DNA from: Candidatus Woesebacteria bacterium RIFCSPHIGHO2_01_FULL_44_10
GTDB lineage: Bacteria > Patescibacteriota > Microgenomatia > UBA8517
NCBI GenBank assembly: GCA_001792465.1
Contig: MGGO01000008.1
Coordinates: 20,575 to 55,289 of the forward strand
Length of the DNA stretch: 34,715 bases
Reading direction: 5' to 3'
In this document: positions 1 through 34,715 of the stretch, piece by piece
Layout: each line of letters begins with the position of its first letter
Numbering within the stretch: position 1 is the stretch's first letter
Translations under genes and position numbers: made by a program
Notes under the pieces: model-generated
What the model was told of the DNA's origin: nothing
The model's input: the letters and a program-made list of their open reading frames with translations, nothing else
Databases searched by the model: none

Positions 1-1
1 T

Positions 2-1570
2 ATGCCTATGGCGAAACTCAAAAAGAGTGACGTTGAGCACGTAGCAAAGCTGGCGAACTTAACCCTCAGCCAAAAGGAACTCACGCAATACACCAAGCAA
101 CTGGAGGCAGTTTTAGATTACATGGACGTACTTAACGAATTAGACACTTCTGCCGTTGAACCTACTTACCAAATTTTAGACGACACCAAGAATATTTTTC
201 GGGAGGACAAAGTCCAGAGTTCTTTGACTCAAGATGATGCGCTTTCATCGGCAAAAGACACTTACAATGGTTTTTTTGTAGCAGCTGATGTATTTGGCTC
301 CAAAAAAGAAAAAAATATCCCCGAAAAAGCCACTTCCAGGATTAAATTAGATCAATATAACGCTATTCTTACAAAAGCTAATCCGGAAGGGAACTTAGGT
401 CACAAAGATCTTTTTGTGACCAAAGGTATAGAAACCACAGCTGGTTCAAGAGTATTAGCGGGCTATCTGCCTCAATATGATGGCACGGTAGTTAAACTTC
501 TCAAAGACGCAGGGTATGTTACCAAATACAAATTAAATCAAGACGCGTGGGGCCACGGTGCAAGCGGAGAAAACTCAGATTTTGGTCCGACAAAAAATCC
601 TTGGGATATGTCGAAAGTTTCCGGCGGTTCGTCTAGCGGCAGTGCGGTGGCGGTGGCTACTGGGGTGGTTGAGCTTGCGACCGCAACCGATACATGCGGG
701 TCAGTCAGAATGCCAGCTTCTTACACAAATGTTTGTGGGATAAAACCAACCTACGGAGCTGTGAGCAGATATGGGGTGATTGCTTTTGCCAGTAGTTTAG
801 ATTGTCCAAGCCTTATTTCATCCACAGTCACCAAACTTAGGAAATATTTTCAAATAATTTACAAAGGTGACCCCTTAGATGCAACCAGTCAGAGCAAAGC
901 CAGATCAGAGCATGTGGACAAGAAAGTCAAAAAGCTGGGCATACCAAGAGAATTTATTTCTGAAGGAATTGATAAAGAAACAAGAGAAATTTTTTTGAAG
1001 GCAACAGAGATCTATAAAAGTTTAGGCTATGAAATAGTGGATATTTCCCTTCCACATACCAAGTATGGCGTAGCAGCCTACTACATCATCGCTCCCACTG
1101 AAACAGCGAGCAATTTATCGCGATATGATGGGGTACGGTATGGCCACCCACGCTCTTTTTTTGGACCAGAGGCTAAGCGAAGAATCATGCTGGGGACGTT
1201 CGCCTCGTCAGCCGGCTATGTTGGTAGGTATTATGAGAAAGCGGCCAGGGCAAGAACGTTAATAAAAAGTGATTTGGCAAAAGCCTTTGAAAAGGTGGAT
1301 GCAATTGTGGCCCCCGTTTCACCTATTCCTCCGTATGACATAGGGGAGAAGGTAAACGACCCACTGCAGCTTTATTTAATGGATGTCTACGCAGCCCCAG
1401 CTAGTTTGTCTGGTGTTCCTTCCTTAGCTCTTCCTTGTGGGTTTACAAATTCTGGACTTCCAACGGGTATGCAGATTTTTGGTCCCAGATGGTCTGAAGG
1501 TGCACTCTTTGACTTGGGAGAAAAGTACCAAGCAAAAACAGACTGGCACAAGAAAAAGCCTAAAGTATGA
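2..1570 (+). CDS. gatA: GatC-GatA fusion: aspartyl/glutamyl-tRNA(Asn/Gln) amidotransferase subunit C domain fused in frame to the amidase-signature subunit A
   Basis: The first ~95 aa follow the GatC pattern (VEHVAKLANLTLSQKEL, EPTYQILD, FREDKV, NGFFVAADVF). The rest carries GatA/amidase motifs (KGIETTAGSRVL, NQDAWGHGASGENS, GGSSSGSAVAVATG, DTCGSVRMPAS, GIKPTYG). There is no stop between the two parts. It overlaps gatB by the 4-nt ATGA. Confidence 0.9.
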   Translation: MPMAKLKKSDVEHVAKLANLTLSQKELTQYTKQLEAVLDYMDVLNELDTSAVEPTYQILDDTKNIFREDKVQSSLTQDDALSSAKDTYNGFFVAADVFGSKKEKNIPEKATSRIKLDQYNAILTKANPEGNLGHKDLFVTKGIETTAGSRVLAGYLPQYDGTVVKLLKDAGYVTKYKLNQDAWGHGASGENSDFGPTKNPWDMSKVSGGSSSGSAVAVATGVVELATATDTCGSVRMPASYTNVCGIKPTYGAVSRYGVIAFASSLDCPSLISSTVTKLRKYFQIIYKGDPLDATSQSKARSEHVDKKVKKLGIPREFISEGIDKETREIFLKATEIYKSLGYEIVDISLPHTKYGVAAYYIIAPTETASNLSRYDGVRYGHPRSFFGPEAKRRIMLGTFASSAGYVGRYYEKAARARTLIKSDLAKAFEKVDAIVAPVSPIPPYDIGEKVNDPLQLYLMDVYAAPASLSGVPSLALPCGFTNSGLPTGMQIFGPRWSEGALFDLGEKYQAKTDWHKKKPKV

Positions 1571-2886
1571 GCAAATATCACCCCGTGATTGGATTGGAAG
1601 TGCATGTGGAGTTGGCAACTCAAAGCAAAATGTTTTGTGGCTGCCCAGCTGACCACTTTGCCGTTAGCCCCAACACTCAAACTTGCCCGGTGTGTTTGGG
1701 GTTGCCAGGGGCTTTGCCCGTACCCAATAAAAAGGCAGTAGAATGGACAATGATGTTAGGCTTGGCCCTTGATTGCAAGGTTAATCTCGAGTCTAAATTT
1801 GACCGCAAACATTATTTTTATCCAGACCTTCCTAAGGGTTACCAGATAAGCCAGTATGATGCGCCGCTTTGTGGGGTAGGAAAGCTAGGTAAAATACGAA
1901 TCAGGAGAGTTCATTTAGAGGAAGATACTGGTAAACTGCAGCACACAACACTCAATGGGAAGAAAGTTTCACTCGTTGATTTTAACCGCAGCGGTGTACC
2001 TTTGGTTGAAGTAGTTACCGAGCCGGATTTGACTTCTGCCCTGGAGGCTGAGAAATTTGCCAGGGAGTTGCAACTTATTATTCGATATTTGGGTATTTCT
2101 GACGCGGATATGGAAAAGGGCTCGATGAGATTAGAGGCCAATATATCCCTGGCCACTTCCGAAGTGGCCAAACTTCCAGGCTATAAGGTAGAGCTTAAGA
2201 ATATAAATTCTTTCGGGTTTATGAAAAAAGCAATTGGGGTTGAAATCAAGCGGCAAGAGGAAATTTTATCCTCAGGTAAAAAAGTTACTCAGGAAACCAG
2301 AGGTTATAGTGAAGAAACGGGTAAGACTTTTTCTCAGCGAACCAAAGAAGAAGAACAGGATTACCGTTATTTCCCTGAACCGGATATACCACCGATGAAA
2401 TATTCAAATAAACAAATAAACGAATTGTCAAATAAAATTCCAGAGTTGCCAAATGTCAAAAGAGAAAAATTAAAAAAACTTGGATTGTCAGTGAACTACG
2501 TTGAAGTTCTGGTCGCCGATAGGTCGCGGGCTGAGTATTTTGAACAGGCCCTTCGACAGGCTCAGGGTAAACTAGCCGAACCTGCTAAATTAATTGCTAG
2601 TGTAATGGTCAATCAAAATTTGGATCAAGATTTTCCCGAGCCGGCGGGACTGATTAGAAAATTGATAGAGCTGGGGAAGAGAAAGTATGTACAAGTAGAT
2701 GAGGTAGAAAAAGTAGTACAAGTAGTTCTGAAAGAAAACGGCAAAGCGGTGCAAGATTATAGTAAGGGTAAAAAAGAGGTCCTGGGCTTTTTGATCGGGC
2801 AAGTACAAGCCGGCCTGAAGGGCCAAGGCAACCCTAGGCAAATTCAAGAGATATTAGTAAATAGTCTGTCCGATGATCAAAACTAA
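1567..2886 (+). CDS. gatB: Aspartyl/glutamyl-tRNA(Asn/Gln) amidotransferase subunit B
   Basis: N-terminus YHPVIGLEVHVELATQSKMFCGC, CPVCLGLPGALPV, FDRKHYFYPDLPKGYQISQ and VHLEEDTGK match GatB. The C-terminal YqeY-like tail is present (GFLIGQVQAGLKGQGNP). Confidence 0.95.
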   Translation: MSKYHPVIGLEVHVELATQSKMFCGCPADHFAVSPNTQTCPVCLGLPGALPVPNKKAVEWTMMLGLALDCKVNLESKFDRKHYFYPDLPKGYQISQYDAPLCGVGKLGKIRIRRVHLEEDTGKLQHTTLNGKKVSLVDFNRSGVPLVEVVTEPDLTSALEAEKFARELQLIIRYLGISDADMEKGSMRLEANISLATSEVAKLPGYKVELKNINSFGFMKKAIGVEIKRQEEILSSGKKVTQETRGYSEETGKTFSQRTKEEEQDYRYFPEPDIPPMKYSNKQINELSNKIPELPNVKREKLKKLGLSVNYVEVLVADRSRAEYFEQALRQAQGKLAEPAKLIASVMVNQNLDQDFPEPAGLIRKLIELGKRKYVQVDEVEKVVQVVLKENGKAVQDYSKGKKEVLGFLIGQVQAGLKGQGNPRQIQEILVNSLSDDQN

Positions 2887-4114
2887 ACGTTTTTTACATC
2901 TTTGGTTTTCTCAGGCGCTCTCACAGCTGACGATTCAAATCATGAACTTTCTGATCATTGTGAGAATTTTTGAAGCTACCGGATCGACGATTGCCACTTC
3001 CATTATTTGGATTGCCTACGCCCTCCCGGCGATTGTTCTGGGACCTTTTGCAGCTGCATTGGTTGATCTGGTTGACCGCCGCAGGGTTCTCATGCTGACC
3101 AATTTGCTTCAAGCCGTGGCTGTTTTTCTTTACGCTTTGAGTGATCCGAAATATTTATTTTTGTCGTACGGAGTGGTTTTGGTTTACGCGCTTTTTAACC
3201 AATTTTATGTTCCTGCGGAAGCTGCTTCCCTGCGCCGGGTGGTGCCCAAAGAAAAACTGCCTCAAGCCAATGGCATTTTTTTTGTTACCCAAAACGTCTC
3301 TGTTGTAGCTGGTTTTGGCCTGGCTGGTATTTTAAACAGTTTTATTGGCTATAAAAATTCTTTTTTGGCAGCAGCCGTAATGCTTTTTTTTGCTTTTATC
3401 AGCGTTTCGCTTTTGCCCAGGATGCGCGTTAAAAATAACTTGGGTAAGCGCTTTGAAGCAAAGTTAGCTAACTTTTTTGTGAAAATTAAGGAAGGCTACA
3501 GCTTTATCCGTGGCCACAAAGACGTTTTATTTCCATTTCTTTTGCTCATCGCGCTGCACGTTGCCTTAATCATTGTGACAACTAACTTGCCGGCTATGGC
3601 ACAGGATTTGTTGCGCATCAGTCCAAGCTATGCAGGATTTCTAATTGCGGTTCCGGCAGGCATTGGTGCTGCTTTGGGAACTCTGACCATAACTAAAGTT
3701 ATGAAAAAAGAGGTTAGGAAAAAGAGCATCATCGAAATAGGACTTGTTGTCATGGGTACCGCAATTTGGGCAACGGCCATCCTCCTGCCACAGCTTACTA
3801 CTCCGCTCACACGGATTGTCGCTTCGGTAGTTCTTTTCATGGCCGCCGGTGCGTCTTTTGTCGCGGTTGTCGTCCCGGCTCAAACTTATATTCAAGAAAA
3901 AACACCTGACGCGCTGATGGGTAGAGTATTTGGAAATTTTTGGTTTTTGGCAACGATAGCAACAATTTTCCCGGTGATGTTTTCGGCGACTATTAGCGAT
4001 GTTTTGGGCGTGCGCACCTTACTATTTTTACTTGGCTTTTTGGCCTTTTTAGCACTTACCATTTCGCTTAAAGAGGGCCAAAAGATTATTGAAAATCAGG
4101 AGTATCAAAAATGA
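2873..4114 (+). CDS. MFS-type transporter (about 12 predicted TM helices)
   Basis: The protein is hydrophobic throughout. It has the MFS-like loop VDLVDRRRVLMLTNLLQ after TM2 and a two-halves architecture. It overlaps gatB at its 5' end and dnaE at its 3' end (ATGA). Confidence 0.8.
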   Translation: MIKTKRFLHLWFSQALSQLTIQIMNFLIIVRIFEATGSTIATSIIWIAYALPAIVLGPFAAALVDLVDRRRVLMLTNLLQAVAVFLYALSDPKYLFLSYGVVLVYALFNQFYVPAEAASLRRVVPKEKLPQANGIFFVTQNVSVVAGFGLAGILNSFIGYKNSFLAAAVMLFFAFISVSLLPRMRVKNNLGKRFEAKLANFFVKIKEGYSFIRGHKDVLFPFLLLIALHVALIIVTTNLPAMAQDLLRISPSYAGFLIAVPAGIGAALGTLTITKVMKKEVRKKSIIEIGLVVMGTAIWATAILLPQLTTPLTRIVASVVLFMAAGASFVAVVVPAQTYIQEKTPDALMGRVFGNFWFLATIATIFPVMFSATISDVLGVRTLLFLLGFLAFLALTISLKEGQKIIENQEYQK

Positions 4115-7100
4115 TTTCGCACTTTGTTCATCTCCACGTCCACAGCGAATACAGTTTGTTGGACGGACTGTCAAAAATTCACAAGTCCTCCGCGCTTTTT
4201 GACCACTTGAAAGAAAATGGCATGGATACATGCGCGATAACCGATCATGGGGTGATGTATGGAGTTATCGAATTTTACAAAGCTGCCAAAAGAGAAAACA
4301 TCAAGCCCATTATTGGCATGGAGGGCTACATAGAAAGAGGGACTAAAAAAAATTATCATCTGCTCCTTCTGGCTAAAAACGTCACGGGCTACCAAAACTT
4401 AATGAAATTAACCTCACTAGCTCACCTTGAGGGTTACTATTACAAACCTCGTTTTAATAGAGAAACTCTGGCCAAGTACTCGAAGGGGTTAATTTGTACT
4501 TCAGCCTGTCCGCAGGGTGAGCTGATGCAGGCTTTATTTGAAGACGACATCAAGTCCGCCCGGGAAATTGCCCGCTGGCATCAGGAGATTTTTGGTGAGG
4601 ATTATTATTTTGAACTGCAAAGGCACGATTACGCCGGTTGGGCGGCGCAGGCTAGCCTACCCGAAGTAAAAAATGATCTTGCTCAAATGGCCCAAAACGT
4701 TAAAAAGGCAGAAAGCGGCATTTTAACAATCAGTCGAGAACTGGGAATTCCACTTGTTGCCACTAACGATGCGCACTACATAAAAAAGACTGACGCAACT
4801 GCCCAAGATGCGCTTTTGTGTATCGCCACGGGTAAAAACATTTCCGACGTTAAAAGAATGCGTTTTATCGACACACCGGATTTTTACTTAAAGTCGTCAG
4901 AAGAGATGGTTGAAGTTTTTTCAGACTTGCCCGAGGCCATTAAAAACTCCCGAGTGATTGCGGATAAATGCAATATCGAAATAGCCTTGGGCCAGTATCA
5001 CTTCCCCGAAGTGAAGCTGCAAAAAGGCTTAACCGCAGAGGAACAGTTAAAAGCAGAAACGATGAAGGGCTTGCCCAAACGCTATCCAAAGATAACCAAA
5101 GAAATTCGGCAACGAGTAAAAAGCGAGCTTGAGGTAATTATCTCCAAAGGCTATGCGGGCTACTTCTTAATTTTTCAGGATATGGCCCACTGGGCGGAGG
5201 CTAGGAATATTCCAATCAATACCCGAGGATCGGTGGCAGGTTCTATCGTGTCCTACAGCCTGAGAATTACCCAAGTTGACCCGATTCGTTTTTTACTCCC
5301 TTTTGAGCGGTTTTTAAACCCTAAACGGCCAAGCGCGCCTGACATAGACCTTGATATTGCCGATGACAAGCGCGAGGAAATGATCGCTTACTTAACCCAG
5401 AAATATGGGAGGGAAAAAGTTGCTCAGATTTGTACTTTTGGCAGAATGCTTGCGCGCGGTTCAGTAAGGGACAGTGCCCGTGTTATGGGCTACGACTACG
5501 CAACCGGCGACAGGATTGCCAAATTAATACCCATCGGTTCACAGGGCTTTCCCATGACCCTAAACCGAGCCTTGGAGGAAAGCATTGAACTGGCTCACCT
5601 AGTCAAGTCGGATGATGACGCTAAAAAAGTAATCACTTTGGCAAAACAAATCGAGGGCAACGCCAGGCACATTTCGGTCCACGCTGCCGGAGTTGTCATT
5701 TCCCCAACCACTTTAACCGATTTTACCCCCTTACAAAAAGAACCATCAGGAGAAAGACTAATTACTCAGTATGAAATGTGGTCAATTGACGATGTGGGCT
5801 TGGTTAAGCTTGACATCCTGGGTATCAGAAACCTGTCGATACTGGGGAAAGCGATTGAACTGGTCAGTCGAACTAGAAAGATTAAGGTAAACCTAAGCGG
5901 TCTACCTTTGGATGACAAAAAAACTTTTGAGATGCTCTCAAGGGGTGAAACAATGGGTACTTTTCAGCTCGGGGGTTCGGGGATGACGAGATATTTGGTT
6001 GACTTAAAGCCTGAAAAAGTTGAGGACTTGATGATCATGGTCGCTCTTTACAGGCCCGGGCCGATGAACAACATTGACGAATATATTGCCCGGAAACACG
6101 GCAAGAAAAAGGTCGTATATTATCACCCTAAAATGGAGAAGTTTTTAGCTAAATCTCTGGGGGTTTTAGTTTATCAAGATGACCTTTTATATACCGCGCT
6201 GGAGCTTGCCGGGTATGACTGGTTGGAGGTCGATAAATTCAGAAAAGCCGTCGGTAAAAAAATTCCGGAAGAGATGGCCCACCAGCACAAAAGATTCGTG
6301 GAAGGGTGTGTGAAGTTTTCCGAAATGACCAAAAAGGAGGCAGAAGGGCTTTGGAAGCTTTTTGAACCCTTTCAAGGTTACGGGTTTAACAAAGCCCACG
6401 CGGCAAGCTACGGAATGGTGGCTTACCAAACCGCCTATATGAAAGCCAATTACCCGGTTGAGTTTATGACCGCGGTTTTGACTGCAGAATCCTCGGATAA
6501 AGATAAAATTTCAGCGGCTGTGGCTGAATGCAGAAGGATGGGCATTGCCGTTTTGCCGCCGGACATTAATGAAAGCGCAGTTGATTTTACGGTGGTCAAG
6601 GAAGGCATTCGTTTTGGCCTCTCTGCCATTAAAAACGTCGGGGGTGCTGCTATCGAGGCAATTCTTTCAGCCAGAAAAGCCGGGCCTTTTTTATCTTTTG
6701 TAGATTTTGTTTCGCGGGTCGATAATCGAAAAGTCAACAAAAAAGTGGTGGAAAGTTTGATAAAAGTTGGGGCACTCTCGCCATTTGGCAGCCGGGCGGG
6801 GCTGCTTTCGTCTATGGACGGGGTTCGAGCCAGCATTCCTAAAAAAAACCACCATGAAGGCCAGCAAGGGCTTTTTGGCAGTCAAGCGACAAGCATTCTT
6901 AAAAGATCAGTAAAAACTTATGATACACCGGAATTAGATGATGAGGAAGTTCAAAGCTTAGAAAGGCAGCTGTTGGGCTTTTCACTTTCCGCCAAACCGG
7001 TGAGCGAAATACTCGAACCCATTGCTGCGCTTGCTACCCACAGAATTACAGATATAACCAGTGAGTTCAGTAAGGCCTCGCTGGTCAAGCTAGCTTGCGT

Positions 7101-7332
7101 GATTAGTGATGTACGAATCGTGATAACAAAAAGAACCGGACAAGAAATGGCATTTGCCCAAGTTAATGATGGAACGGGGTCAGTCACCATCGTAATTTTT
7201 CCCAGGCTTTTTGCCCAAATCCATGACCTGCTTGTTGATCACAAAGCCGTTTTAGTCACGGGCAAACTTGATGACCGCGGAGATGAAATATCAGTTCTGG
7301 CAGACGAGATTGTAAGTCCGAAGCTAGAATGA
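4111..7332 (+). CDS. dnaE: DNA polymerase III alpha subunit
   Basis: PHP domain [13 protein letters not shown], polymerase core motifs ([48 protein letters not shown]) and a C-terminal OB-fold region. 1073 aa with no intein-like insert. Confidence 0.97.
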
Positions 7333-7338
7333 TAAAAT
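7330..7338 (+). promoter_or_regulatory. Extended -10 element TGATAAAAT, 7 nt upstream of the rplS ATG (it overlaps the dnaE stop codon)
   Basis: Read directly: TGATAAAAT, then tagtacc, then ATG at 7346. There is no Shine-Dalgarno sequence in the gap. The identical 9-mer sits upstream of uvrB. Confidence 0.35.
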
Positions 7339-7345
7339 AGTACCC

Positions 7346-7783
7346 ATGGCGTTAAATGTGAAGTTAGGTGAAGTTGAATTTGGTGTTGGTGATGAGGTTG
7401 CCGTTCACCAAAAAATTAAAGAGGGAGAAAAGGAAAGAACCCAGGTATTTGAAGGTATGGTGATTAAAATCCGTGGCCGCGGCGAAAACAAAAGCTTCAC
7501 CGTGAGGCGCGTCGGAGCGCAGAAAATTGGTATTGAACGCATTTTCCCACTTGAATCTCCGGTTATTGAAAAAATTGAAGTGTCAAGGTCCGGCACTAAG
7601 GGTGTTAAGCGAAGTAAGCTTTATTACACCAGGGGCAAAAGCGCCAGAGATATTGAGCAAATCTATGCCCGGGCCAAGCGCAGGGAAGAAGCAAAACAGG
7701 CCAAGCCAAAGCCTAAAAGAAAAGTAAAAGCAAAGAAAAAAGCACTACCCAAAAAGATGGCTTCGAAAAAGACTTCAAAATAG
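7346..7783 (+). CDS. rplS: 50S ribosomal protein L19 with a Lys-rich C-terminal extension
   Basis: The L19 core is present ([41 protein letters not shown]). It is followed by a ~30-aa KxK-rich tail ([19 protein letters not shown]). Confidence 0.95.
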
Positions 7784-7786
7784 TAT

Positions 7787-8038
7787 ATGATTAAGATAAT
7801 GCCCAATTTTGAAGCACTCAATTTTAAATCAGCTCTTTGGGGCCCAATGGCTGGATTCCCGGTTTTTTTGGTTGCGGCCTTAGTGCTTTGGGATGTTGTT
7901 TGGAAGGGCCTTGCGCTTTGGAGGTCAGCGAGGCATGAACAAAAGGGTTGGTTCATAGCCCTTCTTATTTTAAACACCGCCGGAATTATACCAATTCTTT
8001 ACCTGGCTTTTTTTCAGAAGAAAACAAAAAAGAAATAA
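7787..8038 (+). CDS. Small two-TM membrane protein (DUF5652-like)
   Basis: Two hydrophobic helices flank WKGLALWRSARHEQKGWFIALLILNTAGIIPILYL, and the protein ends in a basic tail. The family name is from memory of similar small CPR proteins. Confidence 0.6.
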   Translation: MIKIMPNFEALNFKSALWGPMAGFPVFLVAALVLWDVVWKGLALWRSARHEQKGWFIALLILNTAGIIPILYLAFFQKKTKKK

Positions 8039-8320
8039 CTAGTTGGTGGGGTGGTAACGATTTATGCGTCCTTCAAGGTCGTTAAACATTTTAATGGTTG
8101 GCGAGCTGGTCGCAACTCTAGAGATTCGTGTGGCAAGATCAATCTTGGCTTTAGAAACATGTAGCTTTAGTCGCCTTTCCATTTTTAACAAATCGATTTT
8201 AGTTGCGAAATCCTTGAGATCGTCTTTTGTAGCAAGTTTTTTGAGGTCATCTTTGGTGGCAAAAATTCCTTTTAGAAGTTTGACATCTGCCTGATTGAGT
8301 CTGGGTTTGACGGAAACCAT
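8039..8320 (-). CDS. Hypothetical coiled-coil protein with ATKxDL repeats
   Basis: This is the only minus-strand ORF in the first 18 kb. It contains repeated FATKDDLKKLATKDDLKDFATKIDLLK heptad-like units. An ATG lies at 8320, and the ORF track extends to a GTG at 8335. Its stop codon abuts the stop codon of the convergent upstream gene. Confidence 0.5.
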   Translation of the reverse strand: MVSVKPRLNQADVKLLKGIFATKDDLKKLATKDDLKDFATKIDLLKMERRLKLHVSKAKIDLATRISRVATSSPTIKMFNDLEGRINRYHPTN

Positions 8321-8339
8321 AACTGATTTAAACACAAAA

Positions 8340-8348
8340 TGCTATAAT
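8340..8348 (+). promoter_or_regulatory. Extended -10 element TGCTATAAT, 6 nt upstream of the ruvC ATG
   Basis: Read directly: TGCTATAAT, then cagtca, then ATG at 8355. No SD sequence is present. Confidence 0.4.
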
Positions 8349-8354
8349 CAGTCA

Positions 8355-8870
8355 ATGCTGATTTTAGGGATTGATCCGGGGACGGCAACCACAGGATATG
8401 GCTTAGTTGAGACGAATGGCGGAAGCGCTTTAGCAGTGGTTAAATATGGTCTCATTGAGACAGGAAAAGACGGGACTCCGGAAAAAAGGCTCGCCATAAT
8501 TCATCGGCAGCTAACAAGCATAATTGACAAATACAAACCGGATGTTATGGCAATCGAAATGCTTTTTTTTGCTACAAACGCCAAGACGGCTATGCGGGTC
8601 GGCCAAGCCTGTGGAGCAATTATGCTTTCTGCCGCGCACAGCCATCTACCCTTGGTTGAATATGCTCCCGGTAAAATAAAAAAGACGGTAACCGGCAGCG
8701 GTCGCGCCGACAAAGATGCGATTCAAAAGAGCGTTCGGGAACATCTGGGCGCGGCTGTTCGCAAAGTCAAAGGTAAAAAAACGCATTTTGATAATACGGC
8801 GGATGCATTAGCGGTTGCAATTTGTCATATTAAAGAATTAGAGGGGGTGATAACTAGTGGCCAAAATTAA
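8355..8870 (+). CDS. ruvC: Crossover junction endodeoxyribonuclease RuvC
   Basis: MLILGIDPGTATTGYG is a canonical RuvC N-terminus. Also present are AIEMLFF, GQACGAI and ADALAVAICH. The upstream 20 codons in the ORF track look non-coding. Confidence 0.92.
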   Translation: MLILGIDPGTATTGYGLVETNGGSALAVVKYGLIETGKDGTPEKRLAIIHRQLTSIIDKYKPDVMAIEMLFFATNAKTAMRVGQACGAIMLSAAHSHLPLVEYAPGKIKKTVTGSGRADKDAIQKSVREHLGAAVRKVKGKKTHFDNTADALAVAICHIKELEGVITSGQN

Positions 8871-9108
8871 AGTCGGGCGAGTGTCTCATTACTACGACAA
8901 GTTAGGCGTTGCGATTATTGACCTAACTGGTGCCCTTTCTGTGGGGGACAAGGTAGTTTTTGAAAGAGGGGGAGAAGAGCTGTTTAGCGAAACGGTTGGT
9001 TCGATACAAATAGAACATGATCAGGTTGAAAGCGCCGGCAAGGGTGATATAGTAGGTGTCAAGGTCAATGAGGTGGTCAAAGAAGGCGCGGAGGTTTACA
9101 AGCTCTGA
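8857..9108 (+). CDS. Small EF-Tu domain II-like beta-barrel protein (translation elongation factor-like protein)
   Basis: GTG start preceded by GAGGGGG. The pattern HYYDKLGVAIIDL..LSVGDKVVFE......IQIEHDQVESAGKGDIVGVKV...VKEGAEVYK matches the ~85-aa family common in archaea and CPR. Confidence 0.7.
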   Translation: MAKIKVGRVSHYYDKLGVAIIDLTGALSVGDKVVFERGGEELFSETVGSIQIEHDQVESAGKGDIVGVKVNEVVKEGAEVYKL

Positions 9109-9466
9109 AGCGGTTGATATTAAAAAAAGAGTTGTCTATTTGGTCGGCAAGATTGGGGTTTACTGGATTGAGACTTCACGTATTTTCTGCATAAGAAGCG
9201 AAAACTCCACTTCAAGAGCGATGGCGCGCATCTGGGGTTTAAATAATATTTGGCAAAAAGCGCTCAAACAAGACCCTGCGTATGTACTTGAGGTTATCTC
9301 AGAACGCTTTGACCGTCTTCCACAGCATAAGCAAGACGAGATTTTAATCCACGAGCTGGCCCACGTCCCTCGAAATTTTTCCGGCGCGCTTTTACCTCAC
9401 AGTCGTCGTCGCGGCAGCTTCCACGATAAATTAAAAATAATGCTCGCAGCTTATAAAAAATTATGA
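9056..9466 (+). CDS. Predicted zinc metallopeptidase, archaeal COG4900-like; start uncertain
   Basis: An HELAH zinc motif lies in ILIHELAHVPRNFSG. It is preceded by RIFCIRSENSTSRAMARIWGL, as in COG4900 proteins. The ATG at 9056 overlaps the previous gene by 53 nt. No better in-frame start lies upstream of the conserved region. Confidence 0.55.
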   Translation: MSRSMRWSKKARRFTSSEAVDIKKRVVYLVGKIGVYWIETSRIFCIRSENSTSRAMARIWGLNNIWQKALKQDPAYVLEVISERFDRLPQHKQDEILIHELAHVPRNFSGALLPHSRRRGSFHDKLKIMLAAYKKL

Positions 9467-10068
9467 GTAAGATAACCGTGCTTTATGGGGACCATGTGAC
9501 GGTGTCGCGGCAGCGAATGCTGGAGATTGTGTCTGCCGCCAGAAAGAAAGGCTGGGAGATCTTGCGCGAAATAACTACCACCGACTCGCTTTTTGCCACC
9601 GAGCGATTATTTGTTATTGAGGATGCAAGTCAGCTTACTGAAAAAGATTTTGATCAAGACATAAACGTATTAATCTGGCAAAAAAATCAAATACCAGCCT
9701 CGTTAAAAAAAATTCTTCCCAAAGATACCAAATATGAAGAATTTAAATTACCCGTGGTTATTTGGAAATTTTTGGACACTTTTTCCTTGAGACTTTTCCA
9801 TGAGGTGTGTCAAAAAGAAGCGGTTGAATTTGTTTTTGCCCTGATGGCAAGACAAGTGAGGGATTTATATTGGGTTAGCTCTGACCCCAAAACTTTTGCT
9901 GGCCCGGCGTGGCGAAAAAGTAGGCTAGTTTCGCAAGCGGCGAAGTATGGGGAACTGAAGTTAAAAAACGTTATCCAAAAACTAGCGCAAATTGACGTTG
10001 CTGCCAAAACCGGCGAAGCAGACCTAACCACTTCTCTTGACCTTCTGATTGTGAAAGAATTAGAATGA
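9463..10068 (+). CDS. holA: Probable short DNA polymerase III delta subunit (HolA-like)
   Basis: 201 aa. It has the delta-like N-terminus (ITVLYGD, SLFATERLFVIEDASQL) and C-terminal helices (LAQIDVAAKTGEADLTTSLDLLI). It is much shorter than the E. coli HolA of ~340 aa. Confidence 0.5.
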   Translation: MSKITVLYGDHVTVSRQRMLEIVSAARKKGWEILREITTTDSLFATERLFVIEDASQLTEKDFDQDINVLIWQKNQIPASLKKILPKDTKYEEFKLPVVIWKFLDTFSLRLFHEVCQKEAVEFVFALMARQVRDLYWVSSDPKTFAGPAWRKSRLVSQAAKYGELKLKNVIQKLAQIDVAAKTGEADLTTSLDLLIVKELE

Positions 10069-10078
10069 AGATAACTTC

Positions 10079-10864
10079 ATGAAACCAATCACCGAACTAA
10101 CCAGGGATGATATTAAAGACGTTAAACTTGTTTGCTTCGATGTTGACGGAGTAACAATTAAAAAGGGAACGCAAATTAAGGTAGAGGAAACTCCAGAAAC
10201 TCAGACAATGACTATAAGGACAAGGCTCCTGGCGCGCGAAATGAGAGATAAATTGATCGAACTTAAGAAACATTATTTTATTGCTATTAACAGCGGAAGA
10301 AGTACGATTTATTTAAAGGATGTTTTTAATGAACTACTTTGGGATAATGTTGCCTTAATCGGTGAGGTGGGAATTTTTACACTGGCTAAAGGCGAACTTG
10401 TTCAACACGAGAAATTTGATGAGAAAGCACTGGCTAAAATGAGGAATATCAGGTCGGAACTGGAAAAATATGCCGACACGACGAGAATCTCGGAGGCGTT
10501 TGAACCGAAACAATTTTTAATCACTTTCCATACGCGGTTCGATGACAAAAATGTCCATGAAATTGTTAAGAAAATTGACCCGGAGAGTGAATTTGCTGTC
10601 ATTTGGAGTGGAGAGGCCTTTGATATTTTACCAAGACGGCTAAATAAAGGTACTGCCTTGGTGAGTTTGTGCAAGTATCTGGATGTTGATCTCTCACAGA
10701 CGATTGCGATCGGAAATGGCAATAATGATCGGGACATGACAGAAACAGCTGGCATTGGAGTTACAACAGAACCGAAGGTTTTGAGATCTGACTTTTATAC
10801 AACCGGGAGCCAACATTTGGGAGGATTTGAGTTGATTGATAAACTTTTGGAATTAAATAGATGA
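10079..10864 (+). CDS. HAD-superfamily hydrolase, subfamily IIB (Cof-like sugar phosphatase)
   Basis: HAD motif I CFDVDGV, motif II NSGRS, and motif III/IV KGTAL ... GNGNNDRDM. Confidence 0.8.
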   Translation: MKPITELTRDDIKDVKLVCFDVDGVTIKKGTQIKVEETPETQTMTIRTRLLAREMRDKLIELKKHYFIAINSGRSTIYLKDVFNELLWDNVALIGEVGIFTLAKGELVQHEKFDEKALAKMRNIRSELEKYADTTRISEAFEPKQFLITFHTRFDDKNVHEIVKKIDPESEFAVIWSGEAFDILPRRLNKGTALVSLCKYLDVDLSQTIAIGNGNNDRDMTETAGIGVTTEPKVLRSDFYTTGSQHLGGFELIDKLLELNR

Positions 10865-11925
10865 TTAATTTGGACTCGCTGGGGGATATTAAAGACTTTG
10901 ATCAGGGGGAGGTGCTTACCTCTATTCGTAGATTGCCAGAGCAGGTCGCAGATGCTTGGAAGCAGGTTACCGATGGTGAAGTCCCGGCCGCGTGTCGTTT
11001 GGCCAAAAATGTTGTTGTTTCTGGCATGGGTGGCTCTGCGCTGGGCGCTCGCATTGCCGATTCACTATTAACAGATAAAGCCCGTTCCCCGATTGAGATT
11101 TTCACCGAATATAGATTACCCGATTATGTCAATCAAGAAACTTTAGTTATTGCCTCCTCTTATTCAGGTAATACCGCAGAGACACTAACCGCAGCGGGCG
11201 AAGCAATTAATCGCGGGGCCATCGTTTATGGCGTTACCACAGGTGGTGAACTTGCCCGATTATTGAGTCAAAAAAACATTCCCTATTACCTCATTGACGC
11301 CAAGGAAAACCCGAGCGGTAAGCCGCGGCTTGGCATTGGTTACTCAATCGGAGCAATTTTGGCAGTTTTGGCCCGATGTGGTTTCATTAACCTTCTGGAT
11401 TCGGAAGTTGCGGAAGCGGTTGAAGAGGCTAAAAAATTTGTTAAGGCTTTTGGCCCAACAGTTCCTAAGGAAAAAAATCCGGCCAAAGAGCTGGCGGAAA
11501 CACTTTACACTAAAATCCCGGTTTTGGTAGCCAGCGAGCACTTATTTGGTGTGGCTCACGCTTTCAAAAATCAACTTAATGAAACAGCCAAGACTTTTGC
11601 TTGCCTTTTTGATTTACCTGAGGCCGACCACCATCTTTTGGAAGGTTTGGGCTACCCGGAGGCTGCAAAAGCATTTTTGCATTTCTTGTTTTTTGAGTCC
11701 GGTGTCTATTTTGGTGAAGTAAAACGCCGCTACTCTCTCACCCAAGAGGTAGTTGGCAAACAGGGCGTTTCTTTTACCAACTACCATTTAACTGCGTATC
11801 GTAAATTGCCACAAATTTTTGAAGTTTTGATTCTGGGCAGCTTTGTTAGCTTTTATTTAGCTCTTTTGCACGAGGTCGACCCCGCCCAAATCCCCTGGGT
11901 TGATTACTTCAAAGCAAAGCTCTAA
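10861..11925 (+). CDS. Bifunctional phosphoglucose/phosphomannose isomerase (SIS-domain PGI/PMI family)
   Basis: SIS motifs VVVSGMGGSALGARI and VIASSYSGNTAETL. The ~350-aa size is typical of the archaeal/Aquifex-type PGI/PMI. Confidence 0.8.
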   Translation: MINLDSLGDIKDFDQGEVLTSIRRLPEQVADAWKQVTDGEVPAACRLAKNVVVSGMGGSALGARIADSLLTDKARSPIEIFTEYRLPDYVNQETLVIASSYSGNTAETLTAAGEAINRGAIVYGVTTGGELARLLSQKNIPYYLIDAKENPSGKPRLGIGYSIGAILAVLARCGFINLLDSEVAEAVEEAKKFVKAFGPTVPKEKNPAKELAETLYTKIPVLVASEHLFGVAHAFKNQLNETAKTFACLFDLPEADHHLLEGLGYPEAAKAFLHFLFFESGVYFGEVKRRYSLTQEVVGKQGVSFTNYHLTAYRKLPQIFEVLILGSFVSFYLALLHEVDPAQIPWVDYFKAKL

Positions 11926-11934
11926 TATGAAATA

Positions 11935-14214
11935 ATGGCAGCTGCCCAACCTTTTATTGTTGACTTCAGAAAGATAGACAAAAACGACATTCCTCTTGTC
12001 GGCGGTAAAGGCGCCAACTTGGGAGAGATGGCAAATGCGGGTTTCCCCGTGCCCACTGGTTTCGCAATCACCGTACATGCCTACGATCTTTTCCTCAGGG
12101 AAAATGATTTGGCCGAAAAGCTGGCTGCAATTCAAAAAGATACCAACAAGGAAGACCCCGAAAGCTTCCAAAGAGCCTCAAAAAAGATTGAAGAACTGCT
12201 CAAGGGATCCAAAATTCCAGACATAGTTGGAGAAGAGGTTATCAAGTATTACCGTAAACTTTCGGGCTTCAAAAAAGCATTGGTTGCCGTTCGATCAAGT
12301 GCTACCGCGGAGGACTTGCCAACTGCCAGCTTTGCCGGCCAGCAGGCGACGTTTCTAAACGTCCAAGGCGAAGCAAGCCTTTTGCACCGAGTCAGAGATT
12401 GTTGGGCCAGCCTTTTTACCGCCCGAGCAATTTTCTACCGACAGGAGAACAAAATTGATCATGCTAAAGTAAAAATTTCAGTCATCGTTCAAAAAATGAT
12501 TCAAAGTGAAGCCAGTGGTGTCATGTTTACCATTGATCCGGTTACAAATGACAAGGACAAAATAATAATTGAGGCGGTTTGGGGTTTGGGAGAGCTGATT
12601 GTCCAGGGCTCAGTTGTACCAGATAAATACATCGTCCAAAAGGACACTTTTTTTATTCTGTCTAAGCAATTTGCCGATCAAGCAATTCAACTTGTCCGAG
12701 CTGGGTTTGAAATTAAGGAAACGGCAGTACCTAAGAAATTAGCTTCAAAAAGAAAGCTTTCTGACGAGGAAATTGTTAAATTGGCAAAAATAGGTGAAAG
12801 ACTTCAGCAGCATTATTATTTCCCTCAGGACATAGAGTGGGCTAAAGAGGGTAAAAATTTATATATCGTCCAAACAAGACCAGTAACCACGACCAGTATT
12901 AAGTATAAAGTATTAAGTATTAAGGGAGAGGACGTAGAGGCGGCAAGCGCGCCGATTTTAACCGGGATACCGGCAAGTCCCGGGGTGGCTTCAGGCCACG
13001 TCAAGATTACAAAGTCCCCTAAAGAAATTGGGAAAGTGGAAAACGGGGACGTTTTGGTTGCTGAAATGACCAGCCCCGACTATGTCCCGGCGATGAAAAA
13101 GGCAAGTGCGATTGTGACTAATAAAGGTGGTATGACCAGTCACGCGGCCATTGTGTCCCGAGAACTTGGAATCCCCGCTATAGTAGGAGCCAAAGAGGCA
13201 ACGACCAAACTTAAAGAAGGTTGGGTAGTGACGGTTGACGCTAGCCGCGGGCAGGTGTACTTGGGGAGCAAGATTAAAGTAGAAAAAGTAAAGAAAGTAT
13301 CACAAGTAGCACAGGTAACAAAAAAGCTAAAAACGGCGACAAATTTATATGTGAACCTGGCTGAGCCGGAGTTGGCAGCAAAGATTGCTAAAAAACACGT
13401 TGACGGAGTGGGTTTGCTGCGCGCTGAGTTCATGATTGCCAATATTGGCATGCATCCCAAAGAAGCAATCAAACAAAAAAAACAGTTAAAGTATATTGAC
13501 AGCCTGGCTTCAAACTTGGAGAAATTTACCCGGGCTTTTGATGGTAGACCGGTGGTTTATAGAGCAACGGATTTCAAAACCAATGAGTATCGATCACTAC
13601 CCGGAGGGAAGGCTTGGGAACCCCAGGAACCAAATCCCATGCTTGGCTTTCGGGGTGCTTACCGCTACAAAGCAAACCCCGACGTTTTTAATCTGGAACT
13701 GGCTGCAATTAAGAAAGTTCGGGAGAGTTACGACAACTTACACTTGATGATTCCCTTCGTTCGTTCACCTCAGGAACTTGCCGATATTCGAAGAATTGTA
13801 GCCGGAGAAGATTTTTTCAAAAGCACGACCTTTAAGTTCTGGATGATGGTAGAGTTGCCGGTTAATGTTATTGCCCTCAAGGATTTTATTGAAGTAGGTA
13901 TCGATGGGGTTTCCGTTGGCAGCAATGACTTAACCATGCTTCTTTTGGGAACGGACAGGGATAACGCTGAAGTGGCGGACGCTTTTAACGAGCGCTCACC
14001 CGTTGTTTACTGGGCATTAAGACGGGTTATACGAACTTGCCATAAGTACGGCATTACCGCCAGTATTTGCGGTCAAGCCCCTTCGGTGTATGAGGATTTG
14101 GTTGAAAGGCTAATAAGGTATGGCATTACCAGCGTTTCGGTTAATCCCGACGCAATTGAGCGCATCCGCGAAGTAATTCACCGGGCGGAAATAAACTATG
14201 TCAAAAATCGCTAA
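11935..14214 (+). CDS. ppsA: Phosphoenolpyruvate synthase (pyruvate, water dikinase)
   Basis: N-terminal ATP-grasp GGKGANLGEMANAGFPVPTGF, phospho-His domain GGMTSHAAIVSRELGIPAIVG and C-terminal PEP-utilising domain GSNDLTMLLLG. The 759-aa size fits PpsA rather than PPDK. Confidence 0.9.
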   Translation: MAAAQPFIVDFRKIDKNDIPLVGGKGANLGEMANAGFPVPTGFAITVHAYDLFLRENDLAEKLAAIQKDTNKEDPESFQRASKKIEELLKGSKIPDIVGEEVIKYYRKLSGFKKALVAVRSSATAEDLPTASFAGQQATFLNVQGEASLLHRVRDCWASLFTARAIFYRQENKIDHAKVKISVIVQKMIQSEASGVMFTIDPVTNDKDKIIIEAVWGLGELIVQGSVVPDKYIVQKDTFFILSKQFADQAIQLVRAGFEIKETAVPKKLASKRKLSDEEIVKLAKIGERLQQHYYFPQDIEWAKEGKNLYIVQTRPVTTTSIKYKVLSIKGEDVEAASAPILTGIPASPGVASGHVKITKSPKEIGKVENGDVLVAEMTSPDYVPAMKKASAIVTNKGGMTSHAAIVSRELGIPAIVGAKEATTKLKEGWVVTVDASRGQVYLGSKIKVEKVKKVSQVAQVTKKLKTATNLYVNLAEPELAAKIAKKHVDGVGLLRAEFMIANIGMHPKEAIKQKKQLKYIDSLASNLEKFTRAFDGRPVVYRATDFKTNEYRSLPGGKAWEPQEPNPMLGFRGAYRYKANPDVFNLELAAIKKVRESYDNLHLMIPFVRSPQELADIRRIVAGEDFFKSTTFKFWMMVELPVNVIALKDFIEVGIDGVSVGSNDLTMLLLGTDRDNAEVADAFNERSPVVYWALRRVIRTCHKYGITASICGQAPSVYEDLVERLIRYGITSVSVNPDAIERIREVIHRAEINYVKNR

Positions 14215-15469
14215 AATTTGGGCCAGAGAAATTTTGGATTCACGGGGAACACCTACAGTGGAAGCTGCATGTCAGCTTGATTCCGGCCACGTTGCCGTCG
14301 CTTCTGTGCCATCTGGAGCCTCAACCGGGAGCTATGAAGCCCTGGAGCTTCGGGATGGAGAAGAAGCGCGCTATCAAGGCAAAGGCGTGTTAAACGCAGT
14401 AAATAACGTAAACCAAATATTAGGGCCCGCTTTGGTTGGAATGGACCCTTCTGACCAAGTTGCAATTGACCAGAAACTTCTCAGCCTCGACTCGAGTGAA
14501 AACAAAAAGAAGTTAGGCGCAAACAGCATTTTGGCAGTTTCGGTTGTAACAGCCAAAGCCGGGGCTCTGACAGCCGGTGTCCAGCTTTACGCTTGGATAC
14601 AGGCTCTGGCTCAAAAAAGAGGTTTAATCGTCAGCACCTGGCGTATTCCGACTCCCCTTTTTAACATGTTAAATGGCGGGCTTCACGGAGCTGGAAACTT
14701 GGATTTTCAAGAGTTTTTTGTCACGCCGACGACCGCCAAAGGCTACTCGGAAGGGTTGCGCGCAGGAGTCGAGATTTACCATGTAATAGGCCAAAACTTA
14801 GCCAGAAGGGGCGCCATTCACTCCGTTGGTGACGAAGGCGGTTATGCCCCAAACCTTTTTACCAACGCTGACGCCCTTGAGATTTTAGTCGACTCTATTA
14901 AACAAACACCTTACTCAATCGGTAGAGACGTCTTTTTGGGCCTTGATGTGGCAGCTTCGACTTTTTTCAGGGACGGCGAATATACCATTAGAGACAAATC
15001 TGGTCCAATGAGCGAAGACGCTTTCATTGAATTCTATAAAGACTTAAACAACACTTATCATATGGCCGTTTTGGAAGATCCCCTGGACCAGGACGCGTGG
15101 ACGGGTTGGCAAAAACTGGTTGGAGTCCTGGGAAGTCAAACAATTGTAGTGGGAGATGATCTTTTGGCCACAAATCCCAAAAGAGTAGATAAGGCAATTG
15201 CAGACAGTGCCTGTAACGGCATTTTGGTTAAACCCAATCAAATAGGAACTGTAACGGAGACAATCGACGTGGTCAAAAAAGCCAAAGACGCCGGGTGGAA
15301 AATTGTCGTCTCGCACCGCTCCGGAGAAACCAACGACTGGTTTATTGCTGATTTTGCCGTGGGTGTCGGAGCTGATTATGTTAAATTCGGAGCCCCATGT
15401 CGTGGGGAAAGAGTTGCCAAGTATAATCGATTGTCTTCCATAGAAATCGAGCTTACACAGCGCAAATGA
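14198..15469 (+). CDS. eno: Enolase
   Basis: AREILDSRGTPTVEA, SGASTGSYEALELRDG, VGDDLLATNP, LVKPNQIGTVTET and SHRSGETND. Confidence 0.97.
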   Translation: MSKIAKIWAREILDSRGTPTVEAACQLDSGHVAVASVPSGASTGSYEALELRDGEEARYQGKGVLNAVNNVNQILGPALVGMDPSDQVAIDQKLLSLDSSENKKKLGANSILAVSVVTAKAGALTAGVQLYAWIQALAQKRGLIVSTWRIPTPLFNMLNGGLHGAGNLDFQEFFVTPTTAKGYSEGLRAGVEIYHVIGQNLARRGAIHSVGDEGGYAPNLFTNADALEILVDSIKQTPYSIGRDVFLGLDVAASTFFRDGEYTIRDKSGPMSEDAFIEFYKDLNNTYHMAVLEDPLDQDAWTGWQKLVGVLGSQTIVVGDDLLATNPKRVDKAIADSACNGILVKPNQIGTVTETIDVVKKAKDAGWKIVVSHRSGETNDWFIADFAVGVGADYVKFGAPCRGERVAKYNRLSSIEIELTQRK

Positions 15470-17115
15470 AAACCAAATTTGTAATCCTGGCCGTGCTTGA
15501 CGGTTGGGGGATAGCCGCACCAAATCCAGGTAACGCAATTTACAAGGCCAACACAGTCAACATGGATCGCCTTTGGGCCTCTTACCCTCACACCCAACTT
15601 GAGGCAGCGGGGGAAGCGGTGGGCTTGCCCAAAAGTGAAGCGGGAAACACCGAAACGGGGCACATCAATCTTGGCGCGGGCAGAATAATCTATCAGGACT
15701 TGGCAAGGATTAATATGGCCATTGCCGATGGAAGTTTTTTTACCAACTCGGTACTTCTGGGAGCCATCGAGCACGCAAAGCAAAACAACTCAAATCTTCA
15801 CTTAATGGGCCTTATTGGAGCCGGAGGCGTGCATTCAAACATTGAGCACATTTATGCTTTGATTCAAATTGCGGCCAAAAATGACTTTAACAGAGTATAT
15901 CTGCATCTTTTCACCGATGGCAGGGATTCCCCACCCACTTCTGCCACAACTTACATCAGTGAGCTTAAAAAAGTTCTTCGAAAAGAGGGGATTGGTAAAA
16001 TCGCCTCGATTATGGGTAGGTATTGGGGTATGGACCGAGACAGAAGGTGGGACAGAACCTCCAAAGCCTACGCCGCTTTAGTGGAAGGGCAGGGGAACTT
16101 GGTTAAAAGCCCCGAAGAAGTAATTGAAGCCTCTTACGCTGAAGCCAAAACCGATGAGTTTATCGATCCGGCAATCGTAACCGACGAGCATGGAATGCCA
16201 ATTTCGTTAATTAGCGACAATGACGCCGTAGTTTTTTATAACTTCAGAATTGACAGACCCAGACAATTAACGGCCGCTTTTTTAGTGCGTGATTTTGTTG
16301 AAGGCAGTCTGGCTTTAGAATTTGATCCGTATCAGGAACAGTATGAAAAAACGCATATCGCTCAGCGCTTGGGCAAGTCAAAAGAGATTTTTGTCAGAAA
16401 CAAATTTTTGTCAAACTTGTATTTTGTGACCATGACAAGGTACAGCGACTCATTGGTGGCAGCCGGAGCAAAGGTTGCAGTTAATCCCGAGTTAGTCGAC
16501 TTGCCTTTGGGCAGAATGATAAGTGATGCCGCCATAAGGCAGCTGCGGGTTGCGGAGAGTGAAAAAGAAAGATTTGTTACTTTTTACTTCAACGGTTTGC
16601 GGGAGGAGGCTTTTAATGGAGAAGAAAGAGTAATAATTCCCTCGCCCCAGGTGCCAACTTATGATGTTTGGCCCCAAATGTCTGCTTACCAAATAACCGA
16701 TAATCTTACGAAAAAAATGGCAACGGGTGATTATGCTTTTGCACTCATTAATTACGCCAACCCGGACATGGTTGGCCATACAGGAAGTATTGGCCCCACG
16801 GCCACAGCCTGTGAAGTGGTGGACGAATGTGTGGGCAAAATTGTTAATTTTACTCTTGCCTACGGAGGCACATTCATTATCACGGCTGATCATGGAAACG
16901 CGGAAGAGCTTATTAAAAGCCAAACCGGGCGGGTGGACACCGAGCACAGTACCAATCCAGTGCCTTTTATTATTGTTTCAAACAATTTTACCGGCAAAGC
17001 CCAAACACTGCCGGCCGGAATTCTGGCTGATGTAGCGCCAACAATTTTGAATTTACTGGATATTGAGACTCCTACTTCCATGACCGGCCGAAATTTGCTA
17101 CAGTCAATGGGATGA
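15466..17115 (+). CDS. gpmI: 2,3-bisphosphoglycerate-independent phosphoglycerate mutase
   Basis: LDGWG, NTETGHINLGAGR, LFTDGRDSPP, ANPDMVGHTG and ITADHGNAE. Confidence 0.95.
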   Translation: MKTKFVILAVLDGWGIAAPNPGNAIYKANTVNMDRLWASYPHTQLEAAGEAVGLPKSEAGNTETGHINLGAGRIIYQDLARINMAIADGSFFTNSVLLGAIEHAKQNNSNLHLMGLIGAGGVHSNIEHIYALIQIAAKNDFNRVYLHLFTDGRDSPPTSATTYISELKKVLRKEGIGKIASIMGRYWGMDRDRRWDRTSKAYAALVEGQGNLVKSPEEVIEASYAEAKTDEFIDPAIVTDEHGMPISLISDNDAVVFYNFRIDRPRQLTAAFLVRDFVEGSLALEFDPYQEQYEKTHIAQRLGKSKEIFVRNKFLSNLYFVTMTRYSDSLVAAGAKVAVNPELVDLPLGRMISDAAIRQLRVAESEKERFVTFYFNGLREEAFNGEERVIIPSPQVPTYDVWPQMSAYQITDNLTKKMATGDYAFALINYANPDMVGHTGSIGPTATACEVVDECVGKIVNFTLAYGGTFIITADHGNAEELIKSQTGRVDTEHSTNPVPFIIVSNNFTGKAQTLPAGILADVAPTILNLLDIETPTSMTGRNLLQSMG

Positions 17116-17753
17116 TCGAGACTATTACTCACTTTTTAGTGACTAACCTAACTAACTTCATTGAAGGATATGGTTTAGTAGCTGTATTTATTCTCATGAC
17201 TGCAGAGTCCGCCCTCATTCCAATTCCGAGTGAAATTACCATGCCTTTTGCCGGCTTTATGGCCGGTCGGGGCATCATCGGCTTTTGGCCGGCCGTTGCT
17301 GTTGGTGCTTTCGGTAACTTGGTCGGGAGTTTACTTGCTTATTGGCTAGGCGCGGCCAAAGGAGAGGAATGGGTACGGTTTGCCATAAAGAAGTGGGGGA
17401 AGTGGTTTCTTCTGCGCGAAAAAGAATTTGATCTCTCGAAAAAGTGGTTCGAAAATTATGGCCAGGCAGTTGCTTTTATTTCAAGGCTGCTGCCAATAGT
17501 TCGTACTTTTATTAGTTTACCAGCGGGAATAGCTAAAATGAATTTGGGTAAGTTTGCAGTTCTTACTTTGATCGGTTCGTTTTTGTGGTCGGGGGTGTTG
17601 GCCTGGTTAGGGCTAAAGCTCGGTCAAAACTGGCTAGCCATTGAGCCCTACTTCAGAAAATTCCAGTTTGTAGTCATCGGTCTTTTTGTTGCAGCAGCCA
17701 TCTTCTACGTTTACCACCACTTGAAGCCCTCCCCAACTCGCCATTCTGATTGA
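17112..17753 (+). CDS. DedA/SNARE-associated family membrane protein
   Basis: Typical DedA N-terminal motif (ESALIPIPSEITMPFAGF), the re-entrant loop region (SRLLPIVRTFISLPAGIAKM) and multiple TM helices. Confidence 0.85.
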   Translation: MIETITHFLVTNLTNFIEGYGLVAVFILMTAESALIPIPSEITMPFAGFMAGRGIIGFWPAVAVGAFGNLVGSLLAYWLGAAKGEEWVRFAIKKWGKWFLLREKEFDLSKKWFENYGQAVAFISRLLPIVRTFISLPAGIAKMNLGKFAVLTLIGSFLWSGVLAWLGLKLGQNWLAIEPYFRKFQFVVIGLFVAAAIFYVYHHLKPSPTRHSD

Positions 17754-17789
17754 AATGATGAGAAACAACTGCTAATATTCCTCTTAAAT

Positions 17790-18023
17790 ATGGCTAAGAT
17801 TGATAGAGAAAAACTAGAAAGTGAATATCTGGACTTACAAGATCAACTTCCAAAACATATTTTAGAACTTGTTGGAGAAGTTGATCCCAATGAGGTTGTT
17901 GATCATTTTTTGGGATTTGCTGTCGAGCACGCAAGAGATCCTATTCAAGCAAACGCAGAGTTGGAAAGACGGATTAAAAACGCCTTAAGGTCTGGCCAAA
18001 AAGAAGCCGTTAGGGTGTTCTAA
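17790..18023 (+). CDS. Hypothetical acidic 77-aa protein
   Basis: ORF only. TGCTAATAT (17770-17778) lies 11 nt upstream of the ATG. No family recognised. Confidence 0.5.
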   Translation: MAKIDREKLESEYLDLQDQLPKHILELVGEVDPNEVVDHFLGFAVEHARDPIQANAELERRIKNALRSGQKEAVRVF

Positions 18024-18066
18024 CTAAACTGCCTGGGACGGTTAAACTTGTTTAGTCTACGGGGCA

Positions 18067-18095
18067 TTGACAGTTGAAGTGCCCTATGATAGACT
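18067..18095 (+). promoter_or_regulatory. Sigma70-like promoter TTGACA-17 nt-TAGACT with no protein-coding gene downstream on this strand
   Basis: TTGACA lies at 18067-18072 and TAGACT at 18090-18095. The next 90 nt contain a stem and a terminator hairpin but no ORF. Confidence 0.35.
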
Positions 18096-18101
18096 GTAAT
18101 T

Positions 18102-18193
18102 GTGCTTGTAGGGTAATTCCCATAACCGGCTAAGAATTCTACGCAGGAAAAGCAAGCACATCAAACAAGCCCCGCCCTCGCGAGGGCTTTTTT
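18102..18193 (+). ncRNA. Candidate ~90-nt small RNA whose 3' end is antisense to the 3' end of the 143-aa ORF
   Basis: The predicted TSS lies 7 nt after the -10 box. A long-range stem pairs GTGCTTG (18102-18108) with CAAGCAC (18153-18159) and encloses the small hairpin GGGtaattCCC. Then comes GCCCTCGCGAGGGC followed by TTTTTT (18174-18193). No known RNA family recognised. Confidence 0.3.
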
Positions 18194-18592
18194 GACTTTA
18201 TTGTTGGTTCGTCTAAGGCTATAATAATGTAATTTTCCACTTTCTATTCTTCTTAATACGACCGTGACATGTTGTTTTCCTTTGTCGCAGACATGAGCAA
18301 TCTCAAAGTATTTTGCTGTTCTACTAACGCCTCTTCGTGAAATAATTGCCCCACTTGTTTCCTTGATAATAACTTTCGAACTTTTAATAACTTCAGGAGT
18401 GTGTTTAAAAAGATGAAATCTTAGTTTTAAGTCTTTGACGTTTCTTTTATGTCCACTTCGTGTATATGATAGATGGACCCACCCGTGATTATTAAAAACA
18501 ACATTGTCTTCTACTGCACCGCACCATAAAGACCCCAGACTTTTGTAAAATTTATGTGTCTTGGCCTTTAAGTCCTTTACTTCTTTGGGCAT
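18161..18592 (-). CDS. Hypothetical basic 143-aa protein co-transcribed with lexA
   Basis: Its ATG lies 3 nt after the lexA stop codon (AAT TAG GAT ATG). The protein is Lys/Arg/His-rich, with NNHGWVHLSYTRSGHKR and RFHLFKHTPEVI. No family confidently recognised. Confidence 0.65.
   Translation of the reverse strand: MPKEVKDLKAKTHKFYKSLGSLWCGAVEDNVVFNNHGWVHLSYTRSGHKRNVKDLKLRFHLFKHTPEVIKSSKVIIKETSGAIISRRGVSRTAKYFEIAHVCDKGKQHVTVVLRRIESGKLHYYSLRRTNNKVKKALARAGLV
18174..18193 (+). terminator. Intrinsic terminator hairpin GCCCT-CGCG-AGGGC followed by T6
   Basis: GC-rich palindrome followed directly by six T. It overlaps the last 10 codons of the convergent 143-aa ORF. Confidence 0.55.
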
Positions 18593-18595
18593 ATC

Positions 18596-19219
18596 CTAAT
18601 TTACGTAGCGACGGATGAGGCCGACGACTTTGCCTTGAATGGAGACGTTTTTGACAAAAATCGGGGTCATTTTAGCATTGGCGGGTTCAAGCCGTATGCG
18701 TGTAGCTTCTTTAAAAAAGCGTTTTAGAGTGGCCATGCCGTTATCAAGAAGGGCAACAACTATTTCACCGTTTTTAGCGTTCTCCGCATGCTCGACGATG
18801 ACATAGTCGCCGTCTCTAATTTGTTCCTCAATCATAGATTCACCCCTGACTTGCAGGACATAAACCCCTTTTTCTCCGGAAACAAAGGTTGGCGGAACCT
18901 GGATAGTCGCATTGGGGTCATTCAGGGGTTCCAGTGGCGCTCCGGCGGCAATGTAGCCCAAAACCGGAACATTAACCGCATTGTTGCCGTCAAAATTAAT
19001 GTTGTGGTTAACGATTTCAATCGCACGTCTTCGGCCTCCGGTGCGCTTGATGAGATTTTTTTCTTCTAGAACTGACAAATGCTCATGAACAGTGGCTAAA
19101 GACGAAAGTCCCATCGATTCAGCAATCTCTCGTAGAGTTGGTCCGTAGCCATTGAGTTCAAGGTACTGACGAATATATTCTAGAACTTGCTTTTGACGGG
19201 TATATAAAACCGGTGGCAT
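18596..19219 (-). CDS. lexA: LexA repressor (S24 self-cleaving peptidase)
   Basis: Winged-HTH N-terminus (TRQKQVLEYIRQYLELNGYGPTLREIAESMGLSS.ATVHEHL), Ala-Gly cleavage site in VLGYIAAGAPLEP, and the Ser/Lys dyad (VRGESM ... ATLKRF). The ATG at 19219 is preferred over the TTG at 19240 used in the ORF track. Confidence 0.93.
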   Translation of the reverse strand: MPPVLYTRQKQVLEYIRQYLELNGYGPTLREIAESMGLSSLATVHEHLSVLEEKNLIKRTGGRRRAIEIVNHNINFDGNNAVNVPVLGYIAAGAPLEPLNDPNATIQVPPTFVSGEKGVYVLQVRGESMIEEQIRDGDYVIVEHAENAKNGEIVVALLDNGMATLKRFFKEATRIRLEPANAKMTPIFVKNVSIQGKVVGLIRRYVN

Positions 19220-19230
19220 CTTCGTATTAA

Positions 19231-19260
19231 TTTCTATCAAAAATAAACCGAATTAGTCAA
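19231..19260 (-). promoter_or_regulatory. Putative lexA promoter (TTGACT-17/18 nt-TGATAGAAA on the minus strand)
   Basis: The minus strand reads GGTTGACTAATTCGGTTTATTTTTGATAGAAATTAATACGAAGATG. Confidence 0.3.
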
Positions 19261-19278
19261 CCACATCTTTCTATGTCA

Positions 19279-19287
19279 TGTTATAAT
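19279..19287 (+). promoter_or_regulatory. Extended -10 element TGTTATAAT, 5 nt upstream of the ATG at 19293
   Basis: Read directly. The same 13-mer ATGTTATAATGAA recurs at 29670-29682. Confidence 0.45.
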
Positions 19288-19292
19288 GAAGC

Positions 19293-19646
19293 ATGGCTCT
19301 CACTTATCTAAATATGAAAGTCACCAATCCAACCAACGGCAAACGACCGGTTCAAAGGCGGATGTTAGTGGATTCGGGTGCGATTTTCTCGGTCTTACCT
19401 GCCAGCGTTCTTGGAAAGCTGGGGATCAAACCCGACAGTAAACAAAAATTCGTTCTGGCCAATGGACAAGAAATAGAGAAAGAAGTTGGAGAGGCAAGAT
19501 TCATTTGGAAAGACCGGGCCCGCACTGCACCGGTTGTTTTTGGGGATGAAGACGTTTACTTAATTGGCGCAACAACTTTAGAAAACATGGGTCTTATCCT
19601 CGACCCCATTAACCGCCGCCTGGAAAAGCTCCCCATGTTGCTATAA
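19293..19646 (+). CDS. Retropepsin-like (clan AA) aspartyl protease domain protein
   Basis: Catalytic motif MLVDSGAIFSVLP and the LIGATTLENMGLILD segment. The ~115-aa single-domain size is typical of bacterial and archaeal retropepsin-like proteins. Confidence 0.75.
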   Translation: MALTYLNMKVTNPTNGKRPVQRRMLVDSGAIFSVLPASVLGKLGIKPDSKQKFVLANGQEIEKEVGEARFIWKDRARTAPVVFGDEDVYLIGATTLENMGLILDPINRRLEKLPMLL

Positions 19647-19698
19647 AAATTTAGCCCTATTGATTTTTAATTGTATTGAGATATATAATTGCTGAGTT

Positions 19699-20067
19699 AT
19701 GGACGAGAGGATAAAGATTGCTCCAAATGAAATTAAAGCCTATGCTGAAAGTGCTGGTGTGAAGCACACTACGGTGAGAAAGTTTTTGATTGCAGGTGTT
19801 CCCGAGGACGATATTGAAGAGGTTTTGGATATGCGCAACAAATTGACTGAATATGATAGTAAGGGGAGAATTACCGGTCAAGCCACTGTAGAGGCGATGA
19901 TTGAAGCGTGGCAGTGCGTAGATGGGGAGATAGATTGTTTGGACATTCTAGTAGATAGAGCTCTTGAAAAAGTTATTAAAAAAGCAACTACAGGCCAATT
20001 TAACAGGGCATTGCATGTTGCTATGGAAGAGTTCCAAAATGGTGGTCTTGATGCTCTAGACCAATAG
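19699..20067 (+). CDS. Hypothetical acidic 122-aa protein
   Basis: ORF only. TATAAT (19684-19689) lies 9 nt upstream of the ATG. No family recognised. Confidence 0.55.
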   Translation: MDERIKIAPNEIKAYAESAGVKHTTVRKFLIAGVPEDDIEEVLDMRNKLTEYDSKGRITGQATVEAMIEAWQCVDGEIDCLDILVDRALEKVIKKATTGQFNRALHVAMEEFQNGGLDALDQ

Positions 20068-20101
20068 TAAGTTAGCTCACCAAAAATAGCTTCAGTAATT
20101 G

Positions 20102-20110
20102 TGATAAAAT
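20102..20110 (+). promoter_or_regulatory. Extended -10 element TGATAAAAT, 9 nt upstream of the uvrB ATG
   Basis: Read directly. It is identical to the 9-mer upstream of rplS. Confidence 0.4.
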
Positions 20111-20119
20111 TAAAAGGCT

Positions 20120-22147
20120 ATGGGTAAATTTCGGCTGAAAGCTAATTTTAAAGCCACTCCGGATCAGCAGAAAGCGATTGATGCGCTTGTTGCCGGTGTG
20201 GAAAAGGGCAAAAAGTATCAGACTCTCTTGGGAGTCACGGGAAGCGGAAAAACATTCAGTGTTGCGAACGTAATTGAGCGCCTGCAGCAGCCAGCCTTGA
20301 TTATTTCCCACAATAAAACCTTAGCGGCGCAGTTGTATCAGGAATTCAGAGATTTTTTCCCAACCAATGCCGTTTCCTACTTTGTTTCTTACTATGATTA
20401 TTATCAGCCCGAAGCTTATATCCCGAGCACCGATACTTATATCGAAAAAGACGCGGGCATTAACGAGTTAATAGATAAATTGCGCCTGGCCGCCACAGCC
20501 AATATTTTAACCAGGCCAGATACCATTGTGGTGTCCAGCGTTTCCTGTATTTACAACATCGGCTCACCCGTCGAGTACGAGAAATTTGTCCTTCGACTTC
20601 GCTCAGGATTAAAAATCGGCAGAGATGAGATCATCAATCACTTGCTCGACCTGCAATACGACCGTGGGGATTTTGGTTTCCATAGGGGCACTTTCCGCGT
20701 CCGCGGCGACAGTGTTGACGTATTTCTGGCCTACCAAGACGAGGGCGTTCGCATTGAGATCTCGGGTGACAAAATTGCTGCCATTTCATCAATTAATCCT
20801 GTTTCCGGGTCAGTTATCACCAAACACCAATCACCAGTCACCATTTTCCCCTCCAAGCACTACGTTGCCGACACGACCAACATTGAGGCGATCTTTAAAC
20901 AAATTAAAGCCGATGCCCAAAAACAAACCCATGAACTTACCAAGCAAGGTAAGCTTCTTGAAGCCCAGAGGTTATCTCAAAGAGTAGAGTATGACTTGGA
21001 AATGATTCGCGAGGCGGGCTATGTCAAGGGCATCGAAAATTATTCCAGGTATTTTGACGGAAGAGCGCCAGGTGAGGCTCCATATAGCTTACTGGATTAT
21101 TTTACGCACGCTGCGGGCCGCGATCCTTCGACAGGCTCAGGACCTGGGGGTTGGCTGGTTTTCGCGGATGAAAGCCATATTACTTTTCCCCAAATACGCG
21201 GCATGTATGCCGGGGATTTATCCAGGAAAAAGACGCTCATCGAGTACGGTTTTAGATTACCGGCGGCTTTAGATAACCGCCCACTCAAATTTGATGAGTT
21301 CATGCGAAGGATCCCGGGGTTTATTGCCACTTCGGCCACTCCGGCCCAGTGGGAGCTATCCATGAGCGGCAAGCCGGTTGAGCAGCTTTTACGGCCCACA
21401 GGCATTCCGGATCCCGAAGTCGAAATTAGGCCCGTTAAAAATCAGGTATCTGATGTTATAAAGGAAATTAAAAAAAGAGCTAATCCGCCGGCTGGCGGAG
21501 TCAAACAAAGAAGCCTGGTAACAACTTTAACCAAGGCAACGGCCGAAGACCTGGCTGACTATTTAGCCCAGCAGGACTTAAAGGTCCACTATCTGCATAG
21601 TGGCGTCAAAACGCTTGATAGGGGAGATATCTTGGACGACTTGCGCAGTGGAAAATATGACTGCTTGGTGGGCATAAATCTTTTGCGGGAAGGCCTTGAC
21701 CTGCCCGAGGTCTCGCTCGTCGCCATTTTGGATGCAGACAAAGAAGGATTTTTGCGAAGCGACGTGACTCTGATTCAAACCATGGGCCGAGCCGCCAGAC
21801 ACGTTGAAGGTAGAGTTATTTTGTACGCTGACCGAGTCACAGGCAGTATGAAGAGAGCCTTGTCTGAGGTTAAAAGGCGGAGAAAATTTCAACTAGCTAT
21901 GAACAAAAAGCTTGGGGTAACACCAAAACCAATTAAAAAACCAATCAGAGAAAAATTAATTAAGCGTGAAGAAATTCTCCAGACAACCGTCTTTAGCCGG
22001 CTTCCTGAAACCGATTCTTTAACCCCCATGGATAAACGCCGCCTGGTGCGTGATTTGAATCGCGAAATGCGCCTCGCTGCTTCAGACCTTAACTTCGAAC
22101 TCGCAGCCGAGATTAGAGACAAAATTAAAGAGCTAGAAACTTCATGA
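20120..22147 (+). CDS. uvrB: Excinuclease ABC subunit B
   Basis: GVTGSGKT Walker A, NKTLAAQLYQEF, YYDYYQPEAY, DESH, GFRLPAALDNRPLKFDEF, GINLLREGLDLPEVSLVAILDADKEGFLRS, and the C-terminal UVR motif (AAEIRDKIKELE). Confidence 0.97.
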   Translation: MGKFRLKANFKATPDQQKAIDALVAGVEKGKKYQTLLGVTGSGKTFSVANVIERLQQPALIISHNKTLAAQLYQEFRDFFPTNAVSYFVSYYDYYQPEAYIPSTDTYIEKDAGINELIDKLRLAATANILTRPDTIVVSSVSCIYNIGSPVEYEKFVLRLRSGLKIGRDEIINHLLDLQYDRGDFGFHRGTFRVRGDSVDVFLAYQDEGVRIEISGDKIAAISSINPVSGSVITKHQSPVTIFPSKHYVADTTNIEAIFKQIKADAQKQTHELTKQGKLLEAQRLSQRVEYDLEMIREAGYVKGIENYSRYFDGRAPGEAPYSLLDYFTHAAGRDPSTGSGPGGWLVFADESHITFPQIRGMYAGDLSRKKTLIEYGFRLPAALDNRPLKFDEFMRRIPGFIATSATPAQWELSMSGKPVEQLLRPTGIPDPEVEIRPVKNQVSDVIKEIKKRANPPAGGVKQRSLVTTLTKATAEDLADYLAQQDLKVHYLHSGVKTLDRGDILDDLRSGKYDCLVGINLLREGLDLPEVSLVAILDADKEGFLRSDVTLIQTMGRAARHVEGRVILYADRVTGSMKRALSEVKRRRKFQLAMNKKLGVTPKPIKKPIREKLIKREEILQTTVFSRLPETDSLTPMDKRRLVRDLNREMRLAASDLNFELAAEIRDKIKELETS

Positions 22148-22187
22148 TATAATGCATATTGCCACGGATAATCGGTGGTCGTTTTGC

Positions 22188-24998
22188 ATGCAGGAAACTA
22201 TCAAAATCAGAGGGGCCAGAGAACACAACCTGAAAAACATTGATTTGGAGTTTCCCAAAAATAAATTGGTTGTTTTTACGGGCGTTTCGGGCAGTGGCAA
22301 AAGTTCCCTTGCTTTCGACACTATTTATGCAGAGGGCCAAAGACGGTATGTGGAGTCCTTGAGTTCATATGCAAGACAGTTTTTGGGAGTGATGGCCAAG
22401 CCGGACGTGGATTTAATCGAGGGCCTGTCTCCGGCTATTTCAATTGATCAAAAAACCACTTCTGCCAATCCCAGAAGTACTGTGGGAACCATAACGGAAG
22501 TATACGACTATCTACGATTGCTTTTTGCCCGCATTGGTCATCCACATTGTCCAATTTGTGGCAGGGAAATAGCGAATCAGTCGCTTGACCAAATTGTCGG
22601 CGGGGTTATTGATTTTATTAAAAACTCTGCCAAAGACAAAAAACTCGTCAAGCTTTTATTTTTCTCCCCACTGGTGGAGGGCAGAAAAGGCGAATACTCG
22701 GGCCTTTTGGAAAACTTGAGAGCCAAGGGCTACAAAAGAGTCAGAATTGATAACGTCATGCACAAACTTGATGAGGAAATTATTCTTATCAAGACAAATA
22801 AACACACGATTGAGGTTGAAGTGGACAGAATAAGCGTTTCGTCTTTGGATAACCTATCCGGAAGAATTACCCAAAGTGTTGAGGAAGCACTCAAACTGTC
22901 TGAGGGGCTTGTTATTATGAGTGAAGTCAAAGATATTGGATTTGGGATTCCGGAGATTCCGAAAAGCTTTACCGATCACCTTTTTAGTGAGCGTTTTGCC
23001 TGCCCGGTCGACAACATTCAAATTGCCGAAATCGAACCTCGGACCTTTTCTTTTAACTCGCCGCACGGAGCTTGCCCAAGCTGTACCGGTATCGGCAGAA
23101 TTCTTAAAGTTGACCCGGAGCGCATTTTTGCCCAAGAGCTTTCCATCACTGAAGGTGGAATCCTGCCTTATGCCAATGCTTTTGATCAAAACACTTGGTT
23201 TTCAAGAATTATTGCCCGATTTGCCTGGGAAAACGATATCAATATTAAAACTCCCATTAAAAATTTAACCGCTCAGCAAAAAAAGATGCTTCTTTGGGGA
23301 AACGGCAGATCACGCTTTGAGGGCATCGCCAATCAAATCGAAAGAAGGCACAGGACAACGCAGTCAGACTACGCCAGAGCCGCCTATGAGAAATTCATGC
23401 GGGAAGTAATTTGCGAGGCCTGCGAGGGCCGGCGACTCAAGAAAGAAGCCTTGGCCATAACCATTGAAGGAATGAGTATTAGCCAGATAACTGACCTGTC
23501 TATCAAGGATGCTCAAGAGTGGGTAGAAAGCTTGCCCGACGGGCCCGTCGCCAGGCTGATCGTTAAAGAAATTGTTACCAGGTTAAATTTTTTGATTTCG
23601 GTAGGGCTTGACTACCTGACTCTCGGGAGAGCCGCGGGAACTCTGGCCGGGGGTGAAGCTCAAAGAATCAGGCTTGCCAGTCAAATTGGCACGGGGTTAA
23701 CGGGAGTTTTGTATGTTTTGGATGAACCAACGATTGGACTCCACCCACGGGACAATGCCAGGCTAATTGCGACGTTAAAAAACTTAAGAGATTTAGGCAA
23801 TACGGTCATCGTCGTTGAGCACGACGCGGAGATGATGAACTCCTCAGACTACTTGGTTGATTTTGGACCGGGGGCCGGCAAGCAAGGCGGAGCAATTATC
23901 GCCAGCGGAAGTTCTGAACAAGTAGCTAAAAACTCAAACTCAATTACGGGACAGTATTTGAGTGGGAAAAGGAAAATAAGTATTACAGGTATTACAAGTA
24001 GTAAAAGTAGTAAAAGCTTAAGATTATTGGGCGCGGCCCAATATAATCTCAAAAACATCGATTTAGAAATTCCTTTGGGGAAGTTTGTGGCAGTTACCGG
24101 AGTATCCGGATCTGGCAAGTCAACGCTCATTGTAGAAACCCTTTACCACGGCCTAAATCACGAAATGAATCCGGCTTACCGCAGTCAACCCGGGGAATAC
24201 AAAAAAATTGAAGGGCAGCAAAACGTCAATAAAGTCAGTTTAATCGACCAATCTCCAATTGGCCGAACTCCAAGAAGCAATCCCGCAACTTATACCAAAA
24301 CTTTTGACTTGATAAGACAAGCTTTTGCCAGTACCCGAGATGCACGAGCCGCGGGCTACAAGCCAGGCAGGTTTTCCTTCAACGTCAAGGGTGGGCGCTG
24401 TGAAGCTTGTGAAGGCCAAGGCCAAGTCAAAATCGAGATGCAGTTTATGGCTGACATTTGGGTCGTTTGTGAGGTCTGTAAGGGCACCCGGTACAATAAA
24501 CAAACTTTGGAAGTGGAGTATAAAGGCAAAAATATCTCCGATGTTTTAAGTCTGACGGTTGCTGAAGCCGAGGAATTTTTCCATGCGCATCCTGCCATAG
24601 TTCGCAAACTTGAAACTCTTCAAGCCGTTGGCCTTGACTATATGGAGCTTGGTCAATCAGCACCGACCTTGTCGGGCGGTGAAGCCCAAAGAGTCAAACT
24701 GGCCGCGGAATTGGGCAAAAAGCACTCCGGCCACGTGATGTATATTTTAGACGAGCCAACAACCGGACTCCATTTTGCTGATTTGGAGAAGCTTCTGCGT
24801 GTATTAAAATTATTAGTCAGCAAAGGAAACACGGTGATTGTCATCGAACACAATCTCGATATCATCAAAAACGCCGATTGGATCATTGATTTGGGGCCGG
24901 AGGGTGGGGAAAAAGGTGGAGAAGTCATTGCCCAAGGAACTCCTGACCACGTCAGAAAACAAAAAAATTCCTACACGGGCCAATTTTTGTCAAAATGA
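22188..24998 (+). CDS. uvrA: Excinuclease ABC subunit A
   Basis: MQETIKIRGAREHNLKNI aligns with canonical UvrA N-termini. It has two ABC modules (GVSGSGKSSLAFDT, GVSGSGKSTL), two LSGGE signatures and zinc-finger Cys pairs. The upstream ATG at 22152 lies inside a TATAAT box and was not used. Confidence 0.96.
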   Translation: MQETIKIRGAREHNLKNIDLEFPKNKLVVFTGVSGSGKSSLAFDTIYAEGQRRYVESLSSYARQFLGVMAKPDVDLIEGLSPAISIDQKTTSANPRSTVGTITEVYDYLRLLFARIGHPHCPICGREIANQSLDQIVGGVIDFIKNSAKDKKLVKLLFFSPLVEGRKGEYSGLLENLRAKGYKRVRIDNVMHKLDEEIILIKTNKHTIEVEVDRISVSSLDNLSGRITQSVEEALKLSEGLVIMSEVKDIGFGIPEIPKSFTDHLFSERFACPVDNIQIAEIEPRTFSFNSPHGACPSCTGIGRILKVDPERIFAQELSITEGGILPYANAFDQNTWFSRIIARFAWENDINIKTPIKNLTAQQKKMLLWGNGRSRFEGIANQIERRHRTTQSDYARAAYEKFMREVICEACEGRRLKKEALAITIEGMSISQITDLSIKDAQEWVESLPDGPVARLIVKEIVTRLNFLISVGLDYLTLGRAAGTLAGGEAQRIRLASQIGTGLTGVLYVLDEPTIGLHPRDNARLIATLKNLRDLGNTVIVVEHDAEMMNSSDYLVDFGPGAGKQGGAIIASGSSEQVAKNSNSITGQYLSGKRKISITGITSSKSSKSLRLLGAAQYNLKNIDLEIPLGKFVAVTGVSGSGKSTLIVETLYHGLNHEMNPAYRSQPGEYKKIEGQQNVNKVSLIDQSPIGRTPRSNPATYTKTFDLIRQAFASTRDARAAGYKPGRFSFNVKGGRCEACEGQGQVKIEMQFMADIWVVCEVCKGTRYNKQTLEVEYKGKNISDVLSLTVAEAEEFFHAHPAIVRKLETLQAVGLDYMELGQSAPTLSGGEAQRVKLAAELGKKHSGHVMYILDEPTTGLHFADLEKLLRVLKLLVSKGNTVIVIEHNLDIIKNADWIIDLGPEGGEKGGEVIAQGTPDHVRKQKNSYTGQFLSK

Positions 24999-26800
24999 AA
25001 AAAATTTTCTTGCTTATTTTAAGTTTATTTTTTCTTTTCCCTGCAAATGTTTCTGCAGAAAGTGAATTTTTAACCAAAGCGGAGGTAGTTTATGACGTCG
25101 GAGAAGACGGGGTGACAACAGTCACCAACAACATTACTTTAACTAACGTCTTTTCAAACCTTTATGCCACAAGCTACGCCATGCAGGTTGAGGGCTTAGA
25201 ACCCACAAGCGTGAAGGCAGTGGAGGCAGGCCAAGTGCTACCCGTTACAATCGAAAAAGATGGAGAAAAAACAGTCATCAGAGTCGAGTTTGAAAGAGAT
25301 GTTGTCGGAAAAGGCAAACAACGCAACTTCACTATCAGTTTTACAGAGCGGTCTCTTGCGGTCAAGACTGGTGAGGTTTGGGAAACAGCGGTCCCAAAGC
25401 TGGGTGCACAAGACTCCTTTGATTCCTACACTCTTATTTTACAGGTTCCCAAGTCTTTCGGCCAAGCCGCTTTTATTTCTCCCCAACCGATAACTTCAAG
25501 TGAGAAAGACAATAAATACAGGTATGTTTTTGACAAAGACAGTGCCAGCGCGCACGGCGTGACCGCCGCCTTCGGCCGTTTCCAGGTTTTTGAATTTAAC
25601 CTCGTTTACCACCTTGAAAATCCCCTGACCAAAACGGCTGTTGTTGGTATCGCCATTCCTCCTGATACCGCGTTTCAAAAAGTAAATTATAAAACACTTG
25701 ACCCCGCACCCGAAGTAGTCCAAGTTGACCAAGATGGGAACTGGATTGCAACGTATAAGCTCACCTCCAGACAGAGGTTAGACGTTCGCGCAACCGGGGC
25801 AGTGCAAATCTTTGCTACAGAAAGGCAATTTCCCAAGCCAAATTCAGTTTCTTTGCAACAAAATCTACTTGCCACCGACGTTTGGCAAACTACCGATCCA
25901 AGAATCATCAATCTGGCAAAGCAACTTATTACCCCAAAACAAATATATGATTATGTGGTAGCTACTCTGATATACGACTATGACCGAGTGAGGCCCAACA
26001 TCAACCGCCTGGGGGCCATTGACGCTCTTGCAAACCCGGGGAGCGCGATCTGCATGGAGTTTACGGATCTTTTTGTAGCCCTGGCCCGGGCCGCGGGTAT
26101 TCCGGCCCGTGAAGTAAATGGCTATGCTTATACCGAAAATAGGCAGCTTCAACCGCTTTCCCTGGTTGCCGATGTTTTACACGCCTGGCCTGAGTATTGG
26201 GATGACGTTAGAGGTGTCTGGGTGCCCATCGACCCCACTTGGGGGTCAACCACCGGTGGGGTTGACTTTTTTACCAAGCTTGATTTAAGACACTTTGCCT
26301 TTGTCATGCACGGGATAAACCCTGACAAGCCTTTCCCCCCGGGATCATATAAACTGGGTGCCAATCCCCAGAAAGATGTCTATGTCGCCTTTGGCAGCTT
26401 GCCAAGCCAGCGCAAAAGCATACCCAAAATTGAGATTGAAGTCCAAAAGGCGCTGCCTTTCATGGCAACTTCCGCAAAAATAATTGTTAAAAACGACGGG
26501 CCGGTGGCCCTTTATGACTTAAACGTCTTAATTCTTTTCGACACTAAAATAGAAACTGAAAAAACCATCGCCATTTTGCCCGTTTACGGAAAACAGGAGT
26601 ACCAAGTTTCAATTCCGTTTAGCATTTTGGGCGTTAACACTCCGCAAAATATCAAAGTTGTCGTCGGGGGCAATTCGCTAACGGCTCCGTCTTCCAAAAA
26701 TTGGGTTATACTAATGAGTTTAGCCACCATCTTTTTAATTATTGGCCTAACTATCGGCTTTATTTATTGGAGAGTGAAAATTCATGAGAATAACAGTTAA
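24995..26800 (+). CDS. Secreted, C-terminally membrane-anchored transglutaminase-like cysteine protease domain protein
   Basis: Sec signal MKKIFLLILSLFFLFPANVSA, then a transglutaminase-core Cys/His/Asp (CMEFTDLFVALARAAGIPAREVNGY, HAWPEYW, WVPIDPTW) and a C-terminal TM helix (ILMSLATIFLIIGLTIGFIYW). It overlaps uvrA by ATGA and uvrC by 17 nt. Confidence 0.8.
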   Translation: MKKIFLLILSLFFLFPANVSAESEFLTKAEVVYDVGEDGVTTVTNNITLTNVFSNLYATSYAMQVEGLEPTSVKAVEAGQVLPVTIEKDGEKTVIRVEFERDVVGKGKQRNFTISFTERSLAVKTGEVWETAVPKLGAQDSFDSYTLILQVPKSFGQAAFISPQPITSSEKDNKYRYVFDKDSASAHGVTAAFGRFQVFEFNLVYHLENPLTKTAVVGIAIPPDTAFQKVNYKTLDPAPEVVQVDQDGNWIATYKLTSRQRLDVRATGAVQIFATERQFPKPNSVSLQQNLLATDVWQTTDPRIINLAKQLITPKQIYDYVVATLIYDYDRVRPNINRLGAIDALANPGSAICMEFTDLFVALARAAGIPAREVNGYAYTENRQLQPLSLVADVLHAWPEYWDDVRGVWVPIDPTWGSTTGGVDFFTKLDLRHFAFVMHGINPDKPFPPGSYKLGANPQKDVYVAFGSLPSQRKSIPKIEIEVQKALPFMATSAKIIVKNDGPVALYDLNVLILFDTKIETEKTIAILPVYGKQEYQVSIPFSILGVNTPQNIKVVVGGNSLTAPSSKNWVILMSLATIFLIIGLTIGFIYWRVKIHENNS

Positions 26801-28040
26801 CCTGCCGGACACACCGGGAGTGTATCGTTTTTTAGACCACGGCGGCAAAACACTCTATATCGGTAAAGCTAGAAACCTAAAAAATAGAGTTGCTTCTTAC
26901 TTCCTAAAAAGCGTGTTTGGAAAAACCAAGAAGATGGTTAGCCAGGCTAAGAGTATTTCTTGGGTGAAAACACTTTCTGATTTTGAAGCCATATTGCTTG
27001 AAGCCCAGTTGGTCAGAAAACACCAGCCTTTTTACAACGTTCAGTTAAAAGACGACAAATCTCCAATTTATATTGTGATCACGCAGGACGAATTCCCCCG
27101 GGTGACAATGGCGCGGAAAAGCGGCACTTTTGGCCCCTATACTAATGCTCAAACTGTCCGCAAGGTTTTAAAACTAATACGGCGGATTTATCCTTTTAGT
27201 CAGCACAAAGTTGGCAGAAAGGCTTGTCTTTATAACCAAATGGGTTTATGTAGCCCGTGTCCAAATACGATTAAAAACTCTGTACAAAAGCAAAAATATT
27301 TGCAAAATATCAAAAACATTAAAAAGCTTCTGAGCGGGGACTTGAAATTTGTCCGTAATGATTTGGGAAAAGAGATGCAGAAATATTCGAAAAAAAACAA
27401 CTTTGAGGAAGCGCAAAAAGTATTAACTAAGATGCAAATCCTTGATTATGTGACGACTCCAACCACTGTGGTAGAGAGGTACCTTAATAATCCCAATCTA
27501 GCGGAGGATTTACGCCAGCAAGAGGCGCAGAATCTGGCCCGCTACGTACAAGGTCCGTCCTTGTACGTAGGGCGGATAGAGTGCTATGATGTAGCTCATC
27601 TGGCTGGGACCAATCCTACCGCCTCAATGGTCACTTTCGTGGATGGTGAGCCGGACAAAAACCGGTATCGGCACTTTAAGATCAAAAAGGCCAGGCGGGG
27701 AGATGACTATGGAGCCTTGAAAGAGGTGCTAGAAAGAAGAAAAAAGAGATTTGAAGACTGGGGGAAGCCAGATTTGATAATTGTTGATGGTGGAAAGGGC
27801 CAGTTGTCAGCTGCCCTGGAAGTATTTGGCTATGATTTACCGGTCGTCGGGTTAGCCAAAAAATTTGAAACACTCGTTTCCTTCCAAAATGGCAAGTTTG
27901 TTTCTACCCGACTGCCTGCCGGACCTGCGCGAAATTTAGTAGTTCGTCTGCGCGATGAAGCCCACCGCTTTGCCCGCCGCCTCCACCATAAACAAGTCGC
28001 CAAAACCTTAACCCAAAATTTGCCAAGTGTGGTAGAATGA
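26784..28040 (+). CDS. uvrC: Excinuclease ABC subunit C, short form lacking the C-terminal (HhH)2 domain
   Basis: GIY-YIG domain (PGVYRFLD..TLYIGKARNLKNRVASYF), UVR motif (FEEAQKVLTKMQILD) and the RNase H-like endonuclease domain (IECYDVAHL, DLIIVDGGKGQL, VVGLAKKFE, LRDEAHRFA). The protein ends ~25 aa later at 418 aa. Confidence 0.9.
   Translation: MRITVNLPDTPGVYRFLDHGGKTLYIGKARNLKNRVASYFLKSVFGKTKKMVSQAKSISWVKTLSDFEAILLEAQLVRKHQPFYNVQLKDDKSPIYIVITQDEFPRVTMARKSGTFGPYTNAQTVRKVLKLIRRIYPFSQHKVGRKACLYNQMGLCSPCPNTIKNSVQKQKYLQNIKNIKKLLSGDLKFVRNDLGKEMQKYSKKNNFEEAQKVLTKMQILDYVTTPTTVVERYLNNPNLAEDLRQQEAQNLARYVQGPSLYVGRIECYDVAHLAGTNPTASMVTFVDGEPDKNRYRHFKIKKARRGDDYGALKEVLERRKKRFEDWGKPDLIIVDGGKGQLSAALEVFGYDLPVVGLAKKFETLVSFQNGKFVSTRLPAGPARNLVVRLRDEAHRFARRLHHKQVAKTLTQNLPSVVE
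28013..28031 (+). repeat. Direct repeat copy 1 (CCAAAATTTGCCAAGTGTG) inside the last codons of uvrC
   Basis: An exact 19-mer that recurs at 31966-31984. It extends to TTAACC(C)AAAATTTGCCAAGTGTG if one C indel is allowed. Confidence 0.9.
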
Positions 28041-28044
28041 ATTA

Positions 28045-28140
28045 ATGACTGCCGGGGAAACAAAGGTCTATTCTGAGTTTTTTACGAACCTCGCAGTAGC
28101 TTGGTTTTCTGCCGGGGCCAAGGGAGGAAACAAACCATGA
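28045..28140 (+). CDS. Mini-ORF 1 (31 aa, MTAGETKVYSEFFTNLAVAWFSAGAKGGNKP)
   Basis: The ATG lies 4 nt after the uvrC stop codon. The ORF ends in an ATGA overlap with mini-ORF 2 and contains the GGAGG that serves as the SD for mini-ORF 2. Confidence 0.3.
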   Translation: MTAGETKVYSEFFTNLAVAWFSAGAKGGNKP

Positions 28141-28241
28141 TAACAACAGAACAACTATGGCTCGCATTTGCTTTCGCCGCAATTGGTACAAATTTAATCG
28201 GTTTTTGGGCAATCTATCGTGTCACAAGAAAGAAAAAATGA
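28137..28241 (+). CDS. Mini-ORF 2 (34 aa single-TM peptide, MITTEQLWLAFAFAAIGTNLIGFWAIYRVTRKKK)
   Basis: GGAGG lies 8 nt upstream of the ATG. The peptide has one hydrophobic helix and a basic C-terminus. It has ATGA overlaps on both sides. Confidence 0.45.
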   Translation: MITTEQLWLAFAFAAIGTNLIGFWAIYRVTRKKK

Positions 28242-28324
28242 ACCCTGAAACAGTAGTTTATGCCTTAGCAATTATTACCAGCCTTATTACGGTGTATTTG
28301 CTTTTTTTCAAATACAAAGACTAA
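28238..28324 (+). CDS. Mini-ORF 3 (28 aa single-TM peptide, MNPETVVYALAIITSLITVYLLFFKYKD)
   Basis: ATGA-coupled to mini-ORF 2, with one hydrophobic helix. All three mini-ORFs fall below the 60-aa cut-off of the ORF track. Confidence 0.4.
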   Translation: MNPETVVYALAIITSLITVYLLFFKYKD

Positions 28325-28326
28325 GG

Positions 28327-28362
28327 CCCAAAACTTGACAAAAGTTGGGGAAAATGTAAACT
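28327..28362 (+). repeat. Promoter-like module, copy C (CCCAAAACTTGACAAAAGTTG ... TAAACT)
   Basis: It shares an exact 21-mer with 32053-32073. TTGACA (28335-28340), a 16-nt spacer and TAAACT (28357-28362) precede the GTG at 28369 by 6 nt. AACTT-GACAA-AAGTT is an inverted repeat. Confidence 0.6.
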
Positions 28363-28368
28363 CAAATT

Positions 28369-29628
28369 GTGAGAGTTAACAAATTTCCCGCAAGGCTGAA
28401 ACCGAGAAACATTCTCCAAAAACTAATTCCTTTCCTTAAAACAGAGGAAATTCTTTTATTATACGGAATGAGACAAACAGGCAAAACTTCGCTCATGTTT
28501 CTTCTTATGAATTATCTTCTCAACAAGAAGGTTGAACAATCCCAAATTGTTTATCTTGACTTGGAGAACATCGCTGACTTTGAGGCCTTAGAAAAAATCA
28601 GAGATTTTGACAATTTTATCAATCTACTTAAAGTCGTCCATAGGGTAAACATCAAAAAAAGAACTTTCATTTTCATCGACGAGATTCAACACCTAACTAA
28701 CCCCTCATCATTCTTAAAATACCTTCACGACCACTATAAACCCAATCTAAAGTTTATCGTTTCAGGGTCATCATCTCTGGAAATTAAAAAGAAATTTAGC
28801 GACGCTTTAACCGGTAGGATTTTACGGTTTGAAGTTCTCCCGCTTGAATACAAAGAATTTTTAAACTTCAGCGACCAGAAATCCTCTCTAACCAATTTTG
28901 AGGAATTCATTCTCTACGGCGGTTTTCCGGCAATCTCTTTGAAAAGTGATAGTGAAACCAAAGAACTGCTTCTAAAAGAAATTTATTCCCTTTATGTCAG
29001 GCGAGATATTAAAGATATCGGCGCGATCGAAGATATTTTATCTTTCAACCGATTGGCCGGTATTTTAGCAGCCCAGATCGGAAGTTTAGTTTCTGAAGTC
29101 AATCTATCCAATGCGGTTGACATTTCCAGACCAACAACAAAGAATTATCTTTTTATCCTTCAAAACACTTTTGTTATTAATCTTTTAACACCCTTCTTCA
29201 CCAATCCTAAAAAGGAATTAACTAAAACCCCCAAGGTCTATTTCAATGATACGGGATTAAGAAATGCGGCACTAGATAATTTCACTGACCTATCAAAAAG
29301 GGTCGACAAAGGATCCTTGGCAGAAAATGCTGTCTTTTCCGAGTTAAAAAAAGCGGGCATTGAAAAAATCAACTTCTGGCGTACCGAGCGCAAACAGGAA
29401 ATTGACTTTATTCTCCAAATTCAGGGAGAGATCTTCCCATTGGAAGTAAAATATCAAACCTTTAGAAACCCAAGAATTTCCTCCAACTTAAAAACGTTTA
29501 TCAAAAAATACCAGCCCGCAAAAGCCTATATCGCGACAAAAAACTTCAAGACCCAAACCGACTTTTTAGCCACCAAAGTTTATTTTGTTCCCTGTTACAA
29601 GCTGAACTATTTACTGCTTAAGGCGTAA
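28369..29628 (+). CDS. AAA+ ATPase of the COG1373 / DUF4143 family with a PD-(D/E)xK-like C-terminal region
   Basis: Walker A GMRQTGKTSL and Walker B FIFIDEIQH. The C-terminus reads ERKQEIDFILQ....FPLEVKYQ, which is restriction-endonuclease-like. The start codon is GTG. Confidence 0.8.
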   Translation: MRVNKFPARLKPRNILQKLIPFLKTEEILLLYGMRQTGKTSLMFLLMNYLLNKKVEQSQIVYLDLENIADFEALEKIRDFDNFINLLKVVHRVNIKKRTFIFIDEIQHLTNPSSFLKYLHDHYKPNLKFIVSGSSSLEIKKKFSDALTGRILRFEVLPLEYKEFLNFSDQKSSLTNFEEFILYGGFPAISLKSDSETKELLLKEIYSLYVRRDIKDIGAIEDILSFNRLAGILAAQIGSLVSEVNLSNAVDISRPTTKNYLFILQNTFVINLLTPFFTNPKKELTKTPKVYFNDTGLRNAALDNFTDLSKRVDKGSLAENAVFSELKKAGIEKINFWRTERKQEIDFILQIQGEIFPLEVKYQTFRNPRISSNLKTFIKKYQPAKAYIATKNFKTQTDFLATKVYFVPCYKLNYLLLKA

Positions 29629-29660
29629 CATTTCTGTAAGCATCCAGCACAGAAAAAAAT

Positions 29661-29748
29661 TTGCGTGGTATGTTATAATGAAAAAACGATTTGTCAAGGC
29701 CCAAAACTTGACAATCTAACCTGAAAGGAATATTATAGGGTTATAAAT
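29661..29748 (+). repeat. Promoter-like module, copy A (88 nt, paralogous to 32014-32101)
   Basis: 47/57 identity to copy B over the core at 29692-29748, and 18/31 over the upstream part. It contains TGTTATAAT (29671-29679), the inverted repeat TTGTCAAG-N8-CTTGACAA (29691-29714), and TTGACA-17-TATTAT (29708-29736). Confidence 0.75.
29681..29714 (-). terminator. Possible terminator of the minus-strand MTase/NTase/NUDIX operon
   Basis: The minus strand reads TTGTCAAG-ttttgggc-CTTGACAA, then atcg, then TTTTTT. The T-run is offset by 4 nt from the stem, so the terminator is non-canonical. Confidence 0.3.
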
Positions 29749-29750
29749 CC

Positions 29751-30200
29751 CTATTTTGTGAGGCCCAGTTGTTGCGGAGCAGTGGCAGCTCTTTCATCTA
29801 TAACCTCTTTTAGATGTTTTCTATAAAGTTTAAAATATTTCATTAGACCGGATGTCAAATCTAGTTTGTCAATATCTCTTGTTCTAAACCAGCCTAGTTC
29901 TTGTCCTTCATTCCCAAGTTTTACCCTTTTGAATTCGCTAGGGGTGAGCCTGACTGTAAAAAAAGCATGCTTAATAAAAAAGAAAACAGACAAATTTCCA
30001 AGGTAAGTAATGTTTTTAGGTACTATATCAATTTCTTCTTTGAGTTCGCGAATTAGGGCCTCTTTATGATTTTCTCCTGGCTCCAAACCCCCGCCCGGCA
30101 ACGACCACTTATCCGCCTCTTTTAACCCAGGAATATTGTCTCTTTGGATAAGTAGTATTTTTTTCCTGTATATAACAATAGCTTTTGAAGACGATTTCAT
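29751..30200 (-). CDS. NUDIX hydrolase
   Basis: Nudix box GGGLEPGENHKEALIRELKEEIDI. TGTTATATC (30215-30207, minus strand) lies 6 nt upstream of the ATG. Confidence 0.88.
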   Translation of the reverse strand: MKSSSKAIVIYRKKILLIQRDNIPGLKEADKWSLPGGGLEPGENHKEALIRELKEEIDIVPKNITYLGNLSVFFFIKHAFFTVRLTPSEFKRVKLGNEGQELGWFRTRDIDKLDLTSGLMKYFKLYRKHLKEVIDERAATAPQQLGLTK

Positions 30201-30231
30201 TGTTTGGATATAACATCAGCTGATTCGTCAT

Positions 30232-30993
30232 TTATTGCAAGAAAAACTTCCTCCGATCTATAATCACATTTAGATCAGAAATCTCTCGTATTATCTCTAT
30301 TCTTGCTCCATCAATAGGATTTACTTCTCCATCCATTTCGCCAAATTGAGGGTCAAAAACAACTCCTTCGTAGTGAAATGGTAAATGATGGTAATCGGAA
30401 GCATTGGTGATAACACCAGATATGCGGGCTTTTTCAAGAACTTCGTAAGCCCTTCTGCTCTTTTCTCTCCCGTATATCCCGAAATCAAGTTCATGTCTTT
30501 TTACCGGCTGACCAAACATAAGAGAACTTCCCGTAATTCCAATGTCATCAATACCAACCTCAATAAGTTTACACAAATTTCTTAAAGCTTCACCATCTTT
30601 GGGAATTTTGTCAAGATATGCCGGGGTAAAAGAATGTGGATCTTTGATCTCTTGAACATATTTTGTGGACAAAAAAGAAACTTTTCCTAGGTTCTCTTTT
30701 TCAACAAGGTCCTGAACCATCGGTAAGTATGTAATCCTATAAGAGGAGATCGACTGCCCAAAAACCTTTAAGTATTTTTGGCCATTAAGTTCTAATGACT
30801 TTTGTTCCGCCAGTTCCATAGATTCATCAACTGGTATGTAGGAAAGAATACAGGGTAATGCATCTTTCACGCCATTAACTGTCCAAGACCCGCAGCAGTA
30901 CCAGAAAGACCCATCGCTCGAACGTATAATGCTTCCAATAAGAGCATGGGGAGGGAAACTAACCAATCTTTCCTGCAAATATTCTGGTATCAT
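30232..30993 (-). CDS. Hypothetical protein with a C-terminal minimal nucleotidyltransferase-like (Pol-beta fold) motif
   Basis: IDDIGITGSSLMFGQPVKRHELDFGIYG fits the hG[GS]-x(9-13)-[DE]h[DE]h NTase pattern, with a later acidic strand VVFDPQF. The N-terminal ~140 aa are Cys/Trp-containing (FWYCCGSWTVNG) and unrecognised. It overlaps the upstream MTase gene by ATGA. Confidence 0.45.
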   Translation of the reverse strand: MIPEYLQERLVSFPPHALIGSIIRSSDGSFWYCCGSWTVNGVKDALPCILSYIPVDESMELAEQKSLELNGQKYLKVFGQSISSYRITYLPMVQDLVEKENLGKVSFLSTKYVQEIKDPHSFTPAYLDKIPKDGEALRNLCKLIEVGIDDIGITGSSLMFGQPVKRHELDFGIYGREKSRRAYEVLEKARISGVITNASDYHHLPFHYEGVVFDPQFGEMDGEVNPIDGARIEIIREISDLNVIIDRRKFFLQ

Positions 30994-31832
30994 ACAACGG
31001 GTGATTTGACAGCTTTGATATCTCCGAAATAAACAGGGACATGTCTTCCCAAGCGATTGACATGATATTTGCCAAACTCGGTGCGTAAAGGCTTCCCGTC
31101 AGCTATGATTGGCTGACCGTTTTCATCGTGCTGTATTTTAGCCTTTGTGATTAGAGACTGATTGAAGACATGACTCATATCATTAGCAAACTCGACTCTG
31201 AATCGCTGTTGCATTAACGCTGATACGTGATGTTCCATTGTCTGTGTTTTGAACACATAAATCCGGTCAAAAATTGCTAACGCCTCAGCCTCTATTTCTG
31301 TGAGCTCTCTGTTATGCTTAAAAACACCTTTATCGTACACAAATCCACCCGGTCTCAGAACCCTGTAGACTTCTGAATACAATCTTTCCAGTGAGTACGA
31401 ATATCCCGAAGATTCAAGGAAATAAATACCGTCAAAGGTATTGTCAGGAAAAGGTAACTCGTGAAAATCACACACATATACCTGGATGTGGTCACTCAGA
31501 CCCTTTTCTTGAACCAGTCGATGACCGATCTTTGCTTGTTCCAGTGAAAGCGTTACAGCACTGATTCTCGTTGTTTCTGTGAAATTAACAATATCAATAG
31601 CAGGTCCACAGGTACCACAACCAGCGTCGAGGAGGCAACTTCCAGATTTAATTCCCATCTTTTTTGCCACAAATTCATTGGTCTCGCGGTATGGATCTTC
31701 CTTGTAATGAATAAGTGTTGCAGCCTGGTAGCTATAGCCAATGTTATCAAGAATTAGTCGATTCATTCGATTGTAGTATTCTTTAACACTCTGTCGATAC
31801 TCCGAGAATTGTGGATGGTCTACTTCGGCCAT
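30990..31832 (-). CDS. Class I SAM-dependent methyltransferase (Methyltransf_11 / sterol-MT-like small-molecule type)
   Basis: Motif I LLDAGCGTCGPAIDI, the post-I acidic residue, HELPFPDNTFDGIYFLES and LRPGGFVY. The ATG at 31832 (MAEVDHPQF) is preferred over the TTG at 31925 used in the ORF track. Confidence 0.8.
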   Translation of the reverse strand: MAEVDHPQFSEYRQSVKEYYNRMNRLILDNIGYSYQAATLIHYKEDPYRETNEFVAKKMGIKSGSCLLDAGCGTCGPAIDIVNFTETTRISAVTLSLEQAKIGHRLVQEKGLSDHIQVYVCDFHELPFPDNTFDGIYFLESSGYSYSLERLYSEVYRVLRPGGFVYDKGVFKHNRELTEIEAEALAIFDRIYVFKTQTMEHHVSALMQQRFRVEFANDMSHVFNQSLITKAKIQHDENGQPIIADGKPLRTEFGKYHVNRLGRHVPVYFGDIKAVKSPVV

Positions 31833-31924
31833 TGTTGATAGAATACTATTTCTGTAGTTAAATCTCCACTTTGGGCTACACCCTGCCTCCGCACACCACC
31901 ACACGGCCAAACGCAATCTCCCCA

Positions 31925-31990
31925 ATGAGTAAGATTGGCCAGCCTGTGGGTGGGCTTTTGGTTAACCAAAATTTGCCAAGTGTGTTTTGA
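31925..31990 (+). pseudogene. 21-codon ORF that looks like a relic or duplicate of the uvrC 3' end (..VNQNLPSVF*)
   Basis: It contains direct-repeat copy 2 in the same reading frame as in uvrC (..LTQNLPSVVE*). Confidence 0.3.
31966..31984 (+). repeat. Direct repeat copy 2 (CCAAAATTTGCCAAGTGTG)
   Basis: Exact match to 28013-28031, located 3,953 bp downstream. Confidence 0.9.
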
Positions 31991-32013
31991 ACGGAGTTCT
32001 TAAACACGAGTGC

Positions 32014-32101
32014 TTGCGCGATGTGCTATACTAAATTAAACTAATGTCAAGACCCAAAACTTGACAAAAGTTGAGGAAAGTAATATTATAGGGTTATAAA
32101 T
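32014..32101 (+). repeat. Promoter-like module, copy B, immediately upstream of the ATG at 32102
   Basis: TGCTATACT (32024-32032), the inverted repeat TGTCAAG-N8-CTTGACA (32045-32067), TTGACA (32061-32066), a 17-nt spacer and TATTAT (32084-32089), then 12 nt to the ATG. Confidence 0.75.
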
Positions 32102-32638
32102 ATGGCAACAGCAGAAAGAACGGCTGAAAAAAGAACAAACTTTGGAAAGATAACTAGAAGGGATTTCTTAAGGGTAGGTTTCGCGGCTTTACTCAGTAGC
32201 TTGCCTGCTGTCCAAACAGCAAGCACGTTAATTAATTCTCCCGCCGAAAGTGAAACTTCTGAGGAATCAAGAAACATAGATCACAGCAGGAGCGTTTACT
32301 CACACGCCAACGAAAGAGAAAATAACCTAACTCCAGTAACACTAAAAAACGGGGACCTGATTACTTGGAAGTGGAACGATCCTGGGGGATTCGAAGCTGT
32401 ATTCAAGGTTGATGTTAGTTTGGAACCAGACCTAAATTTTGGTGCGACCATAGTCCCAGAACACGTACGTGAACAGGGAACAGCCATTTGGGGGTACAGC
32501 TCCCTTGTACCAATTACGGGTGACATGGAATTTCATACAGAGGAGGTAAGAGGTTTGCAAATTAATGGTAAGCCTGTTGTTTGTCGTGCGGAAACATTTT
32601 CTCCAAGGCAGATGAGCGATTGTTTCCTCCAAAATTAA
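32102..32638 (+). CDS. Secreted protein with a twin-arginine (Tat) signal peptide
   Basis: The N-terminus KITRRDFLRVGFAALLSSLPAVQTAS matches the S/T-R-R-x-F-L-K consensus. The mature part is not recognised. Confidence 0.7.
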   Translation: MATAERTAEKRTNFGKITRRDFLRVGFAALLSSLPAVQTASTLINSPAESETSEESRNIDHSRSVYSHANERENNLTPVTLKNGDLITWKWNDPGGFEAVFKVDVSLEPDLNFGATIVPEHVREQGTAIWGYSSLVPITGDMEFHTEEVRGLQINGKPVVCRAETFSPRQMSDCFLQN

Positions 32639-32684
32639 AGTAGACAAACAAGTTTTAATATAATATTACAATTAGGGGCAATTC

Positions 32685-33455
32685 ATGTCCGAAGACGTAA
32701 TCACAAGACGAACTGCTTTAAAGACCTTTGGATTTGCTCTTGGCTCTATTCTGGCTTCCCCAAAAGAATCCGTCAAATCCTTACAAAGAGCTTCTGACTG
32801 GAAGTTAGCGTCTCAAAAACAAAAGAAGTGGCAAGAATTCCAAAAATCTGAAGAATTTAGGAAATTAAATATAGAACATGGTACCAGAGGTGCGGAATTT
32901 GACTTTGGGCAATATGGTTACGCAGAAGCAGAAGGGGCTAGATATTTTGATGGAGCGCCAGTAAGGCACGATGTTAATTTTTTCTTCTCTTCAGTCACTT
33001 TTGACGAGGAAACCCAACAATGGAACCCAAACCCAGAATTTCTAGCTGGGTTTGTCTATGGATATCGTGAGGAGGAAGGGCAAGGTTTAAAAAATTATTT
33101 CACTGGAGAAGAATTTTTGGCTGACTCAAGAACACTCTTTATACACGGTCAAAGGTGGATCGATGGTCTTGGCTGGATTCGCTTAGTCCCAGAAACAGAA
33201 AATAGGCAAAACGCCTCACAGATAAAAATTTACACTTCTTATAATACCGTTGGTAGGGAAGAACCAATAGAGTTTATTGTAGCGGAATCAACCAGGATTC
33301 CTCTAACCCTTGAGGCTACTTACATCAAGAATTCGGGGCGAAGGACAATGCAAAATCCTGCAGGGCATTACTACCTGATCAGCTGTTGGCCGTTCAACGA
33401 AGAAGGGCCAAACACCAGGGAAAGACAGGTTTATAGTCTTCGTAAAGTCAACTAG
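32685..33455 (+). CDS. Exported protein with a Tat-like signal; possible sortase-like cysteine transpeptidase fold (tentative)
   Basis: Signal VITRRTALKTFGFALGSILAS, and AGGGG SD 8 nt upstream of the ATG. The C-terminal part has His154 (LFIHGQR), Cys234 (YYLISC) and Arg247 (C+13, RERQVY). This echoes S. aureus SrtA, which has LITC...NE...R at C+13. Confidence 0.6.
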   Translation: MSEDVITRRTALKTFGFALGSILASPKESVKSLQRASDWKLASQKQKKWQEFQKSEEFRKLNIEHGTRGAEFDFGQYGYAEAEGARYFDGAPVRHDVNFFFSSVTFDEETQQWNPNPEFLAGFVYGYREEEGQGLKNYFTGEEFLADSRTLFIHGQRWIDGLGWIRLVPETENRQNASQIKIYTSYNTVGREEPIEFIVAESTRIPLTLEATYIKNSGRRTMQNPAGHYYLISCWPFNEEGPNTRERQVYSLRKVN

Positions 33456-33509
33456 ACACCACAGATTATTGACTTCTACACTTTTTTTACTCTAAGCTAG
33501 AGTTACAGT

Positions 33510-34181
33510 ATGCCCAACGAAACTAGTGGTTTTGCAAAACTTAAACTAGTCACGGTAACAATAATTTCATTGATCGTCGGACTTTCTTTGGTTATTACAT
33601 TATTAGTTCTACTAAGGCTCGGTAAACTCGAATTTAACACCTATCTCCTTAGAAAAAACCCTTTGATCAATAGCTATTTTCTTCCACCAGGCGAATTGGT
33701 GGTAATATCTAATCATCCGAACTATAGTTTAATGATTAACAACGCTCCATTACTATTAGGATATGCAGATAAGGTTGGGTTATTCCGAAAGTCTGGAATT
33801 TCTTTCCCTTTCCAAAAGGGAGTTCGTATCGACAAGCTGGTGGTTTTCGTAACAAGTGAGGACGGTCCTTCGTCGGGGCAAAACTCATCCCAAGTTTTAT
33901 CCCCGTTGTCAATTTCCAGTATACGAGTCGACAATGAGAACAACTCTCATTCTCTACTGTTTACTTTTAGCATTAATGAAAAATTTATCACTCAGCAAAA
34001 TGTTAGCAATCGTGAGCTGTCCACAAATTTAAATTCCATGGTTCTATTCAACATAGAAACTACTTTACTCGATAAAAAAATTGATATGCAAAAATGGCAA
34101 GATATTTTATCTAATTACCAGGCTATGATGGAGCACGTGTTTGAACAAAATAAAATTCCAATCCTTGTTCAAAACAGATAA
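33510..34181 (+). CDS. N-terminally membrane-anchored hypothetical protein
   Basis: A single N-terminal TM helix (LVTVTIISLIVGLSLVITLLVLL) and a Ser/Asn-rich ectodomain. No family recognised. Confidence 0.6.
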   Translation: MPNETSGFAKLKLVTVTIISLIVGLSLVITLLVLLRLGKLEFNTYLLRKNPLINSYFLPPGELVVISNHPNYSLMINNAPLLLGYADKVGLFRKSGISFPFQKGVRIDKLVVFVTSEDGPSSGQNSSQVLSPLSISSIRVDNENNSHSLLFTFSINEKFITQQNVSNRELSTNLNSMVLFNIETTLLDKKIDMQKWQDILSNYQAMMEHVFEQNKIPILVQNR

Positions 34182-34185
34182 CTCA

Positions 34186-34715
34186 ATGAGAAAGGACAAT
34201 TTGATTATTTACTTTAGATCTACCTTGACAAGTTCATTAGTCATTTTATTTTCTTTCACAATTTTTCTCACCTGGATTTCCGAACCAGGCTTTCTTAAGC
34301 CGAAAGATGTTTTAGCGCAAGAATGCTATCAAGTATGTAATCAGTGTGACCCTCAAGGCTGTTATTGCACTATAATATGCCCAGGATTTCCACCTGCCCC
34401 TCCTCCAGAATGCAGATCTGGTGGCTGTTGCGAGCTTGGTGTGAACTGCGGTGATGTGCCAGTCCCAACAGATGCAGCAGGGAATCCGATTACACCTGGT
34501 GAGTGTAGATGTGAGGATAATATTGAGTGTTGCGCAGGGTACAGGGAGTATGATGGGCAGGAAACAACTCTTTATCTTTCAGTGAAAGACAAAGAGTCAG
34601 CAGTGCCCAACCCATACATCGAATACAAAAGAAGCGGGAATGGGCAAGCTGCGAACAATGTCATTGTTGATGTGGGGGACACCATTTACTTTTATCCCTC
34701 TCCTGCTTTCAGGAG
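34186..34715 (+). CDS. Cys-rich exported protein, 3'-truncated by the window end
   Basis: Not in the ORF track because the reading frame stays open to the window end. N-terminal TM/signal (LTSSLVILFSFTIFLTW), then 14 Cys in ~80 aa (ECYQVCNQCDPQGCYCTIICPG ... GGCCELGVNCG ... GECRCEDNIECCAGY). Confidence 0.6.
   Translation, partial: MRKDNLIIYFRSTLTSSLVILFSFTIFLTWISEPGFLKPKDVLAQECYQVCNQCDPQGCYCTIICPGFPPAPPPECRSGGCCELGVNCGDVPVPTDAAGNPITPGECRCEDNIECCAGYREYDGQETTLYLSVKDKESAVPNPYIEYKRSGNGQAANNVIVDVGDTIYFYPSPAFR

Follow-up and report, generated by a model that had tools for sequence, protein, structure and literature searches.

The region 3′ of uvrC in the window (the whole stretch of 34,715 nucleotides that was analysed) probably consists of small accessory cassettes headed by promoters, and recombination at the repeated promoter units would have remodelled this array. 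The set of cassettes in this groundwater Patescibacterium would vary between strains; one promoter unit of approximately 100 bp, complete or as a fragment, would stand at the head of each, and recombination between such units would lead to gain, loss and swapping of cassettes. The bracketed block that lies between two copies of a 19-bp repeat is accessory but composite, with an AAA_14 cassette, an orphaned radical-SAM promoter and a reversed MTase/OB-NTase/NUDIX operon; we infer that it is not one island but brings together three or more modules, which were acquired separately and have partly decayed. Integration of a single island at this locus is a possible, less probable alternative. The gene content given in the preliminary description was confirmed (a 418-aa UvrC, three mini-ORFs, an AAA_14 + DUF4143 protein and a minus-strand MTase/unknown/NUDIX operon). 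The distinguished features are as follows:

26784..28040, + strand: short-form uvrC (418 aa; GIY-YIG and UvrC RNase H domains, Pfam)
28007..28039, + strand: A box copy A, TTAACC-CAAAATTTGCCAAG-TGTGG-TAGAAT, containing the 19-mer (28013-28031)
28045..28324, + strand: three ATGA-overlapping mini-ORFs
28045-28140, + strand: ORF1 (31 aa)
28137-28241, + strand: ORF2 (34 aa)
28238-28324, + strand: ORF3 (28 aa)
28323..28362, + strand: P box copy 1 (AAGGCCCAAAACTTGACAA, 28323-28341), spacer S and -10
28342..29714, + strand: AAA_14 cassette of 1,373 bp (spacer S, gene, Q1 and second P copy)
28369..29628, + strand: AAA_14 + DUF4143 (COG1373) ATPase/PD-(D/E)XK protein (Pfam 4.8e-30 and 1.8e-41)
29656..29748, + strand: unit U2 (diverged A box Q1, TATGT-TATAAT; hairpin; TTGACA-17-TATTAT)
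29751..30200, - strand: NUDIX hydrolase (149 aa; Pfam 4.6e-18), final gene of the operon
30232..30993, - strand: truncated NTase-like protein (253 aa) of an OB - Pol-beta-NTase - OB family
30990..31832, - strand: class I SAM methyltransferase, CMAS/UbiE-like (Pfam)
31941..31984, + strand: A box copy B, with hairpin AGCCTGTGGGTGGGCT and the 19-mer (31966-31984)
32014..32101, + strand: unit U3 (A-type box Q2, TGTGC-TATACT; hairpin with P copy 3; TTGACA-17-TATTAT)
32102..34715, + strand: o178, o256, o223 and the start (34141) of a 753-aa ORF

The 19-mer CCAAAATTTGCCAAGTGTG occurs exactly twice on the + strand of the whole window, at 28013-28031 and 31966-31984 (3,953 bp from start to start), as had been reported. 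The sequence likewise bears out the extension to TTAACC(C), which requires one C indel, as well as the ..QNLPSVVE* tail of uvrC and the ..QNLPSVF* end of the 21-codon ORF. No further copy with two or fewer mismatches was found in the window, the expectation from shuffles being 0.01, and when the window was simulated 200 times with a first-order Markov model, the longest exact same-strand repeat was 19 nt or more in a single run; the pair is real and non-random. Similarity is lost abruptly on either side of the repeat, and its role as a marker of recombination joints is supported. The two copies are identical at 25 of 26 positions, while the remaining A boxes are 80-95% alike; a single recent event (e.g. 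Campbell integration) and gene conversion fit this identity equally. The 19-mer is not an isolated bracket, because other repeats interleave with the pair. A further three exact direct repeats, 19-21 nt long, had been overlooked, and all four exact repeats of at least 19 nt in the window are confined to 28.0-32.1 kb:

28323 and 29696: exact direct repeat AAGGCCCAAAACTTGACAA
28327 and 32053: exact direct repeat CCCAAAACTTGACAAAAGTTG
29729 and 32082: exact direct repeat AATATTATAGGGTTATAAAT
29661-29748 and 32014-32101: direct repeat of approximately 88 bp (U2/U3)

The promoter unit occurs three times within 28.0-32.1 kb and is also found at cassette junctions of arrangements L032/L053 and L052, which originate from the same aquifer; the units align with one another and with L032 and L052. 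Each is composed of a TTAA-centred palindrome, the A box (consensus TTTGCCAAG-TRTGn-TAnnnT), about 12 nt, the hairpin TTGTCAAGGCCCAAAACTTGACAA (P box, containing the -35), 17 nt, TATTAT, a short leader and ATG. Promoter activity of the A, Q and P boxes was assigned from the consensus only. TRTGn+TAnnnT is present in every live A or Q box, with only seven such sites on both strands of the window. The 19-mer is the 5′ half of the A box. Copy A, which has homologous counterparts in L032rc (4910-4939) and L052 (710-766 and 1415-1460), is predicted to be an intact extended promoter (TRTGn and -10) heading the mini-ORF operon. Copy B contains the perfect palindrome TTTTGGTTAACCAAAA at 31956-31971, heads no gene and is considered a dead promoter remnant, since its similarity ends directly after TGTG and it has no -10. 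According to the preferred reading, the two 19-mers would be two A boxes, one intact (copy A) and the other truncated, promoterless and left at a recombination joint (copy B).

The motif TTGACA-16-TAAACT at P box copy 1 appears to be the native promoter of the AAA_14 gene. Unit U2, whose hairpin TTGTCAAG-GCCCAAAA-CTTGACAA carries P copy 2, is a putative orphan promoter facing the 3′ end of the convergent NUDIX gene, and its segment 29696-29748 shares 94% identity with the promoter of the radical-SAM gene of L032. U3 ends exactly at the ATG of o178. In both units TTGACA-17-TATTAT scores 11/12 (at 29708 and 32061). Three P-box joints coincide at one nucleotide position, after CTTGACAA; such precision is commoner in site-specific mechanisms than in homologous recombination. 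Recombination would most likely be of the homologous or short-homology type and involve unit copies on incoming or sister DNA, given that joints occur at several points within the units and identity is mosaic.

The repeats could also be conserved regulatory DNA (promoter and operator of co-regulated genes) that is uninformative on mobility, with the identity of the 19-mers reflecting purifying selection on a binding site. The strong promoter signatures lie at the expected distance from start codons, TTAA-centred palindromes occupy the same position in A boxes of differing sequence, and AAA_14 genes of unrelated genomes (66-68% identical homologs, L057 and L060) are preceded by the 16-mer GGGGAAAATGTAAACT without any change. 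However, copy B, with no -10, heads no gene, U2 faces the 3′ end of a convergent gene, similarity stops abruptly at the joints, and the units are tied to the presence or absence of whole genes between arrangements. No units were found upstream of the 20+ housekeeping genes of the window, in its other 27 kb or in distant relatives. We regard this explanation as quite improbable.

It seems very doubtful that the unit is a MITE-like, promoter-bearing non-autonomous mobile element, inserting at TTAA/TA sites and later serving as a substrate for rearrangements. Like the Correia elements of Neisseria, the units are repeats of about 100 bp at gene boundaries which supply promoters and may act as recombination substrates; several copies in direct orientation occur in several arrangements, their promoters face outwards, and three A boxes have TTAA at their left edge. 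Unlike Correia elements, they show no recognisable terminal inverted repeats or target-site duplications, and their copy number is low and locus-restricted in the data at hand; only two related contig families were matched in a metagenome scan of an incomplete collection (L029 was missed). Moreover, the unit is not an element of fixed length, because mini-ORFs can sit between its A and P halves.

The 19-mer had been taken for a regenerated 3′ end of uvrC. This proved not to be the case: a QNLPS tail is present in none of 119 UvrC relatives, and the 19-mer sequence serves as promoter of a mini-ORF module at an unrelated locus. The C-terminus of a 62% identical relative reads ..AKTLQTA*. The last ~8 codons of uvrC (QNLPSVVE*) thus appear to be A-box promoter sequence and not native uvrC, the frame now stopping inside copy A because the latter was joined onto the uvrC end. 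The databases contain no UvrC relative of 63-99% identity, which precludes a reconstruction of the succession of events.

The mini-ORFs are predicted to be translationally coupled and driven by copy A. ORF1 has an in-frame 111-bp deletion compared with the 68-aa version in L032/L053, while ORF2 and ORF3 are hydrophobic single-helix peptides; gene calls in both L052 and L053 include ORF2. Positions 28120-28341 are 97.7% identical to L032rc in the alignment. The adjacent AAA_14 cassette is bracketed by its own exact 19-bp P repeat (28323-28341 and 29696-29714). It is missing from L032/L041/L053, where the order is ORF3, P box, promoter and radical SAM, and this arrangement provides an empty site for the 1,373-bp cassette.

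The AAA_14/DUF4143 protein (COG1373; PMC12988326, PMC3424549) matches PADLOC family PDC-S01 (E=8.2e-85), a defence candidate whose antiviral activity is still unvalidated (PMC12988326). The match covers the full-length HMM with the same two-domain architecture, and the gene is likewise solitary, in a variable region, with toxin-antitoxin-type neighbours in sister arrangements; nothing sets the protein apart from its family. The proposed defence-type module finds support in this one gene, the only candidate for such a role in the block. The methyltransferase is no DNA methyltransferase but belongs to the small-molecule/lipid type of class I enzymes.

In the minus-strand operon, the stop codon of the MTase gene overlaps the start of the NTase-like gene, which pairs with the NUDIX gene also in L054 and L056. 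The OB - Pol-beta-NTase - OB family is small and uncharacterised, its other members having 300-321 aa; here, a deletion of ~160 bp takes out the C-terminal OB domain. All four population SNPs map to this gene (30447-30555). The operon is an uncharacterised module whose substrates are probably nucleotides or nucleic-acid ends; in this genome, it is probably impaired.

The accessory nature of the bracketed DNA was upheld: its GC content is 0.388, compared with 0.448 and 0.441 in the flanks and a minimum of 0.428 for any core chunk of the same size, the z-score of its tetranucleotide deviation is 12.6, and none of its genes follows uvrC in relatives. It is neither a single unit nor an island ending at 31984, as had been proposed, since it contains a nested, repeat-flanked 1,373-bp cassette and an orphaned promoter, and the lineage-specific region missing from relatives spans ~8.4 kb. 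This region runs ~1.7 kb beyond the window end, up to the holin_4_2-secG-SBP block outside the window, i.e. ~4.4 kb beyond the right-hand 19-mer. The o178, o256, o223 and 753-aa ORFs belong to it because they too are missing from relatives; they have no known domain and carry N-terminal signal/TM-like segments.

Site-specific (Campbell-type) integration of a single 3.95-kb non-autonomous element, circular when free, appears unlikely. Its target would be a pre-existing 19-25-bp core at the uvrC end, the 19-mers would be attL/attR cores, and the mobilising recombinase would be encoded elsewhere. The exact direct repeat, the abrupt flanks and the deviating GC content agree with this model; an intact L032-like unit would result if the right end (palindrome and TTTGCCAAGTGTG) were joined to the left end (GTAGAATGAATTAATG-ORF1), and uvrC before insertion would keep a short tail (..PSVF*). 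However, no integrase, excisionase or transposase was identified in the window or the next 3.3 kb, consistent with the preliminary description. In none of the 119 relatives does the core form part of the native uvrC sequence, and a search for an empty site of the 19-mer pair gave none, the gene order being the same in 22/22 o178 contigs and 10/10 MTase contigs. A 222-bp repeat common to another locus, and not insertion polymorphism, accounts for the contig breaks near uvrC. The repeats interleave rather than nest, because the block holds a nested cassette and its orphan promoter is homologous to one outside (U2/U3). Integrase-mediated or prophage-like islands resemble this locus in the exact direct repeat around low-GC accessory genes beside a conserved housekeeping gene, and in ends that would rebuild one intact site. 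Here, in contrast, there is no integrase or tRNA (no tRNA or Rfam family was found), the repeat is a promoter fragment and not a target-gene end, one of its two copies is truncated, members of the repeat family lie both within the block and beyond it, and lineage-specific DNA continues past the right-hand repeat.

The preferred cassette-array reading recalls integron arrays (IntI + attI + attC) in its cassettes of one to three genes separated by a recurring junction element, in content that varies among co-occurring strains, and in a single-gene cassette with an empty site. It differs in having no IntI or attI, in junctions that resemble sigma-70-type promoters with an 8-bp-stem hairpin instead of attC, and in cassettes that lie in both orientations and have promoters of their own.

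Relatives differ in what follows uvrC: in L008-L010 holin_4_2-secG-SBP follows directly, and in L028 a single unrelated gene intervenes. L032 and L052 may represent paralogous loci or else alleles of other strains. Common to the window and L052 are the left flank with the mini-ORFs (96% nt identity) and the right flank, where the 753-aa ORF has its homolog at the right end of L052 (91% nt, 81% aa), whereas the cassettes between them differ, L052 carrying HicBA and others together with three further A boxes, one of them orphaned. The sister strain L076 is identical to the window rightwards from TTTGCCAAGTGTG and different leftwards, and its AAA_14 gene has a recombinant 5′ half. Common flanks around differing genes, mosaic identity and recombinant alleles are shared with replacement-type flexible islands; in contrast to these, short internal promoter repeats here also appear as crossover substrates, and the locus accumulates orphaned promoters and truncated genes.

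The 19-mer CCAAAATTTGCCAAGTGTG is present twice on the + strand of the window, at 28013-28031 (copy A, at the end of uvrC) and at 31966-31984 (copy B), and both occurrences are exact. The duplication reads as in the preliminary description, as do its extension TTAACC(C) across a one-C indel (25/26 identity between the copies once this is included), the uvrC tail QNLPSVVE* and the 21-codon ORF ending QNLPSVF*. No additional match with up to two mismatches was found in the window (0.01 expected from shuffled sequences), and an exact same-strand repeat of at least 19 nt arose in one of 200 first-order Markov simulations of the window. The pair is one of four exact direct repeats of 19-21 nt in the window, all located between 28013 and 32101; the other three had previously been missed. 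The elements of this region are listed here, the P box being a hairpin with a -35 and the A box a promoter box containing the 19-mer.

Repeats and promoter units
28323 and 29696, +, exact P box repeat AAGGCCCAAAACTTGACAA; a 94% copy at 32049
28327 and 32053, +, exact repeat CCCAAAACTTGACAAAAGTTG
29729 and 32082, +, exact repeat AATATTATAGGGTTATAAAT
29661-29748 and 32014-32101, repeat of ~88 bp (gapped alignment)
29656, third, diverged copy of the 19-mer region, AAAATTTGCGTGGTATGTTATAATGA (gapped alignment)
uvrC stop to AAA_14 start, +, unit U1
between the convergent AAA_14 and NUDIX genes, +, unit U2
between the MTase operon and o178 (an ORF right of copy B), +, unit U3
29708-29736 and 32061-32089, predicted promoter TTGACA-17-TATTAT (11/12)
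28335-28362, predicted promoter TTGACA-16-TAAACT
28028, 29669 and 32022 in the window, 4920 in L032, 250 and 1454 in L052 (database contigs), intact A boxes with the TRTGn+TAnnnT signature

The pairs 28013/31966 (19-mer) and 29661/32014 (U2/U3) interleave and are not nested. Three intergenic units, U1, U2 and U3, can be distinguished, each in the + orientation. By sequence, the P box together with the DNA downstream of it forms a near-consensus sigma-70 promoter. The 19-mer is part of the A box, in which TTTGCCAAG is followed by TRTGn and then by a TAnnnT hexamer, and which is a predicted extended -10 promoter. Sites of the TRTGn+TAnnnT type number only seven in the whole window (both strands), and the signature is intact in every A-box copy except copy B, where similarity ends directly after TGTG, TTTTGAAC comes next and a -10 is lacking; copy B is thus a putative dead promoter fragment. 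Because U2 is directed into the 3′ end of the convergent NUDIX gene, it appears non-functional in its context. The hairpin TTGTCAAG-GCCCAAAA-CTTGACAA (29691-29714 and 32045-32066) carries two -35-like boxes back to back and is followed on the minus strand by a T-run (29681-29690); it could serve as the core of a bidirectional promoter, or terminate the NUDIX operon.

The units were not found in window 1-27 kb, in the L001 DNA past the block or in distant relatives. The regions upstream of lexA (18596-19240) and uvrB show no similarity to them, and a reading as LexA boxes was dropped. Pure regulatory conservation of the repeats, by which they would be retained as promoters and nothing more, is improbable, and less likely than either the cassette-array or the single-island explanation considered below. 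A MITE-like mobile unit, which also ranks below those two, is more improbable still: the units are repeated, but neither TIRs nor TSDs are seen in their alignments, and the many dispersed copies typical of such elements are missing from window 1-27 kb and from relatives.

The window sequence is that of contig MGGY01000014.1 of the Patescibacteria aquifer MAG GCA_001792945.1, and across the region contigs from many samples share 99.95-100% identity and an unchanged gene order. Beyond these, the nearest UvrC relative shares 62% identity (L028), with none between 62% and 100%. The 19-mer had been taken for a uvrC 3′ end regenerated by integration. This is contradicted by the absence of QNLPS from all 119 UvrC relatives, which stop 5-9 residues past the conserved HHKxV (the 62% relative ends AKTLQTA*), and by the homology of the 19-mer to the mini-ORF promoter of L032 and L052. 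Judged from these alignments, the uvrC frame of the window is extended into the A box and the 19-mer is not native uvrC sequence.

In the relatives L008-L010 (44-53% UvrC identity), lexA-uvrB-uvrA-transglutaminase-uvrC is followed directly by holin_4_2-secG-SBP_bac_5, and in L028 a single unrelated 389-aa gene lies between. In the genome of the window holin_4_2-secG-SBP_bac_5 is reached only 8.36 kb past the uvrC stop (L001 19616 onwards), so the lineage-specific region spans ~8.4 kb. It comprises AAA_14, the NUDIX/NTase-like/MTase operon, o178, o256, o223 and a 753-aa ORF, and extends past the window. Copy B lies in its middle; relatives with 44-62% UvrC identity are without the whole ~8.4 kb, and the junction in them is not at copy B. 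All contigs carrying o178 or the MTase show the same order. The composition of the 19-mer-bracketed part deviates from the core, as would be looked for in accessory DNA (GC 0.388 vs a minimum of 0.428 among equal-size core chunks; tetranucleotide z = 12.6), while the part from o178 to the 753-aa ORF has a core-like GC (0.441) and a deviant tetranucleotide profile.

The cluster at 18596-28040 consists of divergent lexA, uvrB, uvrA, a gene for a transglutaminase-like membrane protein that overlaps both uvrA and uvrC, and a short uvrC (418 aa, without the C-terminal HhH domain); this arrangement is retained in L008-L010 and L028, down to 44% UvrC identity. At the left end of the window, an ORF at 2-1570, followed by gatB, contains a GatC domain (residues 22-93) and a GatA amidase domain (135-502), an apparent GatC-GatA fusion. 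The 753-aa ORF (34141-34715; L002 17358-19619) forms the right edge of the variable region and overlaps the holin_4_2 start; it has no known domain except a weak DUF7305 match, and the N-terminal part of its L052 homolog (3901-4446) is cysteine-rich and secreted-looking. The 389-aa gene of L028 was rejected as its counterpart (no homology).

Scanning of the metagenome collection with the P box gave 13 matches; 11 of these P-box/19-mer matches were rejected as unrelated chance matches, and the remaining two were L032 and L041, to which L053 was added later. Absence from this collection is weak evidence, because it missed L029, which carries the motif. In viral scans all three P-box matches were unrelated chance matches and the 19-mer had none. 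L032, L041 and L053 come from the same aquifer samples as the window and carry an intact mini-ORF module, in the order: 203-aa gene, palindrome TCGCGTTAAACGCGA, A box ATTTGCCAAGTATGGTATATT, ORF1 (68 aa), ORF2, ORF3, P box, TTTAACCTGAAAGGAATATTATAGGTTTACAAAT and the ATG of a radical SAM enzyme (Pfam 6.4e-17). Homology between the window and L032 starts at 28018, inside the 19-mer, with 82% identity to 28118 and 97.7% over 28120-28341; ORF1 of the window has a 111-bp in-frame deletion relative to L032. Relative to L032 the window also carries a 1,373-bp insertion (28342-29714), with AAA_14 as its only gene, bounded by the exact 19-bp P repeat. On the aligned sequences, L032 is a genuine empty site for this inner AAA_14 cassette, and not for the 19-mer pair. 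Since 29696-29748 (U2) is 94% identical to the radical-SAM promoter of L032, U2 is the predicted promoter of that gene, orphaned.

The mini-ORFs (28045-28324; L032 reverse complement 4937-5325; L053) are three ATGA-overlapping, translationally coupled genes for small hydrophobic peptides of 68/31, 34 and 28 aa. Directly downstream at the L032-type locus lies the radical SAM enzyme, with a CNESCIHC motif, and together they could form a module for peptide maturation or for small membrane proteins; the window lacks the radical SAM gene, and its ORF1 has the internal deletion.

A third arrangement was identified in L052, which starts in ORF2 (96% nt identity to the window; any link to uvrC would lie outside the contig) and ends in the 753-aa ORF homolog (91% nt, 81% aa). 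Its middle contains, in order, a P box fused to the right half of an A box, hicB-hicA, an orphan A box, a 76-aa gene, a remnant of the end of the 203-aa gene, a complete A+P unit and three unrelated ORFs. Compared in sequence, the window and L052 show what is typical of a hypervariable locus, the flanks being conserved and predicted promoter units lying at nearly every joint; as in known replacement-type loci, flanks of 96% and 91% nt identity enclose unrelated middle genes. The HicB-like antitoxin and overlapping HicA-like toxin genes (L052 269-720) occupy the AAA_14 position of the window, and MNT/HepT-like (nucleotidyltransferase + DUF86-like) pairs lie nearby in L032, so toxin-antitoxin modules share these variable loci.

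The sister strain L076 is 98.6% identical across the block, with a recombinant AAA_14 5′ half; it equals the window exactly from TTTGCCAAGTGTG rightwards and differs directly to the left, after a scaffold gap. L066, considered as a recombinant (L032-type left, window-type right), was rejected as uninformative, being a collapsed consensus with N at every diagnostic position. Assembly breaks occur at 28149-28163, where contigs L005-L007 stop, and at 28221/28312, where L050/L051 begin. These ends were not accepted as insertion polymorphism: a 222-bp repeat common to the window and the L032 locus (97.7% identical, from 28120) accounts for the breaks, as their positions match its start plus one k-mer length.

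No recombinase or transposase was detected with Pfam, NCBIfam, PADLOC and PHROGs in the block proteins and the larger ORFs of the window, or in the L001 gene table to 3.3 kb beyond it, in agreement with the preliminary description; tRNA, Rfam and PHROGs searches gave nothing relevant and no phage hallmarks. The window resembles integrase-mediated islands in its flanking direct repeats and deviating composition, and differs from them in that the repeat is not the native end of the target gene and no tyrosine or serine recombinase is encoded nearby. A single 3.95-kb island between the 19-mers, acquired by site-specific Campbell-type integration, is therefore unlikely. In such a model the empty site would read uvrC...CCAAAATTTGCCAAGTGTG|TTTTGAACGG and the circle junction ...TTTTGGTTAACCAAAATTTGCCAAGTGTG|GTAGAATGAATTAATG. 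A site-specific mechanism would fit the finding that three independent junctions share a joint after CTTGACAA, and joining the ends of the 3.95-kb block, or of the 1,373-bp cassette (circle junction Q1-P|S, Q1 being a diverged A-type box and S the spacer 3′ of P box copy 1), would rebuild complete units. Of the original proposal, the repeat as a mark of recombination and the accessory nature of the DNA stand; as for the rest, the 19-mer is a fragment of a promoter, the block has a composite structure and the variable region has double the length of the bracket.

We consider it probable, with moderate confidence, that the locus is an array of promoter-headed cassettes remodelled by recombination between unit copies. 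Such exchanges would leave behind promoters that have been orphaned (U2 and copy B) and genes in decay (ORF1, the NTase-like gene and the lost radical SAM gene). Joints lie inside the A box, in the P box after CTTGACAA and at the ATG after the R segment; these several positions, with mosaic identity, favour homologous or short-homology recombination. Rather doubtful, and a little more so than the single island, is the idea that in these Patescibacteria, whose genomes are reduced, the conserved ~100-bp bidirectional promoter unit also serves as the recombination site of a cassette-exchange system, a promoter acting as attC, driven by an unrecognised recombinase or by short-homology recombination alone. 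If so, PDC-S01 ATPases, HicAB pairs and radical-SAM modules would be plugged in expression-ready, and the recurrent joint and the units rebuilt at both circle junctions would be its footprints. In integron arrays, IntI/attI, attC palindromes and promoterless co-oriented cassettes are found; here an integrase domain is absent from the window and the L001 extension, the joints are promoter boxes with only an 8-bp stem (judged from the repeat sequence), and the cassettes have promoters, one operon being inverted.

The genomes of Patescibacteria (CPR) are tiny and encode few enzymes that can be recognised as belonging to mobile elements, so that little is understood of how accessory and defence genes are exchanged in this group. 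Accessory loci that vary, candidate genes for defence and recombination at short repeats are already known; what is new is that, in a CPR genome poor in recombinases, the joints recur at a shared promoter unit, with an empty site to document it. The locus presents, at base-pair resolution, the swapping of single-gene and few-gene cassettes at promoter repeats in a recombinase-free vicinity, with orphan promoters and truncated genes left behind. If general, such repeats could be used to locate variable and defence loci in CPR where integrase- or tRNA-based island finders fail. In practice, an exact repeat that is short and overlaps the end of a gene does not suffice as evidence of an att scar.

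Within the possible defence module suggested earlier, one gene, AAA_14, belongs to a candidate defence family; the methyltransferase is by domain match a CMAS/UbiE-like class I enzyme and not a DNA methyltransferase. The 419-aa AAA_14 + DUF4143 protein (PF13173 4.8e-30, PF13635 1.8e-41) matches the PADLOC PDC-S01 (COG1373) family HMM (PDLC04789; 8.2e-85 over residues 13-393) and, like that family, combines AAA_14 and DUF4143 (PD-(D/E)XK) in one protein. In PDC-S01 proteins an ATPase is joined to a PD-(D/E)XK nuclease; the family is very common and counts as an unvalidated candidate for single-gene defence (PMC12988326, PMC3424549), and most PDC candidates still await validation (PMC12988326).

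The 253-aa NTase-like protein belongs to a tiny family, for which word search gave 6 proteins and profile search 45 representative clusters. Family members have 300-321 aa; the window copy is without the C-terminal ~65 residues via a ~160-bp deletion. All four population SNPs fall in this truncated gene, within 110 bp (30447-30555), the rest of the 8-21-kb locus being invariant in ~10 independent assemblies. The NTase-like/NUDIX pairing is kept in L054 and L056. The G[SG]-x(9-13)-[DE]h[DE]h motif was sought, and the family has an invariant GITGSS...RHELDF; NTP_transf_2 was matched weakly by 5/34 members (best 1.6e-4) and Polbeta by 2/34. An AlphaFold model from only 6 sequences was unusable (pLDDT 52), and that of the full-length protein from 34 sequences reached pLDDT 92.6. 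It had no significant whole-chain PDB match, and a profile search against PDB sequences found nothing; weak domain-level Foldseek matches to CCA-adding enzyme, ANT(2'') and CdnC (E 0.09-0.34), and also to OB-folds, agree with the motif and the weak NTP_transf_2 matches.

Near-identical AAA_14 copies, as a sign of recent spread, were not found, the closest homolog sharing 68% identity. Homologs 66-68% identical in unrelated contexts (L057, L060) retain TTGACA...GGGGAAAATGTAAACT, the exact 16-mer GGGGAAAATGTAAACT lying 8-12 nt upstream of the AAA_14 start codon (28342-28368; L057 4956-5001; L060 56-94). A conserved site, acting as promoter or in regulation, and nearly leaderless transcripts are thus suggested for this PDC-S01 subfamily, and the AAA_14 gene carries its own predicted promoter. 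The closest long-contig homolog (66%) adjoins six tandem T4SS_pilin paralogs and an ECF sigma factor (L057 6297-8680).

Follow-up and report, generated by a model that had tools for sequence, protein, structure and literature searches.

The window, meaning the whole 34.7-kb stretch of DNA that was analysed, comes from an uncultured groundwater CPR bacterium; in its accessory region the GC content falls from 0.45 to 0.37, and short repeats appear among the genes there. The nearest UvrC in a set of 5.8 billion proteins shares just 62% identity. In the closest relative (L046), uvrA–TGase–uvrC and holin–SBP are retained at 60–66% amino acid identity, and modules are absent. This relative carries a single unrelated gene between uvrC and the next conserved gene, of the Phage_holin_4_2 family, so the region is a lineage-specific accessory island. 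It runs past its last isolated P1 copy, U2, to the Phage_holin_4_2-family gene, at about 36.4 kb in window coordinates. Its features are listed below, P1 and P2 being the two promoter-like elements described in the next section.

28008–28038, plus strand: P1 copy U1, TTAACCCAAAATTTGCCAAGTGTGGTAGAAT, with −16 TGTG and −10 TAGAAT
28045–28325, plus strand: small hydrophobic-peptide block, three short ORFs
28139–28243 and 28239–28325, plus strand: ORFs of 34 and 28 aa within this block
28323–28368, plus strand: P2 copy C, core AAGGCCCAAAACTTGACAA; −35 at 28335–28340, −10 TAAACT at 28357–28362, then 6 nt and the ATPase GTG
28369–29628, plus strand: AAA_14/DUF4143 ATPase, matching PADLOC candidate defence family PDC-S01 (E = 8e-85)
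29653–29748, plus strand: copy A, full P1+P2 cassette, orphan; P1 TATGTTATAAT at 29669–29679, −35 at 29708–29713, −10 TATTAT at 29731–29736
29661–29748, plus strand: 88-nt repeat of copy A, direct repeat of that of B
29691–29714, no strand: inverted repeat TTGTCAAG-N8-CTTGACAA inside A
29735–29754, no strand: second hairpin, ATAGGG-N8-CCCTAT, made of the end of A and 6 nt of the neighbouring cassette
29751–31832, minus strand: NUDIX, NTase-like and MTase cassette
29751–30200, minus strand: NUDIX gene
30232–30993, minus strand: Pol-beta-type NTase-like gene with an internal deletion of about 150 nt
30990–31832, minus strand: class I SAM methyltransferase
31956–31984, plus strand: U2, truncated P1 copy TTAACCAAAATTTGCCAAGTGTG, −10 lost
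32014–32107, plus strand: copy B, full P1+P2 cassette, ending 12 nt plus ATGGCA after the −10; P1 TGTGCTATACT at 32022–32032, −35 at 32061–32066, −10 TATTAT at 32084–32089
32014–32101, plus strand: 88-nt repeat of copy B, direct repeat of that of A
32102–34181, plus strand: three lineage-specific genes (178, 256 and 223 aa)

U1 also encodes the last seven codons and the stop of uvrC, and UvrC homologues stop about six residues earlier; 6 nt separate its −10 box from the ATG at 28045. The first ORF of the peptide block is a 31-aa remnant of a 68-aa peptide, shortened by a 111-nt deletion. The minus-strand cassette has its own −10-like box 7–10 nt before the ATG at 31832, and the left edge of U2 is a perfect 16-nt palindrome, TTTTGGTTAACCAAAA. 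The three lineage-specific proteins have no match in Pfam, NCBIfam or PADLOC; those of 178 and 256 aa carry Tat-like RR signal peptides, and a search of 5.8 billion proteins gave no homologue of the 178-aa one.

Anatomy of the repeats

The preliminary description reported three copies of a palindromic promoter-like module (A, B and C), and all three are real and lie where it placed them. They are spanned by single contigs in independent samples, so the repeats are not an assembly artefact. The 88-nt repeats A and B, 2353 nt apart, are identical at 65 of 88 positions, the earlier counts of 18/31 upstream and 47/57 in the core being reproduced. As reported, B adjoins the ATG at 32102, A ends 2 nt short of the stop codon of the convergent NUDIX gene, and the exact 21-mer CCCAAAACTTGACAAAAGTTG is common to B and C, the latter lying 5′ of the GTG at 28369. 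TTGACA-17-TATTAT in A and B and TTGACA-16-TAAACT in C were likewise recovered. With at most one mismatch, CCCAAAAYTTGMCAA matches at 28012, 28327, 29700, 31965 and 32053, all within 4.1 kb, and nowhere else in the 34.7 kb; 0.08 matches are expected, and none of 100 shuffles reaches five. The earlier list of five related sites thus holds for four positions, the third site starting at 29700 and not at 29699. The sites do not, however, represent one element. The two called ‘uvrC-end’ repeats share the exact 19-mer CCAAAATTTGCCAAGTGTG (28013 and 31966) and correspond in alignment to the left-hand portions of A and B, where the TGYTATAMT box lies, so the five sites comprise two sub-elements, of P1 and P2 type.

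P1 has the form AAAATTTGCCAAGTRTGnTAnAAT, a promoter-like element with a −16 TRTG and an extended −10. P2 has the form AAGrCCCAAAAC-TTGACA-16/17 nt-TATTAT/TAAACT and ends 6–12 nt 5′ of the start codon; in the full cassette it reads TGTCAAGrCCCAAAAC-TTGACA-17 nt-TATTAT. A full cassette of about 90–100 nt consists of P1, a spacer of about 12 nt, P2, 12 nt and ATG(GCA). Against the sigma-70 consensus A and B score 11/12, the top two values in 17.7 kb, and C scores 10/12. The pattern TRTGnTAnAnT occurs six times, always on the coding strand, and in five cases directly 5′ of genes or inside modules, the uvrB promoter included. The −10 box ends 5–12 nt from the ATG at ten operon-first genes, U1, C and B among them, which implies that such genes would give leaderless or near-leaderless mRNAs, judging from promoter spacing. 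With this geometry the promoter has to abut the start codon, and the repeat therefore stops at the ATG. The locus is present in none of the RNA runs. The other window promoters (17790, 19293, 19699, 20120 and 7346) have only the generic −10 and TRTG elements in common with the modules and no core sequence; in the window the motif is not a feature of many core-gene promoters.

Further copies and mosaic structure

At a second locus (L023/L034) a small-peptide block is followed by the core, the right half of A and the ATG of a radical-SAM/SPASM gene; this copy matches the right half of A at 50 of 53 positions, and positions 28120–28341 of the window are 97.7% identical to L034. A third locus, D, has the order AATTTGCCAAGTGTGTTATAAT, P2, ATGGCAGTACGAAC..., its P2 matching A at 54 of 61 positions. 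P1 is found at locus D too, and at L034 in front of the small peptides. Searches of 185,579 reference genomes and of viral contigs yielded no copy, the core 19-mer having no genuine match there. All five P2 copies carry the 19-nt core in identical or nearly identical form, with variation in the spacer, and the proteins downstream of the different copies are mutually unrelated. The earlier view of a promoter-like module at gene-block boundaries is strengthened by these copies before unrelated genes and by the genome-like promoter geometry. L034 and D very probably belong to the same genome as the window: the L023-locus share follows the window-core share over 19 runs (Spearman 0.94), contig depths are alike, the 222-nt unitig common to both loci is covered about twice as deeply as the sequences beside it, and the nearest known UvrC is distant; co-variation and depth, rather than a closed genome, carry the assignment.

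Between the window and L034, homology is lost precisely where the core ends and again at the ATG. The P2 spacer comes in two distinct haplotypes: B and C have AAGTTGrG, A and L034 have TyTAACCT. Copy B is a mosaic, with a C-type spacer and an A-type −10 region. The MAG shows a clustered four-SNP patch (28276–28289) by which the two loci differ. Contigs from runs X6 and X7 that run into the window-locus ATPase gene have the L034 version of this patch, and in X2 and X4 the shared unitig also carries it. The contigs of eight samples contain no recombinant junctions (C × A or A × B deletions), and there is no evident donor from which simple crossing over would produce the junction of A with NUDIX. 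The copies resemble sequences that ordinary homologous or short-homology recombination would use, and not dedicated sites.

Interpretation of the repeats

Three readings had been offered: a shared operator, a mobile promoter and a set of recombination sites. For the last, the weak form stands, since breakpoints coincide with module edges and copies are mosaic. Its strong form, dedicated site-specific sites of integron attC or Xer/dif type, or U1 and U2 as att sites of a 3.95-kb island in the uvrC 3′ end, is improbable. The exact 19-nt direct repeat at 28013 and 31966 (24/25 with one indel) does flank 3.95 kb of low-GC DNA and overlap the uvrC end, the ATPase gene does lie between identical 19-nt cores (28323–28341 and 29696–29714), and A and B do contain palindromes. 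However, no integrase, transposase or Xer-type gene was found in the window or in a further 8 kb past its end, and the supposed att is the P1 promoter, a sequence that recurs at L034 and D and has homologues in the left-hand portions of A and B. The palindromes are not universal, the cassettes have their own promoters and one is inverted, at variance with integron arrays, the 8-N8-8 layout differs from the 11-6-11 of dif, and excised or empty forms appear in none of the eight samples.

The palindromes had also been taken as typical of an operator, and each is present in the copies named, but neither is in all copies: TGTCAAG-N8-CTTGACA is missing from C and the radical-SAM copy (L034), which lack the left arm, and AACTT-N5-AAGTT from A and the radical-SAM copy, which weakens the argument. 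One transcription factor acting at the core or palindrome on a small regulon (the ATPase, the exported ORFans, the radical-SAM operon and locus D), with conservation due to selection on the operator, would be compatible with promoter reuse, and we regard it as rather unlikely. The core is kept in all five P2 copies despite the variable spacer, and its conservation, far exceeding what a −35 box and UP-like A-tract need, hints that an additional factor may bind there. The 8+8 inverted repeat of A and B, with an 8-nt gap, is centred about 40 nt 5′ of the predicted start, where it overlaps the −35 box. B has a weak resemblance to the radical-SAM promoter of a distant relative, L048 (ATGTCAAGA...TTGACAA; uncorrected p about 0.01), but this similarity is lost after correction for 20 comparisons. 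No regulator gene lies in or beside the island, and the downstream genes lack a functional link. Since only about five P2 and six P1 copies are known, all from one population, selection and recent copying are inseparable as causes of their likeness.

A structured cis-regulatory RNA, with P1 as the sole promoter and the core hairpin as a 5′-UTR riboregulator or protein-binding leader, has a very slim chance of being correct. In A, B and D, P1 precedes the ATG by about 60 nt, so that its transcript would include the hairpin, and the plus-strand A region folds better than shuffles (z = −4.3). This extra stability, however, comes from a hairpin using 6 nt outside the module; B (−1.1), C (0.0) and L034 (+0.2) fold no better than shuffles, the hairpin is missing in C and L034, Rfam gives no match even at E ≤ 1, and P2, in its hexamers and in their spacing from the ATG, fits the promoter geometry of the genome. 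It is equally hard to believe that the modules are merely a strong-promoter consensus, or a MITE with a chance promoter. The −35, −10 and TRTG elements are generic, and AAGTCTTAAAACTTGACAA stands at a promoter in a distant relative with a 16/19 match; yet the other window promoters lack the core, the five motif matches are confined to 4.1 kb, identities of 50/53 and 47/57 extend to non-consensus positions, terminal inverted repeats are absent and copies number only about five.

The mobile or reused promoter is the best fit of the three readings. We give a probability of roughly 0.6 to the copies being reused native promoters that also provide homology for cassette recombination. All repeats would then go back to a single composite promoter cassette that is native to this CPR lineage and was placed, whole or in half, before no fewer than five genes or gene blocks unrelated to one another: U1 (P1 only) before the small peptides, C (P2 only) before the ATPase, B before the exported ORFans, and further copies before the radical-SAM/SPASM gene at the second locus and at locus D. 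Recombination between copies, through short tracts of conversion and through crossing over in the identical 19-nt core or the conserved −10-to-ATG segment, may have assembled the island after uvrC from promoter-led cassettes and may still reshuffle it. Copy A has no plus-strand gene downstream and sits between convergent genes; its original gene was probably replaced by the convergent, partly decayed NUDIX/NTase/MTase cassette. On the minus strand its inverted repeat is followed by ATCGTTTTTT and looks like an intrinsic terminator 3′ of the NUDIX operon, the palindrome and T-run presumably serving this role between convergent operons today; the second hairpin takes in the NUDIX stop codon.

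Comparison with known systems

Integron arrays (attI/attC with IntI) resemble the island in having short repeats between cassettes, a variable array and some imperfect palindromes. Here, by contrast, an integrase is lacking, the palindrome occurs in only some copies, cassette orientation is mixed, and the repeats are promoters at the cassette 5′ end and not 3′ attC sites. Islands integrated at gene 3′ ends between att direct repeats share the 19–24-nt direct repeat overlapping the uvrC 3′ end and recurring 3.95 kb downstream, the low-GC DNA between repeats and defence-like accessory genes; they differ in that no integrase is found here, the repeat is a promoter element also present at other loci, and the lineage-specific region extends well past the second repeat.

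Correia elements, ERIC and REPIN are short intergenic repeats able to supply promoters and hairpins or terminators (compare PMC3575422). The repeats described here are likewise short and intergenic, with promoter and hairpin or terminator potential for their neighbours, but they show neither terminal inverted repeats nor target-site duplication, number only about five, and are bounded by the start codon and not by transposon ends.

Putative mobile promoters are highly similar sequences upstream of non-paralogous genes in one genome (Matus-Garcia, Nijveen & van Passel 2012; PMC3575422). The likeness extends to the degree of similarity (here 50/53 for A and the radical-SAM copy, 47/57 for A and B) and to the lack of IS element, tRNA or Rfam association. 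Mobile promoters were defined between −150 and −50, whereas the present repeats reach from −88 to −1 and have ATGGCA in common; the −10 box falls inside them, and they stop at the start codon, as would be expected if the mRNAs are leaderless. Unlike those promoters, the copies here are mosaics that mark the cassette junctions of an accessory island, and one is an orphan. The case is one of clear and fairly ordinary promoter reuse, not a new recombination system, and it comes from an uncultured CPR bacterium, a kind of genome outside that survey.

Setting of the repeats and their two elements

Across their overlap, the window and contig MGGY01000014.1 of MAG GCA_001792945.1 differ by one mismatch; the same sequence has been assembled independently from several groundwater and sediment metagenomes. 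Positions 1–28040 carry housekeeping genes on the plus strand (gatCA, gatB, dnaE, rplS, ruvC, pgi, ppdK, iPGM, lexA, uvrB, uvrA, a gene for a transglutaminase-core protein and uvrC). From 28041 on, the GC content is 0.37–0.41, down from about 0.45. The accessory segment extends to about 36.4 kb in window coordinates, past the end of the window. Its genes and repeats are as follows:

28008–28038: U1, a P1 element at the end of uvrC
28045–28325: three ORFs for small hydrophobic peptides, after uvrC
28323–28368: copy C of the repeat
28369–29628: AAA_14/DUF4143 ATPase gene, matching the PADLOC candidate single-gene defence family PDC-S01 (E = 8e-85)
29653/29661–29748: copy A of the repeat
minus strand: cassette of NUDIX, NTase-like (30200–30993) and class I methyltransferase genes
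31956–31984: U2, a truncated P1 element
32014–32101: copy B of the repeat
three ORFans, two of them with Tat-like signal peptides

The NUDIX protein has a weak match to PDC-S07 and, together with the ATPase match, this makes the island look like a defence island at the level of sequence similarity. Among 5.8 billion proteins, the nearest UvrC is only 62% identical; it lies on contig L046, which retains uvrA, the transglutaminase gene and uvrC on one side and a Phage_holin_4_2-family gene and SBP_bac_5 on the other (60–66% amino acid identity), with one unrelated 389-aa gene between them. The segment with the modules is therefore accessory and specific to the lineage, and it occupies a hotspot between uvrC and the Phage_holin_4_2-family gene. 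The comparison with relatives proposed in the preliminary description thus yielded both flanks, but no modules with cassettes between them. The 178-aa ORFan, considered as a route to orthologous promoters, has zero homologues among the same 5.8 billion proteins.

Several details of the surrounding genes were also recorded. UvrC (26784–28040) and all its closest homologues (about 410–450 aa) lack the C-terminal (HhH)2 domain, and the UvrC of the window continues for about six residues beyond the usual end, this extra tail being encoded by the P1 element. The lexA gene is divergent from a gene for a 117-aa retropepsin-like aspartic protease (19240–19300); neither lexA nor uvrB was seen to have an upstream LexA box resembling the palindrome of the modules. 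At 31941–31971, a terminator-like hairpin (AGCCTGTGGGTGGGCT, then TTTGG) stands directly before a perfect 16-nt palindrome, TTTTGGTTAACCAAAA, in a GC-rich stretch of about 90 nt (31871–31960) with no detectable relative. The idea that this stretch is a displaced 3′ end of uvrC or another gene remnant was rejected after an empty similarity search.

The preliminary description of the repeats is confirmed as an observation, while its interpretation is partly supported. Copies A and B form a pair of 88-nt direct repeats with a distance of 2353 nt between them, and they agree at 65/88 positions (18/31 and 47/57 in their two parts). The ATG at 32102 directly follows B, and the NUDIX stop codon adjoins A. 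An exact 21-mer is common to C and B; the description of the hexamers, spacers, TGYTATAMT boxes and two inverted repeats also holds. All five occurrences of the 15-mer motif in the 34.7 kb fall within a 4.1-kb stretch (0.08 occurrences expected). C, A and B were recovered together on individual contigs assembled from different samples. The five related sites all exist; they represent, however, two sub-elements and not one, since the sites at the uvrC end align with the left parts of A and B.

The first element, P1, has the family pattern AAAATTTGCCAAGT-R-TG-n-TAnAAT, obtained from an alignment of the two uvrC-end sites, the left parts of A and B and a copy from elsewhere. Judged by its sequence, P1 is a putative promoter of the −16 TRTG/extended −10 type without a −35 box. 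The pattern TRTGnTAnAnT has six matches in the window, all on the plus (coding) strand, versus 1.85 expected; they include 28028, 29669, 32022 and the uvrB promoter (20100; 9 nt before the uvrB ATG). A TRTG-type extended −10 element, TGTGTTATAAT, is also found at locus D, a further cassette. The second element, P2, follows AAGrCCCAAAAC-TTGACA-16/17-TATTAT/TAAACT and has hexamers (TTGACA/TATAAT-like) and spacing (16–18 nt) of sigma-70 type; TTGACA-17-TATTAT in A and B scores 11/12 and TTGACA-16-TAAACT in C scores 10/12. The full cassette, consisting of P1, about 12 nt and P2, is found in A, B and locus D. U1 is P1 alone, ahead of the small peptides; C is P2 alone, ahead of the ATPase, and U2 is P1 with its −10 box lost.

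Geometry of the predicted promoters and the orphan copy A

CPR bacteria are uncultured and, to our knowledge, their promoters are almost unstudied. At ten operon-first genes of the window, the best −10-like hexamer ends 5–12 nt before the start codon, and no Shine–Dalgarno sequence lies between the two. These genes include uvrB, the methyltransferase gene and those starting at 17790, 19293, 19699, 7346 and 32685. Internal genes do carry Shine–Dalgarno sequences, for example GGGAGG before the 34-aa ORF. The first genes thus seem to be leaderless or near-leaderless, and the arrangement suggests that such mRNAs are widespread in this CPR genome. First-gene starts (17790, 19293, 19699, 20120, 7346 and, on the minus strand, 31832) often read ATGGC. 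The −10-to-start distances of the modules (U1, 6 nt; C, 6 nt; B, 12 nt) are all within the range of the genome; the −10 box of P2, ending 6–12 nt before the start, is placed consistently with the other promoters. This would explain why the repeat ends at an ATG, since a promoter here would have to abut the start codon. The locus provides a compact view of the promoter architecture of one CPR lineage, with TRTG-extended −10 boxes and −10 elements abutting the start codon.

Copy A has no plus-strand gene; it lies in the 122 nt that separate the convergent ATPase and NUDIX genes. Read on the minus strand, it contains TTGTCAAGTTTTGGGCCTTGACAA and then ATCGTTTTTT, 37 nt past the NUDIX stop codon, an arrangement with the sequence features of an intrinsic terminator (a GC-containing hairpin and a T-run downstream of a gene); this inverted repeat with its ATCGTTTTTT looks like a putative terminator. 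A second hairpin, ATAGGG-N8-CCCTAT, takes in 6 nt outside the module, among them the NUDIX stop codon. Folding of the plus-strand region of A gives z = −4.3, and B, C and the L034 copy fold no better than shuffled sequences. By now, A may end transcription between the two convergent operons or, alternatively, may start antisense transcription that enters a cassette in decay.

Copies at other loci and probable exchange between them

The core, a 19-nt sequence at the left of P2 (e.g. 28323–28341 and 29696–29714), was searched in 185,579 reference genomes (a set that lacks the source genome), JGI metagenomes and viral contigs. The reference genomes gave only four chance matches, in unrelated phyla. 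Three motif scans of the viral contigs gave chance matches only, and so indicate no phage link. JGI metagenomes gave 13 matches, 11 by chance and two at a radical-SAM locus (L023/L032, extended as contig L034), which is one further locus of the repeat. Its order is a type IV pilus cluster, a 203-aa membrane protein, P1, intact 68-, 34- and 28-aa peptides, the core, the right half of A (50/53 identical) and the ATG of a radical-SAM/SPASM gene. Two MNT/HEPN (NTP_transf_2/HepT-like) pairs and a NUDIX gene are inserted in the pilus cluster (L034 3773–7138). Alignment of contigs from four runs to the modules (≥80%) revealed locus D, where AATTTGCCAAGTGTGTTATAAT and P2 are separated by about 12 nt and followed by ATGGCAGTACGAAC; this P2 matches that of A at 54/61 positions. 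Further copies thus precede unrelated genes (L034, locus D), which brings the known total to five copies of P2 and six of P1, far short of dozens.

Both the L023 locus and the core of the window come from the same set of 19 runs, in which their shares correlate (Spearman 0.94). Their contig depths are similar, and a shared 222-nt unitig has about twice that depth; a third line of argument is that databases hold no close relative. Given this co-occurrence, depth and lack of a close relative, the extra copies probably belong to the same genome and are most likely dispersed repeats within it. Several assemblies break at 28149–28163 and 28221–28312. The repeat common to both loci accounts for breaks within 28120–28341 and for chimeric contigs such as L013, which is of use in annotating this population. 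L013 itself, considered as a third arrangement, was rejected as a chimeric assembly with Ns exactly where the two loci differ, and a ‘D-prime’ upstream sequence in run X3 was rejected as a consensus of two contigs.

No modules were found in L046 or in five radical-SAM relatives (L047, L048, L051–L053). The radical-SAM promoter of L048, a distant groundwater relative, reads ATGTCAAGA-N10-TTGACAA-ggggataaatatgc-TATAAT-12-ATG (2930–3003) and resembles B (uncorrected p ~0.01). It is a weak hint that P2 may have begun as a radical-SAM promoter. This resemblance and one 16/19 core-like promoter at L047 were both judged insufficient.

Homology between the window and L034 covers 28018–28118 at 82% (with a 111-nt deletion in the window) and 28120–28341 at 97.7%. 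It breaks off with the final base of the core, resumes at 29696–29748 (94%) and ends at the ATG. From these break points, the window has, relative to L034, the right part of C, the ATPase, the left part of A and a core (1373 nt) as extra sequence between identical 19-nt cores. The P2 spacer has two discrete haplotypes, AAGTTGrG in B and C versus TyTAACCT in A and L034, and B is a mosaic of a C-type spacer and an A-type −10-to-ATG segment. In the MAG, the 222-nt blocks of the two loci are set apart by four clustered SNPs (28276–28289). Contigs running into the ATPase of the window locus carry the L034 version in runs X6 and X7, as does the shared unitig in X2 and X4; the cluster looks like a short conversion tract or a polymorphism common to both loci. 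No deletion, exchange or other alternative-junction variants were found in contigs of eight samples, contig-level data being of a kind that loses rare forms.

Signs of decay are seen as internal deletions in the first small peptide gene and the NTase-like gene. The 111-nt deletion shortens the 68-aa peptide to 31 aa in the window, and the trio is intact at L034 9560–9950. There, the 68-, 34- and 28-aa ORFs stand directly upstream of the radical-SAM/SPASM gene in a layout like that of a peptide-maturation cluster; the radical-SAM homologues of relatives instead precede conserved genes encoding about 70 and about 220 aa. The 253-aa ‘NTase’ comes from a very small family, with 22 clusters at 50% identity. 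Inspection by eye shows a Pol-beta-type signature (GSS, 12 residues, ELD and an invariant D214); profile searches of PDB and Pfam were empty, and its structure prediction is unusable (pLDDT 33). Compared with its closest homologue (317 aa, 76% identical), about 51 residues are missing and the last 19 are in another frame. The gene has probably decayed.

Readings of the modules and comparison with known systems

A shared operator defining a small regulon, a mobile promoter and a set of recombination sites had been offered as readings of the modules. A reused promoter appears to be the best of these, and the recombination junctions hold only in the sense that the repeats recombine by ordinary means. 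A regulon may exist, but each inverted repeat occurs in only some copies, which makes an operator, and equally attC-like sites, less likely. Nor is the motif just the organism's common promoter consensus, since other promoters of the window share only generic elements with it. In an integron, an attC-type imperfect palindrome bounds every cassette, whereas here C and the L034 copy lack the palindrome; integron cassettes are co-oriented and promoterless, whereas here one is inverted and each has a promoter-like box. No integrase (IntI included), recombinase, transposase or Xer-type gene was found in the window or in the 8 kb downstream. An integrated island would be expected to leave junction repeats, and an exact 19-mer does occur at 28013–28031 and 31966–31984, one copy being in uvrC. 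However, there is no integrase, and this repeat is P1, further copies of which occur at two other loci (L034 and D) and within the left parts of A and B. The whole region is missing from the nearest relative, which, at 62% UvrC identity, is too distant to show an empty att site. Terminal inverted repeats with a target-site duplication, as in MITE- or Correia-like elements, were not found; comparison of each module with its own reverse complement gave internal hairpins only.

A more far-reaching version of promoter reuse is improbable, at roughly one chance in eight. The cassettes would form an integrase-free platform for accreting gene cassettes, in which, given a genome that translates leaderless mRNAs, a portable promoter with ATG(GCA) would be fused to incoming genes through short homology, the identical 19-nt core serving as the preferred crossover, perhaps with a palindrome-binding protein. 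Cassettes would be added, swapped (at the uvrC hotspot, the radical-SAM locus and locus D) or silenced, leaving orphans such as A. The locus does not by itself reveal a new mechanism. It offers a worked example of native promoters becoming attached to lineage-specific and defence-like genes at a uvrC-adjacent hotspot.

Among described phenomena, the closest to the reused promoter proposed here is that of putative mobile promoters, which have ≥80% identity over ≥50 nt upstream of non-paralogous genes and a mobilisation mechanism that is unknown (Matus-Garcia, Nijveen, van Passel; PMC3575422). Identities here are comparable: 50/53 for A and L034, 47/57 (82%) for A and B and 82% over 61 nt for B and L034. 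The genes concerned (the ATPase, the 178-aa ORFan and the radical-SAM gene) have no BLASTP similarity and differ in their Pfam assignments. Putative mobile promoters are not known IS elements, tRNAs or RNA families and, correspondingly, the modules gave no Rfam match at the gathering threshold, nothing relevant at E ≤ 1, no tRNA and no transposase. Unlike putative mobile promoters, the copies described here extend to the start codon and are mosaics; they also mark the junctions of cassettes within an accessory island, and their genome is that of a CPR bacterium.
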